Part shown: piece by piece, positions 1 to 64,000 of the stretch | Layout of the letters: every line of letters starts with the position of its first letter | Numbering within the stretch: the first letter of the stretch is position 1 | Notes under the pieces: model-generated | What the model was told of the DNA's origin: nothing | The model's input: only the letters and a program-made list of their open reading frames with translations | Databases searched by the model: none | Position numbers and translations under genes: made by a program | DNA from: Mosigvirus mar005p1 | Sequence record: OZ035759.1 | Length of the DNA: 64,000 nt | Reading direction: 5' to 3' (one strand)

Positions 1-254
1 TCTTCAGACGGAGCCAAGTTTTTACGTGCTTCAGCCGATTGTTCTTTCCACCATTTCATAGTGGATTTAGCGAAAACTCGCTTCCCTTTCTGAGAAGCTA
101 AATTAAATTTAATTCGCTTACCTCGTTGAACAAGTTCTTCAAATGATTCAACAACTTCAGGGTCGGAATTATATGCAATAACCGCAAGGTCAATAACAGC
201 CGCTTTTGATGTATTGCCGAATGTTTCAAAATCTATAATAACATCAGTGCTCAT
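1..254 (-). CDS. dexA: Exonuclease A (DexA), N-terminal part; 3' end lies beyond window start
   Basis: Minus-strand ORF starting at ATG 252-254, translating MSTDVIIDFETFGNTSKAAVIDLAVIAYN...; DEDD-type exo I motif (IDFET); sits downstream of dda as in T4. Confidence 0.65.
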   Translation of the reverse strand, partial: MSTDVIIDFETFGNTSKAAVIDLAVIAYNSDPEVVESFEELVQRGKRIKFNLASQKGKRVFAKSTMKWWKEQSAEARKNLAPSE

Positions 255-263
255 AATTTTCTC

Positions 264-1577
264 TCAAATAAAATGGACGTCAAAACGACCACGAGTTGTG
301 CCGACATACAATAACTGTTTAGCTAATTCTGAATCGGCATAATGGATACACGGTGTATAAACAAAGGCCGTGTCAACAGACATACCCTGGGCCTTATGGA
401 AGGTTGATACTGGTAGTGCCTTCACCTTAGTGAACATACGTTTAGCATCCCAGAATTCGCTCCATGGAGCTTTACCACCTTTATTCCAGAATTTGTATGT
501 TTCTGCGGTCTTAGCCAAAAACAAATTGAATTTATAAAGCTCTTCTTCAGAAGAAATAACCTTTATATCTTCGCGGATGTATTCTTCATCATCGCCATAT
601 GTTTCTACTGTAAGATTCCAGTATCGTATCATATACTCGCCTGAAACACCACGTGCTTTAACGAATGTAGACGTTTCTACAGCATCTCGAATACGAACGA
701 ATTGCCCGTTATTGAAAAGCATTTCGGTCATATTTTTACCATCTAGCTTATATGTCTTAGTAAATGGCTCTTGTAGAACAATGACTTCATCTTTAATAAA
801 TGGTTTTTCTGTTTCAAGAAGTTTTCGGCGAATAATTGAATTTAACTTGTCCACCGACTTATTTGTGAATGCCATCATTCGATTTTCGAAAAGGTCTTCA
901 GGAGTTTTAACGACGTTAAAATAGTTCATCATATACGATTTAAGGTCTGTATATCCATGAACGCCGTGTCCATCAACTACTTTATCGTAAATCCATTTGC
1001 CATTACGAATATCAGTCGCAACGTCAATAATTGGTGCATTGCTACGTTTAACTTCTGTAAGGTTGCATTGCACGAAGTCTTTGTGAGTGAAGAAAGGACT
1101 TAGATACGCAGTTGATTCGCCTGGGTCTACCGGTCGAATCTGGCATCGGTCACCAATTCCAATTACTGTGCACCATTTAGGGATACTAGCTAACATTATT
1201 TTAAACAGAGAACGGTCGCACATTGATGCTTCATCAAATAACAGTACACGACACAAGGCTAAGTCGGGAACCTTTTTCTGTTCAAACAATACGTTTTCTT
1301 CGTATGTAGTTGGGTTGATTTTAAGAATGCTATGAATAGTCGATGCTTCTTGACCTGCAAGTTTGCTTAGAACCTTTTTAGCTGCATGTGTAGGGGCTGC
1401 TAAAATAATACCTGATTCTCCGGCAGAAATAAGAGCTTCAACAATAAATCTAGTAAGGGTTGTTTTACCTGTACCGGCAGGCCCATTAATAGTTACGTGA
1501 TGTTTCTTTTCTTTAATAGCTTTCATAACAACGTTGAAGGCGTTTTTCTGGCCGTCAGTCAAATCATCAAATGTCAT
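264..1577 (-). CDS. dda: Dda DNA helicase (SF1B)
   Basis: 437 aa; Walker A GPAGTGKT; near-colinear with T4 Dda as recalled. Confidence 0.93.
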   Translation of the reverse strand: MTFDDLTDGQKNAFNVVMKAIKEKKHHVTINGPAGTGKTTLTRFIVEALISAGESGIILAAPTHAAKKVLSKLAGQEASTIHSILKINPTTYEENVLFEQKKVPDLALCRVLLFDEASMCDRSLFKIMLASIPKWCTVIGIGDRCQIRPVDPGESTAYLSPFFTHKDFVQCNLTEVKRSNAPIIDVATDIRNGKWIYDKVVDGHGVHGYTDLKSYMMNYFNVVKTPEDLFENRMMAFTNKSVDKLNSIIRRKLLETEKPFIKDEVIVLQEPFTKTYKLDGKNMTEMLFNNGQFVRIRDAVETSTFVKARGVSGEYMIRYWNLTVETYGDDEEYIREDIKVISSEEELYKFNLFLAKTAETYKFWNKGGKAPWSEFWDAKRMFTKVKALPVSTFHKAQGMSVDTAFVYTPCIHYADSELAKQLLYVGTTRGRFDVHFI

Positions 1578-1885
1578 CGTAAAGTCCCTGCAATTGGAAT
1601 ACTAACAATACGGCCTGTGTCCAGGATTCGTTGATACAATCTTTGCGTCCCCGCATCTAGTTTAATGTGTTTCATTTCAAGCTTATTAAACCAGAACTTA
1701 CGCGGAGTTTCGACCATTCTTAGAACTCCCATTTTTAAATCTGTTTTATACTGGGTTTTCAAAGTATCGAAAACTTTATCTGCAATATCCTTTCTAAAAA
1801 ATACTGCAGGACGATGCTCATCAAGTGGAACCGGGACAGTAAATCCTTCCATATCTCGATAAACTATTGCATATACATAAACCAT
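1574..1885 (-). CDS. hypothetical protein (dda.1 position)
   Basis: 103-aa ORF; ATGA start/stop overlap with dda. Confidence 0.55.
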   Translation of the reverse strand: MVYVYAIVYRDMEGFTVPVPLDEHRPAVFFRKDIADKVFDTLKTQYKTDLKMGVLRMVETPRKFWFNKLEMKHIKLDAGTQRLYQRILDTGRIVSIPIAGTLR

Positions 1886-1887
1886 AA

Positions 1888-2634
1888 TTAACCTTTAATC
1901 AGTTGGAATAATGATGCGCTAAGTGGTAAGCCACGTTTCAATTTTAATTTACCAATGAAACCAATCTTTTCAAAACGTTGCAGACCTTGGATAACTTTAT
2001 CATATGTATCGAAAAGCGATTCAGCGTCAGTTAATTTAGTTTTAGTTTTCCAGTCAGAGCCTTTAAGAAGAACGTTGAGTTTAGTAAGTTCATGGCCTTC
2101 TGCTTGATGTGAGCCGTTAATGCGTGCTTTCAAAGCAACAATTCTAAGTTTAGATTCGTTAGATAAAGGTTGATTTTTCATCATGTTCGCCATATGCTTA
2201 ACACGATTTTCACGTTTTGCTCGGATTTTTAAAATAGTGCCATAAACATTTTTAATTTGGGCCCATTTCTTCTCGTCGAGATTAAGTTTCTCTACTTTAC
2301 GGGCAGAAGGATTAGCAATACGTCTTGCAACAGCGTCGCGTTTCTCAATAAGTTCTTCTAATGTTAAATCAGAACGAGCCGTGTTATATTTTTTCTTAAC
2401 TGGGATAACATTACCTTTAATGTAGCCTATATCATTATTAAAACGTTCTAAGGATAATTTCTCACCTTCAACAGAGTTATTGAAAGATTCACCTGAGTAA
2501 GCGCAGACCTTTTGATCAAGAATGTTTTTAAGGTAATTAAAGTCTAAGTTAAAATCCTTAGAGCGTCTCTTCGCAGAAGCTCTGGTGTGGTCAAGACGAC
2601 GATTGATTTTGTTAATTTTATTATTTGATAACAT
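1888..2634 (-). CDS. hypothetical basic protein at the T4 srd position (possible anti-sigma Srd-like)
   Basis: 248-aa ORF; identity inferred from position only; preceded by early promoter. Confidence 0.45.
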   Translation of the reverse strand: MLSNNKINKINRRLDHTRASAKRRSKDFNLDFNYLKNILDQKVCAYSGESFNNSVEGEKLSLERFNNDIGYIKGNVIPVKKKYNTARSDLTLEELIEKRDAVARRIANPSARKVEKLNLDEKKWAQIKNVYGTILKIRAKRENRVKHMANMMKNQPLSNESKLRIVALKARINGSHQAEGHELTKLNVLLKGSDWKTKTKLTDAESLFDTYDKVIQGLQRFEKIGFIGKLKLKRGLPLSASLFQLIKG

Positions 2635-2684
2635 AATATTTTCCTCTGTCTTACGGACGTTAAGGTCATTTAGCTGATAAGCTT

Positions 2685-2712
2685 ATAATATCATGCCCTC
2701 AGGTAGTGTACA
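2685..2712 (-). promoter_or_regulatory. T4-type early promoter (-35 TGTACA, -10 TATTAT)
   Basis: Minus strand reads GTGTACA-16 nt-TATTAT upstream of the 1888..2634 gene. Confidence 0.45.
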
Positions 2713-2787
2713 CTCTTTTTTCATAAAATGCTTTAATTTTTTATGTGTTATAATGGTTCTGAGTTCCATCCGGTTATTCCAATTCAG

Positions 2788-3396
2788 TCAGTAACTGACA
2801 ATAGACAGATTCCAGATTGTATAACGTCCATCCTGAATAATAGAATCTACACGCAGTGTAGTCCCTATAGGGAGCATAAATTCACATTCGTCAGATATAA
2901 GTCTAGCATTAGACCGTCTTGTCGCTTCAGGGAAAGCTCCATTGAACTCACAAGATGGCGCAGCCAGAATCATGTTAAGCATATGTTCACGGAAGTTGAA
3001 AGCAAATGGTGCATCTTTAATGCAGAACATATTAAATGTTCCGTAAAAATTATACGAAGCAAAGTTACGTGCTACACCGAACACTGGACTAAAGCTCATT
3101 ACTCTGTCAAATTTAATAATACTACCAACGCCTTTATCGTCGAGTGTGGCCATAGTTTTCTTAGAGATTCCACGATACATTGTCTCAGGAACTGAAGAAG
3201 ACCAATTTCTACGAACAATTGCACTTAAATCTTGTTGGATGCTATCAGGCTTGTTTTCCATACACTGCCACAGTACACTTTGTTCAATGTCGCTGAATTG
3301 CTCATCGATTTTGTACTGAAGCATATCTTGATAATCTGGACATTGGGCACGACGAACCATTTCTTCAATTTCACACTCGTTATACGGCATAAACAT
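2788..3396 (-). CDS. modA: ADP-ribosyltransferase ModA-like
   Basis: 202 aa; R-S-ExE ART signature elements (YRG, ECEF); position after srd slot as in T4. Confidence 0.65.
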   Translation of the reverse strand: MFMPYNECEIEEMVRRAQCPDYQDMLQYKIDEQFSDIEQSVLWQCMENKPDSIQQDLSAIVRRNWSSSVPETMYRGISKKTMATLDDKGVGSIIKFDRVMSFSPVFGVARNFASYNFYGTFNMFCIKDAPFAFNFREHMLNMILAAPSCEFNGAFPEATRRSNARLISDECEFMLPIGTTLRVDSIIQDGRYTIWNLSIVSY

Positions 3397-3424
3397 TTTG
3401 GTTTCTCCTCTGGGTGATAGATCT

Positions 3425-3453
3425 ATAATATCATCGTCTGTAGAGTTTGTACA
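3425..3453 (-). promoter_or_regulatory. T4-type early promoter upstream of modA
   Basis: Minus strand TGTACA-17 nt-TATTAT, followed by AGGAG SD and ATG. Confidence 0.45.
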
Positions 3454-4035
3454 CTAAAAATTCAACATTTTCAAATGAATGATTTTGTATAATCGAGATA
3501 AAGGGTCATATTCTAAGTCTTCAATTTCCACAATCTCAAATCTAGAGATACCTGAGACCATGTACTCTTGTTCAGATTCAATCATATCTAGGACGTCAAC
3601 ACGCGTTTCTTCCATAACATGCTTAGGGTTCTTTCCGGCGAGTACAATGTTAACCATGTTTTGGTAGTAATCAAAAATGAACGGAGCATTCCTGAGACTA
3701 AGAATAGTGTACGTCTGATATTCCCATCTCCCAGAGAATTGACGAGCTGTACTGAAATCAGTTGTGAACGATGTTACTCGTCCAGGAGACCAATGGCATC
3801 CAACAGAAAGAAGTGAAAGACGTTCTACTTCTTCTGGAGTTACACCGCGGTAGAGTTCTACTGGTACTGTAGAAGTCATATGCTTACGAACAAGATGGTC
3901 TAATTCATAGTGGAAATCCGGGTCTTCCTTAGAATCGGTGCAAGCCCAGAGAATGTTTTGTTCTTGGCGGGTGAATTTGCTATCAATCAGATTTGTTAGG
4001 TATTCGCGTTCTTGAAGTTCAGATTGACATGTCAT
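3454..4035 (-). CDS. modB: ADP-ribosyltransferase ModB-like
   Basis: 193 aa; YRG...STAR...ESEQE motifs; paralogue of adjacent modA. Confidence 0.65.
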   Translation of the reverse strand: MTCQSELQEREYLTNLIDSKFTRQEQNILWACTDSKEDPDFHYELDHLVRKHMTSTVPVELYRGVTPEEVERLSLLSVGCHWSPGRVTSFTTDFSTARQFSGRWEYQTYTILSLRNAPFIFDYYQNMVNIVLAGKNPKHVMEETRVDVLDMIESEQEYMVSGISRFEIVEIEDLEYDPLSRLYKIIHLKMLNF

Positions 4036-4062
4036 GATAGACCTCCATTTAAAGATAAGCCT

Positions 4063-4091
4063 ATCATAACACGAGAGGAGGGAATGTAAAC
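4063..4091 (-). promoter_or_regulatory. T4-type early promoter upstream of modB
   Basis: Minus strand GTTTACA-16 nt-TATGAT, then SD and ATG at 4035. Confidence 0.55.
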
Positions 4092-4255
4092 TATTTTTTA
4101 AGCTTTCCTACTAAAGGTCCATCAGGGCCAGGTTGTTCTAACATGAATAACGATGCTTTAAAAAGCAATGTCAACCCTTTCACCATTCGATACCATGTCT
4201 CAAAGTCTTTTTCCTTGATTTCTAGTAAGAATTTCTCTTTAAATTTCTCTTTCAT
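4091..4255 (-). CDS. small hypothetical protein (54 aa)
   Basis: ORF below the 60-aa track threshold; ATGA overlap with upstream ORF suggests translational coupling. Confidence 0.3.
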   Translation of the reverse strand: MKEKFKEKFLLEIKEKDFETWYRMVKGLTLLFKASLFMLEQPGPDGPLVGKLKK

Positions 4256-4440
4256 TTCCAAGGACTCCATGGTGGAGGGTCGTCATAATAAGACGCTAGG
4301 TCTTTCAGGACTTCTAACGGTAAACTAAAACCATGACGTTGTATAATATTACCAATTTCATTGACAAGTTCACCACGTTGTTCTTTAGGAGCCTCAACTT
4401 CGGACTCATCAAACATACTCATCAAGTCCATATTATTCAC
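4252..4440 (-). CDS. hypothetical protein
   Basis: 62-aa ORF, start overlaps stop of upstream gene. Confidence 0.45.
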   Translation of the reverse strand: MNNMDLMSMFDESEVEAPKEQRGELVNEIGNIIQRHGFSLPLEVLKDLASYYDDPPPWSPWK

Positions 4441-4897
4441 CGAGATAAAAACTAGCCGGTTCAGAGAATGTTTCTAGTGCTACACCTTTTGTCTTAAAAA
4501 ATTTCCAAATAGCTCGTTGCAAATGGATTAAATCTGCTAATGATGTAATAAAGTATTTTTTGGCAAAATACGTATGGTCTCGCTTTTCAAACAGGTCTAA
4601 ACGCTTTTCAGGATTCACATAAACGGCATTTTCTGTAGATTCATACCCTAAGTCCTTTATGCCTTCTTCAAGACTAAACGGAGAATTTTTAGAATGAGTA
4701 ATAGCTCCAACTCGCTCTACACGAATTTTGTAACCTTTAGGAATCTGCAATTTGCAGAATTCTTCTACGATATATTGCGGATTATTTAGACTTTTGTTAA
4801 TGAGAATAGCTATTTCTAGTGGAGTCTTATCTTCCACTGGTATATGTTTAAATGACTTGGCTTCAAGCAAATACATTTTAAATAGCATAGCATCCAT
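4433..4897 (-). CDS. hypothetical protein (T4 mrh-region position)
   Basis: 154-aa ORF in operon context. Confidence 0.55.
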   Translation of the reverse strand: MDAMLFKMYLLEAKSFKHIPVEDKTPLEIAILINKSLNNPQYIVEEFCKLQIPKGYKIRVERVGAITHSKNSPFSLEEGIKDLGYESTENAVYVNPEKRLDLFEKRDHTYFAKKYFITSLADLIHLQRAIWKFFKTKGVALETFSEPASFYLGE

Positions 4898-5076
4898 TAT
4901 AATTTCCTCGATGGTTCACCCATATAAAGTTTTACAATACGTTCGCCTTCATCTTCGACGAGCTTCTCTTCATGTTTCTGGAATTCTTTAGCCATATTCT
5001 CTTCAAGAACATCCAGCCAATCTTCTGGTCCGACACCATCATTCCAGCTTTTAAACCATTTTACTATTCTGTTCAT
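4897..5076 (-). CDS. small hypothetical protein (59 aa)
   Basis: ORF just below track threshold; ATGA overlap with upstream gene, TAATG overlap with downstream gene. Confidence 0.4.
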   Translation of the reverse strand: MNRIVKWFKSWNDGVGPEDWLDVLEENMAKEFQKHEEKLVEDEGERIVKLYMGEPSRKL

Positions 5077-5309
5077 TCGCAGCTCCCTGAGTCCGAACTA
5101 CAATCGGAATAACTTGAACCAGAATCTCCAGACCAGGATGATACGTAAGAATGATTATAACTTGAAGAGTTTGAAGCAGACTTAGGACGAATAACTTCTT
5201 CCATCATGCCGTCACCAATGTATTCCCAACTTTTTTCGTGTGTATCAGGAATAGGCATCATACCTTCGCCCGGTTTAGCAGCAAACAACTTCTTCAGCAT
5301 CGTAAGCAT
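5073..5309 (-). CDS. hypothetical protein with Ser-rich low-complexity C-terminus
   Basis: Track ORF 5073..5384 trimmed to internal ATG with AGGA SD; start uncertain. Confidence 0.4.
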   Translation of the reverse strand: MLTMLKKLFAAKPGEGMMPIPDTHEKSWEYIGDGMMEEVIRPKSASNSSSYNHSYVSSWSGDSGSSYSDCSSDSGSCE

Positions 5310-5502
5310 TAATTGTTCCTCGAACAAAACGAACACCACCATCATCCCAACGGATTTCGGCATTAAATTTGACGTCTTCACCATCCATCATGAATGAGTG
5401 TACGACTACGTCATCATAATATCCAAGACCGTATTTCAACGAAACTTCTTGTGCAATCAAAGCACCTAATGTGTTATTAGGTTTAATCCAACGATTTAAC
5501 AT
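5275..5502 (-). CDS. hypothetical protein
   Basis: Track ORF 5275..5571 trimmed to internal ATG preceded by GAGGAG; 5' extension overlaps promoter. Confidence 0.45.
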   Translation of the reverse strand: MLNRWIKPNNTLGALIAQEVSLKYGLGYYDDVVVHSFMMDGEDVKFNAEIRWDDGGVRFVRGTINAYDAEEVVCC

Positions 5503-5530
5503 ATTGTTCTCCTCTTGAGTAAGTAAAAAT

Positions 5531-5560
5531 ATCTTAACACAGTTTTTAGTGGTTGTAAAC
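5531..5560 (-). promoter_or_regulatory. T4-type early promoter
   Basis: Minus strand GTTTACA-~18 nt-TAAGAT. Confidence 0.4.
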
Positions 5561-5565
5561 TGTAG

Positions 5566-5594
5566 AAACAAAAAAGGAATCCCGAAGGATTCCT
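5566..5594 (-). terminator. Rho-independent terminator downstream of soc (UUCG tetraloop hairpin + U-run)
   Basis: Minus strand AGGAAUCC-UUCG-GGAUUCCU followed by UUUUUUGUUU. Confidence 0.7.
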
Positions 5595-5602
5595 TAAATT
5601 AT

Positions 5603-5839
5603 TTAACCACTTACTGGTGTAGGGGTAAACATTGCAGCATTCTTAGTTTTCCAGTCAGCTGCATCAGAAACTACAGTAGAATATGCTGCCTTTTCTGATG
5701 GAAAGATTTGGTAATGAGAATCCGCAATCCGATGTTCGTTTGAATAAATCTCAAACGGTACAGAAACTTCCATACCTTTAACTTCTTTGCCTTCACCAGC
5801 AGGATGCGTAAAGGTTTTGATATTAACGTAACCACCCAT
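5603..5839 (-). CDS. soc: Small outer capsid protein Soc
   Basis: 78 aa; GYVNIKTF...HYQ.FPSEKAAYSTV resembles T4 Soc as recalled. Confidence 0.8.
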   Translation of the reverse strand: MGGYVNIKTFTHPAGEGKEVKGMEVSVPFEIYSNEHRIADSHYQIFPSEKAAYSTVVSDAADWKTKNAAMFTPTPVSG

Positions 5840-5884
5840 AATTAACTCCTTTGTTGTTTAATTACAGGTGTATTTATAACTTAA

Positions 5885-6406
5885 TCAGTAACCATTATCC
5901 TGACGTTCAAAGTTGTGTTGGTTTTTCAAGTAGTAAAGTTTAAAGATTTCTTCTGCAGTGAGTCCAAGACCCTGGAACATATTCAGAACAAAGTGGAGGA
6001 TATCAATCATCTCGAATTTAATTTCAAGCTGGTCTTCAGGGGACAGTTCATCGATACGACGATTACGATATTCGGCATGTTGTGCTTTCCAAGGCTTCCA
6101 TACAGAGCTAGCGGCTTTTTCACCATTGCTCATACCACCAAGTGAAGTCAGCAGTTCACGGAATTCATCATCAATATAATCTTTCTGATTACGCAGCCAA
6201 TCAACAACATCACCAGCAGTAGCCAATTCATCAGGATGTTTGTTATGTTCAGGCTTGTCATTTGCCAGACGAACCTGTAAAGATTTCTGCATATCAAGCA
6301 TTACCTGCAGTGGGTCTTTATCTTCGTGAATCAGAGCATTAAAATAAGCTTCTTCTGCTTTATCAACACCAGAAATAAGTTGTGAACATTCGTTAAAGTG
6401 TGCCAT
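5885..6406 (-). CDS. 56: dCTP pyrophosphatase (gp56)
   Basis: 173 aa; colinear with T4 gp56 (MAHFNEC...LYYLKN...ARQDNGY). Confidence 0.88.
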   Translation of the reverse strand: MAHFNECSQLISGVDKAEEAYFNALIHEDKDPLQVMLDMQKSLQVRLANDKPEHNKHPDELATAGDVVDWLRNQKDYIDDEFRELLTSLGGMSNGEKAASSVWKPWKAQHAEYRNRRIDELSPEDQLEIKFEMIDILHFVLNMFQGLGLTAEEIFKLYYLKNQHNFERQDNGY

Positions 6407-6496
6407 TATTTTTTCCTTTCAATTCAGTATAAGAGAGTTAATTCTAACATTAATTTTATAAAGCGTAATAAATAATAAGGTAACTAAGGAGATATT

Positions 6497-6694
6497 ATGT
6501 TTAAACTTCCATCGTTAATCAACGCTATTAAAGGCAATAAAAAGAAAACTGCTATCGCTGCAATAGTTGTAGGTGGCATTATTTCATGGAACTTCGGGAT
6601 TGCACCATTGTTAGTTGCCCATGGTATTATAGTTCCTTCTGTTCCATTGGATACTGTAGTTGATTTGGCCTTTGCTATTGTAGGACTGGTTTAA
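6497..6694 (+). CDS. small hydrophobic membrane protein, plus strand
   Basis: 65-aa ORF preceded by canonical RBS TAAGGAGATATT-ATG; lies in the 56-61 gap. Confidence 0.5.
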   Translation: MFKLPSLINAIKGNKKKTAIAAIVVGGIISWNFGIAPLLVAHGIIVPSVPLDTVVDLAFAIVGLV

Positions 6695-7713
6695 ATCTTC
6701 GAATAACGAGATAATCTCATTTTAGCATGCAACCCACTCGAAATATTCTGTTTCATATATTCTAAAATTTCTTGTGGTGTTGCATTTTCTTTCATTACCA
6801 TATCATTCACATCCTTTGATCTCCATGGAGCTCGGTCCCAGAACATGACACGTTCGCCTGCATCAACTAATCGCTTCATGCGAGCTATAGTATCCGGATG
6901 CCTAGGTTCATTATCCATTACCCATACCCGACGTTCTTTAAATGGTACCACATCTAAATCTATTGAGCCGCCTGTAATAGCGATTGCATTGGGTATGAAT
7001 AAACTATCAATAGGGCCTTCCATTACCCAGACGTCTCCTTCCTTAACACGTTCAACACCATAAATTTTTGTTGCCGACTCAAACGCTTTAATAGTGATAT
7101 ATTTCTGAGGAGCATCTTTACGAAGTGCACGCCCTTGGAATGACTCGGCCTTCCCATCTTTATTAAAAATAGGAATCACTAAACGTGGTTCGGGAATCTC
7201 TTTCTTATACGTACCAGGTTGAATCTTGTTGACCAATTTGGGCCATTCTAATGTGAACCATAGTCTATTCCATGATTCTTTAGGAATGCATCTAGACTTA
7301 ACATATTTCACAATAGGATGCTCTTCAGGCAGCTTGTCCAGACGAGAACAAGACGGCAAAGAATTTATAGTCTTTTTCTCCGGTTCTGGTTTATGTTCAG
7401 GAACCTTTTCAATCTTTGGTTCCATTCTAGCTTTTTCTTTACGAACTTCCATTAGATATTCGCGATAAAGCTCTTCATCATACTCTTTTAAGTATCCGGA
7501 AATTGTATTGTGGTATTGACAGTTATAGCAATGTACATTACCAGGAGTACCGCCATAATACCATCCGCGAGCTTTCATTGCATCTGTCTGGGAGTCGCCA
7601 CAAACTGGACATCGAAATGTTAATTTAAATGTGCTTGAATTATTGATTTGTCTAAAACGAGGTAGGTGAGAAAACGCACGATAAGCAAATTCATTATCTA
7701 TCCATTCAGCCAT
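6691..7713 (-). CDS. 61: DNA primase (gp61)
   Basis: 340 aa; N-terminal zinc ribbon CPVCGDS...C..C; position between 56 and 41. Confidence 0.82.
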   Translation of the reverse strand: MAEWIDNEFAYRAFSHLPRFRQINNSSTFKLTFRCPVCGDSQTDAMKARGWYYGGTPGNVHCYNCQYHNTISGYLKEYDEELYREYLMEVRKEKARMEPKIEKVPEHKPEPEKKTINSLPSCSRLDKLPEEHPIVKYVKSRCIPKESWNRLWFTLEWPKLVNKIQPGTYKKEIPEPRLVIPIFNKDGKAESFQGRALRKDAPQKYITIKAFESATKIYGVERVKEGDVWVMEGPIDSLFIPNAIAITGGSIDLDVVPFKERRVWVMDNEPRHPDTIARMKRLVDAGERVMFWDRAPWRSKDVNDMVMKENATPQEILEYMKQNISSGLHAKMRLSRYSKI

Positions 7714-7752
7714 AGTATTCTCCAGAGGCCTTAAATTAATAAGGCCATCTTA

Positions 7753-8247
7753 TCACAACTTATTAATATTTACTTTAATTCGCTTTCTTTTCTTGGAAGG
7801 AATTTGTTCTGGACCTTTATTTACGACTGCACCTGTAGTTGTTCCTGATGCAATAGCTTGAGGACTGCCGCCTGAATCACCAGCAACCATATCCTCAAAT
7901 AAAGGGAGTTCTTTAAATATTTCTTTCTGTTGTTCTTCAGTAATGTTATAGCGTGAAGCTACAGCACTCCAGGCAGACATCATTGAGGCCATTCCATTAA
8001 GACCCGGAACAGTGCTCATCATTCGCTTCATTGAACGAACTGAAGCATGAAAAGGTGTATAAGCCGCTTTCTCTTCAGGAGTGGAAGGACGTTTAAGAAC
8101 ACTTCCACGTTCATCGATGATTTTGGCTTCATATGCTTTCCATTCGGTAAAAGGTTTTTGCATTAGTCGAATAAACTTATATGCGTAAACAGAATCTATT
8201 GTAGTGTTAATAATACCCATAGGTACCTCCTGAGTATATTTAATCAA
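7753..8247 (-). CDS. hypothetical protein (61.1 region)
   Basis: 164-aa ORF. Confidence 0.55.
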   Translation of the reverse strand: MIKYTQEVPMGIINTTIDSVYAYKFIRLMQKPFTEWKAYEAKIIDERGSVLKRPSTPEEKAAYTPFHASVRSMKRMMSTVPGLNGMASMMSAWSAVASRYNITEEQQKEIFKELPLFEDMVAGDSGGSPQAIASGTTTGAVVNKGPEQIPSKKRKRIKVNINKL

Positions 8248-8437
8248 TCACAAAGATCGCTTTATCACCGTTCGCATCTGTGACTTCATATGTAGTGCCT
8301 TCATACTGTGGAATATTCCAAATTACACCGTCATTAGCTTTTACGCTAATACGGCATTGGTGTTTTGAAACAACTTCATAATCTTCAAAACTTGTAAAAA
8401 CACTAATTTTAGAACCGGTGCAAATTGCAGTAGTCAT
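8240..8437 (-). CDS. hypothetical protein
   Basis: 65-aa ORF, overlapping stop/start with neighbours. Confidence 0.5.
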   Translation of the reverse strand: MTTAICTGSKISVFTSFEDYEVVSKHQCRISVKANDGVIWNIPQYEGTTYEVTDANGDKAIFVID

Positions 8438-8438
8438 T

Positions 8439-9098
8439 TTAACCTCGATTCATAAATGCATTAAATATTTGGTCATCAACAGAAATTTCTAATTCGACTT
8501 CAATTGCTTCGGCCTTTTCTTCAGGTGGTAATTCGTATCCACACACTACAATTTTTTCATCGATATCAAAATATACAGAAGCAATACGATTAATGTTACT
8601 TTCAGTTAAGTCTAAATCAACATCAACATCTTTTTGACCTACACTTAAAGGATAACTAATACGGGTTATTTTATTATCTTTAACAAAGAGTCCACCAACA
8701 TACTCTGTACTACGTTTAAAGTTTACACGTTTCCGAATTGAAAGATATGATGCATCTTTACCATGAGCTCGGCTCATAGGACATAATGAATAGCTAGAAT
8801 AAGAGATGTCAAATCCTACACCTTCAATATGAGCCAACGTGTCATGATTAAACCAATTATAATCATATGCCAAATCCATTATATTGTAATATGTGAAAGG
8901 CACAGGATTAACATCATATGTTGTACCTTTAAAATCTGCCCAGGCAACGATTTCATTATCTTTAACAATTACAAAAATTACACCAATATGATATCCGTTA
9001 TTATTTTCGTTCGGCGTTATATTATAACATTGTGCATTAGGAAATTTACCATATTTAAATGGTGCGTTTTTGTGCATATAATAAATCATATTATTCAC
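8439..9098 (-). CDS. hypothetical protein
   Basis: 219-aa ORF. Confidence 0.55.
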   Translation of the reverse strand: MNNMIYYMHKNAPFKYGKFPNAQCYNITPNENNNGYHIGVIFVIVKDNEIVAWADFKGTTYDVNPVPFTYYNIMDLAYDYNWFNHDTLAHIEGVGFDISYSSYSLCPMSRAHGKDASYLSIRKRVNFKRSTEYVGGLFVKDNKITRISYPLSVGQKDVDVDLDLTESNINRIASVYFDIDEKIVVCGYELPPEEKAEAIEVELEISVDDQIFNAFMNRG

Positions 9099-9384
9099 CT
9101 GTGATTTCGGTTACGATATCTTTGTTATCGAAATTAGGGTCACAATACAAAACATAGTTGTACTGCATGATACCACCAGACTTAAGTTGTTCAACAACTT
9201 TATTAACCATATTAGGACGGTCTCGTTTAGTGATGTTCATAATATCAGAGAAGATTTGTTGTTCAACATCTTCTTGATTTGCAGTCATTGACCACTCACA
9301 GAGGTCTTTATCATAACCTGCCGTAACTGGAGCCGGTGCACATGATACTGCAAGTAAGATTGCTGCCAATGATAACTTTTTCAT
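9091..9384 (-). CDS. sp: Spackle-like periplasmic protein (inhibitor of gp5 lysozyme)
   Basis: 97 aa with signal peptide MKKLSLAAILLAVSCAPA; size and position match T4 sp. Confidence 0.65.
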   Translation of the reverse strand: MKKLSLAAILLAVSCAPAPVTAGYDKDLCEWSMTANQEDVEQQIFSDIMNITKRDRPNMVNKVVEQLKSGGIMQYNYVLYCDPNFDNKDIVTEITGE

Positions 9385-9413
9385 TTTAACTCCTTAGTTG
9401 ATTTGATAGGACT

Positions 9414-9443
9414 ACTATACTATAGTCCATCTATAATGTAAAC
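9414..9443 (-). promoter_or_regulatory. T4-type early promoter upstream of sp
   Basis: Minus strand GTTTACA-~17 nt-TATAGT. Confidence 0.5.
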
Positions 9444-9447
9444 AAGT

Positions 9448-9696
9448 TTATTCTTTTTCGCGAATAATAATTACTTGTTGAGGCTGCTGAGCCGATTTCT
9501 TTTCGGCAACGATAGACCAAATTAAAGTTCCAATCCAACCAACCATCGTCCAGTTAAAGAGTAAAGATACAAAGAAGATTGCTGTTGTGCTTTTTGTGCC
9601 ACGAATAAGTGCGATTACCCAAGGCAACATGTAAATGATGATTGAACCAATACCTGCGATTAAAACTGCTACTGAACTAGCTACGAATAATTCCAT
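9448..9696 (-). CDS. small membrane protein (two predicted TM helices)
   Basis: 82-aa hydrophobic ORF. Confidence 0.55.
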   Translation of the reverse strand: MELFVASSVAVLIAGIGSIIIYMLPWVIALIRGTKSTTAIFFVSLLFNWTMVGWIGTLIWSIVAEKKSAQQPQQVIIIREKE

Positions 9697-9757
9697 GTTA
9701 ATTTCCTCTTGATTTGTTATGTTTATAATATCTTGTTTTAACTTTGGTGTAAACCAA

Positions 9758-10126
9758 TTAATTAAATTTGTTTAAACGTTCAATACACTGGACGTAGTTA
9801 TTCGCGATTTGTTTCTGGGTAGGCTCTTTACCAGTTGTTTCAACATAGCGAATGAATGCGATTTCAGTAGCCTGTAAGCAATGTTCTTTAACGCGTTGTT
9901 CTTTTGACAATGCTACAGTATCAGAGTCACGATAACGTTGAGCATGAGCATCAGCTTGAATCATTCGATTACCTACAGTAACCGGGTCTTCCACTTCAAC
10001 TTTAGGTTGGTCGTACTGTTTAACATTCGGATTGTAAATCAGTTGGCCAACATTATTAGGGATAAAGCCATGGGCACCACAACCGGTTAATCCAAATACC
10101 ATTGCTAAAGCGATTAATTTTTTCAT
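9758..10126 (-). CDS. putative lipoprotein
   Basis: Track ORF trimmed to internal start MKKLIALAMVFGLTGC (lipobox LTGC); 5' extension overlaps promoter. Confidence 0.55.
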   Translation of the reverse strand: MKKLIALAMVFGLTGCGAHGFIPNNVGQLIYNPNVKQYDQPKVEVEDPVTVGNRMIQADAHAQRYRDSDTVALSKEQRVKEHCLQATEIAFIRYVETTGKEPTQKQIANNYVQCIERLNKFN

Positions 10127-10149
10127 TTCAATTTCCTCTGTAGTTGATA

Positions 10150-10186
10150 GAAAGATAGTAACACAGTATTTGGTGCTTGTAAACAC
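10150..10186 (-). promoter_or_regulatory. T4-type early promoter upstream of lipoprotein gene
   Basis: Minus strand GTTTACA-17 nt-TTACTAT. Confidence 0.4.
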
Positions 10187-10399
10187 CTATTTTAAACTTT
10201 TGCGAAATTTGCGTTTTTCCTGACGAATCTGTCGTTTAGTCGGACGTACAGCAAATTTAACGAAGTCCACTTTACCATGTGGAAACTTTTCAGATGCTTC
10301 ACAGTCCATCATTAGTTCCCATCCTTCCAGAATAAGAGCTTTCCATTGTGTAGTTGATGCAAATTCGTATGTTGATGGTTTAAACACAGTTGAATACAT
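10187..10399 (-). CDS. hypothetical protein with C-terminal VRPTKRQ-R-basic motif
   Basis: Track ORF trimmed to ATG preceded by GAGGA SD; paralogue of 39362..39532. Confidence 0.45.
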   Translation of the reverse strand: MYSTVFKPSTYEFASTTQWKALILEGWELMMDCEASEKFPHGKVDFVKFAVRPTKRQIRQEKRKFRKSLK

Positions 10400-10400
10400 A

Positions 10401-10592
10401 TTATCCTCTGAAATCAGCTTCAAAAACTTTCTCGTCATTAACAAATGCTTTAACTAATGCGTTGTTCACTTCAGCAAGTTGTACCGCAACCCACTCGATT
10501 TCTTCGCGATCACCTGATAACATGATATCTTTAGTGAACATCTCACCGCTTTTAAACCAGCCAATAAAAGTAACTTTAGTTAATTTGCTCAT
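10401..10592 (-). CDS. dmd: Dmd-like (discriminator of mRNA degradation) small protein
   Basis: 63 aa from ATG with GAGGAAAT SD; FIGWFK...MFTKDI resembles T4 Dmd as recalled; position next to sp/41. Confidence 0.5.
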   Translation of the reverse strand: MSKLTKVTFIGWFKSGEMFTKDIMLSGDREEIEWVAVQLAEVNNALVKAFVNDEKVFEADFRG

Positions 10593-10906
10593 ATTTCCTC
10601 GCAAAAGGCCCATTCAGCATGATATACTGTAGCGCCTTTAGTATCATTTAAACAAACCACGTCTACCGGAGAAATTACTCGATAGAGACGTGGTTCACCT
10701 CCATAAGAGCGTGCCGCTCGTCCTGCATAAATCTTTGCTAAACCGATATCTTCAGTAAAGAATACACGATCCAAGTTTTTCTTACGTCCGGTTTCAGACA
10801 GAACTCCTGTTTCTTCAGGAGGACAAAGCATGTTTTCGATGTTAGCTGAACTACTTGAACCGTGATAAAAAATCTTAAATTCTGCTTTACAATCGATGGT
10901 TTTCAT
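10589..10906 (-). CDS. hypothetical protein
   Basis: 105-aa ORF, ATGA overlap with dmd. Confidence 0.55.
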   Translation of the reverse strand: MKTIDCKAEFKIFYHGSSSSANIENMLCPPEETGVLSETGRKKNLDRVFFTEDIGLAKIYAGRAARSYGGEPRLYRVISPVDVVCLNDTKGATVYHAEWAFCEEI

Positions 10907-10922
10907 TTTGTTCTCCAGTAGT

Positions 10923-10951
10923 TGATAGGTCTATAATAACACAACTACTGG
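10923..10951 (-). promoter_or_regulatory. T4-type early promoter
   Basis: Minus strand GTTTACTTCTCC...17 nt...TATTAT, then GGAGAA SD. Confidence 0.55.
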
Positions 10952-10961
10952 AGAAGTAAAC

Positions 10962-11336
10962 TTAAAAACGTAATTTAGATATATCTGCGTTGATTTCGTT
11001 TTGGTTTGCGTCGTATGCAATTAAACGAACCGCTTTAGATGGGTCATTCAATGCATAGAAATGATGGAACATTGCTCGAACGATATCACCATTTACGAGT
11101 TCTACCTGGATAGGAGAACCTTTTTCGAGTTGGAAATGTTCATAAGCTTTGATGGTTCGTAGATAATCAAGTTTTTGATTTCCGGCTCCAACGATTTGTA
11201 CGATACGTTTGCCCATGTTTTCCATACGAGATACAATAGTTTTAGGAGCAAGAATAACGTAGGTTGCCAGTGGAGAAACTACTTCAACAGTTGTGTTTTC
11301 GGTGATTGCAGTAAAAATTGCTTGAGACATATTCAT
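10962..11336 (-). CDS. hypothetical protein
   Basis: 124-aa ORF. Confidence 0.55.
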   Translation of the reverse strand: MNMSQAIFTAITENTTVEVVSPLATYVILAPKTIVSRMENMGKRIVQIVGAGNQKLDYLRTIKAYEHFQLEKGSPIQVELVNGDIVRAMFHHFYALNDPSKAVRLIAYDANQNEINADISKLRF

Positions 11337-11365
11337 AATGTTTTCCTCTTGGTTAGTGTAAGTAC

Positions 11366-11395
11366 ATCATATCATGCCTAGAGGAAGATGTAAAC
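11366..11395 (-). promoter_or_regulatory. T4-type early promoter
   Basis: Minus strand GTTTACA-18 nt-TATGAT. Confidence 0.45.
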
Positions 11396-11398
11396 CCC

Positions 11399-11424
11399 GA
11401 AAGGAGACCGAAGTCTCCTTTTTA
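11399..11424 (-). terminator. UUCG-tetraloop hairpin after gene 41 (possibly bidirectional terminator)
   Basis: GGAGAC-UUCG-GUCUCC; U-run weak on minus strand (UUUCGGGGUUU), strong T-run on plus strand. Confidence 0.5.
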
Positions 11425-12867
11425 TTAAAATTTTAACTCGTTGGCTAAGCTATCTAGGTCAGCACGTGTTGCTTTGGCTTTACCTACGCGTTCCGTACGA
11501 TTCACCTCTGCCTGACGCATCTGAGCACCTGCGTTTTCATTTACTGTGTTAGGTGTGTTCATGCCTTCTTGCTCAATCTCAATCCATTTCTGGTTGCCTT
11601 TACGTACACCCATCAGGAATTTATTCCACTTATTCTTATCGCCATATCGTGATTTGATTTGTTTGATAAGTTGTTGTTCAGCTTGTGCAAGTTCTTCGGT
11701 TTCAATTACAGCCAACATGAAATCTGCCGTTGCTGGTAAACCTGCTGATTCTGCAATATCACTCATGTTCATATCCGAAGCATCCCATGCTGCACGTCCT
11801 ACTTGAGCTGCAGTCCATAGAACTGTTTCAGATTCTACTGCTAATGCACGAAGTTCTTCTGCGATAGCTTTAACTAATGTGTAGCTATTTTCAGTGTAAA
11901 CTCTGATACGACAAGACCCACAAATACCTAAGTAATCAACCATGATTACAGATGGCACAAAGTTCTTCTTAAGTTTTAACTCATTAAGCAATGCACGAAA
12001 TGTATTAGCATTAGCTCCACCAGTAGGATACTGTTTAACTACTAAACGTCCTAATGTGGATTTTGAACGCCATTTTTCCATCTTGGCTTTATATTCAGCA
12101 TAAGATACGTTACCATCATCGATATCATCGAGCGATACATCAAGCATGTTTGCATCTATACGCTTAGCACAAACTTCTTCAGCCATTTCCATGGAAATAT
12201 AAAGAACATTATGACCTGTTTGAAGATAATCTGCAGCAAGTGAACAAAGGCCTAAAGATTTACCAACGTTAACACCGGCCATTAAAACATTCAGTGTACC
12301 GGTTTCAGCACCACCTTTAGTGATTTTATTCAGAATGTTTAATTTGAACGGGACCTTACGTGCTTTGTTCAGATAAGAAAGCCAGCGTGCTTCATAGTCT
12401 TCCATCCAGTCATGCCCAACATAACTATCAAACGAAATTGAAAGTGCTTGACGCATAATATCAGGAATAGCTCCTACGTCAGGCATTTTCTTGTTACGTT
12501 GTTCTGGAGGTAGTTCAGCATTAGACTGAATCTCAATGATTTTGGATGTAGCATTATACATCGCTTTTTGCTGGACATATTTCTCAGTTTCTTTAACCAA
12601 CCATTCATGGTCTTCAGGAGTATCAGCCAATTTTTCAATTAGGTCTGAAGTTCCTTTATATTCGGCTTCAGTTAAAGAACTGTTATCTAAAGCCACCTTT
12701 AATGCATTGATAGATGGCATTGCATTATATTCGTTAACGTGGCTCTTTATAATTTTAAAGACATTTTTTGCCGGTCCACGCTCAAAATACTCAGAATCCA
12801 TATAAGGCCAGACCTTAGAAAAATAAGCCTGGTCATATACTAGATGAGACAAAATAATTTCTACCAC
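11425..12867 (-). CDS. 41: Replicative DNA helicase gp41 (DnaB-like)
   Basis: 480 aa; Walker A GVNVGKS; size and position as T4 gp41. Confidence 0.9.
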   Translation of the reverse strand: MVEIILSHLVYDQAYFSKVWPYMDSEYFERGPAKNVFKIIKSHVNEYNAMPSINALKVALDNSSLTEAEYKGTSDLIEKLADTPEDHEWLVKETEKYVQQKAMYNATSKIIEIQSNAELPPEQRNKKMPDVGAIPDIMRQALSISFDSYVGHDWMEDYEARWLSYLNKARKVPFKLNILNKITKGGAETGTLNVLMAGVNVGKSLGLCSLAADYLQTGHNVLYISMEMAEEVCAKRIDANMLDVSLDDIDDGNVSYAEYKAKMEKWRSKSTLGRLVVKQYPTGGANANTFRALLNELKLKKNFVPSVIMVDYLGICGSCRIRVYTENSYTLVKAIAEELRALAVESETVLWTAAQVGRAAWDASDMNMSDIAESAGLPATADFMLAVIETEELAQAEQQLIKQIKSRYGDKNKWNKFLMGVRKGNQKWIEIEQEGMNTPNTVNENAGAQMRQAEVNRTERVGKAKATRADLDSLANELKF

Positions 12868-12876
12868 GATAACTCC

Positions 12877-13239
12877 TTAAAAGAATTTAAATTTTTTCTT
12901 GGTCCGTTCATTAAAAGCTTGTTGTACTTGCATTGTAACACATTTTTCAACATGTGGTGCAAGTTCTGCTTTTCTGTCCTGGTCAAGAACTGCAAAGTCC
13001 ATTACGATTTTACCATCAACCCAGTCTAGTTTTGTAATATAGACTATATGATGAGAACCGTCTTCAAGCGTAATCAGAATCTCTTGAATGACATTTTCCA
13101 TTGCCGAACGGATAATTTTAAGAGATTCATTAAACACTCGTTCTTTGCGAATGTCTTCCCCTTCCGAAGAAGGGGATTCATCAACGATTTCTAGATTTAA
13201 ATCATCGAGATTATTCATCGAAATCTTCCATTTCGTCAA
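12877..13239 (-). CDS. 40: hypothetical acidic protein at gene 40 position
   Basis: 120-aa ORF between 41 and uvsX; assignment positional. Confidence 0.45.
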   Translation of the reverse strand: MTKWKISMNNLDDLNLEIVDESPSSEGEDIRKERVFNESLKIIRSAMENVIQEILITLEDGSHHIVYITKLDWVDGKIVMDFAVLDQDRKAELAPHVEKCVTMQVQQAFNERTKKKFKFF

Positions 13240-14383
13240 GGTCGTTTTCTATATCTGCTGCAGACGGAGCATCAGAAGTTTTAACCGGAACTTTAGTTGT
13301 TGCTTTGCAATTAATAAGGTCATTAACAGCGTCATCAACTTCTTTAATAGAAGAGATAGCACCTAGTTTATATTTAGTTTCAATTGCATCTCGGAAAGGT
13401 TTGTGTTTAAACAACGGTCCCCAGAATTCTACACAATCAGTAGCTTTAGCACGCCATGATTTTTCTTCACGAATCATTTCGCCTGTTTCTTCGTCAAGGA
13501 ATTCGCGAGCATACCACCCGGCTTTAGGCTTAACTACAAATCCAATTTCAGTTGCCATTTCTAACAAGCCACTGAATGGGTCGATACCACCATCAAAATT
13601 AACCGTGATTGGGAAAGTAGATTTTTCTTTAACGGTACGAGATTTTTCCGCTTTCAACGTGAAGTCATAACCGGTCAATTCTGTACCTTCTTTAACCTGA
13701 CGTTTAGAGATAAAGAATACAGTGTTAGCAGAATAAAGAATACCTGTACCACCACCCATAATCTCTTTAGGATATAGTCCGCCGATTTCCATTGCGGTAT
13801 GGTTGATTGCAACACATGGAATATCTTTAATAGTCAGATAAGGAGTCACAATGCGGAACAGAGATTTAAGTGCCTTAGCACGAGACATATCACCTACGAC
13901 TTTCTCGTTCAATGCATCTTCGGTTTCTTTCTTAGATGCAGTATTACCGATTGAATCGATAAAGATAATAACTTTATCACCGCGTTCAATAGCGTCAAGC
14001 TGATTAGTCATATCAACTTTAAGTTGTTCGACGGACTGAATTGGTGTATGAACTACACGGTCTAAATCAACACCCATCGAACGAAAATAAGATTCTGAAG
14101 CACCGAATTCCGAATCATAGAACAAACAGATTGCATCTTTATATTTCTTCATATATGCTGCAACCATGGTCAGCCCAAACAATGTTTTAAAATGTTTAGA
14201 AGGAGCAGCAAAAATAGTTAAGCCTGATTGCAACCCAGCATTCAGTGCACCACCTAATGCAATATTCAACATCGGAATACGAGTAGGGACTTCATCACGA
14301 TTATTAAACAGCTTAGACTTAGTCAAGTCTGCAGTCATTTTAGAAGTAGAAGCTTTAATCAGACGAGATTTTAAATCAGACAT
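13211..14383 (-). CDS. uvsX: UvsX recombinase (RecA-like)
   Basis: 390 aa; RecA-fold P-loop region; size matches T4 UvsX (391 aa). Confidence 0.88.
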   Translation of the reverse strand: MSDLKSRLIKASTSKMTADLTKSKLFNNRDEVPTRIPMLNIALGGALNAGLQSGLTIFAAPSKHFKTLFGLTMVAAYMKKYKDAICLFYDSEFGASESYFRSMGVDLDRVVHTPIQSVEQLKVDMTNQLDAIERGDKVIIFIDSIGNTASKKETEDALNEKVVGDMSRAKALKSLFRIVTPYLTIKDIPCVAINHTAMEIGGLYPKEIMGGGTGILYSANTVFFISKRQVKEGTELTGYDFTLKAEKSRTVKEKSTFPITVNFDGGIDPFSGLLEMATEIGFVVKPKAGWYAREFLDEETGEMIREEKSWRAKATDCVEFWGPLFKHKPFRDAIETKYKLGAISSIKEVDDAVNDLINCKATTKVPVKTSDAPSAADIENDLDEMEDFDE

Positions 14384-14481
14384 TGTATTTTTCCATAGGC
14401 ATCATTATATTTTACTCATGTTTAAAAGATAAGACGATTATATACTAATGGTTATACAGCATTTAAAACTTTAAATGGCTC

Positions 14482-15030
14482 TTAACGAGCCCATTTGATA
14501 ATTTCTGTAATCAAATAATTACGTTCGCTTGCATTAAATCCTATAACTTTGTTAGCACCATCATGATTAAGTAATTGATACGTTTGGATTTCGTTATGAA
14601 TTGCAAACTCTTCAAAATGTGAAATGACTGTATTAAAACCGAATGAAGACAAAGTAATAAGGTCGTCTTCAAAACTTTCAGTCATTTCGTTACGTGTTAA
14701 AATAATTGTGAACACATCATGGTTTTGGCAAAGACGAATATAATCCTGTTCATAAACGTCAAGAACCGAGTCCGCATCTTGTCGAATACGTCCGTAAACC
14801 CAGTTACTAATATATCCACGGTCTAATAGATAAATCTTAGTAGGGTCTAAATAATTCAACATCGTTTCGAAACAGCCAACTTCGTTTCGAGACTTAACAT
14901 CGAAACGCCCATCAACTGTTCGTTTAGGGAAATCAATCTTTACATATCTTTCACTAATTTCCATTATGTCATTAATGAAAGTTGTTTTACCAGCATTATC
15001 CGGGCCATCTACTAAAATAATTTTAGCCAT
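14482..15030 (-). CDS. P-loop nucleotide/nucleoside kinase-like protein (thymidylate-kinase fold)
   Basis: 182 aa; P-loop VDGPDNAGKTT and DRG(Y) motif; not present at this locus in T4. Confidence 0.55.
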   Translation of the reverse strand: MAKIILVDGPDNAGKTTFINDIMEISERYVKIDFPKRTVDGRFDVKSRNEVGCFETMLNYLDPTKIYLLDRGYISNWVYGRIRQDADSVLDVYEQDYIRLCQNHDVFTIILTRNEMTESFEDDLITLSSFGFNTVISHFEEFAIHNEIQTYQLLNHDGANKVIGFNASERNYLITEIIKWAR

Positions 15031-15031
15031 T

Positions 15032-15931
15032 TTATTCCTCGATTACGACATCTTCGTATTTAGGTATATTATACGGCGAAGAAATTAAAGCATTAAAGTA
15101 GATGAACTCGCCAAGACCTGGATGGAATACTTCTTCAGGATTTTCGAAATATTGAATCTTCGGACGTCCTTTAAGAATTTGATAGTACTCAGTTTTAGTT
15201 GGTTTAAAAATTCGAATCAGCGCTTCTTCAGGATACTTATTTCTGTCGAAGCTATTATTTGGATCGGTTATATAAAGCGGTTGACCTAATTGAATTGCAC
15301 ATTCAACCACTTGTTCAAAACGATAACATGGGTCACTAATTCGAAATGGATGAAAAATACCATCTAGATGAATAGGAGCCAAATCACCTACAAGACGCTG
15401 CATGATGGAAGGACGTATAACTTTCTGGGTTATGATAATCTTATTACCATCGGCACCCGCGTTAACCAGCACTTCCTTTTGACGTTTATTCAACACAGTA
15501 GTTTGAAGTGAACGATTAACAGACAACATGTCGGTTTTTAAGAATTCGTCAATATAAAAACGTGGTTTATTAGGGTCTGCAGTGATATTGAAATTGAATT
15601 CTACATCAAAAGCGCCGTCATATCCAGTGATATCTGTGATTAGAAAATCACAATCATAATAAGCAATTAATGAATCAACCACAAATTCATTTTCAGACCA
15701 AAAATATTTACGAGTGTTATACGCGTTATCTTTATACCATAATGGAACAAACTTAAATTCCGGGAAAAGACGTTCACATTCTTTAATATCAGATGCATTA
15801 CGTGGATATGTAATCACATCACCCGGATTAGCACGGTGCAAATGAAGTTGGAAGTTGCCATCCTTAAGGATAGCATACTGTCCAGTTTCATAAGACCGCA
15901 TACTCAAGATTGGTACGCGGAAAATAGCCAT
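15032..15931 (-). CDS. hypothetical protein occupying the beta-glucosyltransferase slot (candidate DNA glycosyltransferase)
   Basis: 299-aa ORF between kinase and gene 42; no recognisable similarity to T4 Bgt; function inferred from context only. Confidence 0.45.
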   Translation of the reverse strand: MAIFRVPILSMRSYETGQYAILKDGNFQLHLHRANPGDVITYPRNASDIKECERLFPEFKFVPLWYKDNAYNTRKYFWSENEFVVDSLIAYYDCDFLITDITGYDGAFDVEFNFNITADPNKPRFYIDEFLKTDMLSVNRSLQTTVLNKRQKEVLVNAGADGNKIIITQKVIRPSIMQRLVGDLAPIHLDGIFHPFRISDPCYRFEQVVECAIQLGQPLYITDPNNSFDRNKYPEEALIRIFKPTKTEYYQILKGRPKIQYFENPEEVFHPGLGEFIYFNALISSPYNIPKYEDVVIEE

Positions 15932-16647
15932 TAGTCAAGGAATCCTTTAACATAATCAAAATCACGTTCAAACACATGGGCACTTACCATGGTATGAGTA
16001 TAATCACCAACTTCTACACCACATTCGTTAGCGATATAATGAAGTAATTTTCCTTGGAGATAAAAATCTAACTGCATAACAACAGCACAGTTCTGAGAAC
16101 GCATATGACAGTGGGTATAAAGCTTACCATCACGAATATAATAAGTCACTGAGTCAGTACATGGATATTCAAGCGTTTCGTCCGAATCAAGCAAAGCCTG
16201 ATCAGAACTTTCTAGAATTTGGAACACAACTCTTCGAGAGTTAGGCTTCTCTTTAAGTTCTTTTAGAAGAGCTGGTAATTGGGCCGCAATGCGAGGACCA
16301 TAGAAAGTGTTGAAGTTCGCCGGCAAAACATCTGATTTTGGTTTAGAAATAAATTTAGCGACATTAGGATATGCCTTAAACGCTTCTTCTGCGTTGGTAC
16401 CACCAGAAATCATAAACTTCCAGAAGTCTTCGGCATATTCATAAGAGATGCGGTTAATACGTGGGTCGGTCATTTTGAATGATGATGGAGTGTCAACAAC
16501 TACTGTCATAGACCCAATTTCATTACAACGTCCAATACGAGAATCAGTTACGAATTCCGGGTTTTCTAAAATTTCACGATTGACTGCTTTAAATGCGGCT
16601 TGAAAATCTGCGGCTTTGATATATTTCATTGTGTTATGTTTTCCCAT
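15931..16647 (-). CDS. 42: dCMP hydroxymethylase homologue (thymidylate-synthase fold)
   Basis: 238 aa; position after uvsX; ...CHMRSQNCAVVMQLDFY... resembles the T4 gp42 core as recalled. Confidence 0.7.
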   Translation of the reverse strand: MGKHNTMKYIKAADFQAAFKAVNREILENPEFVTDSRIGRCNEIGSMTVVVDTPSSFKMTDPRINRISYEYAEDFWKFMISGGTNAEEAFKAYPNVAKFISKPKSDVLPANFNTFYGPRIAAQLPALLKELKEKPNSRRVVFQILESSDQALLDSDETLEYPCTDSVTYYIRDGKLYTHCHMRSQNCAVVMQLDFYLQGKLLHYIANECGVEVGDYTHTMVSAHVFERDFDYVKGFLD

Positions 16648-16654
16648 GTTTACC

Positions 16655-16685
16655 TCAATACAATTTATTATATACTCAATTCGTA
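16655..16685 (-). promoter_or_regulatory. candidate MotA-dependent middle promoter upstream of gene 42
   Basis: Minus strand AGCTTTA (MotA-box-like) -11 nt- TATAAT. Confidence 0.35.
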
Positions 16686-16689
16686 AAGC

Positions 16690-16929
16690 TTATTTGAATT
16701 TCTTGGCAATGTTGATATAACGTAAAGCTTCAGCATCGATATTTCCAAGAACACTATGAAGAAATGCATCAGCATAGTATTCCAATTGAACAGGTTCTTT
16801 AATCACTTTAGCCGCTTTAGTTTCAAACAGGCCCATCAGGGCCTTTTTAAGAATTTGTTCGTTGCTGTTAATTTTAATAGTCAAAATCTCTTCATTAAGT
16901 TGGTGGTTAAAAGTTTTTCTAGAAATCAT
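16690..16929 (-). CDS. hypothetical protein
   Basis: 79-aa ORF. Confidence 0.5.
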   Translation of the reverse strand: MISRKTFNHQLNEEILTIKINSNEQILKKALMGLFETKAAKVIKEPVQLEYYADAFLHSVLGNIDAEALRYINIAKKFK

Positions 16930-18086
16930 TCCGGGTACCTCAAAGCGTCATCAGAGTTAGTTATATCAATAATAGATATAGAGTTTTCTGCTAACCCGTT
17001 TTTAGATAATTGACGTTTATAATATCTTTCACAATATGTACACGTCGTCCCGCAGATCTCATTAGCACAATCGAAATCTGGATGTCTGAACCACCTTTTT
17101 TCTAAAAAGCCATCTAACAAAGAGGTTTCAATATTTACTGTATGTGAAAACTCAGTTTCGTTTTCAAGAGTGAAAATAGTCTCTAAAGGCTTCCACAGTT
17201 CTAACAAATTACCTTCAAACTTTTCAGAAGCGTATGCTTCAAGAACTTTCAAAATGTAGTCTGTGCTACCTGTACGTCCTGAAACTTTGAATTGAGTGAT
17301 ACCAATATCATTATAAAGTTTCAAATCTTGAGGACGAACAAAACGAGTTCTCAACCAGTTAAATGGGTCTGTATCACGAGCTTTAATACAGTGTTGCATT
17401 GGATATCCGTTTAAGGATTTAGCATCATCAGCTGTAACATCAGTACTATGGAAAATATAGCAAGAGTCACGATAGCTACAATGTGTTGTATACCCTTTAC
17501 CAGCATTAGAACAGAACTCATTTACAAGAACTTCAAATATTATATTGTTCTTATTGCAAAACTCTGCTGCACGCTTCAGGAAAGAAACTGAACGGTTCTT
17601 ATGAATTCCACAGCAGACCTTTTTGATATTATATTGGTCATGCAAGTATTTGATTTGAGTTACAGCATCGACATGTAGAATTGTTGAAACTTCAATCTCA
17701 ATGTCTTTATTGACTTCACGAACAATTTCCATAACAACAGGGTTAGCGATAGTAATACGCCATACGCCTATTGACCAAAGATACTGAACATAATCCTGAA
17801 TAGCTTTCTTCTTCCACTCAACTAGTTCTCTTTTTGAACCAGGATTTATCGTGTTGAGTGTATAGTTAAAGCAAATACCTAATTCGTTACAACGTTTAAC
17901 GTAATCTTCTAACATCTTTTTGTCAACGTCAGGAAGCCTAAAATCAGGTCTGGCTGCTACAAAAGCCATTTCTCTTGTAGAGCCGTATACTTCATTTATC
18001 AAGCTATTAGGATAAGTTTTATTGAGCTCTACGATTTTATCAAGAAGAGCTAAATCAAAATTCGTTCCGATTTTAAAAGTATTCAT
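16926..18086 (-). CDS. hypothetical Cys-rich protein (possible metal/Fe-S binding), modification-cluster member
   Basis: 386 aa; C-terminal C-x4-C-x3-C-x2-C (CANEICGTTCTYC) plus several other Cys. Confidence 0.55.
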   Translation of the reverse strand: MNTFKIGTNFDLALLDKIVELNKTYPNSLINEVYGSTREMAFVAARPDFRLPDVDKKMLEDYVKRCNELGICFNYTLNTINPGSKRELVEWKKKAIQDYVQYLWSIGVWRITIANPVVMEIVREVNKDIEIEVSTILHVDAVTQIKYLHDQYNIKKVCCGIHKNRSVSFLKRAAEFCNKNNIIFEVLVNEFCSNAGKGYTTHCSYRDSCYIFHSTDVTADDAKSLNGYPMQHCIKARDTDPFNWLRTRFVRPQDLKLYNDIGITQFKVSGRTGSTDYILKVLEAYASEKFEGNLLELWKPLETIFTLENETEFSHTVNIETSLLDGFLEKRWFRHPDFDCANEICGTTCTYCERYYKRQLSKNGLAENSISIIDITNSDDALRYPE

Positions 18087-18147
18087 TTTTTTTTTTGCAT
18101 CCCACGTTAATTGATGCGATGGTTTTTTGCAGGTCTTACTTAAATTA

Positions 18148-18549
18148 TTATAGATTCGGTTTATACGATTTAAATGTTTCGAATTCGCCTTTATTCATAA
18201 GAGCTTTGAATTCGTCAGGACGCATAGCTTTGTCGTCGATAATCCAATCATATACTGGTTTATGTGTTAGCAAATTATGGTACTTCAATCCAATGTTTGC
18301 TAAGTTCTGAATCAGACTCGGGAGAATGTCAATTGCTATACGACCAGGACCTACTGACTTCATACCGCGAGCAGTGTAAAGCGTTATGGTATGCCCTGCA
18401 TCATACAGGGCATTAATGGCAGACACCATTTCGACGTCCGGCTTGAAGTTCACGTAATCACGATTGTTATTCCACTCTGTTATACAATCATCGACATCAA
18501 AACAAAGATTAAGCATGTTTTCTACACGGCGCATTAGATTCGTTCCCAT
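18148..18549 (-). CDS. HAD-superfamily phosphatase
   Basis: 133 aa; N-terminal DxDx(T) motif FDVDDCIT. Confidence 0.6.
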   Translation of the reverse strand: MGTNLMRRVENMLNLCFDVDDCITEWNNNRDYVNFKPDVEMVSAINALYDAGHTITLYTARGMKSVGPGRIAIDILPSLIQNLANIGLKYHNLLTHKPVYDWIIDDKAMRPDEFKALMNKGEFETFKSYKPNL

Positions 18550-20219
18550 TGATGAGTGATATCGCCACCGATTGGACGATAGGAAACACCAGTTTCTTTA
18601 TCAGTTAGTACCCATTTACCAGGATTTTTTGTAATAAGAGTAGCCGTTACAGGTTCTGCTACGTCATAACTAATAGAGCCGTCCTGAAGTACACGGCCCA
18701 TGTTACGTAATTGCTTAGTCAGAAGTTCCATACCTTTATAATATGCGGCTACCGCTTTAAGTGGATTATTCTTGAAATAACCACCTAATGCAATCCAGAT
18801 AATTGCCACTGCCAAATGATGATACTCGTTAAACGAACTCATCTTTCCATATTTGTAAACTAATGGATTGATGTTAATAGTCACATTACAAGTTGTTTCA
18901 TCAATAGTAAACTGTCCCCAGGTCGGATTAGCGTTGAATTCATCATAACCTGAAACAGCGTAAAGCACTTTAGCTTCATCATACAATTTTGGTCCGTAAA
19001 TCTTGGTTTCACCAAAATATCCACGAGGGTCGATAAACTTGACTTCGCCATTATCAGTAATCATAGTATTACTGAAGTTAGGGTCACCATGAATAACAGA
19101 GTACTGTCCCTGAGAACGGTTATGATAACGAATAAGGTGTTCTAAAGCTTGTTTCAGCATTGGCTTCAGACGTCCAATCTTAGTGTAGTTCACATGTGTG
19201 ATTTTACCAAATGAATCAATCAGCGGTTGAATGCTTTCACAACGATCAATAACTTTCGTATAGAATTCTTTAGTGAAATCACGACGGACAGTTTCAGGAC
19301 TTACAAAATAAGTGTCTGTGCTGAATTTCAGTGCATCTAAAATTGCATCAACAATTTGTGGACGAGCAAGACTTGATTTGGATTTAATATATTCAAATGC
19401 CGGCTTACCTTTAATGCGTTCCATTTCAAAGTTATTTTCATTAACAGAAACTAACTGAGGAACTGAATCTGATTTCACTTTAAGATACCACGAAATCTCA
19501 TCTTTCTGAAGAGCTCGACCCTGTTCGGTTAATGCGAATTTAGTTACAGTTTCTTCGCCAATTTCAACTGCATTAAAACTACGATTAAGTTCACGAACTT
19601 CATGAGCCTTTTCAAGTTTAGGCATATCACCTAAATCAATTAGATTCATAAGCTCTGATTTATTGAATGCGCCACTGTAAAGGAATTCTACGAAATCACG
19701 TCCTTTGCAGTATTCATGAATTTCCTCATCAGTAGAACCCATGTAGAATTCCCAGTCTTTGAACTGATAAATTCCTACAACATTACCGCCTGTTGCACCT
19801 ACATTAGTGATATTTTCACCGTCGAAATTATATCGACATTCGTCACCCTTAACATAGATTGCGTTAACATTCCAAGACCATGAACCAAAATCGGGAATAA
19901 TATCACACCAGTTAACAATTACGTTATGGCCGTCTAAATCTTTGTGTAATTTGGCAAGAGCATAAGCAGAACCATACGCTTCATCAACTGTACGAATAGT
20001 CACATTGAACCCTTCTTGCTCACAATAAGCTCGAACAGTTTCAGCAAATTTTGAATGAACTACTACAATAATTTCATCTGCGCCAAGGTCAGAATAAATT
20101 GTATACAAATTGCTCAGAATAGTGTCTTGTTTATAGTTAACAAGCACCTTAGGAATATGATGCGTTATTGGATACAAACGAGTTGCCAGCCCAGCACCAA
20201 GAATAACAGCTTTTTTCAT
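18534..20219 (-). CDS. bifunctional sugar-1-phosphate nucleotidyltransferase / kinase-like phosphotransferase
   Basis: 561 aa; N-terminal ILGAGLATRL...PK.L (RmlA/GlmU-type NTase); C-terminal VIHGDPNFSNTMI (APH/choline-kinase-like). Confidence 0.65.
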   Translation of the reverse strand: MKKAVILGAGLATRLYPITHHIPKVLVNYKQDTILSNLYTIYSDLGADEIIVVVHSKFAETVRAYCEQEGFNVTIRTVDEAYGSAYALAKLHKDLDGHNVIVNWCDIIPDFGSWSWNVNAIYVKGDECRYNFDGENITNVGATGGNVVGIYQFKDWEFYMGSTDEEIHEYCKGRDFVEFLYSGAFNKSELMNLIDLGDMPKLEKAHEVRELNRSFNAVEIGEETVTKFALTEQGRALQKDEISWYLKVKSDSVPQLVSVNENNFEMERIKGKPAFEYIKSKSSLARPQIVDAILDALKFSTDTYFVSPETVRRDFTKEFYTKVIDRCESIQPLIDSFGKITHVNYTKIGRLKPMLKQALEHLIRYHNRSQGQYSVIHGDPNFSNTMITDNGEVKFIDPRGYFGETKIYGPKLYDEAKVLYAVSGYDEFNANPTWGQFTIDETTCNVTININPLVYKYGKMSSFNEYHHLAVAIIWIALGGYFKNNPLKAVAAYYKGMELLTKQLRNMGRVLQDGSISYDVAEPVTATLITKNPGKWVLTDKETGVSYRPIGGDITHQWERI

Positions 20220-20260
20220 GTTGAAGTCCTCGTTGGTAAGTAGGAGTATTGTACACTATT

Positions 20261-20404
20261 CTAGTTAAAGCATTCATACTTTGCTTGTAGTCCAATCATA
20301 ATCCATCCAATTACAAGTGTTGGAATCATTACTGGAGCCGTTAAGCTCCAGTAGATAGTCATGACAAGCATCAATAGTAAAAGTCCTATTGTTATTGCTT
20401 TCAT
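20261..20404 (-). CDS. small hydrophobic peptide (47 aa)
   Basis: ORF below track threshold; ATGA overlap with SIS gene stop; two TM-like segments. Confidence 0.3.
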   Translation of the reverse strand: MKAITIGLLLLMLVMTIYWSLTAPVMIPTLVIGWIMIGLQAKYECFN

Positions 20405-21036
20405 TGTTCGCCTCGTAACATGGCACCTAGTGCACCGCCTGGATGGAACTTAAGGAAATCATTAGAGGTAAATCCACGTTCAGACGAAAGGTTGATAGCG
20501 AACGTATCGATAAGCGCTAACAACAATGTAGTAGACATTGTCGGAGCTAAAGAGTTCTCGTCAACTTCTACCGCGATACCGGTACAGAACGTATAATCAA
20601 AAAGAGCTTCGTATTCTTGTGGAATGTCAGGGTTACAATGTAACAGAATCTGTTTAACCTGAGGACGAATCATACGAAGATGCTTAGCAACACCTATCAT
20701 TTCTTCAGTCTTACCAGAACGACTGATGTGAACTAATACATCATTAGGTGCAATAAATCCTGCGTCGCCATGAGAATAATGCCCAGTGTTCAAGTACATA
20801 CTCGGGATACCGAGTGAAGCAAATGTCTCAGAAGCTTTAGTTGCGATATTAGCGTTCTTACCAACACCTGTAATAATTACACGACTTTCATAATTACTCA
20901 GTCCAGGGCGACGAAGAGTTTCAAGAATAGCATTATATCGGGCCGGGTTTTGACTAATTACTTTAGCCATAGTGGCAAGAGATGAAGCTTGTTTTACGAT
21001 TGCGTCAATAGCGATAGTGATTGGTGTAGTTTTCAT
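20401..21036 (-). CDS. SIS-domain sugar-phosphate isomerase (arabinose-5-P/phosphoheptose isomerase-like)
   Basis: 211 aa; SIS motifs GVGKNANIA...VHISRSGKTEE. Confidence 0.7.
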   Translation of the reverse strand: MKTTPITIAIDAIVKQASSLATMAKVISQNPARYNAILETLRRPGLSNYESRVIITGVGKNANIATKASETFASLGIPSMYLNTGHYSHGDAGFIAPNDVLVHISRSGKTEEMIGVAKHLRMIRPQVKQILLHCNPDIPQEYEALFDYTFCTGIAVEVDENSLAPTMSTTLLLALIDTFAINLSSERGFTSNDFLKFHPGGALGAMLRGEQ

Positions 21037-21076
21037 ATTTCTCTCATTTAATTAGTTGGCCGTCCTTGGCATTATA

Positions 21077-23788
21077 TCAAAAATCAAACATATCGAACAG
21101 AGATGCTTTCTTCTCGTAATCGAGTTTCGCTGCTGATGTGAATCCTTCAAGTGGTTTAATAAATGTCTTCTCAAGGAGAACAGTGTAGTCCATCCAATGA
21201 AGTACGTCGTCTTTAATTAAATCTGTGATTTCAGTACCAGAAGGCCATGCGATACATTTATCACCGAACGGGTTTCCATCACGTAAAGGCAGAACGTATA
21301 CCTTTTCGCCTTCTACAACTTGTGGAGCATCAATATTACCTTTGATAGCTCGGTTATATGTTAGAATTCCACGAATATGGAATGGGCATTTAGGTCCTGG
21401 ATATCCACCTACATCATATTTAGCAATGTTATTCGCAGAAGATACCGACGCGATGCTAATATAATTCAATTGACGGAATTCTTTTTCAAACTCTTTAAAA
21501 TATTCTTGTAATGATTCTTCACCTTCTTGAAGCATACGACGAATACATTCTTTAAGAGCTTTCTGTACTGCTTTAGGGGTCGAAGATTTCTGAGTCTCTA
21601 GACCCATGATTTTGAGTTTAGGCTCAGCGTAACGAGTACCTTCCATATCCCACACGTTTAATGCATAACGTTTCTTACCAGTCCAGAATCCACCAATACC
21701 TTTAGAACCGAGCGGAGGACCAGCGATAGCTTCTCGGTCCATGAACATTAAGTGTTGTTTATTGTTCATGTATTCACACATTTCACGGAAACCTCTATCA
21801 ATAGCAGGTTCCATACGTTCACGTGCAAACTTATCTAAGAAGTCTACCCAATGGTTGGTATCACGGAATTTAGATTCACCAACCTTATCGATAATTTTAT
21901 CGGCGGATACGTAAATAGAGTCTGTATCACCATAAAGAACGAAAGCTTCACCTTCTGTACCACAAACTTCATTCAGATATTCATTAACTTTACGTTCAAT
22001 CCACTGTAAAGCCATTTGCCCGAATGTTGTGATTGCAGTAGCATTACGCAAATCGTAATAACGGAACCATACGTTACCAAGTGCACCATAAAGTGAGTTG
22101 ATAAGCAATTTACGGTTAATTTGGGCAGTCATACCTGCAACTTCAGTACGTTGAGCTCTGAACAACATTTCATTAAGAGATTTAGCAGACAACTTTTTAA
22201 TCTTTTCTTTAATCTCATCACTGAAGTCGAAACGATAATCAACATCTAATGGTTCATCAACAGAAAGATTAGGATTATGCAATGCCTCTTTAATTATTTC
22301 ACCATTACGTTGAGCTGCAAGCATGTAACCTTTATGTTCTTTACGTTGATTAAAGACCTTAGTGATTTCAGTTGGAACTACACCATCACGGTCTTTATAA
22401 TACATCATGCCGTTAGGAGAGCAACTGTACACATCTGAAGGACGTTCAGCGATTGCGTTAATATAATCATGCAGTGGAGCTACTTTAAACGTTCCTGCTA
22501 TTGTTTCTGGGCTAATATTCACTTGGCGAATAATACTTGGATACAGAGATGTGAGGTCGAAGCTCATCACATATTTGTATCGATTTGGAATAGGTTCCTT
22601 AACAAAAGCGCCAGGATAAGGTTGAACCGGATGAGAACGACCTTGTGGAATCACCTTGTTCTGCTCTTTAAGGCTATTAAAAATAATAGCATCCCATGTT
22701 TTAATTGGGCTAAACACAGATTGAATCTGTATCTTAGCATAATAACCCATGTCCAAACTCAAGTTGATGAACTGACGCTTAGCATCAATTTGCAATACAC
22801 GATACACGTCGATAATGTTATAAGAAATATATCGTTGGTGATTGCTTTCACGAAGCTTAGAAATAGGGCCGTCATATTTCAGTTTACCGACGTTCAATTC
22901 AAATTCTGAAATGTAATCCAGAGAATACGACGGTTGATTGGTAAAAGAGAATTTTTTGTAAAGGTCAATGTAATCAAGAACAGAGATACCGAACAATGTA
23001 ATGATTTCACGAGAACCATACATGTTTTCGATAACTTTAACACGAGTTTTACGATGTGGTGATAAACGTTTCGCAGTTGATTCGCCAAAAATATTCTTGA
23101 TTCGGTTATACACATATGGAATATCAAATGACTCAACGTTCCATCCAGTCAAAATGACAGGAGTTTTCTGTTGCCAGAAGTTGAGATATTCCATCAACAA
23201 TTCTTTTTCGTTATCGAACGGCATATAAATGATTTTATCGATAATTTCAGATGGAACTTCATCACCGCCTTGTTCTTGAAGCTTAGCAGCGATTTCAATA
23301 GACCATTCTTCTACATTACCATATGGAGAATTCAATAGATCAAATACGTAGAACCTGTCGTCAATTGAGTCATAATGGGTGATAGCATCAATCGGATGTT
23401 TTGCTTGTGACGGCTCAGGGAACCCATCCGGGGATGTTACTTCGATGTCGAAGTTAGCCACACGAATTTTTGTATGGTCGTATTTGATTTCATAGTTATA
23501 AGTGTCAGACAAATACGCCAATTTGAAATCGTCCATACCTAATGCTTCAAGACCGATATCTTCCATGCGTTTAATCCATTGGGAAGCATCACGCATATTA
23601 GCGAACAACTTACGAGTACACGGCTTACCGTAGATATCGAAATATTTCGTAGCCTGACTTTCTGGACAATGAGCAAACAGTGATGGTTTATATTCTACTT
23701 CACGAGTACGTTCACGGCCATTAGAATCGATGTAACGTTCAAAAATTGAATCACCAATCTGTTCAACCGTTAAGTAAAATTCTTTCAT
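21077..23788 (-). CDS. 43: DNA polymerase gp43 (family B)
   Basis: 903 aa; exo motif FDIEV, pol motifs SLYPS and YGDTDS; sequence matches RB69 gp43 from memory. Confidence 0.97.
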   Translation of the reverse strand: MKEFYLTVEQIGDSIFERYIDSNGRERTREVEYKPSLFAHCPESQATKYFDIYGKPCTRKLFANMRDASQWIKRMEDIGLEALGMDDFKLAYLSDTYNYEIKYDHTKIRVANFDIEVTSPDGFPEPSQAKHPIDAITHYDSIDDRFYVFDLLNSPYGNVEEWSIEIAAKLQEQGGDEVPSEIIDKIIYMPFDNEKELLMEYLNFWQQKTPVILTGWNVESFDIPYVYNRIKNIFGESTAKRLSPHRKTRVKVIENMYGSREIITLFGISVLDYIDLYKKFSFTNQPSYSLDYISEFELNVGKLKYDGPISKLRESNHQRYISYNIIDVYRVLQIDAKRQFINLSLDMGYYAKIQIQSVFSPIKTWDAIIFNSLKEQNKVIPQGRSHPVQPYPGAFVKEPIPNRYKYVMSFDLTSLYPSIIRQVNISPETIAGTFKVAPLHDYINAIAERPSDVYSCSPNGMMYYKDRDGVVPTEITKVFNQRKEHKGYMLAAQRNGEIIKEALHNPNLSVDEPLDVDYRFDFSDEIKEKIKKLSAKSLNEMLFRAQRTEVAGMTAQINRKLLINSLYGALGNVWFRYYDLRNATAITTFGQMALQWIERKVNEYLNEVCGTEGEAFVLYGDTDSIYVSADKIIDKVGESKFRDTNHWVDFLDKFARERMEPAIDRGFREMCEYMNNKQHLMFMDREAIAGPPLGSKGIGGFWTGKKRYALNVWDMEGTRYAEPKLKIMGLETQKSSTPKAVQKALKECIRRMLQEGEESLQEYFKEFEKEFRQLNYISIASVSSANNIAKYDVGGYPGPKCPFHIRGILTYNRAIKGNIDAPQVVEGEKVYVLPLRDGNPFGDKCIAWPSGTEITDLIKDDVLHWMDYTVLLEKTFIKPLEGFTSAAKLDYEKKASLFDMFDF

Positions 23789-23846
23789 TTAATTTCCTTT
23801 AGACGAGTTATTGTCTTTTGTTTGTTGATGAACTTATTATACTCCA

Positions 23847-23866
23847 AATGGGACCGAAGTCCCATT
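23847..23866 (-). promoter_or_regulatory. UUCG-tetraloop RNA hairpin between regA and gene 43 (possible stability or translational-control element)
   Basis: Minus strand AAUGGGAC-UUCG-GUCCCAUU, no U-run; followed by UGGAGUAUAAU and the gene 43 leader. Confidence 0.4.
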
Positions 23867-23869
23867 GCT

Positions 23870-24238
23870 TTAATTACCAATTGTATATTTTGCTTTCAAA
23901 GTCCAGTCATCTTTCTGTTTAAAAGAGATAACACGGAAGTTATTAGTCAGGCCAAACAGATCTTCACGAGCAGAGTCTTCAATAACAATCAAGCCCCAGT
24001 CTTCAAGCAACTGAGCAATCGAATCACGACGCTGATAGTCTTCACCATCAATATCAACCTGACGTCCATCCATACGCAACATTTCTTTAAAGTGGACAAT
24101 ATAGTACTTACCTTGCTTTTGGAGGATATGACAGGACTGATAAAGAACTTTATCCTTGTTATTAGCGATGCCCATACGGGTTAGAGTCTCTTTGACTTTC
24201 AGAAAATCTTCAGGGTTCTTCAATTTAATTTCAATCAT
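23870..24238 (-). CDS. regA: Translational repressor RegA
   Basis: Track ORF trimmed to MIEIKLKNPEDFLKVKETLTRMGIANNKDKVLYQSCHILQK..., colinear with T4 RegA (122 aa). Confidence 0.85.
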   Translation of the reverse strand: MIEIKLKNPEDFLKVKETLTRMGIANNKDKVLYQSCHILQKQGKYYIVHFKEMLRMDGRQVDIDGEDYQRRDSIAQLLEDWGLIVIEDSAREDLFGLTNNFRVISFKQKDDWTLKAKYTIGN

Positions 24239-24240
24239 TT

Positions 24241-24804
24241 TTACCATTCCAATGCTAATTTTTTAAATTGTTTTTGTTCTTTCACGTTTTTGGTAACTTC
24301 TTTGAGAAATTCATCAGTGACCATGGCCTTCAGTTCTTTAAGGACTATTGGCAACTTGTTATTTTTTTCAAGGAGCCGCTTATACTCGGTAGCATCATTC
24401 ATGTTGATTGTGTAATGTTTCATCAACAGTTTGATAACTAGTAACTCTGAAGTGTCTTCGACTAGTTTAGCCCATTTAGAGAATCGTCGACCACGCGGAA
24501 TTGCTGCCATCATATAGTTGAAGTGCGCTTCATCACTTAATTCAGAGCCGACTAAGTTCATCATGTAAACGGCTGGCATACATTCTGGGAACTGGGATAA
24601 TGAGTTCTCAACCATAAATTTTGAGTAGTCGACCTGAGCAATTGACATAGATTTCTTTTCATTAATAGCATTAATGATTTTAAAGAATTCATTTTCAGGT
24701 TTTTCTTTAAACATATCAGCACATTTTTGAATCGCATCAGCGTCATTAGACTTCCATGCAATTTGGTGCTCGTTAAGCTGGACGTCATCATCGAATAAGT
24801 TCAT
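24241..24804 (-). CDS. 62: Clamp-loader subunit gp62
   Basis: 187 aa, same size and position as T4 gp62. Confidence 0.8.
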
Positions 24805-24805
24805 A

Positions 24806-25768
24806 TTATTTCCAAGTCAGTTCGCAGGTCAGTTGAAGAAGCATATACATAACATGTAATTCAATATTACTTGCTAGTCCATGAAACTTATTATTTTCGC
24901 CTGCAATTTCGTAAAGCGAAATAATACTTTTACCAGGTGCAACTTTGTCATAACACTCAGAAACTAATTTATCGATGAACCATGAATAATCAGCGGCGTA
25001 TTTTGGAGCTAATGCACGAAGCTGTTTGATATCTTTATTTTTCATTGCTTCTATGACATCATCTACCGTGCCACGATCATTGGTTACAATCGACAAAATA
25101 CCTGCATCAAGAACACCTTTAGACGAGTACTGGTCTAATTGACCAATTGTACGACGAAAGTCCGGGAAGTTCTTTTTAACAAGAGCTGCAACAACTTTCA
25201 TATCAGCGATTTCAATATTTTCGTTCTTACAGATTTCAACCATACGATGAATCATTTTCTTCATCATTGAGATTTTATCTTCTTCGGTTGGACGTCCGAA
25301 TTCGATAACTCGACAACGACTACGCAATGGTTCAATAATTCCATCGATGTTGTTGGCAGTAATAATAATAGAACAGTTACTAGAGAATTCTTCCATGAAT
25401 GTACGAAGGTGTCGTTGTGATTCAGCAAGGCCACTACGGTCAAATTCATCGATAACGATAACTTTCGGCCTGCCTTCCATTGAGACTGAACGAGCAAATG
25501 CAGTTAACGGGCCGCGTACAAAATCAATCTTACAATCAGAACCGTTGACAAACATCATTTCGGCATTGATATCATTACATAATGCTTTTGCTACGGTTGT
25601 TTTACCGGTACCAGGAGATGGAGAGTGTAAAATAATATGAGGAAGTTTTCCTTTAGATACTAAAGACTTGAATGTTTCATGGTCATACGCAGGCAGAATA
25701 CATTCGTCAATGGAAGAAGGACGATATTTCTGTTCTAGAATGTGTTCTTTGGAATTGATAGTAATCAT
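24806..25768 (-). CDS. 44: Clamp-loader ATPase gp44 (AAA+)
   Basis: 320 aa; Walker [11 protein letters not shown], Walker B VIVIDEFD. Confidence 0.9.
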
Positions 25769-25843
25769 GTAATTTTCCTCATTATCATTAAACTGGAGGA
25801 TTTCTCCTCCATAATCGTACTACATTAAACGTAAAGCTTTGAC

Positions 25844-26530
25844 TTAGAAGTCGTGAGTAGAATCGGCTTCCATCGCAATAACATAACTTACTTGAGAGCT
25901 TTCAAACTTGGCTGCAACTTTATCACCAGCTCCCCACAACATTACTTTATAGTTACCTGGCTGGATTTTCATATTAGCCATATTGATTACGAAGTTAAAG
26001 TTGTTAGAACCATCATAATCGGTAAGAGTCAAAGAATACTTAGGACGAGTTAGTCCAGAATCTTCAACTTTATTATAGCCATTGATAACAATTTTACCAT
26101 CTTTATTTGTAATAGCAATTGTATCAATCTGAAGACCACGTGAAACTCGAAGCAATTGTTGAAGGTCTTCGGCTTTAATTTCAGTAATCACAGAAGCCAC
26201 TGGAAATTGAATTGGCTTATTAGGAAAAACAATGGTGCTCTTGTCAGCGGCAGGCCAATAAACTGTGGAACGTGTATCTGCAATTTTAATATTGCCATCA
26301 GTGTGCATTGAAATTTCAGCATCATCAGACACTAGACTCAAAATGCTTAAGAAGCTATTCAAATCATAAAGTGCTACGTCAAAATCAATTTCATCAGAGA
26401 TATTTGCTTCCGCATAAGTGGTGCCATTAACTGCACGAGTCATAATAAATTTACCTTGACTCAGCAGAATGCCGGAGTTAATAGAGGCAAAGTTTTTCAG
26501 AATAGCGATAGTATCTTTAGACAGTTTCAT
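25844..26530 (-). CDS. 45: Sliding clamp gp45
   Basis: Track ORF trimmed to MKLSKDT...; 228 aa colinear with T4 gp45. Confidence 0.88.
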   Translation of the reverse strand: MKLSKDTIAILKNFASINSGILLSQGKFIMTRAVNGTTYAEANISDEIDFDVALYDLNSFLSILSLVSDDAEISMHTDGNIKIADTRSTVYWPAADKSTIVFPNKPIQFPVASVITEIKAEDLQQLLRVSRGLQIDTIAITNKDGKIVINGYNKVEDSGLTRPKYSLTLTDYDGSNNFNFVINMANMKIQPGNYKVMLWGAGDKVAAKFESSQVSYVIAMEADSTHDF

Positions 26531-26572
26531 TTTATTTCCTTTCAAGACAATTCAAAGTTTATAACAAATTTA

Positions 26573-26989
26573 TTATGCAGCAACCATCTGCTTTTTAATA
26601 GCTTCAGGCAGTGATTCAATATATTCTGGAATTTTAGAAGCAACAATTTCGCCAGCTGCAATTAGTTGTTCGTCGGCATCAACACAGTAGAAATCTTCCA
26701 GACGCTCAGAACCGTCTTTATCAAGAACGATTTTTCCGCCAGCTTCAATAGAATCTTTATAGTGCTTACGCATCAGATGAATCCACATATCAGATACATC
26801 GTTATCAATAAAACCATAAATCATAAAACGAGTTTCTTGTGGCAAAGATTGGAGTTTTTTAGCACTTGCGTCATCACAATGCAGGACCCATGCTTTACGA
26901 ACACGATTATGGTTATGTGGGTTAGAGTCAGTACGGATAGAAGTAACTTTCAGATCAGCAGCAGTGAAACCTTTAGCAGTAGTAAACAT
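26573..26989 (-). CDS. rpbA: RpbA-like RNA polymerase-binding protein
   Basis: 138-aa ORF directly downstream of 45, as in T4. Confidence 0.5.
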   Translation of the reverse strand: MFTTAKGFTAADLKVTSIRTDSNPHNHNRVRKAWVLHCDDASAKKLQSLPQETRFMIYGFIDNDVSDMWIHLMRKHYKDSIEAGGKIVLDKDGSERLEDFYCVDADEQLIAAGEIVASKIPEYIESLPEAIKKQMVAA

Positions 26990-27001
26990 ATTATTTCTCT
27001 C

Positions 27002-27193
27002 TTATTCGTAGAAGTCGGTAACTGTCCATGCGGAATTGCGATTAGACATTATTTTATTATACTCATCTTTAAAAGCAGATTTGAGCATTTGTTCAGTAAC
27101 AATATGTTCTTCACCTGAAAACGTATTGGTCAAAACATATTTTTTAATTTCAGGGACAACAAGAAGATGTTGTCCGGTTGAATACTCCGCCAT
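27002..27193 (-). CDS. hypothetical protein (45.2 position)
   Basis: 63-aa ORF. Confidence 0.45.
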   Translation of the reverse strand: MAEYSTGQHLLVVPEIKKYVLTNTFSGEEHIVTEQMLKSAFKDEYNKIMSNRNSAWTVTDFYE

Positions 27194-27239
27194 TATAAAT
27201 CTCCATGATTAAAGCAATATAAATAGGTTTATCAATTTA

Positions 27240-27990
27240 TCTGTTGCTGTATCAAATAAGGATTTAGTAAATGAATTATAACTCAATATACGAAAAGCTT
27301 ATCACCAATGCTAAATCAAGAAGTTTAGATGGTTACACAGAACGTCATCACATTATACCACAATGTTTAGGTGGAAGTGATGATGCTTCAAACTTAGTAG
27401 ACTTAACACCAGAAGAACATTATTTGGCACATCAACTGTTGGTAAAAATCTATCCAGATAATGCCTCTTTAATATACGCTGCTCGTATGATGACCATATC
27501 ATCTCCTAAAGCAGATAGAAGCAAAAACAAATTATTTGGATGGCTTCGTCGTAAGAATCAAGAAGTTCAAAAGAACAAAGAATTCACGGCTGAAACCCGT
27601 AAGAAAATGTCCGAGTCTGCAAAAAATAAACCAAAGATTACCTGTCCACATTGTGGTTTAACTGGAACTGAAGGAAACATGCGTCGTTGGCATTTTGATA
27701 ATTGTAAACAAGGTCCAACGCCTAAAATAGTAAAATTATCTGATGATGAAAAACAGAGGATAAGTTCTAAACTTAAAACAATAGAGTGGAAACTCCACAC
27801 ATGTGTACACTGTGGTCTAGAAGGAAAAGCTTGCAATATAGTTCCTCATGAGAAAAACTGCAAACTTAATCCTAATAGAATAAAACCTAATGTAACAATA
27901 GTGGAATGTCCATACTGCTCTAAAAGTGGTTCTATATCAAATATGAAAAGATGGCATTTCGATAATTGTAAATATAAGCCTCATTAAGAG
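27240..27990 (+). mobile_element. free-standing homing-endonuclease gene insertion between 45.2 and 46
   Basis: Only sizeable plus-strand gene in a minus-strand operon; HNH family typical of T-even mob/seg elements. Confidence 0.5.
27271..27987 (+). CDS. HNH homing endonuclease with three C-terminal Cys/His zinc-finger-like repeats
   Basis: 238 aa on opposite strand; HNH motif ERHHIIPQCLGGSDDASNLVDLTPEEH; repeats CPHCG...GNMRRWHFDNCK (x3); converges on gene 46. Confidence 0.8.
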   Translation: MNYNSIYEKLITNAKSRSLDGYTERHHIIPQCLGGSDDASNLVDLTPEEHYLAHQLLVKIYPDNASLIYAARMMTISSPKADRSKNKLFGWLRRKNQEVQKNKEFTAETRKKMSESAKNKPKITCPHCGLTGTEGNMRRWHFDNCKQGPTPKIVKLSDDEKQRISSKLKTIEWKLHTCVHCGLEGKACNIVPHEKNCKLNPNRIKPNVTIVECPYCSKSGSISNMKRWHFDNCKYKPH

Positions 27991-29672
27991 GCTTTCATCA
28001 CAGTAAATCGTCCAACTTTGCTCATTTGAAGATGTTGTCCATAAGCTTGTGGGTCATGGTCTCTGTGACTAATTATAAACACGTTTGCATCGGTTAGAGA
28101 GTTAAGAATTGTTGAAATAGCTTTAATACCTTCAGAATCAGTCGCGGAATCCATGACTTCGTCCATAATTAATGTATTGATTCTAACACCAGAGACCTTT
28201 TCAGCAATATCTCGCCATGTAAACAACAACGCGATATCGATACGTGCCTTTTCACCTTGACTAAATGAAGCATAACTAAAATCTTCACGACCACGTGATT
28301 TTATAGATTCATTGAATTCTTCATCAATAGAAAACACGTAATCAGCTTCCATGATTTTAAGATAATGGTTAATCTGCTTGTTGAACAGAGGCACGTATTT
28401 TTTAATGATAGCACCTTTAATACCAGAATCTTTTAACATATCTGTGATAATACCACGATGATATTTTTCAAGAACGATGTCTGATTTTGTTTTAATGATT
28501 TTATCAAGTTCTTTTTGAAGCAAAGCTATCTCATCGGCATGGTCGATAAACTCCGCCGAGGCTTGTTCTATTGCAGCTTTAACTTTCTTAGCTTTATCAA
28601 TAGTGGCAATCATTGCTTGTTTCTTGGTACGAATATCAGATGCAAGGTCCTGTTTAGTCTTAACATTAGCTCTATATTCGTCCACTAGGACACTCAGATT
28701 ATCTCTGTGACATGTAAGTTGCTCGAATGAGTGATTACATTCATGAAGCTTATCGGTAATCTTAGAGACAATAGGATCACCCTGGTGCAACTGTGATGCA
28801 CAAGTAGGACATGTGCCACCGTCATGATACATCTTAATAACTTTGTTATATGAGTCGATTTTAGATTTAATCAAGAATGCTTCTTGTCCGATCTTGTTGA
28901 ATGCCTCAGTAGGGTCTTCATCAAGAACGATATTAAGTAGTCGCTCATTAGCTTCTTCGATTTCTGCTTTTAATGAACGAGCTTCTTTGGCTAGGTCGTC
29001 ATACATATTCTGTAGACGCGCTACATTATCACCAGATAATTTCTTTTGACGTTCGATATTCTCGTTATAAATCTTAATTTGTTGGATAACACCATCTTTC
29101 TTGGCATCGAGAACTTGCCCTTGGGAATTAAGTTCTCGAACTTGAGACTTATTGATTTTATCCATTTCGGCGAGTGTGCCGACTTCTAAAAGGTCTTCGA
29201 CAAGTTTTCTACGAGCAGGGGTGCTAAGAGCCATGAAAGGGGTATACCCTGCCGTCCCAAGCACAACGATTTGTTTAAAAGACGCGTATGACATTCCGAT
29301 GCTACGTTCAAATTCTTCTTGGAAGTCACGACTGCTGGCAGATTCATCGAGACGAACACCGTCAACGGAGATTTCGAAAATATTGGGCTTTTGGCCACGT
29401 CTAATGAAGTATTTTTTATCATCGAATTCCATCCAAAGCTCAACTAAGAGCTCTTTCTTGTTCGTGCTATTAATGATTTGTCCTTTCTTAACATCACGAA
29501 ATGGTTTACCGAAAAGTCCGAAAGTAATGGCTTCTAACATCGTAGATTTACCACCGCCATTTTTACCAGTGATTAATGTCTTTTGGACTTTATCTAATTG
29601 GATATCAATAGGATTCCCACCTACCGACATGATGTTTTGATAACGAACACGATTTAATTTAAATGATTTCAT
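27984..29672 (-). CDS. 46: Recombination nuclease subunit gp46 (SbcC/Rad50-like ATPase)
   Basis: 562 aa; Walker A GKNGGGKST, coiled-coil middle, signature/Walker B region; T4 gp46 ~560 aa. Confidence 0.9.
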   Translation of the reverse strand: MKSFKLNRVRYQNIMSVGGNPIDIQLDKVQKTLITGKNGGGKSTMLEAITFGLFGKPFRDVKKGQIINSTNKKELLVELWMEFDDKKYFIRRGQKPNIFEISVDGVRLDESASSRDFQEEFERSIGMSYASFKQIVVLGTAGYTPFMALSTPARRKLVEDLLEVGTLAEMDKINKSQVRELNSQGQVLDAKKDGVIQQIKIYNENIERQKKLSGDNVARLQNMYDDLAKEARSLKAEIEEANERLLNIVLDEDPTEAFNKIGQEAFLIKSKIDSYNKVIKMYHDGGTCPTCASQLHQGDPIVSKITDKLHECNHSFEQLTCHRDNLSVLVDEYRANVKTKQDLASDIRTKKQAMIATIDKAKKVKAAIEQASAEFIDHADEIALLQKELDKIIKTKSDIVLEKYHRGIITDMLKDSGIKGAIIKKYVPLFNKQINHYLKIMEADYVFSIDEEFNESIKSRGREDFSYASFSQGEKARIDIALLFTWRDIAEKVSGVRINTLIMDEVMDSATDSEGIKAISTILNSLTDANVFIISHRDHDPQAYGQHLQMSKVGRFTVMKAS

Positions 29673-29923
29673 ATGTATTCTCTTCGAATGAAGTCCTCTA
29701 CATATTTTAACATGTCATCTCTATCAGCAAAATATTCATCTAGTTCTGCATACATAACAACACCTGGTGCGTACTCACAGGTAACATACATTGTTCCAAA
29801 GAAACGAGGAGTTGATTCCTCGTAATTCTCAGTCCATTCAACGATACCAATATAACCGTCACCAATACTAAATTCATGACGATGGATTTCATAATCAGTC
29901 TTCGTCATTATACGCATCCTCAA
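29669..29923 (-). CDS. hypothetical protein
   Basis: 84-aa ORF between 46 and 47. Confidence 0.5.
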   Translation of the reverse strand: MRMRIMTKTDYEIHRHEFSIGDGYIGIVEWTENYEESTPRFFGTMYVTCEYAPGVVMYAELDEYFADRDDMLKYVEDFIRREYI

Positions 29924-30152
29924 TACACGCTTCAGCCATTTTAAGAATAGAGCCAGGAGTATCGTTGTCCATTATATTAAAGCTAAATTCAATAGCCCAG
30001 TCGGTGCAGACATGAACTGCTTTAACTTCATTGCCTTCAACGCGTAATGGCTCAATCCAATACTTGATAGTGTTCTCGAATCCATCATCATCTTTAACAT
30101 CTATTTCAACTTCAAGCCCGAGCCCAGCATTGTTAAATTCATCTAAAGTCAT
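29895..30152 (-). CDS. hypothetical acidic protein
   Basis: 85-aa ORF. Confidence 0.5.
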   Translation of the reverse strand: MTLDEFNNAGLGLEVEIDVKDDDGFENTIKYWIEPLRVEGNEVKAVHVCTDWAIEFSFNIMDNDTPGSILKMAEACIEDAYNDED

Positions 30153-31168
30153 TGTGTTGCCTCAATATAAAGTTCGTTGGAATATTTGACCAGCGCTTCT
30201 CTGTCTTCGTCTGAGATATCTGGAATCGCGTCAATATATTCTTTAATGATATCTTGAAGTGATTTAATCTCGATTTCCTGGTCGTCATCAGATTCAACAC
30301 TGTTATCAACTTTAGAAACCATACGAAGAGAGTGAACTACTTTTTCAAGTTCAGATTCAAACTTAGTCAACTCTGAATCAATTTCTGATACTATAACACG
30401 TAAGGCTAGATTAGTATAATCAGAATAATTGATTTTGCCTTTAAACGGATAAGTGATTCGTCGATGCCATGTTGTTTCATTAGGAATAAATTCCATACGT
30501 TCAACATCAGTGTCAAATACCCAGAATCCGCGCGGGTCGTTCTCATCGCCTGCAGTAAGGGTCCATGGTGTCCCAATATATTTGACGTTAGCAGCTTCAG
30601 AGATTGTGTGGAAGTGGCCGGACCAGACTTGTTTATAGGTCTTTAAGAAATCAGGTTCAAGCCCATGAGACTTCATTCCTTTATAGAAATAAAAACCATT
30701 CAGTTCCCAGTGCCCAACACAATACGCAGCAGAAGAAGTCTTGATGTGCTCTAAGATTTCACCTGTATTTTCTTCACACATCCATGGAACGATATCAATC
30801 AGACATCCGTCAAAATCTACAGTAGTTGGATGCTCGTAAATAGTAAAGTTTTCAAATTGAGTTAACAATTCAGAAACAGTGTTAGGTGTTATGGTATTCT
30901 TAAACGCCATGTCATGATTTCCTATCGTGACATGAACGTGAATGCCTGCTTTAGAAATCATATCAACGATTTCACGATTGAATTCCATTGTACGATGTGT
31001 TATTGCTTTACGGACGTCAAACCAATCACCGTACTGAATCCAAGTTTTAATCCCGTGTTTCTTAGAGTATTCAATTGCTTGACGAATACCATCACGTTGA
31101 ATATCTTGAACCCATGGGTCGTCTTGTTTGACTCCGATATGGAAGTCGCCTAAGTGCAAAATTTTCAT
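30149..31168 (-). CDS. 47: Recombination nuclease subunit gp47 (SbcD/Mre11-like)
   Basis: 339 aa; phosphoesterase motifs LHLGDFH, GNHD; same length as T4 gp47. Confidence 0.9.
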   Translation of the reverse strand: MKILHLGDFHIGVKQDDPWVQDIQRDGIRQAIEYSKKHGIKTWIQYGDWFDVRKAITHRTMEFNREIVDMISKAGIHVHVTIGNHDMAFKNTITPNTVSELLTQFENFTIYEHPTTVDFDGCLIDIVPWMCEENTGEILEHIKTSSAAYCVGHWELNGFYFYKGMKSHGLEPDFLKTYKQVWSGHFHTISEAANVKYIGTPWTLTAGDENDPRGFWVFDTDVERMEFIPNETTWHRRITYPFKGKINYSDYTNLALRVIVSEIDSELTKFESELEKVVHSLRMVSKVDNSVESDDDQEIEIKSLQDIIKEYIDAIPDISDEDREALVKYSNELYIEATQ

Positions 31169-31210
31169 ATTATTTCCTCATTAGTTAATTCATTCTATCA
31201 TCCGTTTATA

Positions 31211-31239
31211 AAGCAAAAAAGGAACTCCGAAGAGTTCCT
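31211..31239 (-). terminator. Rho-independent terminator (UUCG tetraloop) upstream of gene 47
   Basis: Minus strand AGGAACUC-UUCG-GAGUUCCU followed by UUUUUUGCUUU. Confidence 0.7.
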
Positions 31240-31411
31240 ATCCACATAGTACACCGTACAGAGGCTCATTTGAACTTTTAAATCTAATGGGCTTGTATGT
31301 AATAGTTCCTTCGGCTTTAGCTTTATCATAAGACTCTTTAAAACGTCTCATTCTTTCTGCTTTGCCTTTACGGATTTTATCGAAATTTTCAGAAGTCGGG
31401 ATGTTCGTCAT
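31238..31411 (-). CDS. small hypothetical protein (57 aa)
   Basis: ORF below track threshold; stop codon lies inside the terminator hairpin. Confidence 0.3.
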   Translation of the reverse strand: MTNIPTSENFDKIRKGKAERMRRFKESYDKAKAEGTITYKPIRFKSSNEPLYGVLCG

Positions 31412-31449
31412 GCATAATCACCCCTCAGAAATACCTAAATCGATTTCTC

Positions 31450-31656
31450 TCATCGTTTCCACCATTTCTTAACTTGAAATGAATCAACCCACACGAGTTG
31501 TTTTGGGTCTGCCTTTACAATAGGCGGACAAATTTCTGTAATAGAACCGTCGTGATATTCCTTTTCAGAGATTTTAACACAAAGAGGACCTCCCAATTTA
31601 AGGGTGAACCCTGCGTTCAGCTTCAGACGTTTAAACTTTGTTTGAACTAGCGCCAT
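31450..31656 (-). CDS. hypothetical protein
   Basis: Track ORF 31450..31671, start uncertain. Confidence 0.4.
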   Translation of the reverse strand: MALVQTKFKRLKLNAGFTLKLGGPLCVKISEKEYHDGSITEICPPIVKADPKQLVWVDSFQVKKWWKR

Positions 31657-31954
31657 TAATGATGTCCTCAATAGCTTGACGAGTAGTAACCCACTGGATT
31701 TTAATTAACTTGTCATTATATGGTTGTCGTAGAATATCCCGAGATTTCTTAATAGCATATTCGTAAGCTTCGAAGTTGTTTTGAATTGCTGCTTCTTGAG
31801 CATGTGCATAAAGACGGTTTAGTTCAAAACGATTCTTTTTAAGAATCTTTTCGGATTTTTTACGTGCTTCAGCTTCATTTTTCTTTTGGATTTCTTGTAG
31901 CATTTTAGCTACTGCATCTTCTGCTTCTTTATTTTCAATAATCTCGGTAGTCAT
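31631..31954 (-). CDS. hypothetical protein
   Basis: 107-aa ORF in the slot where T4 carries alpha-glucosyltransferase. Confidence 0.5.
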   Translation of the reverse strand: MTTEIIENKEAEDAVAKMLQEIQKKNEAEARKKSEKILKKNRFELNRLYAHAQEAAIQNNFEAYEYAIKKSRDILRQPYNDKLIKIQWVTTRQAIEDIINGASSNKV

Positions 31955-31955
31955 A

Positions 31956-32171
31956 TTATCTCATTAAATTAAAATAAAAACGTCCATCCTCTTCAATACA
32001 GAACTCGTACTCAACTGGAGTTCCATTTATCGAAAATGACACGTCATGTGGGTTCAAAGGGTCGATGTCAAAATTAATTTTAAATTCTCGACCCAACAGT
32101 TTTACCAAATAAGGGATTGCTTCGTCAAAAGGTTCTTCTAAGTAGTTAGAGATGTCAATTGTCATCCTCAT
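31956..32171 (-). CDS. hypothetical protein
   Basis: Track ORF 31956..32249 trimmed to internal ATG just downstream of the gene 55 stop. Confidence 0.4.
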
Positions 32172-32712
32172 ATAAAAAATCCAAACTAGGCGAATCGCTA
32201 ACAACTTCCTTCTTTTCAGCCCCAGGAGCTTTATAAGCGGATTCTTCATAATGCGTCATTTTATCGTAGATGTCTTGAATAAACGTTTCATCTACCAACG
32301 CTACCATATCATCGTCATGACTGTCGTAGACATTATGAACGAAGTAACTATATTTCTTTGCAACTTCCTTACGTTCTTTTTTGATACGTTGGACAAAAGC
32401 ATTAAAACAAGCTCGAGTTATGTATGCATGTGGGTTATTGTACTTAGTTTCGTCGAAATTATGAAGTCCCTTAATAGAGGCTTCAATCCCATCTGCAATC
32501 ATCTCCTGCTTCCAAGACTGGGTATATCCTGAAAAGTTGAAACGTTTGGACAGGCCTTCGGCGATAAGCATAATTGCTAAACCGATGGTATCATTCTGAC
32601 GAATAATTTTGTTTGGGTCTTTATTATTTAAGAGCTCCTTTTTCCACTCGATTATAGCGGCGAGAAGCTCTTTATTATTCACATAGTTATTTTTAGGTTT
32701 TTGTTCAGTCAT
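32155..32712 (-). CDS. 55: Late-transcription sigma factor gp55
   Basis: 185 aa from ATG; near-colinear with T4 gp55 (NYVNNKELL...[25 protein letters not shown]...). Confidence 0.88.
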
Positions 32713-32784
32713 AAGTACCTCTTGGCTCAATTCATAGGTCTATTATATCATAATATTTAGAGACCTATCTTAAAGCACGAGATA

Positions 32785-33054
32785 CTATCGGAGCAAACAA
32801 TAAGCCTGAAACACTTTTTCCATTAAACGTTTGAACTCATGGATATCGATATAAAGCTCAGTAAGACCGGCATTATAAAGAAAATCTAAAAAGTTCTCAT
32901 GTGTTTCGTTATAGTCGCCTTCGTTTAATTGAGATACATGAGTTTCCCAAAAACCAACACCTTTAACGAATGGAAAATACGTGACTTTCATGTATTCGTC
33001 AACATAAAATTCGCCCAGCTTTTCTTCAGTTATACTGATTCGAGTTAATTTCAT
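32785..33054 (-). CDS. hypothetical protein
   Basis: 89-aa ORF. Confidence 0.5.
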   Translation of the reverse strand: MKLTRISITEEKLGEFYVDEYMKVTYFPFVKGVGFWETHVSQLNEGDYNETHENFLDFLYNAGLTELYIDIHEFKRLMEKVFQAYCLLR

Positions 33055-33278
33055 TCTAGTTCCTTTGCTGCTTCAAGAGCAGCATCCAGCGAATCAAATT
33101 GGTCAACGAAATCAATATTCAACGCATCGTCAACCGTAGCATATAACCACCATTGTTTGAATTCGTATTCTAGAATAAATCCAGGACCTTCAATCTGAGG
33201 AAGACCTAGGCTATTTGTACCAACTTCGTAACCAGCTAGACGCAGGTCATTAATCAAAGTTTCTGTTAATACGCTCAT
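33051..33278 (-). CDS. hypothetical acidic protein
   Basis: 75-aa ORF, overlapping start/stop. Confidence 0.5.
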   Translation of the reverse strand: MSVLTETLINDLRLAGYEVGTNSLGLPQIEGPGFILEYEFKQWWLYATVDDALNIDFVDQFDSLDAALEAAKELE

Positions 33279-33655
33279 TTTGCCGCCTTAACAATTTTCA
33301 GATCAACGAATTTTTTCTTACGTTGATTTTTCATACGACGGATAGTCTTTTCAGAGATTTCATGTTTCTGATAAGCTTTAGATTCAACACCAAATGCAGC
33401 AACGTCAAATTCAGAAAGAATATATTGTACTAGAATTTCACGAATAGAATTGCGTCCAATTTTCTGGTCGTGTTTTTGCATAATTTCATAAAGACGGAAT
33501 TCCCACGCGTCAAGAACTTGAGGAGTAACAATATTGCCAGATTCCAGAAGAGCAACAACTTTATCGAAAGCGAAAGAATTAACTACGTTTTTGATTTTAG
33601 TAGACATATTATTTTCCTCGGTTATTTTATTATCCAACGAGAGAATTATACTCAT
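33275..33655 (-). CDS. hypothetical protein
   Basis: 126-aa ORF. Confidence 0.5.
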   Translation of the reverse strand: MSIILSLDNKITEENNMSTKIKNVVNSFAFDKVVALLESGNIVTPQVLDAWEFRLYEIMQKHDQKIGRNSIREILVQYILSEFDVAAFGVESKAYQKHEISEKTIRRMKNQRKKKFVDLKIVKAAK

Positions 33656-33673
33656 CTCTCAAGAGTTTGTATA

Positions 33674-33913
33674 CTATTTTTTAAGCATGAAAAGTAAGTA
33701 ATTTGTATCACGTGGAGTAATATCAACACCCATATCAAAGATGCCTTTATAGATTGGGTATTTGTTTTCAGTTGTATCGAAGCTGAAACTATTTCCATCA
33801 CAACTAACAGTAATAGCATCTGTTAAAATGTCATACTCAATCCTAACAATTGAATCCCCAATTTTAACGTCGAGATGTTTTTTGAATTTGATAAAATCTA
33901 ATTCTTGGGCCAT
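33674..33913 (-). CDS. hypothetical protein
   Basis: 79-aa ORF. Confidence 0.5.
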   Translation of the reverse strand: MAQELDFIKFKKHLDVKIGDSIVRIEYDILTDAITVSCDGNSFSFDTTENKYPIYKGIFDMGVDITPRDTNYLLFMLKK

Positions 33914-33976
33914 GATATTTTCCTCATTTTAAGACGATAGGAAGATAATAACATGTCTTCCTATCGTTGTACATTA

Positions 33977-34177
33977 TTAACCGAACTTTTTGGCACCTTT
34001 CCAGCCTTCGTACATAACTGCACAAGTCAGTAGTACAGCGTGCTGGCATTCTTTGTATTTGTAAATCCAGAACCAGCGTAAGAAGTCTTCATCCTCAACA
34101 CCGTTGAGTTTCATATTGGCAAAGAATTCAGCACGTTCTTCACGAAGCTTTTGCGATAACATAGATTCAGGATTCAT
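33977..34177 (-). CDS. hypothetical protein
   Basis: Track ORF 33977..34189; start trimmed to second Met. Confidence 0.45.
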   Translation of the reverse strand: MNPESMLSQKLREERAEFFANMKLNGVEDEDFLRWFWIYKYKECQHAVLLTCAVMYEGWKGAKKFG

Positions 34178-34308
34178 TTTGTGTTCCACGCCCCATTTTC
34201 ATCGATGAACTTAATCCAGTCATTTACAGACCATTTAGTTGTATCACCCTTTGGATTAACATTTAAAGTATATAATCCCTGCTTAAAAAGCATTCGTTTG
34301 ATATTCAT
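34174..34308 (-). CDS. small hypothetical protein
   Basis: Track ORF 34174..34401 trimmed to internal Met to remove overlap; low confidence. Confidence 0.3.
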   Translation of the reverse strand: MNIKRMLFKQGLYTLNVNPKGDTTKWSVNDWIKFIDENGAWNTK

Positions 34309-34315
34309 AATTTCC

Positions 34316-34609
34316 TCAACTGTAACGATAACATTCGTTAGCTTTACGTTTGGCTTCAGTATGAGAAGTATTATAATCATACTCTTCTTTACTGTAAACA
34401 TCTTTTTTCAACTTACGAACTTCTTTGCGGAGTTGTCGATTCATTTCATTCTTGACTTCAGAATCAACGCCTTTCATACGTTTCCATTTATCTGAGCGGA
34501 AAATGTTTTCAACCATGTCTTTGTGGCTAACACCGTCAGGAGCTTTACGCTTACCAAAATAGTCGTAATCGCGAACTTTCAAATCTTTACGACGATATGT
34601 TTTACCCAT
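34316..34609 (-). CDS. hypothetical basic protein
   Basis: Track ORF 34316..34636 trimmed to Met after upstream stop. Confidence 0.45.
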   Translation of the reverse strand: MGKTYRRKDLKVRDYDYFGKRKAPDGVSHKDMVENIFRSDKWKRMKGVDSEVKNEMNRQLRKEVRKLKKDVYSKEEYDYNTSHTEAKRKANECYRYS

Positions 34610-34616
34610 AAGTACC

Positions 34617-34865
34617 TCAGAGGTTGATTGATACAATGCGTTTGATAAAATTCACTTCACTTACTGAAAGGTCTTTAAGACCGATTGATTCTAAACGCTG
34701 AGTAAGCGTCAACATCGGGATATAATCCCAATGGGTTTTATTTGCTTGATAAGTACGAACGCCATTAGCAATTTCAACATACAAATCGGAAATGGTAACG
34801 AATACCGGTCGCTCGTCATTAACTTTAAGGGTTAGAACAACCTTCTTTGAATCTAAACTAATCAT
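34617..34865 (-). CDS. hypothetical protein
   Basis: 82-aa ORF. Confidence 0.5.
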   Translation of the reverse strand: MISLDSKKVVLTLKVNDERPVFVTISDLYVEIANGVRTYQANKTHWDYIPMLTLTQRLESIGLKDLSVSEVNFIKRIVSINL

Positions 34866-35044
34866 AGCTTAATTTCCTTCGCAATTGAACAGAAGATACC
34901 ACGGTCACAAAGCATTTCGCCAATTTCTGGATATTTGATTGAACGATACCAAACATCCAGGCTTGAAACTCTGGTTATCTGTACTGCATTACCGTTGACA
35001 GAATAGTACTGATCAACCTTAATTTCTTTATCTTCAATTGTCAT
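34862..35044 (-). CDS. hypothetical protein
   Basis: Track ORF trimmed to ATG preceded by GAGGAAA SD. Confidence 0.4.
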   Translation of the reverse strand: MTIEDKEIKVDQYYSVNGNAVQITRVSSLDVWYRSIKYPEIGEMLCDRGIFCSIAKEIKL

Positions 35045-35174
35045 TTTATTTTCCTCTATAGTAGATGGTTTAATCTTAACACATCTATTGAGGATGTAAA
35101 CTGTTTTATGAAAATATTTTTGATTTGAGAGGGGCACAAGGAGATAGTGAAGTGAAGATTCCAATGGATTATAT

Positions 35175-35211
35175 TAGAAATGAGATAAAGAAGACCAGGC
35201 GGCACCTGGTC
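35175..35211 (-). terminator. Rho-independent terminator overlapping the nrdH-like stop
   Basis: Minus strand GACCAGG-UGCCG-CCUGGUC followed by U-rich UUCUUUAUCUCAUUUCU. Confidence 0.55.
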
Positions 35212-35533
35212 AATCTTCTATGATATCAGAGTCATATCCTAATGAAATCAATGACTTTTTAAACTCTGCAATATTCTTTTGTTTCTTATCATTTAAAAAT
35301 ATGACAGGATAACGAATATTAAGTGAAGTGAATCCTGCACGTTTAGCAAGAGATACGATTAAAGGACGGTCATATTCAATCTTACCATTATTAGTGAGGA
35401 CTTTATAAAATGTATAAGGAGCATTGAGCTCCTTTAAAAGTTTTGTAACAGTATAACATCCTGGACAACGTCCAACTTCTTCAGGGATGCCATAAATTTC
35501 AATCTTGTTCTTTAAGTTCGAGTTTTGTTCCAC
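35210..35533 (-). CDS. nrdH: glutaredoxin/thioredoxin-fold protein (NrdH-like)
   Basis: CPGC redox motif; proposed GTG start with AAGGA SD; N-terminal part of track ORF overlaps upstream gene. Confidence 0.5.
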   Translation of the reverse strand: MEQNSNLKNKIEIYGIPEEVGRCPGCYTVTKLLKELNAPYTFYKVLTNNGKIEYDRPLIVSLAKRAGFTSLNIRYPVIFLNDKKQKNIAEFKKSLISLGYDSDIIED

Positions 35534-35816
35534 GAGAAATAATTCCTTGGTAAGCCCAATAAGGAGGATTAACAGAATCCTCACCAGAGTTTTCTTCAGG
35601 AAAATAAACCTGGATAACGAAGCCGGATTCATCAAAGGTAAAATAAACCGTAGGCAGTTCACCTAACAAATCGGCATGAGCGTTGATTTCTTCGAGGTCT
35701 TGTTCACGTCCAGCCCAGAAGCTTGGGTTCAGACTACATTCATAGAAATAATAGTCATTACCGAACATATCAAAACCATTCCAACTCTCTACTACATACC
35801 GCTCAAAACTAATCAT
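35499..35816 (-). CDS. hypothetical protein
   Basis: 105-aa ORF. Confidence 0.5.
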   Translation of the reverse strand: MISFERYVVESWNGFDMFGNDYYFYECSLNPSFWAGREQDLEEINAHADLLGELPTVYFTFDESGFVIQVYFPEENSGEDSVNPPYWAYQGIISRGTKLELKEQD

Positions 35817-35818
35817 AA

Positions 35819-36034
35819 TTAAGCCTTTTTATCAAGAACAGAATTCAGTTTATTAGTAATTTTGTCCAAACGTTCATTGAATTCGTTGGAGGATAAACCC
35901 TTTTCTGGAGAAATTAAACTAATCACGAAAAATACACCAGTAAAAGGAATAAGAAAAATAGCTCCAACTGCCATAAACAAAAAGAACGTTACAGTTGTAA
36001 GAAAATCAGCTAAACCTTTACGAAATTTATACAT
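35819..36034 (-). CDS. small membrane protein
   Basis: 71-aa ORF with one long hydrophobic segment. Confidence 0.5.
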   Translation of the reverse strand: MYKFRKGLADFLTTVTFFLFMAVGAIFLIPFTGVFFVISLISPEKGLSSNEFNERLDKITNKLNSVLDKKA

Positions 36035-36144
36035 ATTTACCCTTAATTAACTAAGCATTGATAAGCATTAAACTATATTGCGAATAAAATTCTGGACCAA
36101 AATTAAAAATCATATCATTTATAGTATCCATAATGTAATTCAAT

Positions 36145-36615
36145 TTAATCATGTTTCCACACCCCATCGGTATTTGACCAAAGTCGCTGGTTATCTGATC
36201 CTCGCCACAGCTTTTTAGTCGGAAGATTTTTCTCATACTTCCCATCAATAATAACATCAACATATTTAAGCATTTCTAGTTGTTTAATATCTTCAAACTT
36301 ATATCCTGTCCACAACCAAATGCTTTTATTTGGATAAAGATTTTTTACTGTTTGAACAATGCAATGAATAACATCTCGGTTATCAGGATAGAGAGGGTCA
36401 CCTCCGGTTATAGTCAATCCTTCTATATAATCATTATTCAAACATTCAATTAATTGTTCTAGTGTCTCTCTAGTGAATGGAACACCATTTCTAGCATTCC
36501 ATGTTGATTTATTATAACACCCTTCGCATTTATGCAAACAACCCGTAACGAAAAGAACGACCCTGCATCCGGGGCCATTCACAAAATCGCAAGGATAAAA
36601 TCTATCATAATTCAT
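36145..36615 (-). CDS. nrdG: Anaerobic ribonucleotide reductase activating protein NrdG (radical SAM)
   Basis: 156 aa; Cys-rich radical-SAM region GCLHKCEGCYN; directly downstream of nrdD. Confidence 0.85.
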   Translation of the reverse strand: MNYDRFYPCDFVNGPGCRVVLFVTGCLHKCEGCYNKSTWNARNGVPFTRETLEQLIECLNNDYIEGLTITGGDPLYPDNRDVIHCIVQTVKNLYPNKSIWLWTGYKFEDIKQLEMLKYVDVIIDGKYEKNLPTKKLWRGSDNQRLWSNTDGVWKHD

Positions 36616-38429
36616 TGGTGTTTAACCCTATGCATGATTTCTTTATTTTTACCGAGATTAAATCCGCGTTCGTTCGGATTTCCCAAATAACCGCATGTTC
36701 TTCTTATGGTGTTCATCTTTTTAGGATCAGTTTCTCCGCAAACTGAACAAACAAATCCGTTTTCAGTAGGAGTCATTTCATGGGTACTTCCGCATGTAAA
36801 ACATTTATCTACTGGCATATTAACACCAAAATAATCTAAATGTTGTGCAGCATAATCCCATACAGCCTCAAGGCCCTTTAAGTTATTTTTCATATCAGGA
36901 AGTTCAACATAAGAAATGTGACCACCTGTCGCAATGAAATGATATGGCGCTTCACGAGAAATCTTTTCAAACGGAGTAATATTTTCTTCTACTGAAACAT
37001 GGAAACTGTTAGTGTACCAGCCTTTATCGGTAACATCCTTTACATTTCCGTATTTTTCTGTATCGAGTTTACAGAAGCGATAACAAAGGTTTTCAGCAGG
37101 AGTAGAATATAAACTAAAAGCAAATCCGGTTCTTTCAGTCCACTGTTTAAGATGAGCATTCATTTTAGTTAAAATTTCTTGTCCAATATCACGACCGACA
37201 AGAATATTCAATTCGTGAATACCAATGTATCCCAAAGACACTGAACTTCTACCATTTTTAAATAACTCAATTATGTCATCATCAGGTTTAAGACGAACCC
37301 CGAATGCACCTTCTTGGTAAAGAATAGGAGCAACAGTAGCTTTAACTCCTTTTAAGGAACTAATTCTACACATCAAGGCTTCAAAACACAGATCCATTCG
37401 TTCATTAAATAGCTCAACAAATTTCTGTTCATTGAACTGTGTTCCAATATAAGAATCTAATGCGATGCGAGGAAGATTCAGTGTTACAACGCCAAGATTA
37501 TTACGTCCATCAAGAATTTCATTACCAGTCGAATCTTTCCATACGCTCAAGAAACTACGGCAGCCCATTGGAGAAACTGGAACTGAAGAACCGGTAATAG
37601 CTTTATTATTCTTAACCGAAATAATGTCAGGATACATTCTTTTGCTTGCACATTCTAACGCAAGTTGTTTAATATCATAGTTCGGATCGTCTTTATAAAG
37701 ATTAACACCTTCTTCAACGAACATAACAAGCTTAGGGAAAATAGGAGTTATTCCATCACGACCAAGACCTTTAATGCGGTTTTTAAGAATTGCCTTCTGA
37801 ATCATTCGTTCAGTCCAATCGGTTCCCGTACCAAATGTAATTGTTACAAAAGGAGTTTGTCCGTTTGAACTAAAGAGAGTATTTACTTCATATTCATAAG
37901 CTTGGAATGCGTCATAGACATCTTTTTCTGTTTTAGATTGAGCATAATTCAGAATGTCTGGTATTTGCCATTTTTCTGCATCTTCAACATGTTTAGCGTA
38001 TGTGCGTTTAACATAAGGAGAAAGAACTTTATCTACATTAGCAAAAGTCGTTCCGCCGTATTGATGGGAAGCAACCTGTGCAGTAATTTGTGCCATAATT
38101 GCAGTAGCAACACCGATTGATTTAGGAGTTTCAATCTGTGCATTACCAAGCTTAAATCCATTCTCAAGCATCCCCTTTAAATCTACTAAACAGCAATTAG
38201 TAAAAGGAAGAGCAGGGGAATAATCAATATCGTGCACGTGAATAATTCCGCTTTCATGCGCTTTCATAATAAAAGACGGGACCATATTTTTGGCAATGTG
38301 TTTAGACACAATACCAGCCATAAGGTCCCGTTGAGTTGGAAAAACACGAGAATCTTTATTAGCATTCTCGTTTAAAAGGTCTTTATTAGTTTTATGAATT
38401 AATCCTTCAATTTCTTTTTCAATTGTCAT
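36612..38429 (-). CDS. nrdD: Anaerobic ribonucleoside-triphosphate reductase NrdD
   Basis: 605 aa; C-terminal glycyl-radical motif RRTCGYLG and Zn-ribbon CFTCGS...CSVCG. Confidence 0.92.
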   Translation of the reverse strand: MTIEKEIEGLIHKTNKDLLNENANKDSRVFPTQRDLMAGIVSKHIAKNMVPSFIMKAHESGIIHVHDIDYSPALPFTNCCLVDLKGMLENGFKLGNAQIETPKSIGVATAIMAQITAQVASHQYGGTTFANVDKVLSPYVKRTYAKHVEDAEKWQIPDILNYAQSKTEKDVYDAFQAYEYEVNTLFSSNGQTPFVTITFGTGTDWTERMIQKAILKNRIKGLGRDGITPIFPKLVMFVEEGVNLYKDDPNYDIKQLALECASKRMYPDIISVKNNKAITGSSVPVSPMGCRSFLSVWKDSTGNEILDGRNNLGVVTLNLPRIALDSYIGTQFNEQKFVELFNERMDLCFEALMCRISSLKGVKATVAPILYQEGAFGVRLKPDDDIIELFKNGRSSVSLGYIGIHELNILVGRDIGQEILTKMNAHLKQWTERTGFAFSLYSTPAENLCYRFCKLDTEKYGNVKDVTDKGWYTNSFHVSVEENITPFEKISREAPYHFIATGGHISYVELPDMKNNLKGLEAVWDYAAQHLDYFGVNMPVDKCFTCGSTHEMTPTENGFVCSVCGETDPKKMNTIRRTCGYLGNPNERGFNLGKNKEIMHRVKHQ

Positions 38430-38899
38430 TTTAAACTCTTTCTAAGCTGCTTCTTAAATGAAGCTATTAACTGTGTTTTGGTGTCAGATTCATTATATTC
38501 AAATCCTCTTTGAAGCATCTCGGCCATCATTTCCTCTTTTCCTAAACGAGAAAATTCCTTTGATTTATCTCCAACAAAATTAGGATGGATATTATTATCA
38601 GAATAATCTTGTTTCAAATAAGCAAGAAGAGCTTCAAGCCATTCGAGGTAGTCGACATCACGACCTTTAAGACCAGAACGGTTGAACTTATGCTTCATTT
38701 GACCTTCTGCTGCGTTGCACAGGTTACATAGTAAACCACGAACCTTACCAGCTTTTGGCCCGTTTAATTCATGGTCGTGGTCAAGATGGTTACCTTGAAC
38801 ATCAGGGTCTAATTCACGGTGGCAAATAGGACACTTACCGTTCTGTGCATCATAAAATTTTTGTTTTTCTTCTTTATATTTTGCGCCGGATAATAACAT
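38426..38899 (-). CDS. 49: Recombination endonuclease VII (gp49)
   Basis: 157 aa; near-identical to T4 endo VII as recalled (CPICHREL...HLDHDHELNGPKAGKVRGLLCNLCN). Confidence 0.93.
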   Translation of the reverse strand: MLLSGAKYKEEKQKFYDAQNGKCPICHRELDPDVQGNHLDHDHELNGPKAGKVRGLLCNLCNAAEGQMKHKFNRSGLKGRDVDYLEWLEALLAYLKQDYSDNNIHPNFVGDKSKEFSRLGKEEMMAEMLQRGFEYNESDTKTQLIASFKKQLRKSLK

Positions 38900-38934
38900 G
38901 ATAAACCCTTACCTTAAATAGATAAGGGTATTTA

Positions 38935-39360
38935 TTAACTTAAACGTCTTTCTAAATATTCAATGTATTCTGCGGCTGCTTGCATCAGGTTACCTTCATA
39001 GCCGTCGTTATTTTCTTGTCCGGCTAATTTAGCTAATGCATAAGAAATTCGTTCACCTTCGAATTCACCAAGTTTACTACCTAGCACATCCGCAATATCA
39101 GCCGAATCAATTTCTTCGAGTTCATCTATTGAATGTGATTCCCAGAAGCACCAAAGAGAAGTATCACGGTCATAGATGCAAAGTTTCTCACCAGTGTTCA
39201 ACATCACTTCAATAATGCCATGGTCGCCATAACCATCTTCGGTCGTAGTACCAATTACCTTGATGATTGTATCTTTCTTTAATTCAGGAAACTTGACTTG
39301 TAGTTCTTCATCTTCTTTAACAATCTTGAACCATTTACCGCGAGTTTCAGAAATATTCAT
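38935..39360 (-). CDS. hypothetical acidic protein (T4 pin-region position)
   Basis: Track ORF trimmed to MNISETRG...; start uncertain. Confidence 0.45.
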   Translation of the reverse strand: MNISETRGKWFKIVKEDEELQVKFPELKKDTIIKVIGTTTEDGYGDHGIIEVMLNTGEKLCIYDRDTSLWCFWESHSIDELEEIDSADIADVLGSKLGEFEGERISYALAKLAGQENNDGYEGNLMQAAAEYIEYLERRLS

Positions 39361-39361
39361 A

Positions 39362-39532
39362 TCAATATTCTCTATAAAAGTTACGATGAGAACGTTTAGC
39401 TTTGCGAAGCTGACGTTTAGTAGGACGAACTGTAAATGGTTGTCCAGAGAAAAAATTCGGATCGGTTTTAATAAGCAAATACCAATCATGTTTGCCATTT
39501 TTTAATAAACGGTACAATAATTTAACTTGCAT
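39362..39532 (-). CDS. hypothetical protein with C-terminal VRPTKRQ-R-basic motif
   Basis: Track ORF 39362..39559; paralogue of 10187..10399. Confidence 0.4.
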   Translation of the reverse strand: MQVKLLYRLLKNGKHDWYLLIKTDPNFFSGQPFTVRPTKRQLRKAKRSHRNFYREY

Positions 39533-39660
39533 AATAATCTCTTCCCATTTCCATATCAATTAATTCATTTATTGAAGGTTCATCATAACATGGTTCTTCG
39601 TCGTTGTAAACCGTTTCGACGTCTGGCTCGACAGTCTCCCATCGAGCAGAATACCACGGT

Positions 39661-40017
39661 TTAACCCCGGAGTTTATTGAGCTCTTCATAATCAATCCAG
39701 GATTCTAGCCCTGACGGCAGGTCACATTCAATGTTCCACAGAAGCTCTTCAATGGCTTGCAGGCGATTATATTCTTCAACGGTAATGGTAACCATTGGTG
39801 CAACCGGTTCTGCCTTTTTAACCATCATATCGTTCATCAGGACGTAAAGGTCATCACGAACGACAGTGTCGTTCCAACCCCATGATTTGGCTTCGTAAGC
39901 TAATGATGAAGGGAGCACATTTAAAACTTCAATAATAGTTGGAGCATCAGGACCAAGTTCATTGGCACAAACTTCGTATACATCTTGGAAATCTTTAAGA
40001 TTTAATGAATATGTCAT
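39661..40017 (-). CDS. hypothetical protein
   Basis: 118-aa ORF. Confidence 0.5.
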   Translation of the reverse strand: MTYSLNLKDFQDVYEVCANELGPDAPTIIEVLNVLPSSLAYEAKSWGWNDTVVRDDLYVLMNDMMVKKAEPVAPMVTITVEEYNRLQAIEELLWNIECDLPSGLESWIDYEELNKLRG

Positions 40018-40277
40018 TTAAAATATTCTCGCAGTTGATCAAATCCACCAATGTGACTTCCATCAGGAGCAAACACTTGAGGCATAGTCAATCCAACTTG
40101 TGATTCACGTCCAAGCTTAACAAGAAGCTCAGTAATTTTCTCATCGTCGAACACACCTTTTTCTGGCATAACATTAATGAATTCGAATGGCTGTTTCTTA
40201 ACAGTCAGCAATCGTTTCGCATTATCACAATAAATGCATTTATGAATAGTAGAGTCATACCCGTACACTTTAAACAT
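40014..40277 (-). CDS. nrdC: Thioredoxin/glutaredoxin NrdC
   Basis: 87 aa from MFKVYGYD; CIYC active site; near-colinear with T4 NrdC. Confidence 0.85.
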   Translation of the reverse strand: MFKVYGYDSTIHKCIYCDNAKRLLTVKKQPFEFINVMPEKGVFDDEKITELLVKLGRESQVGLTMPQVFAPDGSHIGGFDQLREYFK

Positions 40278-40683
40278 TATTTTTCCTTTCATCGATTAAA
40301 TATGCAACGCCAAATACAATACATGTAATAAAACCTGTGATACAGATAGAAACCAACAACACTGTACCAAAGAACCAAATCAAGTTATCTTTAGTAGTTT
40401 GTTTGATATCCATCTCACGAATTTCTATAGCTATCGTATCACCTTTATTCAGAAGCGTATAAAATGACGGTGATACACGCCTGTCAAAAACTCGTCCTTG
40501 CTCATCTTTATAGACTGCAATAAATTCTAATTTAGAATATTTTCCTGTAGATTGGCCTGAGATTAATTCCACTACCTCCACAGGAATTACTTTAGTTTCC
40601 ATGTAAGTATTCTGGCTGTTCCAAATGAATGGGATGATGGCAAAAACTAAAGCTGCAATAAAACAACGAAGGCTATATCTCAT
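40270..40683 (-). CDS. membrane protein
   Basis: 137-aa ORF with N- and C-terminal hydrophobic segments. Confidence 0.5.
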   Translation of the reverse strand: MRYSLRCFIAALVFAIIPFIWNSQNTYMETKVIPVEVVELISGQSTGKYSKLEFIAVYKDEQGRVFDRRVSPSFYTLLNKGDTIAIEIREMDIKQTTKDNLIWFFGTVLLVSICITGFITCIVFGVAYLIDERKNNV

Positions 40684-40988
40684 TATAATGTTCTCTCAAA
40701 TTTGTGGAAGCATTTACGGCATTTCAATTTCAAGTTATCAGTGGTCCAGTTAACCAGTTGGACTTGGATAGTTCCACATTCCGGACATGGATGTTTTGCT
40801 GCCGATTTGGCAGCATTTTCACGTCGTTCAACCATTTTCATAATTTCGTTCCATGCCGGAGGAACGAACTCTTCTTCACTATGAATTTTATCTCGTTGAA
40901 CAAATTCAATCTTTGAACTATCGTCAATAAACTTAACCAAGCGGTGATTAGTGTTCATATCAATATCTTCTAAAAGACGTAGTTTCAT
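40683..40988 (-). CDS. hypothetical zinc-ribbon protein
   Basis: 101 aa; CPECG...CRKC. Confidence 0.5.
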   Translation of the reverse strand: MKLRLLEDIDMNTNHRLVKFIDDSSKIEFVQRDKIHSEEEFVPPAWNEIMKMVERRENAAKSAAKHPCPECGTIQVQLVNWTTDNLKLKCRKCFHKFERTL

Positions 40989-41938
40989 TATAACACCTCA
41001 ATGGCATTTCGTAAACCGTCCGCTTTCGCATTCAGAGCTTTTAACGATTTAGTTTGTTCTTTAATCTGGGCTTCGACTTCTTTCAGACGAGATTTGAGGT
41101 ACTCACGTTCTTCGCTCAAGTTGTCAACTTTTTCTACTTTAGGTTCTTTAATAGTCTTAAGTTTATACTCGTTAGGGTTCTTCAACTTAATTCGGGTACG
41201 AGAACTATATAACATTGAACCGTTATCTTCGGATTCGTCGAACGTTTCAACAACATCCATAGTCTCTAACAATGTAATAAGTTTATAAGACAACGAACGA
41301 ATAGTTTTGTTGTGCTTATTAATTTCTTCGGCTTTCATGGTGCCGAGATTACGTGAGTAGTAATAAGGAACCTGGATATCAATTGATAATGATGCGTTAC
41401 CGTTACCAGTTGGTTTGAATACTGCAGTAACCCAATCTTTAACATGAACTTTATTTGTACGATCATCGCCGCCTGTGAATAATTTACGTGAATGTTTAAA
41501 AAGCATATTCACTTGGTTATTGAATTCACAAGCAAATTTATCAGCAAATTTAGTTTCAGGAATGATAGCTAACCAATCAGCCAAATGAGTCTTTTTAACA
41601 TCATTAACAATAGTGAATTCAACCAAATCGGTTTTAGTTGTCACAGATTTAATAAAGCTCGGCTTCATAAAGTTTTTAATGTTATCGCGAGCTACAGTAG
41701 AAGATAATAAACGAGAACGTTTGAACCATTGAAGCAACGTCCCTAACGAATGAGAATACGCATTTTGAGTATCTTTACAGATATGATTTTCTTGGCCTAT
41801 GTATGTACAAAAATCGCGAAGAATACCACTTACTACATCTCGGTGTGGAACATCAAATCCTAGTGCACCAACAGCGCGCTGGGCATGAACGTTAGCGATA
41901 AGACCGGCAAAGTATTCAATGTAATGTGAACGTGTCAT
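40988..41938 (-). CDS. hypothetical protein with C-terminal coiled coil
   Basis: 316-aa ORF. Confidence 0.55.
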   Translation of the reverse strand: MTRSHYIEYFAGLIANVHAQRAVGALGFDVPHRDVVSGILRDFCTYIGQENHICKDTQNAYSHSLGTLLQWFKRSRLLSSTVARDNIKNFMKPSFIKSVTTKTDLVEFTIVNDVKKTHLADWLAIIPETKFADKFACEFNNQVNMLFKHSRKLFTGGDDRTNKVHVKDWVTAVFKPTGNGNASLSIDIQVPYYYSRNLGTMKAEEINKHNKTIRSLSYKLITLLETMDVVETFDESEDNGSMLYSSRTRIKLKNPNEYKLKTIKEPKVEKVDNLSEEREYLKSRLKEVEAQIKEQTKSLKALNAKADGLRNAIEVL

Positions 41939-41966
41939 AATATTTTCCTCTCGTTAAGATAGATTC

Positions 41967-41996
41967 ATTATACTCCAACCATCCTTGGTTGTAAAC
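41967..41996 (-). promoter_or_regulatory. T4-type early promoter (palindromic spacer CCAAGGATGGTTGG)
   Basis: Minus strand GTTTACA-~18 nt-TATAAT; cassette repeated at ~42985-43015. Confidence 0.5.
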
Positions 41997-42000
41997 TATT

Positions 42001-42960
42001 TTATGATTTTAACGCATTCATTGCGTTAAAAAGTTTAGAATACTGCAACTGGAGATTCGTTACAACACTTTGAGCATCACGAAGCTTAGCTTGTGCTTTG
42101 TCAAGTTCAACGGACAGTTGGTCTACAGTAGCCTTGATTTGATTGTAATGGTAATCTTCGGCCGGAAGAAGGTCATTAGAAACATTTAGTTTTACTGCAG
42201 ACAGTTTGCACACATTTGGCAAACCTTTAAACATTGATTTACCCGAAGTAGAATAAGCACTTAGGACTTCGGCTTGTTCAATTGGGGTCCCAGTAAGCGA
42301 TGCTTCAAACAATGCATTTTCCTTTTTAAGATTTTGATAGTATTCAGAGTCTTTGTGCCACCATGGCGCAGGAACCTTTTTACCAATAGATACACGAGCC
42401 TGGATAGCGATATGGCCCTTATTCTTGATAATGTCAATAATATTAAGCTCACGAGAATAAATCGCTTTAATCTGGTGGATATTATCACCTAAAACTTCCA
42501 ACGCTTGGTGGAATACACGAGCAACGTTATCATTCTTAGGTTTATACGTAAGAGTGAACTCGTTCTCACTGATAACCATGATTTCTAACTTATCGTAAGT
42601 ATATTTCAAATGTTTCATGTTAATTGCTTGAGGACGAATACGAGAAGCAATGGCCATCAGATTGTTAAGGTTATTCCGGAACTGCTTAGCGAAATATTGT
42701 CCTTCACCACCAATACAAAAATTACGAAGTTTCTGTTTGGCTAATAAACGGCTGAACTCACCATTTTTAATGAACTCTTTAACGGGTGTGTTAGTAACGC
42801 ATTCAAATTGAGTAAACTTACGAGAAGTAATCCCATAATATGAACAGACTTCCTCAATCTCTTCAGGAGTCTTTACAGGCATACGGATAGGATTAGGTCC
42901 TGGAGTATATGCGTTCGAGGTAAATTCTTTGATAAGTTCTCTACGTGTAATAAAAGCCAT
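42001..42960 (-). CDS. hypothetical protein with C-terminal coiled coil
   Basis: 319-aa ORF. Confidence 0.55.
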   Translation of the reverse strand: MAFITRRELIKEFTSNAYTPGPNPIRMPVKTPEEIEEVCSYYGITSRKFTQFECVTNTPVKEFIKNGEFSRLLAKQKLRNFCIGGEGQYFAKQFRNNLNNLMAIASRIRPQAINMKHLKYTYDKLEIMVISENEFTLTYKPKNDNVARVFHQALEVLGDNIHQIKAIYSRELNIIDIIKNKGHIAIQARVSIGKKVPAPWWHKDSEYYQNLKKENALFEASLTGTPIEQAEVLSAYSTSGKSMFKGLPNVCKLSAVKLNVSNDLLPAEDYHYNQIKATVDQLSVELDKAQAKLRDAQSVVTNLQLQYSKLFNAMNALKS

Positions 42961-43015
42961 TTTATATTCCTCATGTTGAAAAATTTATTATACTCCAACC
43001 ATCCTTGGTTGTACA

Positions 43016-44011
43016 TCATTCCTTAAGAAGTTTTACTACTTGAATAAGATTAGCTCGTTCTGTTTTATTTTTACCGTTTAAGCCTGCTAATCGTGAGATT
43101 TCATCGTCAGTCTGTTGAATAGTTACATTAAGTTCGTTAATCAAAGCTTCAAAGTATTTGATTTGCTCAGCATGTTTTGATTCAAATTTCTGAACCGGAA
43201 TAACGTCTTGGTTTAGTTCGTCAATAAGGTCTTTAAGAGCATCTTCTTGGTTGATATCATATTCAACTTCTTTTATTTCTTCAACGAGCTCGTCTTTATA
43301 TCTAACGTCTTTTAGTCCTGGAGCTGGTCCTGAAATCTCTTCTTTAAGAGTACAAACATACCCAATACGGTATCCAATGCCGTCTCGCTTGATATCAACT
43401 TCGTCGATAAATCCACAATGTTTAAGACCAGAGCCGATTAGGTTAAAATATCCTTGACGTCGTCCTTCAAACGTTACACGAACTACTAAGACAGTTTTGC
43501 CACCGACCTTTTGAAGCTCACATTTATAAAAGTCAGTTGAACCTGAATAACGTGGATGAGTTTTAAAGTTCATCTGACGATCTAGGCCCATTTGTAAACG
43601 TGCTGCTACGGCCATAAAACGTGTTTGGTTCTCGTTAAGATGAGCAACAATCCATTTCAAAGGCATTTTACACTGTTCACGACCGAACAAATCAGTACGT
43701 CCTAGATTACGCAGGATGTTGTTAGAGTTAATCATCGACAGAACGTTAAGTTTATTCAGCGCGCTGAAGATTCCATCAGCCATTGATTTTCCATAACCTT
43801 TACACGCTTTAATAAGTGCTCGCGGCAGATTAGTATAGATTTCAGACGGCATATGAAAATCAAATTTACTAACCAGTAATTGATGAACTTGGATAGCAAT
43901 TTGTTCATAATTAAGTGCTCTGCGATCGTTATGGTCTTTAAACCACACTTTAATCTGTGAAGCACATAAACCGTTAATTTCATGTTTTACCGCATCAGAT
44001 GTAATGCTCAT
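43016..44011 (-). CDS. hypothetical protein with C-terminal coiled coil
   Basis: 331-aa ORF. Confidence 0.55.
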   Translation of the reverse strand: MSITSDAVKHEINGLCASQIKVWFKDHNDRRALNYEQIAIQVHQLLVSKFDFHMPSEIYTNLPRALIKACKGYGKSMADGIFSALNKLNVLSMINSNNILRNLGRTDLFGREQCKMPLKWIVAHLNENQTRFMAVAARLQMGLDRQMNFKTHPRYSGSTDFYKCELQKVGGKTVLVVRVTFEGRRQGYFNLIGSGLKHCGFIDEVDIKRDGIGYRIGYVCTLKEEISGPAPGLKDVRYKDELVEEIKEVEYDINQEDALKDLIDELNQDVIPVQKFESKHAEQIKYFEALINELNVTIQQTDDEISRLAGLNGKNKTERANLIQVVKLLKE

Positions 44012-44073
44012 AACTATTTCCTCAGATTGAATTGGAACTCAAAACCATTATAACCCGTCCTTGGGTAAAGCGT

Positions 44074-44601
44074 TTATGCGTGAACCGTCTTTAAACGTTC
44101 TTCAAATTTCCGAAGAGTACTAATACGTTCTGCTTTCTGTTTTGTATAGTTTGCAATACGTTCTGAAGTGAGAGCGTATCGTTCGTTTACTGTTTCTTTC
44201 ATGAAGTCAGGGATTTCACGAGAAGCTTTAATTTCATCAAACTTATCGAGTACTGCCTGGTCTTCAGCGATTAAATTTTCGTACATCTCGATATCTTTCT
44301 TGATAAACTCGATATCTTCCTGGGTTACTTTGGATAAACGAGATGCTTTATCCTTTTTGTACTGCTCGTTAGTTTCACGAGACCAGAATAATGTACGTTT
44401 TTTGTTAGTGTTTTTGTAGACTTCCACAATTCCAACTGAATCGATGATAACAATCCAATTCCAGCGAGATTTGAAAATCTGACCTCCGTCCACGGTAATC
44501 TCGTTACCATAAGCAACGTCATTAAAGAACTTGCTTTGTGCTTCAGATTTAAATTTACCGTCGTTATAATTTACCAGGTTGAAAATATCTTTAGCGTTCA
44601 T
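44074..44601 (-). CDS. hypothetical protein
   Basis: 175-aa ORF. Confidence 0.55.
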   Translation of the reverse strand: MNAKDIFNLVNYNDGKFKSEAQSKFFNDVAYGNEITVDGGQIFKSRWNWIVIIDSVGIVEVYKNTNKKRTLFWSRETNEQYKKDKASRLSKVTQEDIEFIKKDIEMYENLIAEDQAVLDKFDEIKASREIPDFMKETVNERYALTSERIANYTKQKAERISTLRKFEERLKTVHA

Positions 44602-44628
44602 GTTTTACCTCCAGTAGTTGATAGGTCT

Positions 44629-44657
44629 ATAATAACATAACCATAGACCTTGTAAAC
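44629..44657 (-). promoter_or_regulatory. T4-type early promoter
   Basis: Minus strand GTTTACA-17 nt-TATTAT. Confidence 0.55.
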
Positions 44658-44659
44658 AA

Positions 44660-44947
44660 CTAAAAGAAACTTTTTTCGGTATTTTTTCCACTGAACCAAA
44701 CAGACTTCGGGATTTTTTGTAATTTTTCAGATTTAAGTTTCTCTTCCTGTTCTTTCTTATATACACTCTTGTCGTACTGGAGCATCTCTATGGCATTCTT
44801 TTGCAAATGATCTAAGGTAATTAAGGCTTTAGTTTTTCCTTTCAAGGAAGAGTCCTGGCGAACCTCCTCGCTATATTGCATCGTAGAACTAACCATACGA
44901 TGAGCATAGAGTTCGACTGCGGCTTTAATTTTTTGCATAAAATCCAT
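44660..44947 (-). CDS. hypothetical protein
   Basis: 95-aa ORF. Confidence 0.5.
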   Translation of the reverse strand: MDFMQKIKAAVELYAHRMVSSTMQYSEEVRQDSSLKGKTKALITLDHLQKNAIEMLQYDKSVYKKEQEEKLKSEKLQKIPKSVWFSGKNTEKSFF

Positions 44948-45084
44948 AACATATCCTCTTTGATTTGTACATCATTATTTTAAATATTTCTATGCCCTCA
45001 GTAGGTTCCTGGTGTCCTTCTTTGAGGTAAGCCATATGATTATTCATCTTTATGGCTTTTGTTACCTCAGAACTTCCTATAAGC

Positions 45085-46086
45085 TTATTTCAGTAAAGTT
45101 ACTTCAGAGATTTCCTCCCAACCATCTTTATCAGTTGAAATAAAATCTGCTACATAAAGAGCCGTACGTAATGATACATTGCGAAGACGAGATACGTTAG
45201 CCTTCATCCAGGACAATGCTTTATACGTTTCTGCATCCGTCAGACCACGTTTCTGCATCATGTCAGTAGATAATATTACATCTTCAACTCGAACCATAAT
45301 CTCTTCATTAGAGTGTACTCCAAGGTCGAGATACACTGAACGAGATACTAAAGCTTGAAGGTGTGGAGCAAGTTTCGAACCCCGTTCTAACTCTTTATCG
45401 ATATCAACGTTTGTAATGAAAACGATAGTACCTTCAAACTCAAATTCTTTATCAATACCCTTATCATCGAGATAAGATGACGCAGTGCTCCAACAAACTT
45501 TGCGTTTATCTCCGGTATCTAATGCTGCTTTAAGAAGGTTCAAGATGTCCATATCTGAGAATACGTCAACGTCGTCGATTAAGAGAACGCTGTCTGCATC
45601 ACGGTTGAGCCAAAGTTGTTCGTAAAGGCCAATACCAGAGATTTTACCATTAATGCTTTTGTATTTGATGAAACCATTATCATTAGCATTATTAAGTGCT
45701 CTATCCAGAGAATACGTCTTACCAATACCGGCTGCACCTGAAATAATGAGTGAACGAATTTTGCCATCGATAATGCCATTCGTCATCATGTTCATTACTT
45801 TAAAGCGTTTGTTGATACGAGTTTTCATATCTTCAGTGCTTTCAACAACTGCAACTGGTGATGTCTCAACTCCTTCCATTACGATGTCTGATTTGAAGAC
45901 CCATACTCCACGTTCAGAACCATCAATCATAACGAAAATTTTACCGTCACCTAAGTGGGAGCATTCAGGATTAAGCTTTGCCGGGAACCAGGTCTTTGTG
46001 GCAACATAAGAACCAGAGATTTCGTTATTACGATAGATACCTTTTTTGATTTGAACGTTGAACATTTTATTCTCCAATTTACTCAT
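45085..46086 (-). CDS. P-loop AAA-type ATPase with N-terminal domain of unknown function
   Basis: 333 aa; Walker A GAAGIGKT, Walker B LLIDDVD. Confidence 0.6.
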   Translation of the reverse strand: MSKLENKMFNVQIKKGIYRNNEISGSYVATKTWFPAKLNPECSHLGDGKIFVMIDGSERGVWVFKSDIVMEGVETSPVAVVESTEDMKTRINKRFKVMNMMTNGIIDGKIRSLIISGAAGIGKTYSLDRALNNANDNGFIKYKSINGKISGIGLYEQLWLNRDADSVLLIDDVDVFSDMDILNLLKAALDTGDKRKVCWSTASSYLDDKGIDKEFEFEGTIVFITNVDIDKELERGSKLAPHLQALVSRSVYLDLGVHSNEEIMVRVEDVILSTDMMQKRGLTDAETYKALSWMKANVSRLRNVSLRTALYVADFISTDKDGWEEISEVTLLK

Positions 46087-46154
46087 TTCGTTTCGATAGG
46101 TCTATAATAACATATCCTAAAAGCATGTACACTACTTTTTAAAAATATTTTAAC

Positions 46155-46180
46155 CCCCTAAAGGGACCCGAAGGTCCCCA
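46155..46180 (-). terminator. hairpin (UUCG-type loop) downstream of the secreted-peptide gene
   Basis: Minus strand GGGACC-UUCG-GGUCCC followed by UUUAGGGGGUU; weak U-run. Confidence 0.4.
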
Positions 46181-46183
46181 CAT

Positions 46184-46465
46184 TTACTTATCGCACTTAG
46201 CAACATAATTAGGCATATCACAGAATACAGAGCGAGTAACTACTCGGCCCTTTGACCATGCTTCAGTTGCTTGTCCGGCCGTGCTATTAATATAGCTTGA
46301 TTTGATATTCTCAATACCCTGAGAATGTGATGCATTTACCGAACCATTGGAAGGCCCAGAAGACTGGTTACCACCAGCTCCTGCACTACCGCCGCCTGGA
46401 CCTGTGGTAGCACCAACAGAGAATGCCATCATTACTGCGAATAAACCAATTACTAATTTTTTCAT
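46184..46465 (-). CDS. small secreted Gly/Ser-rich protein with C-terminal Cys pair
   Basis: 93 aa; signal peptide MKKLVIGLFAVMMAFSVGA; Gly-rich linker; C-terminus CDMPNYVAKCDK. Confidence 0.5.
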   Translation of the reverse strand: MKKLVIGLFAVMMAFSVGATTGPGGGSAGAGGNQSSGPSNGSVNASHSQGIENIKSSYINSTAGQATEAWSKGRVVTRSVFCDMPNYVAKCDK

Positions 46466-46496
46466 ATTTACCTCAAGTTAAGGGTTATTTATCTAT

Positions 46497-47486
46497 TTAT
46501 TTATAGTAAGAATTATGATTTTCGAGATAGACTTGCTCAAGGAAATCATCCCAGAAACTCATATCTACTTTTTGTTGCATACCGTTCTTAGCGGCTTGTT
46601 CTGACGCATGTTCAACTTGGTCAACGATATCTTCTAGGAATTCTTGTACAGTTTTAAACGTATGTTTACCAAGCTTAACATCGAGAATAAATGGAGCATC
46701 CTGAAGTGGGTAAACCAGGTCGCCGGTTTTGTAAATTTCCAATAATTGAAGTCCACCACGACATGCATGACTCAATGCTTTCCAGTCAATACCTTCGTTA
46801 GCTTCTGCCTTACGAGCACGTTCACCGTAGTTCTCTTCCAGTTTAACCAGGATGGCATTGAACTCTTTATTGGTTAACGTGTCTTGGAATTTACGGTCTA
46901 ACAGATTATAGAATGTTTGCTTACCTGTTTTCTCGTTTTCGGTTTCAACCCACGAAGCAAATTCACCTACAGGCAGAACATTCTTCATATGTGATAAACG
47001 AATTACTGCACCATTATCAAAGTATTGTCCCCATTCATTAGAACGTTTAAGGGCTTGTCGAAGAACAGCCAGTCGAGAGCCCTTGACACCGTATTTGGAA
47101 GCTTGCTTACGGACATACCCTAAATAAGATTTCATGTTAGTGGTATAGAAACGAGACCTGTTATCTTGAATATACTTCCACACGACAGGCAAATCAGATT
47201 TAACTACTAGACTTGGTGGAGTGTGAAGCATATCTAATGCGACGGTTTCACCATCCGCAGCTAGTTTAAAGAAATATTTGAGACTATACAACTCATGGTC
47301 CACGTCGTCTTTTGTGTTCTTAGAAGATGTGTTATTCGTGTTCTTGCTCATGTGTTCTTTAACGTTACCGGTCAAGATATCACGAGCATGAGGGACATAA
47401 ATTTCTTTAAAATCGACGTCAGATTCAGGAGTAGACGTTCCATAAAGGTGGCTACCAAAGTAAGTTTTCACAATTGTTTTCATCAT
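46497..47486 (-). CDS. nucleotidyltransferase-fold protein (Pol-beta superfamily motif)
   Basis: 329 aa; N-terminal GSHLYGTSTPESDVDF (GS...DxD NTase signature). Confidence 0.5.
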   Translation of the reverse strand: MMKTIVKTYFGSHLYGTSTPESDVDFKEIYVPHARDILTGNVKEHMSKNTNNTSSKNTKDDVDHELYSLKYFFKLAADGETVALDMLHTPPSLVVKSDLPVVWKYIQDNRSRFYTTNMKSYLGYVRKQASKYGVKGSRLAVLRQALKRSNEWGQYFDNGAVIRLSHMKNVLPVGEFASWVETENEKTGKQTFYNLLDRKFQDTLTNKEFNAILVKLEENYGERARKAEANEGIDWKALSHACRGGLQLLEIYKTGDLVYPLQDAPFILDVKLGKHTFKTVQEFLEDIVDQVEHASEQAAKNGMQQKVDMSFWDDFLEQVYLENHNSYYK

Positions 47487-47956
47487 TTAGCCTTATATTC
47501 AAGAGTAGGACAGACTTTTTCTTTACGAGCTTTAAGGTATTCACCTATTAATGATTTCTTACGTTCAATAGGCTCAAGTCCATTTTTAATTCGTTCTTGG
47601 TTTTGTGCAATGAGCTCAACTTCTTTATAATACTTCCGCTCTCTGTATAAGTCGATTAGCCACGGTATGCCTAATACTAAAACTATAGAAATACCAACAC
47701 ATAATGCAATGAATAAAACACCTACACCAATTGAAGCCGGAACTAATGTCCATAAACTACTAAAAACAAAGAATTTAGTTAAAATTTCCTGGCCAATGAT
47801 TGTGACTGCTGCTAAAATCGCAAATCCAATAATTGAAACAGACAATACTGGGATTAACGTTTTCCAAAAATAAGCACACAACGTTTTCGGACGATTCCAT
47901 GTACTATTGAACGCGGCATAAATTTTAAAGTGCCAAGAGTTTTCATTGATAATCAT
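47483..47956 (-). CDS. membrane protein
   Basis: 157-aa ORF with multiple hydrophobic helices. Confidence 0.5.
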   Translation of the reverse strand: MIINENSWHFKIYAAFNSTWNRPKTLCAYFWKTLIPVLSVSIIGFAILAAVTIIGQEILTKFFVFSSLWTLVPASIGVGVLFIALCVGISIVLVLGIPWLIDLYRERKYYKEVELIAQNQERIKNGLEPIERKKSLIGEYLKARKEKVCPTLEYKAK

Positions 47957-47965
47957 AATAATTCC

Positions 47966-48496
47966 TTATTTCAAAGTCGGGATAATAGAATCGAGATAAG
48001 CTTTAAGAGCAACTGCTTCATCTTTGTCTAATGTAACGATATGTTGACGAAGGTCATCAATTTGACGAATAACTACGACATCACCGTCTTCATAAGAAGG
48101 ATTAACGCCTAGGACTGTTGTATAGTCAGGGCGGTCCTGATTTGTAATAAAAGCATTACGGCATTTAGCCCATTGAAGTTTGGCCTTTTTGGCTGTTTCA
48201 GATTCCATGAATTCTTTCACCTTAGTGACAAATGTTTTCCAATTATTAATAGAAAAACATTCATCTTCAGTTTCGATATTAACCCCACTATAAAGTCCGT
48301 GATAAAAACGAACTTGAAGGTCTTCATCAATGTTAATTACAGATGCATGTCCGGGTGGATTGAGTTTCAAAATCTTGTCCAGTTCCATAGGAAGAATAGT
48401 AGCAGCATCATCTTCTTGTGTCAGAACATACACATAACCACGTTTTTCGATACATAAATCACCAAACAACTCGGTTGTTTCAATTACAGTTTTCAT
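47966..48496 (-). CDS. hypothetical protein
   Basis: Track ORF trimmed to ATG with GGTGA SD. Confidence 0.5.
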   Translation of the reverse strand: MKTVIETTELFGDLCIEKRGYVYVLTQEDDAATILPMELDKILKLNPPGHASVINIDEDLQVRFYHGLYSGVNIETEDECFSINNWKTFVTKVKEFMESETAKKAKLQWAKCRNAFITNQDRPDYTTVLGVNPSYEDGDVVVIRQIDDLRQHIVTLDKDEAVALKAYLDSIIPTLK

Positions 48497-48508
48497 ATTA
48501 TTCACCAA

Positions 48509-48776
48509 TTAAAGTTTCAACAAAATTCACCAAATCATTCTTACGAGCATCAACCTGATTTCTATAAAAATTAAATAAGATCCATCAATTTATTAGCTTG
48601 TTCACGGGTCATTTTACCGTACTCGTTTCAATAAGATTCACTATGCCGTTTACCATGTTATAAGTAAACATCGGATAATTGTATTGTACTATAACATAAG
48701 CGATAAGCAAAAGTTTCATTTTGTTCTCCATTTGTTTTGGTAGGACTACTATAACATAGTCCTACCAAGATGTAAA
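48509..48776 (-). pseudogene. possible decayed gene remnant or cluster of tiny ORFs
   Basis: 268 bp without an ORF of 60 aa or more; three short consecutive minus-strand frames (36, 13, ~20 codons). Confidence 0.25.
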
Positions 48777-48777
48777 C
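48748..48777 (-). promoter_or_regulatory. T4-type early promoter
   Basis: Minus strand GTTTACA-~17 nt-TATAGT within the conserved GGACTACTATAACATAGTCC cassette. Confidence 0.5.
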
Positions 48778-49010
48778 TACCGATTGTGTTTTAAATGTTG
48801 ATAAAGTTCTTCAACTTGTTTAGGGTCCAAAACAATTAAGTCATTTTCTTGACGAAGATAAATCCATCCCTTATCCCCAGGGCCATTTTTACAAAACATC
48901 ACCACCATATCATCATCTTCAGCGCTTTCAGGTAAAAGTTCAAGTACACCGTCTTCAGATTTTCCAGTATAATCGTAAAGCATAATATCCTCACATAATC
49001 TCGTTAACAT
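48777..49010 (-). CDS. hypothetical protein
   Basis: 77-aa ORF. Confidence 0.5.
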   Translation of the reverse strand: MLTRLCEDIMLYDYTGKSEDGVLELLPESAEDDDMVVMFCKNGPGDKGWIYLRQENDLIVLDPKQVEELYQHLKHNR

Positions 49011-49170
49011 ACATTTGCAATTCGGTGTGGGCGTCAGCCATCTTTTTCATAGCTCTGTTAATGTCGATGTCTCCATCTTCGCAACCATGAGCATTTTCCC
49101 AATCAGATACCGCATTAGCGTACTCTTCAATCAAAAACATTAACTTAGAAATTTTTTCTTTACGTGACAT
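48991..49170 (-). CDS. hypothetical protein
   Basis: Track ORF 48991..49239 trimmed to ATG with GAGGAG SD. Confidence 0.45.
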   Translation of the reverse strand: MSRKEKISKLMFLIEEYANAVSDWENAHGCEDGDIDINRAMKKMADAHTELQMYVNEIM

Positions 49171-49197
49171 AACGTTCTCCTCTAGTAAGTAAGGTTT

Positions 49198-49226
49198 ACT
49201 ATAACACAACCTGAGGAGAAGTAAAC
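49198..49226 (-). promoter_or_regulatory. T4-type early promoter
   Basis: Minus strand GTTTACTTCTCC...17 nt...TATAGT. Confidence 0.55.
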
Positions 49227-49235
49227 TGATAGATG

Positions 49236-49265
49236 CCAAAAAGCCCCGACCTTTCGGAAGGGGCT
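49236..49265 (-). terminator. Rho-independent terminator
   Basis: Minus strand GC-rich hairpin AGCCCC...GGGGCU followed by UUUUUGG. Confidence 0.6.
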
Positions 49266-49271
49266 AGTAAA

Positions 49272-49574
49272 TTAGATAGATGTAGGCTCTAATTTTATTT
49301 TCATGAACTCGGCAAATTGTCTGGCAGTTTTTATGCCTTGTTCATGACATTCAAATGCATCATCACAGGGGCTATTTTTGTAATGCTTTGCCATATACTT
49401 ATAGAATTTTTCAGAATTCTCGACATTTTGAATTTCAAACAAAGTATATACGTTTTTAATCCCTGATTCCATAAAGTTATCAAAATATGGGTCGATATAT
49501 GCAGTACCAACGATAGGAGTTGTTGCTGCAAAAAACCCCAGCATCGCCATGACAGCTATCGCTCTTAAGGCCAT
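49272..49574 (-). CDS. secreted protein (signal peptide)
   Basis: 100 aa; N-terminal MALRAIAVMAMLGFFAATTPIVGTA. Confidence 0.5.
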   Translation of the reverse strand: MALRAIAVMAMLGFFAATTPIVGTAYIDPYFDNFMESGIKNVYTLFEIQNVENSEKFYKYMAKHYKNSPCDDAFECHEQGIKTARQFAEFMKIKLEPTSI

Positions 49575-49586
49575 ATAGGCCTCCTG

Positions 49587-49799
49587 TTAATTTTGGCCAG
49601 TATTTATTTTTCGCCTTTGGACGGCCTTAACATCTGTGAGGTATTTTTCCAGCTTGCGCTTGCGTGTATAATCAGCTTTAGAACCAGTTTGACGGATATC
49701 CTCGTTTAAATGAGAAATAGAATGTCCTAATTCTCTTCGGATTTCATCCAATTGGGTTACAGTAAGATTACGAAGTTGTCTTTCGTTTAATTGCTGCAT
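49587..49799 (-). CDS. hypothetical protein
   Basis: 70-aa ORF. Confidence 0.5.
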
Positions 49800-49826
49800 A
49801 TATACCTCTTGGTTAGATATTAGTAT

Positions 49827-50408
49827 TTATAACAACCCTGTCAAATCGTTCCAATGCTTCCGGCATAATGACACATATCTATCGGTATCACCAATTTCAA
49901 TTTGACTGCCATCTGTAATTGGAAGTCCATCTTCCGTGACTCTAGCTACCATTGTGGCCTTTTTACCGCAATGACAGACACCTTTAAGTTCAACAAGCTT
50001 ATCGGCAATAGCCATTAATGCTTGAGAACCTTCAAATAGATTACCTTTAAAATCTGTTCGTAGTCCATATGCCATTACCGGCACATTGTATACGTCAACA
50101 ATACGACTAAGTTGATACACCTTTTCAGTAGTTAAGAACTGAGCTTCATCAACAAATACACAGTGAATATCCTTTTGTGCTGCAGCCCATTTATAGAATT
50201 CAAAGATATCCATGTCTTTTGTAATTATATTGGCATCCTGACGAATACCAATACGAGAGACTATTTCACCTTTTGAATCGCGAGTATCAATAGCCGGTTT
50301 AAGAACTAATACACCCATGCCACGTTCTTTATAGTTATGTGCGGCAGTAAGTAATGAAGCGGACTTACCAGCGTTCATAGCGGCATAGGTAAAAATTAAA
50401 CTAGCCAT
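49827..50408 (-). CDS. tk: Thymidine kinase
   Basis: 193 aa; P-loop AAMNAGKS; C-terminal Zn motif CHCGKKA...C; T4 Tk is 193 aa. Confidence 0.88.
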   Translation of the reverse strand: MASLIFTYAAMNAGKSASLLTAAHNYKERGMGVLVLKPAIDTRDSKGEIVSRIGIRQDANIITKDMDIFEFYKWAAAQKDIHCVFVDEAQFLTTEKVYQLSRIVDVYNVPVMAYGLRTDFKGNLFEGSQALMAIADKLVELKGVCHCGKKATMVARVTEDGLPITDGSQIEIGDTDRYVSLCRKHWNDLTGLL

Positions 50409-50417
50409 AAGAGTCCT

Positions 50418-50600
50418 TTATAGTGAATTCACATAGTCAATGAGTTCTTGTTCTTTCCTGTCAAATGATTCCATCAATGCGTGATATTCTTCATCTGTTA
50501 AAGGAGCATATTCATCATACGCATTGGTGGCCGCTTGCTCATCCAATAGGTCGTGGATAAGTTCGAACAGTTTAGTTTTCTCTTCTTTAGTCAATTTCAT
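50418..50600 (-). CDS. hypothetical acidic protein
   Basis: 60-aa ORF. Confidence 0.45.
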   Translation of the reverse strand: MKLTKEEKTKLFELIHDLLDEQAATNAYDEYAPLTDEEYHALMESFDRKEQELIDYVNSL

Positions 50601-51091
50601 TTAGGTTCCCAATCAACAATCACAATTTCTAGTTTAGTGGAATACGTATCTAAAATCTCTTCGATGACATCCCAGTTTCCACCACCAATACCTGCACCAA
50701 TTCTTGGCATATAAATTACAGGCTTTGTTATCTTATTCTTTCCGAATTCATTTAATTCTATTATACAATTCATTAAAGCAGAGTACTCAAAATTAGGTCC
50801 CGGTTCAAACTGCGTATAAAGATTAAAGCAATAAGCTTTATGGGTCTTAAAATATTTTTCATAAACCGAATAAGTTCCGAGTTTAGACTCATCTCCGAAT
50901 TCGGTTTGAAGTTTATCGGCTTCCAGAATTTTTGGATAAGCCTTTGCTAATTGTCCTGCTACACCGGCGCCCATTGTATGAAAACAATTACACCCATGAG
51001 CAATATTATTACCTTTAGAAAACAGGGCGACAATATCGCCCTTGATATAGTTTTTAATCACTTGCTGCAAGTCCTCTATTATAAGAGTCAA
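50597..51091 (-). CDS. macro-domain protein (ADP-ribose binding/hydrolase family)
   Basis: 164 aa; GDIVALFSKGNNIAHGCNCFHTMGAGVAGQLAKAYP resembles macro-domain signature. Confidence 0.6.
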   Translation of the reverse strand: MTLIIEDLQQVIKNYIKGDIVALFSKGNNIAHGCNCFHTMGAGVAGQLAKAYPKILEADKLQTEFGDESKLGTYSVYEKYFKTHKAYCFNLYTQFEPGPNFEYSALMNCIIELNEFGKNKITKPVIYMPRIGAGIGGGNWDVIEEILDTYSTKLEIVIVDWEPK

Positions 51092-51401
51092 CTAGACGGT
51101 CCACCATAGAATTGCATGCTGCCTTATCTTTAGGTTCCGCCACCGAGCATTCTAATATTTGCCATTTTTTATAGTATCTTTTAATTAAGGTAGACGCCTT
51201 GAACCTACTAGACGCCCCATCTTTTTCTCCGTCTTTATATGCGTATAACAATTTTTGTGAAAAATCTACTTTACACTCTTGACTTTTACCACAATAATCA
51301 GACGCCGTTCTGTTTGTATACTCCGTTACATCAGTATATGTAGTATTAGCAAGAGCGTTAAATGAAACCAAGCCAACTATTAAAGCCAACATTTTGGTCA
51401 T
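51054..51401 (-). CDS. secreted protein (signal peptide)
   Basis: 115 aa; MTKMLALIVGLVSFNALA; overlaps macro gene start. Confidence 0.45.
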   Translation of the reverse strand: MTKMLALIVGLVSFNALANTTYTDVTEYTNRTASDYCGKSQECKVDFSQKLLYAYKDGEKDGASSRFKASTLIKRYYKKWQILECSVAEPKDKAACNSMVDRLVDSYNRGLAASD

Positions 51402-51940
51402 TCTTTTATTTCCAGTAGTTTATTTGATTTAAGGTAATTAGCCTTTTCTAGGACTTCAGAAGCATATTTACTTCCAGCACTTGTCTTCCATCCCGCATTA
51501 TATGAGGATATAGCTTTTCTTATATCCCCGTTATGTATATTTAACCAATAAGAAAATTCGATATAAGCCCATCTGGCTGAATTAGACCGCTTAGATAGCA
51601 TTTTCTTAATTTGGGCATCAGTCATATTATAACCAAGCTGGTTAATTCTTGCCCTCATTGTTGGTAGATAGTTTTGGAACATTCCATACGCATGGTGACC
51701 TTTCTTATCTTTAAGATTAACACCGGCAGATGATTCTTGCCATAGTATTGCGGCCATTATGTATCCAAGTCCTTTCTTATGCATATTTTCATGCGTTTTA
51801 AATTTTCCGTCCTTAGAAAACTGTTCCCCAAACTGATAAGCATAATTCAAGTTATCGAGTTGGACATTACTAAAAGTATGCTCGGAGCTATGTGCTGATA
51901 ATGAAAGAGCAAATAGACCAGCGAGTAGTGCTTTTCTCAT
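51398..51940 (-). CDS. periplasmic protein, lytic-transglycosylase-like
   Basis: 180 aa; signal peptide; ILWQESSAG / HAYGMFQ motifs reminiscent of SLT domain. Confidence 0.45.
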   Translation of the reverse strand: MRKALLAGLFALSLSAHSSEHTFSNVQLDNLNYAYQFGEQFSKDGKFKTHENMHKKGLGYIMAAILWQESSAGVNLKDKKGHHAYGMFQNYLPTMRARINQLGYNMTDAQIKKMLSKRSNSARWAYIEFSYWLNIHNGDIRKAISSYNAGWKTSAGSKYASEVLEKANYLKSNKLLEIKE

Positions 51941-51948
51941 GTTTACCT

Positions 51949-52407
51949 CTAGATTTTAATCACTGCTTTAGAAGCTTTTCCTGGTAGTCGTTTACTGTTA
52001 ATAATAGCCATTCTGCATTGAAGAGTCTTCATTTTGAATGCTGGATTTTCGCGACAAACTGTAAGTCCTAACCAAAGATTTCCATCAGTTATTTCTAAAC
52101 GGCCTGGGCGGTATTCGACACCTTCGACAAAATCTTCATCAACGTCTGGACGTGCCGGCATTGATAAAAATTCTGTAACTTCTTTAACATGATTTTTTAC
52201 TTTATGAAATAATTCAAAAACGTAATTCTCATCTATTTCTCTCTGGATGGCACGATCTAAGAGATGTTGAGAATACTTGATATGAAAGCCTGGTAGTCCA
52301 AGAGACTTTGCAGCATCTTTTATACCGGCATTTATTTTGCGGAACTCCGTTTCAAAGATTCGACGGAGTTTATTACGGCGGATAAAAACTTCCGAATTGA
52401 TAGTCAT
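51949..52407 (-). CDS. regB: Sequence-specific endoribonuclease RegB
   Basis: 152 aa; near-colinear with T4 RegB as recalled (YSQHLLDRAIQREIDE...LQCRMAIINS.RLPGKASKAVIK). Confidence 0.88.
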   Translation of the reverse strand: MTINSEVFIRRNKLRRIFETEFRKINAGIKDAAKSLGLPGFHIKYSQHLLDRAIQREIDENYVFELFHKVKNHVKEVTEFLSMPARPDVDEDFVEGVEYRPGRLEITDGNLWLGLTVCRENPAFKMKTLQCRMAIINSKRLPGKASKAVIKI

Positions 52408-52435
52408 TTTGATTTCTCCTCTAGTTGACAGATCT

Positions 52436-52464
52436 ATAGTAACACAACTAGAGGAGAAGTAAAC
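52436..52464 (-). promoter_or_regulatory. T4-type early promoter upstream of regB
   Basis: Minus strand GTTTACTTCTCC...17 nt...TACTAT, then GAGGAGAAAT SD. Confidence 0.55.
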
Positions 52465-52805
52465 TACTCTTTGAAAGGAATTAACTTTTTAACTGCTTTA
52501 GATACTTCGTCACGAACCTGGTGGAAGTTCTTGAGCTGTTCAAGGCGTTGTTCGTAATACGCAATCTCATCTTCTTCAAGACAATCGTCAGCGTCTTCTT
52601 TCAGATATGCCTTGTACTCATTAAAGAGGGCCCATAGGCGGTTCTCAAAGTCATCAAGGCTTTGAATTTTCTTGTGCTTCGGAACAAGGCCAAAAGGATT
52701 GCTTTCAGTTATGCGTCGAGATGCTTCATAATGAGTTCCAAAGCCTGATAGGATTTGAGCCATTAGTATTTTTCCTCTGGTTGAAATACCGCACGACAAG
52801 CCCAC
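52464..52805 (-). CDS. hypothetical protein
   Basis: 113-aa ORF. Confidence 0.5.
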
Positions 52806-53008
52806 ATACTAGCTTCCTTTAGGCGTTCTTTAGCACAGTTCAATTGGGACAAAGCTGTCAAAGCTTCAGGAGTATTCGCAGACAACGCTTCTTCCGCCAA
52901 GGCATCGAAAATAAGCCCTAATCGAACTTCTGCATCTTTAATAGCGTTCACTTTACCGATTTTATCATCGGTATGCGGCTTGTAGCCTTTGATGTCTTCA
53001 ATCGACAT
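52763..53008 (-). CDS. hypothetical protein
   Basis: Track ORF 52763..53176 trimmed to ATG with GAGGAAA SD. Confidence 0.4.
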
Positions 53009-53222
53009 AAGGAATTTCCTCATCGGTGGCAAGGTCATATTCGACCAATTGGATAGGCTCATTAATACCATATCCACGTACAGTGATATCAGTTGTCGGA
53101 TAGTTTCCAGTAATATCACCCATTCTAAATGCTTCAGTGAATGATTGCTCTCCAGAGCAACTAAACCAGGCGGCAAAACATTTTAAAACATCTTCAGACC
53201 CTTCTATAATCAATTTAGCCAT
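52998..53222 (-). CDS. hypothetical acidic protein
   Basis: 74-aa ORF. Confidence 0.45.
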   Translation of the reverse strand: MAKLIIEGSEDVLKCFAAWFSCSGEQSFTEAFRMGDITGNYPTTDITVRGYGINEPIQLVEYDLATDEEIPYVD

Positions 53223-53584
53223 TATAGACTCTCAGTAAAGGTACGAGCGATAACGTCGCGCTGCTGTTCCGGAGTCAGAGAGTTAAAGCGAACTGCATAA
53301 CCGGATACACGGATGGTCAGCTGCGGATATTTTTCCGGATGCTTAACTGCATCTTCTAGAGTTTCACGACGCAGAACGTTAACGTTCAGGTGTTGACCAC
53401 CTTCAATTTTAACTTTAGGTTGACGTTCAATTTCAATTTCACGGGCATGCAAACCGTAGAAAATTTCCGGGTCTACAATAGCGTCTTCTTTAAAAGTCTT
53501 AGAGACAATAATCCGGGCTTGAGTACCGTCTTCAAAATAAATAGTGCCTTTATGTGCACCTTCAAGAATTTGATATGCTTTCAT
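53222..53584 (-). CDS. grcA: autonomous glycyl-radical cofactor (GrcA/YfiD-like)
   Basis: 120 aa; C-terminal ~60 aa ([60 protein letters not shown]) essentially identical to enterobacterial GrcA/PflB glycyl-radical domain as recalled. Confidence 0.85.
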
Positions 53585-53590
53585 ATAACC

Positions 53591-53899
53591 TCAATTAGAA
53601 AATAAATTTATCCAAGTTTTTTCTTTAATCAAAAATGGGTCGGAATTAAACGCCATTAAACTTTGAGTGATTAATCCCTTAAATGGCCCATCAATAAATT
53701 CCATTTTGAAATGCGGAATACTAGTCATCAACCGTGCATTAGGAGCAGTACAAAGAACCTGCTGCCCTGCGAAAGGACCTTTAGTCAAACGGTATCGTTT
53801 AGGTTTAAAATGGTAAATCTCGTAATTTTCTACAAGGGCCCTTTTATTGCATACTAGGCTGTTATAACAATATTCAAAAACTTCAATAGTGGTCATCAT
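53591..53899 (-). CDS. hypothetical protein
   Basis: 102-aa ORF. Confidence 0.5.
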   Translation of the reverse strand: MMTTIEVFEYCYNSLVCNKRALVENYEIYHFKPKRYRLTKGPFAGQQVLCTAPNARLMTSIPHFKMEFIDGPFKGLITQSLMAFNSDPFLIKEKTWINLFSN

Positions 53900-54435
53900 T
53901 GCATTCCAATCACAAAAAATTGAGGACGAGCATTACCGCCGATGCAATATTTGCTTTTGCAACAGTGTTGGACTGTTTTAATATGGATGTCGTAAATCTT
54001 ATCCATATCAGGAGCTTTAATAGGCTCGTCAATTATATACAGAATACGAGAAAGCGTTAATCCACGGAATTTAGAACCTTCATTGCCAATAAAACTACGG
54101 ACAGAATCAGTAAATAAACGGAATCGAATATCGTCGCTAGAATAACGAGAAAATTCTTTTTCAATGTTGCCAGCAGAAATTTTAGCATAAGCTGAAGTAT
54201 TAGAAAGAACAATAACTGTTCCACCATCATACAGCCAATTAGCAGCAAAGTTAGTCACAGCAATTGATTTACCTGATTGTCTGCCACCGTCTAAACGAAG
54301 TGTACAGTACTGCTTGAGTACGTCTTCAAATGGTGGGACATAACCGTTCTTACAAATTTCTTCTACTCTAGCATCAGAATGGTGTGTAAAAGCATTCATC
54401 AGGGATAGATAAGGACCAGTTAAAAATGTTCTCAT
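53896..54435 (-). CDS. hypothetical P-loop-like protein
   Basis: Track ORF 53896..54504 trimmed to ATG with GAGAGAA SD; GGRQSGKS and ILYIIDEP motifs. Confidence 0.45.
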   Translation of the reverse strand: MRTFLTGPYLSLMNAFTHHSDARVEEICKNGYVPPFEDVLKQYCTLRLDGGRQSGKSIAVTNFAANWLYDGGTVIVLSNTSAYAKISAGNIEKEFSRYSSDDIRFRLFTDSVRSFIGNEGSKFRGLTLSRILYIIDEPIKAPDMDKIYDIHIKTVQHCCKSKYCIGGNARPQFFVIGMQ

Positions 54436-54606
54436 TTTATTCTCTCTAAATTTGGGCCATTCCATGGCGCATGTTAGGTCCTTCGACTCGCTATGTAAAC
54501 CCATTACCGCATTGCGCTCGACCTTATTACAGGTTGGAAAAGGTACATCACTCAGAGGACTCGACGTTCATGAGGAGAGGTTGCGTTTCCCTTTATTAGG
54601 CAAGAA

Positions 54607-54936
54607 TTATACTCTAGGCTTTTGAGCTTGTTTGGTATTGGATTCCCATGCGGCTTTGGTAATTTTGTTAGCGGCATAACCAAAGGCATTAGATAGAACA
54701 CCTTTAGAGTTGAATACATCCAATCCAATAAGTACACCGGCTGTGTTAAATTTAGGAGCAAAGTACGCATTAGTTTTAGAAAGAGCTTTTTTCAATTCAG
54801 GGTCTTGAACCAAGCCATCAAAAACGCCTTTACTATTTACTTTATATGTTACTTTGGGATTTTTACCTTCTTCGATAGCAGCTTTCTGTTCCGCAGATAA
54901 TGTAACTTCAGTGATAAACTCCTGATATGTTTTCAT
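54607..54936 (-). CDS. internal protein (capsid-targeted, CTS leader MKTYQEFITE)
   Basis: 109 aa; N-terminal MKTYQEF leader typical of T4 IPI/IPII/IPIII. Confidence 0.7.
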   Translation of the reverse strand: MKTYQEFITEVTLSAEQKAAIEEGKNPKVTYKVNSKGVFDGLVQDPELKKALSKTNAYFAPKFNTAGVLIGLDVFNSKGVLSNAFGYAANKITKAAWESNTKQAQKPRV

Positions 54937-54961
54937 TTTGTTCCTATTGATTTAATTTATG

Positions 54962-55276
54962 TTATTCTTTAGGGAAGTTTTTAGAGTATGCATCATAAAG
55001 TTTATTACCAATACGGCGGAAGACTTTAGCTGCAAAACGGTTTTCAGGGTTTTTAATCATAATTTGCATCATGTAAGTTCCTGCATCCGAAAGAGCTTCT
55101 TCATAGTACCCATTAATTTCTTTAAGAGTCCTACGTTTACCACCAGGACCATCAACAGTAATTTTCCATTTACCTGTAGAAGTGCGGCTCGGTGGCTCAA
55201 CTTGTTCAATCCAAATATAACCACCTTCAACGCGTTGGTTGGCGGATTCTGCAATAAATTCTTTATACGTTTTCAT
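54962..55276 (-). CDS. internal protein (CTS leader MKTYKEFIAE)
   Basis: 104 aa; same leader family. Confidence 0.7.
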   Translation of the reverse strand: MKTYKEFIAESANQRVEGGYIWIEQVEPPSRTSTGKWKITVDGPGGKRRTLKEINGYYEEALSDAGTYMMQIMIKNPENRFAAKVFRRIGNKLYDAYSKNFPKE

Positions 55277-55340
55277 TTTTTGTTTCCTTGTTTGTTTTGA
55301 TAGAGTAATTATACCATATTAATACTTAAGCGTAAACAAT

Positions 55341-55601
55341 TTAAGCTTTACCGCCAGAAATAATTCCGAAGTTGTTAAAATCATATCCAATATCGTCAAC
55401 ATCTACTTTAGGGCTTGCTACAACATAAGCAATTTCACTACGTTTTGCATAGGTGTTGATTTCTTTACCATCGCCACCTAAGAAAGAATACCCATTACGT
55501 TTTAATGAGCCAAAGTCTTCGGCATCACCAACGAAAGCTTTAACTTTAAATTTAGGACCTTTGGCAACTGCTTCAGCGATAAATTCTTGATACATTTTCA
55601 T
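55341..55601 (-). CDS. internal protein (CTS leader MKMYQEFIAE)
   Basis: Track ORF 55341..55667 trimmed to MKMYQEFIAEA. Confidence 0.6.
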   Translation of the reverse strand: MKMYQEFIAEAVAKGPKFKVKAFVGDAEDFGSLKRNGYSFLGGDGKEINTYAKRSEIAYVVASPKVDVDDIGYDFNNFGIISGGKA

Positions 55602-55608
55602 TTTTTCC

Positions 55609-56022
55609 TTAGTAAATTGATTTACCATAGTATTTGTACCAAGTCGGACGTTGAGCAATTTTTTCATCTAAGCGTGCTTGACTTATCGCAATAGACGCTT
55701 CAGACGGGACATAATTATTACGAAATTCGACAGGGATGTCGGAAATATCCTGGACTGACGTGTCCTTGATTTTGAAACCACGTTTCAAACATTCAGCGAT
55801 TAGCTCGATTTGTCGTAAACGTAAAAATTCGAGTTTGTCGTAAAAGAATGTTACGTGACCTGTGCCTAAGATAAATGTTGGAGAGATTTTAAAATCCTTT
55901 ACACGTTTACCGTTTTGAACATGTTTACGGACTGCACCAAATACGCGTGGTAATTCACGATACTCAGCCATAAGATGTTGGTCGGTCAGTTCAGAAACAA
56001 GTGTTAAATTGATACGAGTCAT
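55609..56022 (-). CDS. denV: Endonuclease V (pyrimidine-dimer DNA glycosylase DenV)
   Basis: Trimmed to [12 protein letters not shown]...; near-identical to T4 endo V as recalled. Confidence 0.92.
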
Positions 56023-56049
56023 AATTTCCTCCAAGTAGTTGATAGATGT

Positions 56050-56079
56050 ATAGTATCAAAGTCCTTGGAGGAAGTAAAC
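56050..56079 (-). promoter_or_regulatory. T4-type early promoter upstream of denV
   Basis: Minus strand GTTTACTTCCTCC...18 nt...TACTAT. Confidence 0.5.
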
Positions 56080-56080
56080 A

Positions 56081-56362
56081 CTATTTTTCTGAAGCGCCTG
56101 AAATATATTTTTCAAGACGTTGTTTCATCAGCGAGCCGTTCTTAGCGATTTCTTCCGGTTTATCGCACATACGTAACAAGGCTTCAAGCTTAGCGATATC
56201 GCTGGTACGTTCAAATTTGCGAGTATCTATCTTACTAGCAAGTTCAGAAATACGTGCTAGTAGACTTTCGGCTTCAACCAAAGCTGCACCTAGCTTAGTT
56301 GCAAATGTGTCAGTAGCTTCGTTAAGAATAGATTCTGATAAAAATTCACTATATGTTTTCAT
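56081..56362 (-). CDS. internal protein (CTS leader [10 protein letters not shown])
   Basis: Track ORF 56081..56377 trimmed to MKTYSEF. Confidence 0.6.
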
Positions 56363-56847
56363 ATATACGCTTTCCAAGTTCCTGTTTTAAATGTTGAGAT
56401 TACGCGTTTCGCGCGATTAGGTGTCTGACGATACCATTTAGATTGGGCGAGATTTACTGCCGCTTCATCCCAACGTTTCTGTTGAAGCATACGAAGAGAA
56501 TTAGTAAAACCGGCGACGCCTGATACACCCATTTGGAAGACCATATTGACCAATGCACATCGACGAACCGCATCTAAAGAATCATATACCGGTTTAAGTT
56601 TAGCATTACCCAAGATTCCGCGAACGGCTTTATCAACGTCTTCATTAAATAGCTTTTCAGCCTCATCAAGGGTAATTGTACCGTTGCATTTACGACCGAT
56701 CATTCTGTCAAGTTCAGCTTTAGCTACGGCTAAAGACGGGTTCTTTGTTACTAAATGGCCTATGCCAATCGTCCAAAAGCCTTCAGTGTCTTTGTATAAA
56801 GTCAGTCTAAGACCTTCGTCATTACGAAGCATTTCAAATATATTCAT
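56359..56847 (-). CDS. e: Endolysin (T4 lysozyme e)
   Basis: Trimmed to MNIFEMLR...; catalytic E11/D20/T26 context DEGLRL..YKDTEG..TIGIGH; colinear with T4 lysozyme. Confidence 0.93.
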
Positions 56848-56881
56848 AATACCTCCCACGTTTATAGGAGGTATTTATTAC

Positions 56882-57340
56882 TTATAGGAGGGTAGTGAGC
56901 ACCTTATATAATGATTTACCCATTACATATTCCCATTGAGAAGGTTTAATTAAAGCGAATGCATCAAATTCAGGAATCTGTCGTCCGTCTGGGAATGTAT
57001 GATAGGAATTACAAACACTGTTTCTGAATTGCTCGTGCTCTACAGGGATGGTATATAGGAACAGATGAATATTCTTATTATCTGAGTAATGATGTTCACC
57101 TAGGTCTTTCAGGAAGGCAGGGTCATATTGTGTAAACCCAGTTTCTTCTTCGCATTCACGAATAGCGGCTTCAATAGGAGATTCACCGGGCTCGACACGT
57201 CCTTTAGGAATATCCCACCGATGAGCTAAAGAACCTTTAGGACGAGAACCAGTTACACGCCCCATGAATAATTCTTTATCTTCGGTAAGGAAAATAATAC
57301 CGGCTGATAGTTCTTTCACTTTATTTTTCTTACTCATCAT
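56882..57340 (-). CDS. nudE: Nudix hydrolase NudE-like
   Basis: 152 aa; Nudix box GRVEPGESPIEAAIRECEEETG. Confidence 0.8.
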   Translation of the reverse strand: MMSKKNKVKELSAGIIFLTEDKELFMGRVTGSRPKGSLAHRWDIPKGRVEPGESPIEAAIRECEEETGFTQYDPAFLKDLGEHHYSDNKNIHLFLYTIPVEHEQFRNSVCNSYHTFPDGRQIPEFDAFALIKPSQWEYVMGKSLYKVLTTLL

Positions 57341-57581
57341 CTCGGCCCCATGATTTGGCCATTAATTCGGACATAAATTCTTCAATGCGCGTTTCTTTAG
57401 ATGGACTTTCACTATTAGAGACCGCAAGTTTGTAATCTGCAATAGGACAGAACATATCAAGGTCCATATTAAGATCGTCTTTGATTTTTTCTTCTGACAC
57501 ATCTTTATCGTATGTGTACAGATAACTATCACATGATTCTGATTTAATGTAAATTGCTATACTCATCTCAAATTCCTGCAT
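57330..57581 (-). CDS. hypothetical acidic protein
   Basis: 83-aa ORF. Confidence 0.5.
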   Translation of the reverse strand: MQEFEMSIAIYIKSESCDSYLYTYDKDVSEEKIKDDLNMDLDMFCPIADYKLAVSNSESPSKETRIEEFMSELMAKSWGRDDE

Positions 57582-58054
57582 TCGGTAATAAAACGTTCAA
57601 CTTCATTATTCTTGGCTTTTATCTTGTCTTTATGTTCTTGTAAACTACTTTTAACAAGATTAATAATGATGCCTACAGTACCTCCACCAATAATACCACC
57701 AACAACACTTATGATAATAGATGCTAATAAGATAGCAATAATATCAACAAAACCGAAAGAACTCACCTTAGTACTGAAAAACCATACCGACGGTACAAAT
57801 ATAATCCATCCTGTTATCCATTGGCACTTATTGAAAAACTTTTCAAGCTCAGCTTGAGTTGTTCGTATTACTTCATCGATAGGTTGATATCCATTAATGT
57901 ATCTGTTCACAATAATACCTGCTGGCTGGTCGATTTTAAATTCTTGGCAAATATGTTTCACTAAGTAGGATGGACATCCTGTCCAATCCACTGAATAGTA
58001 CGAAATACCTTCATTGCCGTCGTCTATATTAGACCAATATGTTTTGTTAATCAT
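57563..58054 (-). CDS. membrane protein, xFIxECR C-terminal-motif family
   Basis: 163 aa; TM helices; C-terminus ...ERFITECRNLR. Confidence 0.55.
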   Translation of the reverse strand: MINKTYWSNIDDGNEGISYYSVDWTGCPSYLVKHICQEFKIDQPAGIIVNRYINGYQPIDEVIRTTQAELEKFFNKCQWITGWIIFVPSVWFFSTKVSSFGFVDIIAILLASIIISVVGGIIGGGTVGIIINLVKSSLQEHKDKIKAKNNEVERFITECRNLR

Positions 58055-58740
58055 TACCAGCCTTCCATAGGGAATTCCAGATAAACTTGGGCATTGACAC
58101 GAATTTCATTGGTAATCTTTTTAACTCGGTCTGTATTACGAGATACACGTCCGAACCAACGCCATCCGTTACTAATTGCACGAGAACCAGTGTGCCATGT
58201 TTGCCAATCAAACTGAAGAAGAGTACGATCTGGAGCTTCCCATTTCTCTAGTTCACCTTTTTCAATTTTTTCGAGGACTTCTTTGTGCCACTGGCGATAG
58301 ATAAGTTCGCCATCAGGAATCTGACTGAACTCTGCAGTTCCTGTTGCAAAATGAGTAGGACACACGTCAGCGTTAACAAGACCAAGAATATGTTCAGAAT
58401 GGTAACGAGGGTTGTCATAGTCAGGTTGTCCTGCAGTAATAAAGTGTTGACCAACTGGAATATCAGGGCGTGGAACATCGTCATGGTGATATCCAGGAAT
58501 AGCAGGGTACCAGCCAGGCATCAGCATGTGGACTCGTGAATCAAATACTACATCCGAGTCTTTCCAATCGTCAGGAAGATTTTGGATAAAGCTACGAGTA
58601 ATTGGGCCGCCATTATCAAAAGCAAAATTCAAATCGCAGTTAAAGAACATAGGCTCGTTTTTAATCTGGTCGTTTTTAATCGCATGAGCAAAACCACCTA
58701 CTGCACGAGCTTGACTATTAAACACTTTAGAACTATTCAT
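58054..58740 (-). CDS. hypothetical protein (His/Asp-rich, possible metal-dependent enzyme)
   Basis: 228-aa ORF; no confident family assignment. Confidence 0.5.
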   Translation of the reverse strand: MNSSKVFNSQARAVGGFAHAIKNDQIKNEPMFFNCDLNFAFDNGGPITRSFIQNLPDDWKDSDVVFDSRVHMLMPGWYPAIPGYHHDDVPRPDIPVGQHFITAGQPDYDNPRYHSEHILGLVNADVCPTHFATGTAEFSQIPDGELIYRQWHKEVLEKIEKGELEKWEAPDRTLLQFDWQTWHTGSRAISNGWRWFGRVSRNTDRVKKITNEIRVNAQVYLEFPMEGW

Positions 58741-58741
58741 A

Positions 58742-59047
58742 TTATTTTCCTCGGCATTCTTTAATGAAATTTTCTAGATTGGTAGATTCAATAGCTTTTT
58801 TACGAGCTTCTGCGTGTTCTTCTTCGGACAATTTACGTTTATAATTGACCCAGACATTATGGTCGAAACCAGACGTGGCATATAATAACAAAGCTCCAAC
58901 GAATAGCAAAAATGGTGATAAAAATATACAACCAGGAACACCATCCATACTGTAAGCCTTTTGTAATACTGCAACAGAAAGAGTTGCGTAAAAAGGTGAT
59001 GCAAGTATTGTTAAAAGACCAATTCGATTGGTTTCTGTTAATTTCAT
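58742..59047 (-). CDS. membrane protein, xFIxECR C-terminal-motif family
   Basis: 101 aa; C-terminus ...ENFIKECRGK. Confidence 0.55.
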   Translation of the reverse strand: MKLTETNRIGLLTILASPFYATLSVAVLQKAYSMDGVPGCIFLSPFLLFVGALLLYATSGFDHNVWVNYKRKLSEEEHAEARKKAIESTNLENFIKECRGK

Positions 59048-59075
59048 AATATTCTCCTCATGTTTTAATAGGACT

Positions 59076-59105
59076 ACTATAACATAGTCCTATAATTGTG
59101 TAAAC
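59076..59105 (-). promoter_or_regulatory. T4-type early promoter
   Basis: Minus strand GTTTACA-~18 nt-TATAGT within GGACTACTATAACATAGTCC cassette. Confidence 0.5.
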
Positions 59106-59117
59106 AGTTTTGTGAAG

Positions 59118-60074
59118 TTATTTGAAAGGTTTTACCATATGGAAATTTTGTTTGAAACGTTTGACGTAATCATTTTTGCCGAGCTTATGATACATAGCCA
59201 CTACTTCATAATAGTTCTCGTATGCGTACTCACGGAACCAACCAGAGGTGATGCTTGTGCAGACTTTTTCTAATGCCATCATGAAACTGGCTTCAGGGTT
59301 AATTTTAAAGTCATTAGGAATCTGAGAACGTTCTAACGCTAGTACACATGATTCTTCGTATACGCCGGCCAATTTGACCATTTCTGGTAATGATTCGAAC
59401 TTCTCGCGTGAGGTCATGACTTCAGAACCATCTTTCATATAAAATGTATACGCTGGACGGTCTGTTAGTGCAATGGCTTCATGAATAGTATCATGGTCAT
59501 ATGTATAGATGTCATCTTTAAAGAACGCACTTTTAGAAGTGTCAAGAACTGGGTGAGCATAATTCAAGGTTTCTTTCTGGCGTTTCAGCATAATTTCAGT
59601 AAGTTCATCGTTCAGTGTAACACCTTTACCACGAAGATACTGAATATGGTTCATAGTCTTTAAAAAGAATGGATTATTTTTCTTGAAACGATGAGACATC
59701 TTAATTGCAAGACATATCTCGGGAGTTGCCCAGTAAAACCCGTTCAAACGGTCTTTAGTCAAATTTTTCTTGGCATATTTTAAAAGGTCATAAGAAGACG
59801 TGAAATCTTCAGGAGTGAGTTCACCAACTAATTCACGGACATTAGTGATTGCCGGAACAATATATGCTTCAAAATGAGTTTCGCGTCCATTATGGAAGCA
59901 TTTGAAAACTTGGACATCAGGGTTATCTTGGTGAACATATACACCCATCATTTGATTTTTGAATGCATTCCAAGAACATTGGTCCGCAATAAAGTCCCAA
60001 TCACTATTTTTGATAGCGCTAGAATCAATAAGACCGTGATAGTGAAGTGCACGAGAACCAATAACTAACAACAT
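59118..60074 (-). CDS. hypothetical protein
   Basis: 318-aa ORF. Confidence 0.55.
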   Translation of the reverse strand: MLLVIGSRALHYHGLIDSSAIKNSDWDFIADQCSWNAFKNQMMGVYVHQDNPDVQVFKCFHNGRETHFEAYIVPAITNVRELVGELTPEDFTSSYDLLKYAKKNLTKDRLNGFYWATPEICLAIKMSHRFKKNNPFFLKTMNHIQYLRGKGVTLNDELTEIMLKRQKETLNYAHPVLDTSKSAFFKDDIYTYDHDTIHEAIALTDRPAYTFYMKDGSEVMTSREKFESLPEMVKLAGVYEESCVLALERSQIPNDFKINPEASFMMALEKVCTSITSGWFREYAYENYYEVVAMYHKLGKNDYVKRFKQNFHMVKPFK

Positions 60075-60102
60075 AATATTTTCCTCGGATTAATTCATTA
60101 AC

Positions 60103-60354
60103 TTAAATTTCACGACATGCGATATTATATTCATCCCAGAGGTCATCATGTGAAGCCTCTACCAATGGAACGATTGTACCGTTTATGTCTTCATTATAAG
60201 GGCAAATTGTACAGTGCGCATCTTCGAATCGGATGCCTTTGTGTTCAGATTTTTTATAACGCATATCGAATATCTTTGCAAACTTTTCACGAGTAATGGT
60301 TTTACCAACCACTTTGGTTCCGATACTTTCGTAATAAATCATTGTGGACTCCAT
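60103..60354 (-). CDS. hypothetical protein
   Basis: 83-aa ORF. Confidence 0.5.
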   Translation of the reverse strand: MESTMIYYESIGTKVVGKTITREKFAKIFDMRYKKSEHKGIRFEDAHCTICPYNEDINGTIVPLVEASHDDLWDEYNIACREI

Positions 60355-60370
60355 TTGTTTTGATAGGACT

Positions 60371-60400
60371 ACTATAACATAGCCCTATCTTGTTGTAAAC
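60371..60400 (-). promoter_or_regulatory. T4-type early promoter
   Basis: Minus strand GTTTACA-~18 nt-TATAGT. Confidence 0.5.
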
Positions 60401-60404
60401 TGTT

Positions 60405-60602
60405 TTAGCAAGAATAACTAGATGATACCCAGCCTTGAACAGTGATACTATTGTGGGATAATGAGATCGCGTCCTGGAGATTCAGACCTGCGTTATCTTC
60501 AATCCATAATGTAACTTCTTCGCGTTCTTCTGTTGCAATTTGGAACAGGTTTTCCAGAGCAGCTACTGCCGTACGTACAGCACAATCTAATTCACGAGAC
60601 AT
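60405..60602 (-). CDS. small protein, WV(S/A)SSxxC C-terminal family (member 1)
   Basis: 65 aa; C-terminus QGWVSSSYSC. Confidence 0.5.
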   Translation of the reverse strand: MSRELDCAVRTAVAALENLFQIATEEREEVTLWIEDNAGLNLQDAISLSHNSITVQGWVSSSYSC

Positions 60603-60611
60603 ATTGTTTCC

Positions 60612-60884
60612 TTAGCAAGTGTGAGAAGATGCGACCCAACCACCAGTTTCGAGGCTCAGGTTGTAGTCGTATTGGTAAACGTCGGCCCATTCAGCATAGC
60701 CGTTTTTTGTACAACGTTCAAGATCGGCTTTAAGATGTCCGGGTGAATGATAGGTTCCACCCATACCATAAGCTGGATACAAGTCGAATGTTGTGTTTTG
60801 TTTATCAGCAATTTCTTTGGCAGCCTCAATAGCAGCATAGATTTTTGCTACAGCTTCAGCCAGTTCGGTTTGTTCTTTAGACAT
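60612..60884 (-). CDS. small protein, WV(S/A)SSxxC C-terminal family (member 2)
   Basis: 90 aa; C-terminus GGWVASSHTC. Confidence 0.5.
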   Translation of the reverse strand: MSKEQTELAEAVAKIYAAIEAAKEIADKQNTTFDLYPAYGMGGTYHSPGHLKADLERCTKNGYAEWADVYQYDYNLSLETGGWVASSHTC

Positions 60885-60893
60885 AATGATTCC

Positions 60894-61199
60894 TTAGCAC
60901 AACGCAGAAGACGAAACCCAAGCACCTTCAGTAATAACGTAACCATTACCTTCACGCTTAACATCGCCACCATTATTTTCAATTTCATCTTTCATCCACT
61001 GGGATACGATTTCACCCTTAGGATAATAAGTACGACCGCTACCATAATCACCTACAGAAAACGATACTGCATATTGGTCTGCGATCTTTGTTGCTTCTTC
61101 TTCGATACGTTCAGCTTGATTCAGAAGTTTATAAATTGCATCTGAAGCAGATTTGGCATCATTAAACTCTGGTACTTTAATTTCAATAATCTTACTCAT
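60894..61199 (-). CDS. small protein, WV(S/A)SSxxC C-terminal family (member 3)
   Basis: 101 aa; C-terminus GAWVSSSALC. Confidence 0.5.
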   Translation of the reverse strand: MSKIIEIKVPEFNDAKSASDAIYKLLNQAERIEEEATKIADQYAVSFSVGDYGSGRTYYPKGEIVSQWMKDEIENNGGDVKREGNGYVITEGAWVSSSALC

Positions 61200-61555
61200 T
61201 TTCTACATTCCTTAATAAAGTTTTCGATTGTTTCATTTTCACGTCTAGCTAGGAGTTCATTATAACTAATCATTTGAGAAGCGTAAACCTTTTTATTTTT
61301 CTTGTTATGGTTTATAAAATCATAGTAAAAATAGACTACAGTACAAAATGATGCGATGGATGCAAAGGCTTGGGTATACCGTAAGTCCTGCCATTGGTCT
61401 GTGAATCCGCCGGTATTCCCTATAAATCCTAACACAACTCCGTCAATAAGAAATCCAACTAATCCAAAGGCAAATCCCATGCCAATACCCATAATAAAAA
61501 TTAGAATGTTCTCACCAAGAGAAGGCCATACGGTTAAGAGTTGAGGCTTTTGCAT
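61196..61555 (-). CDS. membrane protein, xFIxECR C-terminal-motif family
   Basis: 119 aa; C-terminus ...ENFIKECRK. Confidence 0.55.
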   Translation of the reverse strand: MQKPQLLTVWPSLGENILIFIMGIGMGFAFGLVGFLIDGVVLGFIGNTGGFTDQWQDLRYTQAFASIASFCTVVYFYYDFINHNKKNKKVYASQMISYNELLARRENETIENFIKECRK

Positions 61556-61959
61556 CTTATTTCCTTAACGAATTCCATAGCTTCTTCATATTCATACTTT
61601 TTAACAGCTTCATCATACTGAGCTTGGGCTTTTGCGCACTGAACTTTCCATTCTCTTAATCGGGCTCTGTGATGACGGCCTTGGTGCCAATATCCCACCC
61701 AATTAATAGGCATTAATAAAAACGGTACAATAAGTGGTGCGACGAACATTAATGAAAATGCTGCATCAGACGATATAACTTTATTGGAATCTAAAACAGC
61801 TCCTATAATCATAAAGATTAAAAATGCTAAAGCTAAAATAGGGCCAAATAGTACTTCGTTTGGGATTAATTTACGTTTGTATTCGTATGCCCAGGGCTTA
61901 ATTGGCATGTACAGGGTTGGCTTTGACATATTCTCTACATTCCATAATAAATTGCTCAA
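61534..61959 (-). CDS. membrane protein, related C-terminal motif (EFVKEIRCK)
   Basis: 141-aa ORF with TM helices. Confidence 0.5.
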   Translation of the reverse strand: MSNLLWNVENMSKPTLYMPIKPWAYEYKRKLIPNEVLFGPILALAFLIFMIIGAVLDSNKVISSDAAFSLMFVAPLIVPFLLMPINWVGYWHQGRHHRARLREWKVQCAKAQAQYDEAVKKYEYEEAMEFVKEIRCKSLNS

Positions 61960-62515
61960 GGATTAAATTGTTAGTGAAATTAGGACTAACAACCATAGTT
62001 TCATAAAGCGCATCAATAGCACTTAAAGCATCAACTCTTTTAAGCAAAGGCTTGCCTTCATACATAGTTTCAGAATCGACGATTAAAGTGAAGTAGTATT
62101 TTTTATTATTGACCAGAACTTCTGTATCAATATAAAACATGTTAGACCTTAAAAGCTTGTCTCTAAAACCATAATAATCTTTAGAGCGTTCGCTGATATA
62201 TTCCCATTCAGTGTTTAAACAACAAACAGACCATGTAGGAGCAACGAAATCGGTGAATCTAATATCATGGTCTGCAACTAGTTTAGCAATAGCTCCGATA
62301 TCATGAATCATAATACCTGGGGCTAATAAAGATTTTCGGTTATTTGCATATTCAGTTGTCTCATAAGAAGACGACCAGTACCATTTACGTCCAGTTGCAA
62401 CATATCGTAATGAATCAACTAAAGACGTAGGTGGATTTACCTTATCTCGGAACTCTTCGAACATTGAGTCAATATCATTATTTTGGTTTCGCATGTTAAC
62501 TCCTTTATTATCCAA
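61898..62515 (-). CDS. hypothetical protein with C-terminal QFIMECR motif
   Basis: 205-aa ORF. Confidence 0.5.
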   Translation of the reverse strand: MDNKGVNMRNQNNDIDSMFEEFRDKVNPPTSLVDSLRYVATGRKWYWSSSYETTEYANNRKSLLAPGIMIHDIGAIAKLVADHDIRFTDFVAPTWSVCCLNTEWEYISERSKDYYGFRDKLLRSNMFYIDTEVLVNNKKYYFTLIVDSETMYEGKPLLKRVDALSAIDALYETMVVSPNFTNNLILEQFIMECREYVKANPVHAN

Positions 62516-62526
62516 AAGGAGGACCG
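62500..62526 (-). terminator. Rho-independent terminator
   Basis: Minus strand GGAGGAC-UCCG-GUCCUCC followed by UUUUGG. Confidence 0.6.
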
Positions 62527-62543
62527 GAGTCCTCCGTATTATT

Positions 62544-63152
62544 TTATTTCAAAGAGTTAATATATTCTTGTACATCAGCAGAAGTGGTTTCGACACCGGC
62601 TGGAGTGCCATTGAACGTTTCAACACGAGTTAGAGTGTCTTCGATATCAACCTTAGTCAGTGCAGCGATTTCAATTACATCATCGGCCGTAGAGATACCA
62701 AGGGCATTGGCTGCTCGAGTTTCACGAATGTATTCAAGTTTGATTGCCAGGTTCTGACGAGCATCATCAAGTTCAACCACCTTACGAGCAATTTCAATTC
62801 GCATAGCGGCATACCCGTCAGCTTTTGTATTAAGTTGTTCGGCAGTTCGACGATACAGAAGACCAAGCTTAGCATGCATAGTAACATCTTGTCCTTCGGC
62901 CAGGAGCTTACGAATTTCACGTTCCTTAGAAGCGGCTTGCTTGTTCTTTTCATTAACAAGTTCGCGAATACGTTTTTCTTCATTAATAGATTTAACAGAA
63001 GCCGTTTTTAGTTCTTTGATTTGGGTAATCAACTTATCTGCAGCTGCGTTATACTGTTCTTCGACAGTCAGATTTTTAGCCATAGCAGTACCCAGTTTAG
63101 TGCGGATGAATTCAACAAGTTTCTTCAGTGTGTTCATATTATTACCTTTCAA
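62544..63152 (-). CDS. coiled-coil protein (PspA/IM30-like?)
   Basis: 202 aa, predominantly helical heptad-rich sequence; family assignment tentative. Confidence 0.45.
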
Positions 63153-63207
63153 TTGGTGGTTTATTATCCAACGAGAGCATTATACTCTGCTCTCAAGAGT
63201 TTGTAAA

Positions 63208-63435
63208 TTATTTTTTAATCAAATTGACATAAAACTTGGCGTCTTCAGGGTGCATACCTTCGCAGTATTCTTCAACCATGAACTTCTTAACAGCTTCATA
63301 AGGACCACTCAGATTAAGCTCAGTTGTCCAGAACTTGGAATCTTGGACTGAATCGATACGAACTTCAGGGTGGCGGTTGCGAATAACTTCTTCGGTGTAT
63401 TCATAATCAACGACATCAATACTAACTTTAGCCAT
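63208..63435 (-). CDS. hypothetical acidic protein
   Basis: 75-aa ORF. Confidence 0.5.
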   Translation of the reverse strand: MAKVSIDVVDYEYTEEVIRNRHPEVRIDSVQDSKFWTTELNLSGPYEAVKKFMVEEYCEGMHPEDAKFYVNLIKK

Positions 63436-63481
63436 TTTGTTTTCCTCTTGATTTGATGTGATTACTATAACATAAACTTAC

Positions 63482-63646
63482 TTAGATGTAAATTATTTCA
63501 ACGTCACCTTTAGCTGCTTTATAACCTTCAGCCCAAGATACAACAGAGTTTTTATCTGAGGATTCAAATTCAGGCATTGGACTTTCACCAATATTCACAC
63601 AGTACGTTTCTTCATTTTCATCGAACCAAATAATTAAAGTAGTCAT
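63482..63646 (-). CDS. small hypothetical protein (54 aa)
   Basis: ORF below track threshold, flanked by early-promoter cassettes. Confidence 0.3.
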   Translation of the reverse strand: MTTLIIWFDENEETYCVNIGESPMPEFESSDKNSVVSWAEGYKAAKGDVEIIYI

Positions 63647-63714
63647 TTTGTTTACTCCTCTGTAGTTGATAAGTCTATAGTATCACCGTCCTTGGTGCTT
63701 GTACATCGTTATTT

Positions 63715-64000
63715 TTAATTTTTCCAACTTAACAACTTGTAGTGTCCTTCATTCATACGTGGTTTATCCCAAGAAATACTAATATATGATTCGCTGTCAA
63801 TAGAAGTCGCCGGGTTTTTCTCTACCGTAAGACCTTCACTTTCCAGCCATTCAATAGTATTTGCGCATAAATCGGAAGAACACCTCATCGGGAACCGGCA
63901 AGATTTTTCACCTTTAGCCGCAGTGTTATACATCTTTTCTAAAATACGCTTTTGCACGTTTTTAAAAATAGTTTCAGCAGATTCTTCAGATTTTTTATTC
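63715..64000 (-). CDS. hypothetical protein; reading frame stays open to the window end, so the true start may lie beyond it
   Basis: Track ORF 63715..63957 begins at GTG; in-frame codons continue without a stop to position 64000. Confidence 0.4.
   Translation of the reverse strand, partial: NKKSEESAETIFKNVQKRILEKMYNTAAKGEKSCRFPMRCSSDLCANTIEWLESEGLTVEKNPATSIDSESYISISWDKPRMNEGHYKLLSWKN

Follow-up and report, generated by a model that had tools for sequence, protein, structure and literature searches.

A T4 vs.6-type grcA gene in a Mosigvirus genome with a 3' tract matching Escherichia coli grcA

A GrcA-type protein binds those pyruvate formate-lyase (PFL) molecules in which the radical domain is missing or defective; its glycine then receives a radical from PflA, and transfer of this radical to Cys419 of PflB restores catalysis (PMC8683613, PMC12338860). 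The radical sites are named as G102 in GrcA and G734 in PflB, and GrcA rescues PflB-G734A in vivo (PMC12338860). According to a passage in PMC8683613 that cites Wagner et al. 2001, YfiD (the E. coli GrcA) and the T4 protein Y06I, in which the radical is installed by PFL activase, restore oxygen-cleaved PFL; the two are given there as the only validated spare parts. In YfiD the disordered and structured parts meet at residue 61. Residues 1-60 are disordered in the free protein by NMR, and YfiD without them shows an approximately fourfold lower radical installation and no measurable binding to cleaved PFL (PMC8683613). In a comparative study vs.6 is listed among the ORFs conserved in T4-like genomes, with a guessed role in nucleotide metabolism (PMC1524935).

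A vs.6 ortholog between regB and denV

The DNA analyzed here, called the window, is the whole stretch of 64,000 nucleotides (64 kb) from Mosigvirus mar005p1. On the minus strand, positions 53222..53584 form a single ATG-to-TAA ORF, a complete CDS of 120 aa plus the TAA stop, which was assigned as a phage GrcA homolog and T4 vs.6 ortholog from the ORF itself, domain and family matches and the alignment with T4. The protein matches Pfam PF01228 (Gly_radical) over residues 60-101 (E=2.4e-18) and PHROG phrog_1209 over its full length, residues 1-120 (E=1.3e-62). It also matches the NCBIfam GrcA model TIGR04365 over residues 18-120 (E=1.4e-46); since the score of 157.9 bits lies below the equivalog cutoff of 170, we refer to it as a GrcA-family homolog and not as a strict NCBI equivalog. 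The shortfall in this score comes from the diverged N-terminal half of the phage protein. Like the small spare-part proteins of ~14 kDa, it stands alone and has the Gly_radical domain as its C-terminal half.

T4 Vs.6 (NP_049730) has the same length of 120 aa, belongs to the same phrog_1209 and is identical to the phage protein at 113/120 positions (94%). Six of the seven substitutions fall in the 5' half; the remaining one is R73 here and H73 in T4. The gene order regB-vs.3-vs.4-vs.5-vs.6-vs.7-vs.8-denV is common to T4 and to the nearest annotated record, and the ORFs of the window agree with it. That nearest record is Escherichia coli O157 typing phage 3 (Straboviridae, Mosigvirus), with 97.9% identity over the surrounding 2.2 kb; in it the same ORF is annotated as grcA, between regB-like genes and denV. 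In contrast, the identity to T4 in the genome around the gene is only ~77%; the group nearest to the window is Mosigvirus. Judged by sequence, 53222..53584 is the ortholog of T4 vs.6, a gene that is already known and widely annotated, as is its biochemical function.

The gene family is broad. A tblastn search found homologs in 1,588 phage records, with an intact full-length ORF in 1,532 of them; the carriers are T4-like phages of Escherichia, Klebsiella, Salmonella, Aeromonas and others as well as T5-like Demerecviridae. A protein search added jumbo phages, for example K64-1. Many of these homologous phage genes are already labelled GrcA, and the naming is inconsistent. We infer that Y06I (Wagner et al. 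2001, BBRC 285:456) is vs.6, because the sizes are similar (~14 kDa) and because RefSeq annotates T4 vs.6 as GrcA; the literature searched contained no source which states that Y06I is vs.6. The ORF should be annotated as a phage GrcA of the vs.6 type, an auxiliary metabolic gene with known biochemistry.

The ORF sits among densely packed small minus-strand ORFs that extend from regB to denV, while grcA in E. coli sits between ung and eamB. A Shine-Dalgarno-like GAGG (53589..53592, minus strand) was read 4 nt upstream of the ATG, where it may serve translation; it overlaps the TGA stop of the vs.7-like ORF (53591..53899). At the other end the TAA of the phage grcA and the ATG of the gene that follows, the vs.5-like ORF 52998..53222, overlap as TAATG. 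Two antisense ORFs, 53390..53605(+) and 53137..53238(+), were discarded as by-products of the coding strand; plus-strand ORFs are short and unsupported. An Rfam scan of 51500..56000 returned no RNA family, ARAGORN found no tRNA in the whole 64-kb window, and a scan for sigma-70 promoters and terminators over 52300..56200 gave counts at chance level. With the promoter scan at this level, expression timing can be suggested from T4 gene order only; the regB-denV block is one which we take to be early in T4.

A 3' tract of host origin

The first-pass annotation, made from the sequence alone, had claimed that the last ~60 residues match the GrcA/PflB glycyl radical domain almost exactly. For GrcA this holds fully: residues 61-120 are identical to residues 68-127 of E. 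coli GrcA (YfiD, UniProt P68066, PDB 6OWR) at 60/60 positions, and the 29-residue string that the annotation quoted is present exactly, as residues 92-120. For PflB it does not, as its C-terminus (PDB 1H16, residues 697-759) is identical at 49/63 positions, or 78%, counted from the alignment. The pairwise alignment that had been proposed as a check thus gave high identity and not the low identity named as its refutation. BLASTP against the GrcA of the E. coli chromosome gave 74/100 identities (E=7e-53). The phage protein shares with the PflB domain the 13-residue radical loop and the fold; unlike PflB, it stands alone without the ~690-residue catalytic barrel, and it resembles GrcA more than PflB. 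Gly95 in the motif RVSGYAV, encoded by the GGT codon at 53300..53302 (minus strand), aligns with GrcA Gly102 and PflB Gly734 and is the predicted radical-bearing glycine. The phage protein retains this glycine and all invariant residues of the domain; in an alignment of 50 phage and bacterial sequences 41 columns are invariant.

The same boundary is sharper in the DNA. Codons 61-117 (53234..53404, minus strand), which encode the glycyl radical domain, are identical to E. coli grcA at 170/171 nt (99.4%), and the one difference is synonymous. The 5' 180 nt (codons 1-60, 53405..53584, minus strand) have only 50% nucleotide identity to the same gene. Nei-Gojobori estimates against E. coli grcA gave a dS of 0.023 and a dN of 0 in the tract, versus a saturated dS of 1.87 in the 5' half. 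Where the two genes encode the same residue, the codon is identical to that of E. coli in 56/57 cases in the tract and in 10/19 cases in the 5' half (Fisher p=5.6e-6). The match is specific for the host: over a 183-nt 3' stretch E. coli comes first with 97.8% identity, followed by another Escherichia species (96.7%), Citrobacter amalonaticus (90.7%), a Klebsiella species (85%) and Salmonella (82%). Different rates within the gene are not the explanation, because the two halves of bacterial grcA diverge at similar rates; between E. coli and Salmonella, for example, the tract (84.2% identity) has diverged about as much as the 5' half (84.6%).

Base composition changes together with identity. The GC content is 0.49 in the tract, 0.36 in the 5' half (GC3 0.23) and 0.37 in the whole window, and the value of the tract exceeds that of every one of 1,082 in-frame windows of 171 nt drawn from 49 phage ORFs of the 64-kb window. 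The comparison of codon usage with the phage genes, which had also been proposed, points the same way: CTG is used for 4/5 Leu in the tract (11% in phage genes) and CCG for 3/3 Pro (16% in phage genes), while the 5' half is AT-rich with phage codon usage. When the 64-kb window was compared by megablast with 5,426 complete E. coli genomes, the vs.6 tract was the only matching segment; it matched grcA and, more weakly, pflB. The final three codons before the stop (53222..53233 with the stop, minus strand) are GAG AGT CTA, all of them synonymous differences from GAA AGC CTG in E. coli; GAG and CTA are common to Klebsiella phage KMI12. As these codons are phage-type, the 3' junction of the tract is placed just upstream of them.

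Together, these data indicate from sequence comparison that vs.6 is a mosaic of an old phage-type 5' half and a 3' tract of ~171 nt copied from E. coli grcA. The switch in synonymous sites and composition is sharp, and the patch is the allele of the host species. The earlier suggestion of a horizontally acquired radical domain is borne out by this near-identity and by the host-like GC and codon usage, as far as the domain is concerned; it does not extend to a new gain of the gene by this phage, since the gene is a well-known and widely annotated member of the T4 family.

The N-terminal half had been described as ~55 diverging residues. It is diverged indeed, with 19 of the first 60 residues identical to E. 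coli GrcA, and yet it is not unrelated sequence. It aligns with GrcA over the full length, the phage protein being 7 residues shorter; R24 is present in all of the 50 phage and bacterial sequences, Q5, K29 and D34 in at least 90% of them, and all four are conserved in E. coli GrcA. Forms intermediate between the phage and the bacterial N-terminal halves also exist. This comparison identifies the N-terminal half of the phage protein as homologous to that of GrcA and diverged from it, and not as a foreign sequence. AlphaFold2 predicts residues 1-50 of the phage protein as a small beta-sheet unit (pLDDT ~90), and the strand pattern of E. coli GrcA is similar (pLDDT ~85). Given the disorder of residues 1-60 in free YfiD by NMR, the predicted fold may be a bound-state conformation. 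In Foldseek the NMR structure of E. coli GrcA (6OWR) was the top and only significant match; a fold search with the N-terminal domain gave only non-significant KOW/SH3-like matches (E≥0.09). With only 19/60 identity in the half that YfiD needs for PFL binding and radical installation, the affinity of the phage protein for its partner could differ from that of YfiD.

Exchange between host and phage within a gene is reportedly known from other phages: Zeidner et al. in 2005 and Sullivan et al. in 2006 are said to have described intragenic recombination between host and phage in the psbA and psbD genes of cyanophages. As in those genes, the phage copy of a host metabolic gene has patches of host-like sequence and GC, which imply homologous recombination. 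Unlike them, the present case concerns an enterobacterial T-even phage, a group that degrades host DNA, and a single patch of the size of a domain. A further difference is that two phage genera share the codon at which the vs.6 patch starts, each with the allele of its own host.

Timing and recurrence of the replacement

Between the window and T4 the identity is ~77% across the region, 85-93% in the 5' half of vs.6 and 97-100% in the tract (99% for the tract as one), which starts at the same codon in both phages. The corresponding dS drops from 0.41 in the 5' half to 0.024 in the tract; this difference argues that the tract is younger than the split between the lineages of T4 and this phage. 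Codon 118 is the host-like GAA in T4 and GAG in the window, so that the 3' junction is apparently shifted by one codon. This single site hints that the tracts of T4 and the window go back to separate events or to a re-conversion. A query with E. coli grcA found 638 phage records with at least 95% identity, and in the rows sampled the match started at grcA nt 200-205.

A counterpart occurs in phages of Klebsiella. Klebsiella grcA DNA was obtained with an exact-pattern metagenome scan, which gave bacterial contigs of 57% GC with a GrcA exactly equal to GRCA_KLEP7; a search for it through cluster P0065 gave only a contig with the E. coli-type tract (TLEDAVKH) and not the Klebsiella allele. In Klebsiella phage KMI12 (Jiaodavirus) codons 61-114 are identical to one of these Klebsiella-type grcA contigs at 162/162 nt, and GC3 is 0.22 in the phage-type 5' half versus 0.59 in the tract. 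The query with Klebsiella grcA found 105 records of Klebsiella and Raoultella phages with at least 95% identity, while the E. coli phages reached 84-88%. The start codon of the tract is the same in the E. coli-type and the Klebsiella phages, and both retain the phage-type terminal codons (GAG ... CTA). Since the two groups of phages carry in the tract the alleles of their respective hosts, these sequences indicate that the host gene overwrote the phage radical domain at least twice and independently, once from E. coli and once from Klebsiella.

In both groups the tract begins where the block conserved between phage and host has its left edge, within ~7 residues of residue 61 of YfiD. A common start of this kind is expected if homologous recombination is restricted to the part that can be aligned; the likely route is therefore homologous recombination or gene conversion that is limited to the conserved domain.

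Other hosts gave a different picture. With Salmonella grcA as the query the best phage record had 83.8% identity. With grcA from Enterobacter sichuanensis the best among the matches listed was 86.3%, and a single record was in the 90-95% band. The copies from Karamvirus (Enterobacter), Slopekvirus, Citrobacter phage Miller, Krischvirus, T5-like and Aeromonas phages have 66-85% DNA identity to the bacterial grcA genes sampled; their protein is still highly conserved. Recent tracts that match the host thus came to light for E. coli and Klebsiella alone, which makes the conversion episodic; it need not be adaptive.

Function of the phage protein and alternative readings

Taken as a whole, the evidence makes it probable that this vs.6 ortholog is a cofactor of the GrcA/YfiD type that repairs host PFL, and a mosaic with a recent 3' tract from E. 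coli grcA. The 120-aa phage protein would bind host PFL in which oxygen has cut the radical domain at Gly734, and would then receive a radical at its Gly95 from host PflA. The repaired complex would again turn pyruvate and CoA into acetyl-CoA and formate. T-even infection shuts off host gene expression, so the host would be unable to replace PflB or GrcA; the phage copy could then sustain fermentative ATP and formate output in micro-oxic hosts. The binding and activation steps have their in vitro basis in T4 Y06I and are carried over to the present protein by sequence identity. The first-pass proposal of a rescue of oxygen-damaged PFL hence agrees with the biochemistry of Y06I as cited in PMC8683613, if Y06I is the 94% identical vs.6. 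The gene is evidently under selection, with a dN of 0 in the tract and a dN/dS of ~0.11 in the 5' half (window vs T4), and its homologs span Straboviridae, Demerecviridae and jumbo phages. In the literature searched we found neither a vs.6 mutant phenotype during infection nor an experiment on the present protein.

The first-pass annotation had also offered a direct interaction with the phage anaerobic ribonucleotide reductase (RNR), which it placed nearby at 36145..38429. Both genes are present, nrdG at 36145..36615 and nrdD at 36612..38429, both on the minus strand; they are not adjacent to vs.6 but 15 kb away. The idea that Vs.6 serves this enzyme, as a spare domain for oxygen-cleaved NrdD or as a substrate of NrdG, and not as a partner of PFL and PflA, draws on several observations besides the presence of nrdD and nrdG in the same 64-kb window. 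Aeromonas phage Aeh1 has the order nrdD-nrdG-vs.6-nrdC-nrdH, with a 4-nt overlap of nrdG and vs.6, and phiAS5 is similar; both families with vs.6 homologs that were examined (T4-like and T5-like) also have nrdD; NrdG is a PflA homolog, labelled pflA by some pipelines; and the guess in the comparative paper was nucleotide metabolism (PMC1524935). Against it, BLASTP of Vs.6 versus the NrdD of the window gave a best E of 6, with the match outside the radical loop. The radical motifs differ as well, since Vs.6 has IRVSGYAV in place of an NrdD loop of the RRTCGYLG type, and the Vs.6 domain is 100% GrcA-type and 78% PflB-type. T4 Y06I, moreover, is described in the cited passage of PMC8683613 as working with PFL and PFL-AE. 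The lack of similarity between Vs.6 and NrdD and the separation by 15 kb make a spare-part role for NrdD unlikely, and the sequence gives no support for a direct interaction with NrdD or NrdG; we regard such a service to the RNR as improbable.

The remaining alternatives concern what the mosaic means. Phages often carry modified mimics of host proteins, and the half that governs binding and activation in YfiD is strongly diverged here; a mimic of the PFL domain could thus titrate PflA or block PFL and so shut or redirect host fermentation. Such a decoy is very unlikely: in the account of T4 Y06I mentioned above PFL activity is restored in vitro, the radical glycine and all invariant residues of the domain are intact, and an exact replacement by host sequence is expected for a working part and not for an inhibitor. 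It is just as hard to maintain that the gene is a neutral passenger into which homology alone lets host grcA enter repeatedly, with no contribution to fitness. A mutant phenotype was not found in the literature searched, and since only two residues within the tract differ between the GrcA of E. coli and that of Klebsiella, there is little room for host-specific adaptation. Nevertheless, the intact ORF is kept in 1,532/1,588 records from very different phage families, the dN/dS of the 5' half is low, the position is conserved and the translational packing is tight. Least credible of all, in our view, is that there was no recent transfer, and that one ancient acquisition was followed by extreme purifying selection or by convergence on optimal codons. 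It is true that the domain is extremely conserved everywhere, as the 41 invariant columns show, and that the Slopekvirus copy equals a Klebsiella-type GrcA at 61/61 aa despite 28-30 synonymous codon differences. Citrobacter and Salmonella are expected to share broadly the preferred codons of E. coli; the synonymous sites of the tract match E. coli only (dS 0.023) and not Citrobacter (91%) or Salmonella (82%), while the Klebsiella phages match Klebsiella at these sites instead. The similar rates of the two halves of bacterial grcA and the contrast in dS between T4 and the window in the two halves of vs.6 also speak against an ancient origin of the tract. Assembly chimeras are implausible across more than 700 independent genomes, which include the T4 reference.

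With repair of host PFL as the preferred reading, a metabolic link to the phage RNR is plausible: formate, a product of PFL, is what class III RNR uses as its reductant (PMC4493059). Formate from PFL would in this way feed phage NrdD. This connection from PFL over formate to NrdD offers a concrete and testable reason for enterobacterial phages to carry vs.6.

A bolder and more doubtful proposal is that in virulent T-even phages vs.6 is a permanent hot spot for conversion by host sequence, at which the tract is refreshed from the grcA of the current host genus and the result is favoured by selection. The coupled nrdG-vs.6 pair of Aeh1 hints at an extension of this proposal, in which phage NrdG itself activates Vs.6. 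We found no description of host-to-phage conversion at vs.6 in the searchable literature; an earlier mention is possible and priority is not claimed. If the proposal is true, the refresh would ensure an exact fit of the phage part to host PFL and PflA, or its optimal translation, and would secure ATP, and formate for dNTP synthesis by phage NrdD, in low-oxygen infections of the gut. The E. coli and Klebsiella tracts also provide a compact natural marker for the frequency of recombination between lytic T-even phages and the host chromosome.

Host and T4-like matches in the window

When window 1..64000 was compared by megablast with 5,426 complete E. coli genomes, the only match was at 53214..53406; an ARAGORN scan of the same 64,000 nucleotides found no tRNA genes. 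Three short patches around vs.6 (53222..53584, minus strand) are 92–100% identical to T4. They are located at 52753..52812, 53569..53627 and 54177..54416, in surroundings that are 40–80% identical to T4, and their locations include the interior of a vs.8-like ORF and the vs.7/vs.6 junction. These patches may be mosaics from phage-phage recombination, separate from the host tract (53234..53404, minus strand).

Most E. coli genomes match the host tract in 2–3 places. Two of these are grcA and pflB; tdcE is presumed to be a further one. At least one genome has 21–22 matching places. Five or six places are plasmid-borne, one of which is pflB on a 262-kb record. Among the genome contigs (L024, L033), a full enterobacterial-type grcA is present on a 276-kb replicon whose label gives it as a plasmid of Klebsiella sp. 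WOUb02. A second full gene of this type comes from an assembly bearing the label Vagococcus sp. WN89Y, a record that looks like contamination or mislabelling.

Predicted fold of the N-terminal half

The phage protein and E. coli GrcA were modeled with AlphaFold2 (mccbe181c9da5 and m698b8dc6f78b). In the phage protein, the first ~50 residues, which are encoded in 53405..53584, are confidently predicted as a small beta-sheet unit (pLDDT ~90); such a unit is likewise predicted for the N-terminal ~50 residues of E. coli GrcA (pLDDT ~85). Residues 1–60 of free YfiD are disordered by NMR (PMC8683613). Foldseek searches with the N-terminal unit returned only non-significant KOW/SH3-like resemblances (E≥0.09).

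Homologs of vs.6 in other phages

The Slopekvirus Klebsiella phage vB_KpnM_05F has a vs.6 homolog at 1501..1863. The protein encoded by its last 61 codons is identical (61/61) to GrcA of the Klebsiella/Raoultella/Salmonella type (LLDAVEH variant), yet 28–30 of these codons are synonymously different. This combination would fit an old host-type copy under very strong purifying selection.

In Salmonella phage Stitch (T5-like; 3001..3369) and Aeromonas phage 44RR2.8t.2 (2498..2866) the homolog lies within or next to a tRNA gene cluster, with no regB-denV setting. Its label there is either 'ribonucleotide reductase subunit' or 'pyruvate formate-lyase'; further records use '2-ketobutyrate formate-lyase', 'acetyltransferase' or 'hypothetical protein'.

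In Aeromonas phage Aeh1 (1374..4941) vs.6 is enclosed by a nucleotide-reduction cluster with the order nrdD-nrdG-vs.6-nrdC-nrdH, and it shares 4 nt with the end of nrdG. The gene also adjoins nrdG in phage phiAS5. This arrangement suggests that vs.6 is co-expressed with the anaerobic RNR activase in both phages.

Follow-up and report, generated by a model that had tools for sequence, protein, structure and literature searches.

The window, the whole 64 kb stretch of Mosigvirus DNA analysed here (97–98% identical to RB69), carries four minus-strand genes, A–D, that all begin at their ORF starts with a T4-type leader and lie within positions 54607–56362. Judged by sequence, A–D encode T4-type internal proteins and are new members of an already described kind. 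T-even phages have long been known to combine a common leader with unrelated cargo, and the genome scan re-discovers this textbook trait. The four products probably form a set of injected proteins directed against host defences.

Leader sequences and the four genes

A six-frame scan of the whole window with the motif M[KR]x[YFW]x[EDQN][FYW][ILVM]x[ED] returned exactly four matches, none of them outside A–D, against a chance expectation of 0.005 matches per window (mean of 200 shuffled windows). In the T4 IPIII leader, experiments have assigned residues 4 and 7 to targeting and residues 8 and 10 to processing (PMC9026906). Y4, F7, I/L8 and E10 are kept in all four leaders, and residue 11 is small (V, S, A, S). 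The match at every experimentally defined position confirms the sequence-only reading of this DNA, which had recognized four genes with T4 capsid-targeting leaders. In a set of 66 leader-bearing proteins drawn from T4, the window and 23 T-even-type contigs, M1, K2, F7 and E10 were invariant, and residue 11, a position left free by the search pattern, was Ala or Ser in 57.

Gene A (54607–54936, minus strand; 109 aa) has the leader MKTYQEFITE and a predicted mature part of 99 aa with a pI of 9.7. It is the orthologue of RB69 ORF123c, is annotated as "hypothetical" in all but one of the records listed and is a candidate internal protein. The gene was found in 90 phage records, in 76 at no less than 95% identity and in 14 at less than 80%; the distant matches listed, Dhakavirus included, show about 32% identity. 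Only two real families were found among 1.84 billion representatives, and gene A is an orphan family that occurs in Mosigvirus and, in distant form, in Dhakavirus phages. Its single-sequence structure model was unusable (pLDDT 49), homologues being too few for an alignment.

Gene B (54962–55276, minus strand; 104 aa; leader MKTYKEFIAE; predicted mature part 94 aa, pI 9.6) is the known Ip10, 96.8% identical to Ip10 of phage PP01 at the same locus. The structure model of B has a confident compact fold, for which a comparison with BFVD found only the protein's own family and no Ip-like structural neighbour.

Gene C (55341–55601, minus strand; 86 aa; leader MKMYQEFIAE; predicted mature part 76 aa, pI 8.2) has its ATG start codon at 55601, preceded by an AAGGA Shine-Dalgarno sequence; the mechanically defined ORF extends to 55667. 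It is the orthologue of RB69 ORF125c, which bears the RefSeq label "internal head protein", and matches phrog_2667 of the same name (E 1e-20). Gene C occurs in 217 phage records, mostly named as Escherichia, Shigella and Salmonella phages.

Gene D (56081–56362, minus strand; 93 aa) has a predicted mature part of 83 aa, or 78 aa if a second possible protease site (LNE, residues 13–15) is used, with a pI of 6.3. It overlaps the stop codon of lysozyme gene e. Gene D is the orthologue of RB69 ORF127c, likewise labelled "internal head protein" in RefSeq, and matches phrog_3499 "internal head protein" (E 2e-46). Over the mature part it shares 47% identity with Ip5 from phage RB9, a protein that differs in lying at the other internal protein (IP) locus (57B-Ip5-ipI) and in having a 15-residue IPI-type leader, MKTFKEFATKTTITE. 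Ip10, known from phages PP01, SP18 and VR7, and Ip5, known from RB9, carry names that follow Repoila et al. 1994; they are the named relatives of B and D.

None of the four proteins had a significant match in Pfam, NCBIfam, PADLOC or the PDB sequences. Within the window every one of the four ORFs is intact. The RB69 reference record differs: residue 10 of A is Ala, a compensated frameshift garbles the leader of D, and the B orthologue, ORF124c, is frameshifted and truncated; in that laboratory strain these genes are therefore either dispensable or mis-sequenced. We rejected a contingency-locus reading of the RB69 frameshifts, since the ORF124c insertion lies outside any long homopolymer and the preprint consulted did not implicate genes A–D. 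No mention of RB69 ORF123c–127c was found in the literature; a match for "ORF127c" belonged to phage RB43.

Organization of the locus

The gene order is e-D-denV-C-B-A-vs.8, with lysozyme gene e (56359–56847, minus strand) as the upstream flank. The four genes had been taken for one array, but they are not contiguous: denV (55609–56022, minus strand), a non-IP gene, separates C from D. It encodes endonuclease V, a pyrimidine-dimer glycosylase, as annotated at the orthologous position in RB69 and T4.

This polymorphic IP locus (e-denV-vs.8) is shared by synteny with T4, RB69, PP01, WG01 and phi25-307. The T4 order is e-ipIII-ipII-denV-vs.8, with both IP genes between e and denV, whereas here one gene lies in that interval and three lie between denV and vs.8. 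The PP01 order is e-ip10-ipIV-vs.8, and in phi25-307 T4-like ipIII and ipII are placed between B and A. Among 23 contigs with a lysozyme e of at least 60% identity, 22 had leader-bearing ORFs near e (one to six per contig, 18 cargo families); among 31 more distant contigs, none did. T-even genomes have two polymorphic IP loci, e-denV-vs.8 and 57B-tRNA; the second, which holds ipI and gp156 in RB69, is located outside the window.

The closest known counterparts are T4 IPII and IPIII. They share with A–D the position between lysozyme e and vs.8 adjoining denV, the strand, the small size, the 10-residue leader (MKTYQEFIAE in T4) and the late-promoter layout upstream of e; the mature sequences of A–D are unrelated to theirs. 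The canonical late promoter TATAAATA was found neither inside the locus nor directly upstream of any of A–D. Late-promoter motifs with one mismatch lie just upstream of e (AATAAATA at 56879, and TATAAGTA). The T4 layout is the same, the canonical TATAAATA occurring in the vs-to-e.2 stretch only just upstream of e.

The best promoter match of the region (10/12) is a T4 early-type promoter at 55308–55336 (minus strand), in the spacer between C and B upstream of B. It consists of TTTACG, a 17-nt spacer and TATAAT with an extended -10 TG, and is conserved in phi25-307. Early-promoter elements flank IP genes according to PMC2839356, citing Repoila 1994.

Cargo divergence and proposed cassette exchange

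The leader DNA is identical at 21–26 of 30 nt between paralogues. Over the 60 nt that follow, identity is mostly near chance, at 12–18 positions in five of the six pairs and 24 for C–D. The mature parts of A–D showed no similarity to one another or to T4 IPII and IPIII (Smith-Waterman z ≤ 1.5), nor to RB69 IPI* and gp156 (z ≤ 1.4), and hhalign on leader-free family alignments gave probabilities of no more than 1.6%. The initial observation that the mature parts are mutually unrelated was borne out. Genes A and B both match phrog_3966 strongly; the cargo kinship that this suggested was ruled out by leader-free pairwise, shuffle-controlled and profile-profile comparisons. On sequence grounds, phrog_3966 appears to merge two families via their common leader.

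A repeat finder run independently of the motif scan found a single direct-repeat family with four copies in 54300–56500, D2, and its unit is the 32-nt leader. Its copies, all on the minus strand, are the first 32 nt of gene A (54905–54936) and the corresponding starts of genes B (55245–55276), C (55570–55601) and D (56331–56362). Comparison with phi25-307 revealed a 1,037-bp indel whose crossover site is the copy in gene A. The direct repeat GAACAAAA(A)TGAAAACATAT flanks this indel and corresponds to the spacer of the ribosome-binding site, the ATG and leader codons 2–4.

We propose that the conserved leader, its ribosome-binding site and the early-promoter spacers may provide patches of DNA homology, and that through these patches phages would acquire, lose and exchange cargo cassettes, which could also pass from one IP locus to the other. 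Anti-CRISPR loci and the PeSL cassettes of RB49 and phi1 are alike in that small accessory genes, unrelated to one another, replace each other at one genomic site via short conserved flanks (PMC2839356, PMC12373910). In contrast to those systems, the conserved linker is here partly coding and doubles as a protein-sorting signal.

Proposed function and competing explanations

The window encodes RB69-type arabinosylation genes, including a 5-hodCMP synthase 98.7% identical to the RB69 type and the arabinose-precursor cluster. The presence of these genes upholds the premise, made from the sequence at the outset, that the phage uses a non-glucose hypermodification (PMC13326640, PMC13390438). GmrSD and BrxU cut the arabinosylated DNA of RB69 and of Mosigvirus NP (PMC6024577, PMC13390438). 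The DNA of this phage, too, is a likely substrate of GmrSD/BrxU-type enzymes, so an inhibitor would be useful to it.

We infer packaging, cleavage, injection and an anti-defence function for A–D by the following route. The 10-residue N-terminus would act as a capsid-targeting sequence that binds the assembling scaffold core, so that the proteins are built into the prohead. The prohead protease gp21 would then cut after Glu10, in D possibly also after Glu15, to leave mature proteins of 76–99 residues. RB69 gp21 and the gp22 scaffold are 88% and 76% identical to those of T4; both genes lie outside the window, and the cognate pair is presumably present in this phage, given the 97% identity between RB69 and the window. 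The mature proteins would be kept in the head beside the DNA and be injected along with it when the phage next infects. Once inside the cell, they would most likely be stoichiometric inhibitors of first-line host defences. Internal proteins enter the host together with the DNA and so can disarm restriction ahead of phage gene expression. Our best guess for the targets is GmrSD-family type IV variants that cut arabinosylated DNA, each cargo possibly directed against a different variant. We regard this explanation as a whole, from packaging to the anti-defence role, as likely, with moderate confidence. Points that weigh against it are the negative ip4–10 tests described below, the lack of a canonical late promoter inside the locus (a layout shared with T4), the non-basic pI of D, unlike A–C, and the lesions in the RB69 reference record.

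Precedent comes from T4, in which Ip1, Ip2 and Ip3 were each reported in 2025 to block a different GmrSD enzyme (PMC12373910); the known GmrSD targets of Ip2 and Ip3 set these two apart from A–D. IPIII stripped of its targeting sequence remains active in the cytoplasm (PMC9391042). IPI of T4 and RB69 (IPI*), an inhibitor of GmrSD from E. coli CT596, is likewise a small injected protein with a targeting leader from the same phage group; the RB69 copy is gp155, at the second IP locus (PMC6024577). It differs from A–D in its longer 19-residue leader cleaved after LTE, its dissimilar mature part and its position at 57B-tRNA, beyond the window. In sequence, none of the cargo parts is like IPI*, IPII or IPIII, and the model of B lacks an Ip-like neighbour, so the functional assignment rests on context. 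A search for a virion proteome of a Mosigvirus or RB69-like phage found none in the searchable literature.

The idea of a "diversified anti-restriction arsenal", put forward for these genes in the sequence-only reading, is reasonable and has been in print before, in Rao & Black 2010 (PMC3012670), Silas 2025 (PMC12373910) and Arbiol 2010 (PMC2839356), which cites Repoila 1994. The targets of the three T4 internal proteins were all settled only in 2025, after 50 years, and more than 30 other cargo families exist, A–D included. Because the Mosigvirus modification is chemically different yet can be cut by GmrSD, internal proteins of these phages are an obvious source of new inhibitors of modification-dependent nucleases, a point that matters for host-range prediction in phage therapy. 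As a tentative extension, at least one cargo, with A as the best candidate, may inhibit a defence specific to arabinosyl-5-hydroxycytosine DNA; the target could be a GmrSD/BrxU subtype or END-type nuclease that is left unblocked by every T4 internal protein, or a non-type IV defence. Such a protein would pair a new inhibitor fold with a recently recognised arabinose modification.

A somewhat unlikely alternative is that the proteins are packaged and injected but aim at something other than type IV restriction, such as BREX, type I–III restriction-modification, END nucleases or RecBCD, or that they are Alt-like host-takeover effectors, T4 Alt being a precedent for enzyme delivery by the head (PMC9026906). 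The cargo folds unrelated to IPI*, IPII and IPIII fit this alternative, as does the early promoter of B, with which that protein may also act after injection. It also draws on the finding that ip4–10 of T4-like phages, a set that probably includes an orthologue of gene B, did not reproducibly inhibit the GmrSD clusters examined (PMC12373910, Supplementary Fig. 9). However, those tests were run with glucosylated T-even phages rather than an arabinosylated Mosigvirus, and they cover little of the GmrSD family because it is extremely diverse (PMC12373910). For each of the three T4 internal proteins whose target is known, that target is a GmrSD-family enzyme.

A mainly physical role for the packaged proteins, in which basic proteins neutralise DNA charge or aid head assembly, DNA packaging or ejection, is improbable. 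In T4, IPIII mutants show slower head assembly and smaller bursts, and lysines of internal proteins touch DNA phosphates (PMC9026906, PMC3012670); the mature A, B and C are basic, whereas D is near neutral. If only charge and size mattered, cargo sequences would be free to drift, yet conservation within each cargo family is good from end to end and extends across genera, B retaining 38 invariant columns over 53–97% identity. The compact fold modelled for B is unlike a mere charge carrier, and the specific anti-restriction targets of T4 Ip1–3 (PMC12373910) also argue for the anti-defence role.

It is very improbable that the conserved 5′ end is kept only as a module for translation initiation and recombination, with products that are early cytoplasmic accessory proteins or decaying remnants: the missing internal late promoter, the early promoter ahead of B, the use of leader DNA as a crossover site and the lesions in three of the four RB69 reference genes would suit that explanation, but conservation falls at the amino-acid level exactly on the targeting and cleavage residues, with synonymous differences between paralogues in the leader DNA, the four ORFs are intact, each cargo family is at least 95% identical in 76–233 records, and T4, with the same promoter layout, packages IPII and IPIII (PMC9026906).

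Leader-bearing genes between e and vs.8

A six-frame scan of the entire 64 kb window with the leader pattern M[KR]x[YFW]x[EDQN][FYW][ILVM]x[ED] returned four matches, each at an ORF start and all inside 54607-56362, against a mean of 0.005 in shuffled windows. This bears out the sequence-only reading, which had proposed four genes with internal protein (IP) leaders. These candidates lie within a minus-strand gene run spanning 54300-56900: A (54607-54936, 109 aa, leader MKTYQEFITE), B (54962-55276, 104 aa, MKTYKEFIAE), C (55341-55601, 86 aa, MKMYQEFIAE) and D (56081-56362, 93 aa, pattern matched at the ORF start). The mechanical ORF of C reaches 55667; the ATG at 55601 sits behind an AAGGA ribosome-binding site and agrees with the RB69 annotation. 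D overlaps the stop codon of the lysozyme gene e. The genes do not form one continuous array as had been described, since the endonuclease V gene denV (55609-56022, minus strand) separates C from D. Across the D-denV spacer runs a 24-nt imperfect inverted repeat (56017-56082; 18-nt loop, 75% complementarity) that also covers the Shine-Dalgarno sequence and start of denV and may form a hairpin acting in translation or termination.

The first 32 nt of A-D were the sole four-copy repeat family detected in the region. Paralogue pairs were identical at 21-26 of the first 30 nt; over nt 31-90, C-D matched at 24/60, and the other five pairs stayed near chance, at 12-18/60.

Packaging of T4 IPIII needs no more than the first 10 residues, with residues 4 and 7 contributing to targeting and 8 and 10 to gp21 cleavage (PMC9026906). 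Y4, F7, I/L8 and E10 are present in all four proteins. The RB69 gp21 protease and gp22 scaffold, encoded beyond the window, are 88% and 76% identical to those of T4. Among 54 IMG/VR contigs fetched around e, 22 of the 23 with e at least 60% identical had 1-6 leader-bearing ORFs near e; the 31 contigs that were more distant had none. In a set of 66 leader-bearing proteins (60 from contigs, A-D, and T4 IPII and IPIII), M1, K2, F7 and E10 were invariant. Position 11, left free in the search pattern, was Ala/Ser in 57, which fits conservation of the cleavage context. In D, residues 13-15 (LNE) form a second candidate cleavage site, which aligns with an ITE site in the longer leader of its relative Ip5. 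At least three of the four are very probably packaged, cleaved internal proteins.

Cargo families and their spread

The mature parts had been described as mutually unrelated, and this held in every leader-free comparison. When residues 11 to the end were compared by Smith-Waterman, no pair drawn from A-D, T4 IPII and T4 IPIII scored above shuffle noise, nor did A-D against mature IPI (IPI*) and gp156 of RB69. Family alignments lacking the leader gave hhalign probabilities of at most 1.6%, and single-linkage clustering of the 66 proteins yielded 18 cargo families, with A, B, C and D in four separate ones. The cargo of A-D thus appears unrelated as far as sequence methods see. Kinship of A and B was suggested by phrog_3966, which matches each at full length with >110 bits; it is countered by these comparisons, and the profile is best explained as two families merged through the leader.

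The RB69 counterparts of A-D are ORF123c, ORF124c, ORF125c and ORF127c, respectively, the last two carrying the RefSeq label "internal head protein". Judged by sequence, B is Ip10 (96.8% identity to PP01 ip10, 72% to SP18/VR7 Ip10), with 189 phage records that include phages named for Enterobacter, Klebsiella and Kosakonia. The UniRef title of its cluster, "IpII internal head protein", is a misnomer. The family of C carries the label "internal head protein" in 217 records. D shares 47% identity with "Ip5" of RB9, which is located at the other IP locus (57B-Ip5-ipI), whereas D occupies the e locus. A is the least known of the four: its 90 records (76 at ≥95% identity, 14 at <80%) are "hypothetical" in all but one of those listed. 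Distant relatives among those listed (~32% identity, Dhakavirus included) keep both leader and position, and only two families, the Mosigvirus-type and the ~32% distant one, emerged when 1.84 billion representatives were scanned exhaustively with HMMER.

Cassette exchange and transcription

The 54300-56900 region shares 97-98% identity with RB69 and further Mosigvirus phages. Its order, e-D-denV-C-B-A-vs.8, corresponds to e-ipIII-ipII-denV-vs.8 in T4, e-ip10-ipIV-vs.8 in PP01 and e-X-ipIII-denV-A-like-Y-vs.8 in Dhakavirus WG01, where all genes except denV carry the leader; in Shigella phage phi25-307, which otherwise has the order of the window, B and A are separated by T4-like ipIII and ipII. 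These orders identify the locus as the ipII/ipIII hotspot of T-even phages. Since denV is missing from the e locus of PP01 (NC_054930, stretch 1885-3967), this UV-repair gene behaves as one more optional cassette. At the second IP locus of RB69, beyond the window, two more leader proteins are encoded, ipI (gp155) and gp156; the latter is 42% identical to a family found at the e locus in Dhakavirus, so cargo moves between the two loci. Two IMG/VR contigs of about 158-160 kb (L023, L025) carry 4-6 leader-bearing ORFs each, several upstream of e (e.g., 766-1059, 1126-1359 and 3813-4079 in L023), with an MKSFKEF leader variant; the cargo hotspot of this lineage reaches past the e-vs.8 interval.

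Alignment of the window with phi25-307 revealed a clean 1,037-bp indel holding ipIII and ipII (window 54936-54962 vs. phi25-307 2088-3124). Its borders are formed by a direct repeat (19/20 nt), GAACAAAA(A)TGAAAACATAT, comprising the RBS spacer, ATG and leader codons 2-4. Unequal crossing-over inside the leader accounts for this indel.

A T4 early-type promoter (55308-55336), conserved in phi25-307, fills the C-B spacer. According to the summary in PMC2839356, Repoila et al. (1994) proposed early-promoter elements beside IP genes as shuffling sites. In the A-vs.8 spacer (54436-54606; some 170 nt) lie an early-promoter-like site (54499-54471) and a block, CCATGGAATGG...AGAGA(G/A)AA(C/T)AAAATG, that recurs upstream of phi25-307 gene A (1537-1709) and may belong to the conserved elements reported in 1994 to flank IP genes. 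No canonical late promoter was found within the locus; near-consensus late motifs upstream of e occupy the same place as T4's canonical ones, making late read-through from there into the locus plausible.

DNA modification, function and earlier records

The premise of non-glucose hypermodification holds, given an RB69-type thymidylate-synthase-like (ThyA-like) 5-hodCMP synthase (15934-16647, minus strand, 98.7% identical) and an adjoining arabinose-precursor/glycosylation cluster (16929-20985, minus strand); proteins of 15934-20985 share 97-99.7% identity with RB69 gp48-gp55. Mosigvirus DNA, which carries arabosylated 5-hydroxycytosine, is a substrate of GmrSD-family enzymes (PMC13326640, PMC13390438, PMC6024577). 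IPI* inhibits GmrSD of strain CT596 (PMC3012670), and IPIII is required on ECOR17 and stays active when the leader is missing (PMC9391042). Ip1, Ip2 and Ip3 block one GmrSD enzyme apiece, a different one in each case, and the authors proposed that all genes at both Ip loci act likewise (PMC12373910). The same study, using glucosylated T-even phages, found no reproducible inhibition of the tested GmrSD clusters by ip4-10, which counts against simple extrapolation from Ip1-3. The full statement, that A-D are packaged, cleaved internal proteins with an anti-defence role, is put at moderately probable.

Earlier papers already describe two polymorphic IP loci with a conserved leader, unrelated cargo and >30 variants, together with a presumed role in defence (PMC2839356, PMC3012670, PMC9026906, PMC12373910), and three of the four genes had been named or annotated as internal proteins; the four-gene finding is real but ordinary. 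Minor additions are the identification of A as a candidate that carries the leader, the explicit indel bounded by the leader, and a tally of six leader proteins for RB69-type phages.

The RB69 record (NC_004928, stretch 3209-4963) departs from window 54607-56362 in three of the four genes. At leader position 10 of ORF123c, Ala replaces Glu (MKTYQEFIAA), a +1 G insertion cuts off the C-terminus of ORF124c, and a compensated frameshift garbles the leader of ORF127c (MKTYMNFYQNLS). These differences stem either from errors in old sequencing or from the decay of dispensable genes in a lab strain.

Follow-up and report, generated by a model that had tools for sequence, protein, structure and literature searches.

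The e.6-e.2 gene cluster

The window, that is, the whole 64,000-nucleotide stretch of DNA analysed here, comes from an RB69-like phage of the T4 family and contains a cluster of minus-strand genes just upstream of nudE and e. The cluster is headed by an e.6-like gene (62544..63137, minus strand, 197 aa), which is separated from the next gene, ORF E, by a GC-rich stem-loop and a trailing T run (62518..62535, minus strand), judged from its sequence to be terminator-like or attenuator-like. A first-pass annotation had listed five ORFs downstream of this point as a family of membrane proteins with a common C-terminal ending. All five were found on the minus strand with the endings that it gave, and they represent the RB69-type versions of T4 e.5 (ORF E), e.4 (D), e.3 (C), a lineage-specific gene (B) and e.2 (A).

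ORF E (61898..62494, minus strand, 198 aa from its ATG, phrog_2607) is the T4 e.5 counterpart, with a body 45% identical to that of T4 e.5. It is a soluble protein with the tail core LEQFIMECR (F to R at 61934-61951). In its AF2 model, which has low to moderate confidence overall (pLDDT 61), the motif lies in the terminal helix (residues 177-192, moderate confidence there). ORF D (61534..61929, minus strand, 131 aa from its ATG, phrog_2604), the e.4 counterpart, is a two-TM protein with the Cys-less e.4-type tail EFVKEIR(C) (F to R at 61555-61572), and its codons AAGGAA (K-E) and AGATGC (R-C) form the Shine-Dalgarno site and the ATG of ORF C. For D and E, the TTG starts first assigned (61959 and 62515) probably lie too far upstream, as the ATGs at 61929 (MSKPTL…) and 62494 (MRNQNN…) fit the PHROG profiles from position 1. 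ORF C (61196..61555, minus strand, 119 aa, phrog_2330) is a membrane protein, the counterpart of e.3 with 36-39% identity to T4-type e.3, and ends in IENFIKECRK-stop (F to R at 61202-61219). ORF B (58742..59047, minus strand, 101 aa, phrog_9798) is an RB69-like lineage-specific two-TM protein ending in LENFIKECRGK-stop (F to R at 58751-58768), with an early-promoter-like site upstream at 59104-59076; among the related loci its family was limited to the window and two others (L004 and L005). ORF A (57563..58054, minus strand, 163 aa, phrog_2203 'membrane protein') is the T4-type e.2 counterpart, in which an N-terminal soluble domain is followed by a TM hairpin and then by the tail VERFITECRNLR-stop (F to R at 57575-57592). 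The description of the group as mostly N-terminal TM proteins was only partly borne out: of the five, E alone lacks hydrophobic TM-like segments, and those of A lie in the C-terminal half of the protein.

A conserved C-terminal core in T4-like early proteins

Comparison of 45 related loci gave the conserved core [LFI]-[EDN]-x-F-[IV]-x-x-C-[RK], after which come 0-13 variable residues, most of them basic or polar (K, R, N, E). The tail of ~10 residues has the form of a short amphipathic helix. The xFIxECR motif of the first-pass annotation is real, but the Glu before the Cys is not kept outside T4/RB69-type phages: Glu occupies position +3 in just 28% of families, the others having D, Y, M, N or other residues there. 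The ending is shared by A, B, C and E as proposed; that of D differs and belongs to a recurrent class. The Cys, almost invariant in the core, is replaced in this e.4 class by I, V, M or S.

When the 64-kb window was translated in all six frames, the strict pattern F[IV]xEC[RK] was found four times, whereas 200 shuffled sequences averaged 0.05 matches, with at most 1 in any of them. All four matches were within 1-11 residues of the stop codon of real ORFs. Across the 45 related loci, F[IVL]xxC[RK] was found 127 times in 43,460 C-terminal residues versus 11 times in 209,265 interior residues, and C-termini were ~46-fold enriched for the core. PSSM scores of at least 10 were obtained at 144 of 32,595 tail positions versus 19 of 198,400 interior positions. 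Antisense control ORFs gave tail matches in only 3 of 905 cases. The conservation of the tail in homologues from many T4-like genera, with selection at the amino-acid level, also answers the doubt, raised with the original observation, of whether the similarity would extend to related phages.

The capsid targeting sequence (CTS) of the T4 internal proteins, MKTYQEFIAE, is likewise a tag of ~10 residues on otherwise unrelated, rapidly shuffled T4-like accessory proteins, and 'EFIxE' is common to the internal protein genes of the window, a few kb away, and to RB69/T4 tails. The CTS is N-terminal, directs soluble proteins into the prohead and is removed by the gp21 prohead protease after I/L-x-E. 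In contrast, the tail lies 0-13 residues from the C-terminus in all carriers, is present also on integral membrane proteins, and across genera keeps the Cys and Arg that are absent from the CTS, and not the Glu. Identity with the CTS was rejected, as the tail has neither the N-terminal location nor the conserved (I/L)-x-E cleavage consensus.

The tail is under selection as a peptide

The codons of the motif were examined in the related loci. Phe was encoded by TTT 61 times and by TTC 27 times, Cys by TGT and TGC 44 times each, and Arg by all six of its codons. Third-position entropy was 0.9-1.9 bits, and positions 1 and 2 of the Phe and Cys codons were invariant. Between the Arg codon and the following start lay 1 to 84 nt, a wider range than the 0-39 nt that separate it from the gene's own stop, and in families 3, 11 and 24 the motif was 38-84 nt from any start. 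The freedom of third positions together with the use of six Arg codons indicates selection on the peptide, and with spacing this variable, overlap with the ribosome site fails to explain the motif. Thus, the helix is maintained by peptide selection and not by RNA selection. An artefact of ribosome-binding-site overlap was rejected on the same grounds, as synonymous sites are not constrained and the register to the downstream start is not fixed.

The tails might nonetheless be thought a by-product of initiation signals, an AU-rich stretch, Shine-Dalgarno site and ATG read in the upstream frame, or their DNA might serve as a recombination linker. The motif often lies 1-10 nt 5' of the next ATG, the double use of ORF D codons by ORF C is an example of such an overlap, and AGR accounts for 51% of motif Arg codons versus a background of 20%, which fits a Shine-Dalgarno overlay. 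However, third positions are nearly saturated while the amino acids Phe, Cys and Arg are invariant, both CGN and AGR codons are used for Arg, and the position of the Shine-Dalgarno sequence, inside or after the motif, varies, as does the register to the next ATG (1-84 nt, with families 3, 11 and 24 at 38-84 nt). Tails within a genome also showed neither DNA-level nor peptide-level homogenisation. We consider this explanation already largely refuted and very improbable.

Selection on the peptide at the end of an ORF, immediately 5' of the next start, is also what would be seen if the nascent tail paused the ribosome from within the exit tunnel and so tuned expression of the next gene, as do SecM, MifM and VemP, whose conserved C-terminal peptides it resembles in being carried by TM ORFs in this position. 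Many carriers have an N-terminal or central TM segment, like the known monitors of membrane insertion. But a paused ribosome would mask, rather than expose, a start 1-10 nt downstream; the spacing is anything between 1 and 84 nt, and not every tail is followed by a coupled gene; several consecutive genes bear the tail; and one third of the carrier families are soluble, at 95-290 aa. A regulatory role of this kind is accordingly as remote as the by-product explanation. Classification as a ribosome arrest peptide was rejected on the variable 1-84-nt spacing, the carriers being full-size proteins and not leader ORFs, and the lack of a TM segment in ~10 of 31 families.

Carriers are membrane and soluble proteins with unrelated bodies

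The carriers fell into 31 BLAST families, about 20 of two-TM hairpin proteins and about 10 of soluble ones, which are 95-290 aa long and lack a hydrophobic segment. The tail is found on two-TM and soluble families alike and is therefore not a membrane-protein feature; the designation of the group as a membrane-protein family does not hold for approximately one third of carrier families, ORF E among them. Averaged over 71 two-TM carriers, the N-flank has 2.65 K+R and the C-flank 2.41, compared with 0.46 for the loop. Beyond TM2 the chain runs on for a median of 44 residues, and the motif was 24-59 residues from the last TM segment. By the positive-inside rule the two-TM carriers are predicted to be N-in/C-in, which supports the earlier proposal of a cytoplasmic tail.

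That the bodies are otherwise divergent, as first suggested, was borne out across carrier families. Mean between-family identity was 0.17 for bodies versus 0.42 for the tail core, hhalign with the tails removed reached a probability of at least 90% in just 2 of 465 family pairs (F20-F21 and F22-F23), and an exhaustive HMM search starting from the e.5 family recovered nothing beyond that family. The same hhalign comparison gave weak links of 68-74% for F0-F22, F5-F13 and F1-F6.

These weak links, and the two pairs at or above 90%, would be expected if the carriers had arisen by ancient tandem duplication and the tail, as their slowest-evolving remnant, belonged to each protein's own structure or oligomerisation (for example as a homo-oligomerising helix or a Cys-bridged metal site), with no common partner. 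The tandem arrangement of carriers, ~4 of them in a typical genome, the hairpin-plus-tail plan common to many membrane carriers and the near-invariance of the Cys all fit this account. On the other hand, soluble (95-290 aa) and two-TM bodies without detectable similarity bear the same tail, the Cys gives way to I, V or M in the e.4 class, and a tail that ends unrelated folds at 24-59 residues from the last TM segment is unexpected of an intrinsic folding element. We regard this explanation as unlikely, although it deserves more weight than the other alternatives.

A C-terminal, cytoplasmic and exposed tail that is portable over unrelated proteins could also be a degron through which a host AAA+ protease (FtsH, Lon or ClpXP) removes early proteins in a timed manner, and the carriers are indeed early-region genes with early-promoter-like sites. 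However, the motif does not itself form the extreme C-terminus, the 0-13 variable residues after it being basic or polar rather than non-polar, and a strictly kept Cys and an acidic residue at -2 would be unusual. The tail is not known to resemble ClpX motifs of the ssrA or MuA type. A degron therefore appears improbable. Assignment to the ssrA/ClpX C-motif class was rejected, as that class has a non-polar extreme C-terminus and the tail motif has 0-13 residues after it, for the most part K, R, N or E.

Carriers accompany a PspA/Vipp1-like gene

Carriers were present in all 41 T4-like loci at 1-5 per locus, typically about 4 per genome, and in none of the four outgroup loci. In the complete T4 genome the motif was found in e.5, e.4, e.3 and e.2 only. 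The tail was found only in the early-gene cluster headed by e.6, and the early type was the only promoter type matched by sites at the carrier genes. Our literature search returned no description of the motif, in line with the first-pass remark that no function had been described for it. A 2025 genome-wide study lists T4 e.2-e.6 as function unknown and reports no fitness defect upon their knockdown under laboratory conditions.

At variable positions, similarity of tails was 0.178 within genomes versus 0.152 between lineages, a difference short of significance (p = 0.054), so that the tails give no signal of lineage-specific co-adaptation.

An e.6 homologue was present in 39 of 41 T4-like loci, with the first carrier directly downstream of it and the two-TM carriers 0.6-5 kb 3' on the same strand. 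In Aeromonas phage Aes012, e.6 and a soluble tail-bearing protein are adjacent in a different genomic neighbourhood that does not adjoin a lysozyme gene. Cronobacter phage leB has e.6 without tail-bearing neighbours, and one contig (L004) has two carriers with e.6 not within reach.

Searched against PDB sequences, the e.6 family profile gave Vipp1 as the top match (E = 0.003-0.09, collinear over residues 6-147). It did not match Pfam PspA_IM30, and hhalign against a single, approximate PspA sequence was without success. The AF2 model of e.6 (pLDDT 76.5) consists of a helix (2-22) and a hairpin (25-80 / 86-145, pLDDT 85-96), that is, the N-terminal amphipathic helix followed by a long alpha1-alpha2/3 hairpin of PspA/Vipp1/ESCRT-III proteins. 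In a Foldseek search with this model, Vipp1/IM30 structures held ranks 1-8, 10 and 11 (probability 0.99-1.00, best E = 5e-4), CdvB2 rank 9, and PspA itself ranks 28 and 47. Taken together, the profile and fold searches suggest that e.6 encodes a PspA/Vipp1-like protein belonging with the PspA/Vipp1/ESCRT-III superfamily. Its own C-terminus, …EYINSLK, has a tail-like shape, with a weak resemblance to the tail (ranks 24-984 of 1,708).

A PspA-like neighbour is compatible with control of membrane energisation, and nudE and the endolysin gene e follow just downstream of the cluster. The two-TM carriers resemble class II holins in their size, N-in/C-in topology, charged C-terminal domain and location next to the endolysin gene, and carriers of Serratia phage Muldoon are annotated 'putative holin or antiholin'. 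They could thus be holin-like or antiholin-like, with the tail as a regulatory cytoplasmic domain. Unlike class II holins, however, the carriers are several and paralogous, include soluble proteins with the identical tail type, and have promoter-like sites of the early type. The T4 holin t and antiholins rI and rIII are well established and encoded elsewhere; the e.6-carrier pair of Aes012 does not adjoin a lysozyme gene, and the knockdowns were without fitness defect. We consider a lysis module slightly less probable than a degron.

Discussion

The first-pass annotation took the tail for the mark of a shared interaction partner or a sorting signal, and we infer that this is still the best reading. 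We propose, with a probability of about 45%, that the tail serves as a portable tag for docking or assembly at one common cytoplasmic site on the inner membrane, the most economical candidate being the e.6 coat. The tail would bring the products of the cluster to this shared binding site, a groove of which would take up the hydrophobic stripe of the tail (positions -3, 0, +1 and +4), while specificity would come from the conserved residues at -2 (acidic) and +5 (basic). The e.6 protein, encoded at the head of the cluster, is named as partner as a guess. Two-TM carriers might then be membrane anchors or nucleators, as LiaI is for LiaH and PspB/C for PspA, and soluble carriers might be cargo or regulators.

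In B. subtilis LiaI-LiaH and E. coli PspB/PspC-PspA, small membrane partners recruit or regulate the coat at the membrane. The membrane carriers match these partners in gene adjacency and topology: they too are small, span the inner membrane with segments on the cytoplasmic side, and have a PspA/Vipp1-family gene beside them. They differ in that a genome encodes several carriers, soluble ones included, with one common C-terminal motif, and in that e.6 also occurs without carriers. The proposed docking also resembles the MIM-MIT interaction of ESCRT-III, in which a short terminal amphipathic helix serves as a portable motif in an ESCRT-III/PspA-type setting; there, the coat subunit bears the motif and binds MIT-domain proteins, whereas here the motif is on the neighbours.

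Several observations count against docking: e.6 without carriers in leB and carriers without e.6 in L004, the absent within-genome co-adaptation signal, the pLDDT of 61 of the ORF E model, and the lack of a fitness defect upon T4 e.2-e.6 knockdown. The near-invariant Cys hints at metal binding or redox activity, which simple docking leaves unexplained; the e.4 class tolerates I, V and M at this position.

The cluster carries what looks like a tag without described function on T4-type early proteins, both membrane and soluble, with unrelated bodies, and is headed by a previously unrecognised PspA/Vipp1-like phage protein. Its biological role is likely the control of inner-membrane integrity during infection, which may concern the timing of lysis or resistance to membrane-damaging abortive-infection systems.

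A common C-terminal tail on dissimilar proteins

The window belongs to an RB69-like (Mosigvirus) genome of the T4 family and is 96-97% identical to Escherichia phage APCEc01 and its relatives across 57300-62700. All genes of this region lie on the minus strand, upstream of nudE (56882-57340, minus), lysozyme e (56359-56859, minus) and denV. Five of them, designated ORFs A-E, end in a common motif, which we call the tail; proteins that end in it are called carriers. By tblastn, PHROG assignment and T4 synteny, ORF E (61898-62494, minus), ORF D (61534-61929, minus) and ORF C (61196-61555, minus) are the counterparts of T4 e.5, e.4 and e.3, and ORF A (57563-58054, minus) is the counterpart of the T4-type e.2. 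ORF B (58742-59047, minus) was found in RB69-like genomes only. The reading frames of E, D and C overlap one another.

The first-pass annotation described these ORFs as membrane proteins ending in xFIxECR. The five endings were as it gave them, and the F-I-x-x-C-R core is real; the Glu before the Cys proved to be lineage-specific. Hydrophobic, TM-like segments were present in A, B, C and D and absent from E. D and E probably start further downstream than the proposed TTG codons, as ATG starts fit the family profiles from position 1. When the window was translated in six frames, the strict pattern F[IV]xEC[RK] matched four times versus 0.05 expected (maximum of 1 in 200 shuffles), and each match fell in a real ORF, 1-11 residues from the stop codon. 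The five window proteins resemble one another only in their final 13-28 residues.

We examined the tail in a set of viral loci comprising 41 contigs anchored on NudE together with T4, Dhakavirus Bp7, Kanagawavirus Entb_45 and the window; anchoring on e.6, the gene at the head of the carrier cluster, gave the same viral contigs. The earlier idea that the motif should be conserved in homologues from related phages was borne out: all 41 T4-like loci had carriers, between one and five and usually four per locus, and the four outgroup loci had none. The T4 tails are EKFVKECREY… (e.5), KFVKESRC… (e.4), EFVIDCRKIK (e.3) and NFITECRKLK (e.2). Bp7 and Entb_45 also have the motif, with soluble proteins among their carriers, and the lineages with carriers include Tequatrovirus, Mosigvirus, Dhakavirus, Kanagawavirus, Winklervirus-like, Klebsiella PWKp16-like and Marfavirus-like phages, Serratia phage Muldoon and Erwinia phage Cronus. 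A scan of the whole T4 genome, covering 1,415 frames of at least 40 codons, found the tail only on e.5, e.4, e.3 and e.2, apart from two matches antisense to genes 38 and 2.

The motif is strongly confined to the C-terminus. Across the 45-locus set, F[IVL]xxC[RK] had 127 occurrences within the 20 C-terminal residues of ORFs versus 11 in the five-fold larger interior, and only 3 of 905 antisense control ORFs had a tail match. With a position-specific matrix (score of at least 10), 144 of 32,595 tail positions matched versus 19 of 198,400 interior positions. Taking the Phe as position 0, the family-weighted profile has L/F/I at -3 (79%), E/D/N at -2 (71%), F (100%), I (88%) or V, two variable residues, C at +4, and R (86%) or K at +5, with Lys/Arg-rich flanks on both sides. 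With a tail HMM, a second class emerged that recurs in these clusters and has I, V, M or S in place of the Cys (…FIKNVRRK, …EFVMEMRK, …DFIKGIRS, …EFIKEVRNGTA). D, with EFVKEIRC, and T4 e.4, with FVKESRC, are members of this Cys-replaced, or e.4, class.

The e.2 gene of T4 is split. The annotated e.2 encodes 102 aa (67652-67960 of the T4 reference), and the TM segment and tail lie in a separate short ORF; the same split was seen in phage T4T (contig L001, e.2a/e.2b, 6360-6847). T2/T6-type relatives (L016, L017, L019) have an intact 162-aa e.2 ending in NFITECRKLK.

The internal-protein genes of the window (about 54900-55670, minus) begin with MK[TM]Y[QK]EFI[AT]E, which is the capsid targeting sequence. 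A relationship between this sequence and the tail through 'EFIxE' was ruled out by the opposite terminus and the unconserved Glu, and we judge the string common to it and the RB69/T4 tails to be a coincidence.

Several other features are interspersed with the carriers. Two well-conserved genes are absent from T4. One encodes a 228-aa protein (58054-58740, minus; phrog_1843), for which 27 of 45 loci had a homologue, and the other a DUF7277/DUF7275 protein of 318 aa (59118-60074, minus). Between the e.3-like and e.2-like genes are inserted three tandem small soluble ORFs (60405-60602, 60612-60884 and 60894-61199, all minus; phrog_4882, phrog_899) of a second family with a C-terminal Cys motif, W-V-[S/A]-S-S-x-x-C-stop. 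Their endings are GWVSSSYSC, GWVASSHTC and GAWVSSSALC, and Entb_45 and Bp7 have four to five tandem copies (…WISSSEMC, …WQPSSC, …FWYSSSMSRC). A GC-rich stem-loop followed by a T run (62518-62535, minus) separates e.6 from E, and minus-strand sites resembling T4 early promoters (TTTACA-17-TATAAT/TATAGT) precede e.6 (63207-63179), an 83-aa ORF (60399-60371) and B (59104-59076) in the gaps between genes. Cassettes of promoter and stem-loop have been described at gene boundaries in plastic regions of T4-type genomes, and the window elements resemble them.

Selection acts on the tail peptide

Tails overlap the translation start regions of downstream genes, and we therefore tested whether the motif is a by-product of ribosome-binding sites. 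The overlap is most direct at the D/C junction (61552-61575, minus), where the K-E codons of D (AAGGAA) form the Shine-Dalgarno site and its R-C codons (AGATGC) contain the ATG of C. An ordinary tail, AAGGAATG, gives zero spacing between Shine-Dalgarno site and ATG, and the two extra codons of the e.4 class give a workable 5-nt spacer. Among 88 distinct family/DNA combinations, Phe was encoded by TTT in 61 and TTC in 27, Cys by TGT and TGC in 44 each, and the motif Arg by all six codons from both codon families. Third positions had an entropy of 0.9-1.9 bits, and the first and second positions of Phe and Cys were invariant. Between the Arg codon and the best downstream start lay 1-84 nt, a wider range than the 0-39 nt to the ORF's own stop, and in three families the motif lay 38-84 nt from any start. 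Since third positions are free and spacing to starts is variable, the target of selection is the amino-acid sequence and its C-terminal position. These codon-position statistics and spacings rule out ribosome-site or start-codon overlap as the cause of the motif; tails lie close to starts as a consequence of tight gene packing. Overlap with ribosome sites remains as a secondary overlay, seen at the D/C junction and in the enrichment of AGR at the Arg position (51% versus a background of 20%). Selection on the peptide is compatible with a tail that acts as a nascent-peptide regulator, which we retain as an alternative.

Carrier bodies and topology

After removal of the tail, 155 carrier ORFs fell into 31 BLAST families, roughly 20 with TM segments and about 10 without. 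Profile-profile comparison of the tail-less bodies with hhalign joined only two pairs at 90% or above and three more at 68-74%. Mean identity between families was 0.17 for bodies versus 0.42 in the nine-residue core. Cryptic homology across the whole set of carriers was rejected, as BLAST and hhalign connected very few families. An exhaustive search of 1.8 billion representative proteins with the e.5-family HMM returned its own family only, and Pfam held no family for any carrier.

In the 71 two-TM carriers (17 families), a short loop of 10 residues had few K/R (0.46), the flanks had many (2.65 and 2.41), and TM2 was followed by a median of 44 residues. By the positive-inside rule, this charge distribution predicts an N-in/C-in topology with the tail in the cytoplasm. 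Soluble carriers had no hydrophobic segments. The tail is probably helical, with -3, 0, +1 and +4 falling within a 100-degree arc that is bordered by an acidic (-2) and a basic (+5) position, both conserved. An AF2 model of ORF E, of only moderate confidence (pLDDT 61), placed the motif in a terminal helix (residues 177-192), and a Foldseek search of this model against the PDB gave nothing below E = 0.16.

Public records label these genes inconsistently: the e.4-like gene of Shigella phage JK36 (contig L047, 1148-1522) is called 'sulfurtransferase', e.6 'hypothetical' or 'host specificity protein', and the carriers of phage Muldoon 'putative holin or antiholin'. The functional labels among them are isolated automated or guessed assignments, for which our profile searches gave no support. 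As a reading of the tail itself, a holin-like regulatory domain is retained.

A putative PspA/Vipp1-like protein at the head of the cluster

The gene e.6 (62544-63137, minus) had a homologue in 39 of the 41 T4-like loci, with a soluble e.5-type carrier directly after it, and 1,109 phage records contain e.6 homologues. A profile of 13 diverse homologues searched against PDB sequences gave Vipp1/IM30 as the top matches (E = 0.003-0.09, collinear over residues 6-147). The AF2 model (31 sequences) consists of an N-terminal helix and a long hairpin (pLDDT 85-96). In Foldseek, Vipp1/IM30 structures filled ranks 1-8, 10 and 11 with probabilities of 0.99-1.00 (best E = 5e-4). CdvB2, an ESCRT-III protein of archaea, came ninth, and PspA stood lower, at ranks 28 and 47. 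Judged from the profile matches, the modelled hairpin and the Foldseek ranks, e.6 appears to be a member of the PspA/Vipp1/ESCRT-III superfamily, a membership that was not detected in Pfam. The C-terminus of e.6 was considered as a copy of the tail and rejected; the resemblance is weak and inconsistent.

In Aeromonas phage Aes012 (Tulanevirus; contig L086, 5998-7496), the gene directly after e.6 encodes a soluble protein of 290 aa that ends in IEMFVDYCRRTAPKRE. This pair is conserved but has been relocated beside nrdD, nrdH and gp55, without membrane carriers. Cronobacter phage leB (Pseudotevenvirus) has an e.6 of 35% identity with no tail-bearing gene after it.

Discussion

The tail is a real, peptide-selected, cytoplasmic C-terminal module that sits on unrelated bodies and is confined to a single gene cluster. 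We infer that it is a portable helix through which carriers dock onto, or assemble with, a common partner. This reading does not account for the near-invariant Cys, although the e.4 class tolerates I, V or M at this position. Two further alternatives are retained: the tail may be an intrinsic oligomerisation or metal element, or it may be a degron.

The most economical candidate for a common partner would be the putative e.6 coat. Small membrane anchors accompany PspA-family proteins in LiaI-LiaH and PspB/C-PspA, and e.6 with its carriers parallels these systems. Two observations count against e.6 as the partner: one lineage has e.6 without carriers, and tail co-variation within genomes, which could reflect co-adaptation or gene conversion, was not significant (0.178 versus 0.152, p = 0.054). 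On a further reading, e.6 would be a phage-encoded membrane coat of PspA/Vipp1/ESCRT-III type in T4-type phages, and the two-TM anchors and soluble proteins marked by the F-I-x-x-C-R helix would be adaptors that recruit, nucleate or regulate it at the host inner membrane. Such a system might keep infected cells energised, for instance in lysis inhibition or under attack by abortive-infection effectors that puncture membranes. We consider a phage-borne membrane-maintenance system of this kind unlikely, at roughly one chance in five.

T4 is the best-studied lytic phage. The searchable literature gave no match for the motif strings or for functions of e.2-e.6, and on that basis we take the motif to be undescribed. 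That phage accessory proteins can share short tags for targeting or docking is a known idea, which the tail extends. The superfamily assignment of e.6 is a new lead. A genome-wide knockdown study from 2025 listed T4 e.2-e.6 as of unknown function and without a fitness defect.

Codon-position analysis of the kind used here can separate peptide motifs at gene junctions from ribosome-binding-site overlap in compact phage genomes. With its three near-invariant residues, the 10-residue peptide is an experimental handle for pull-down, localisation and mutagenesis work. Through the tail, about 30 orphan families from Tevenvirinae and from one or more Aeromonas T4-like genera become a single functional group. 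The PspA/Vipp1/ESCRT-III-like head gene suggests that these phages may manipulate inner-membrane integrity through a coat system of their own. If so, there would be consequences for lysis timing and for resistance to defence systems that target membranes.
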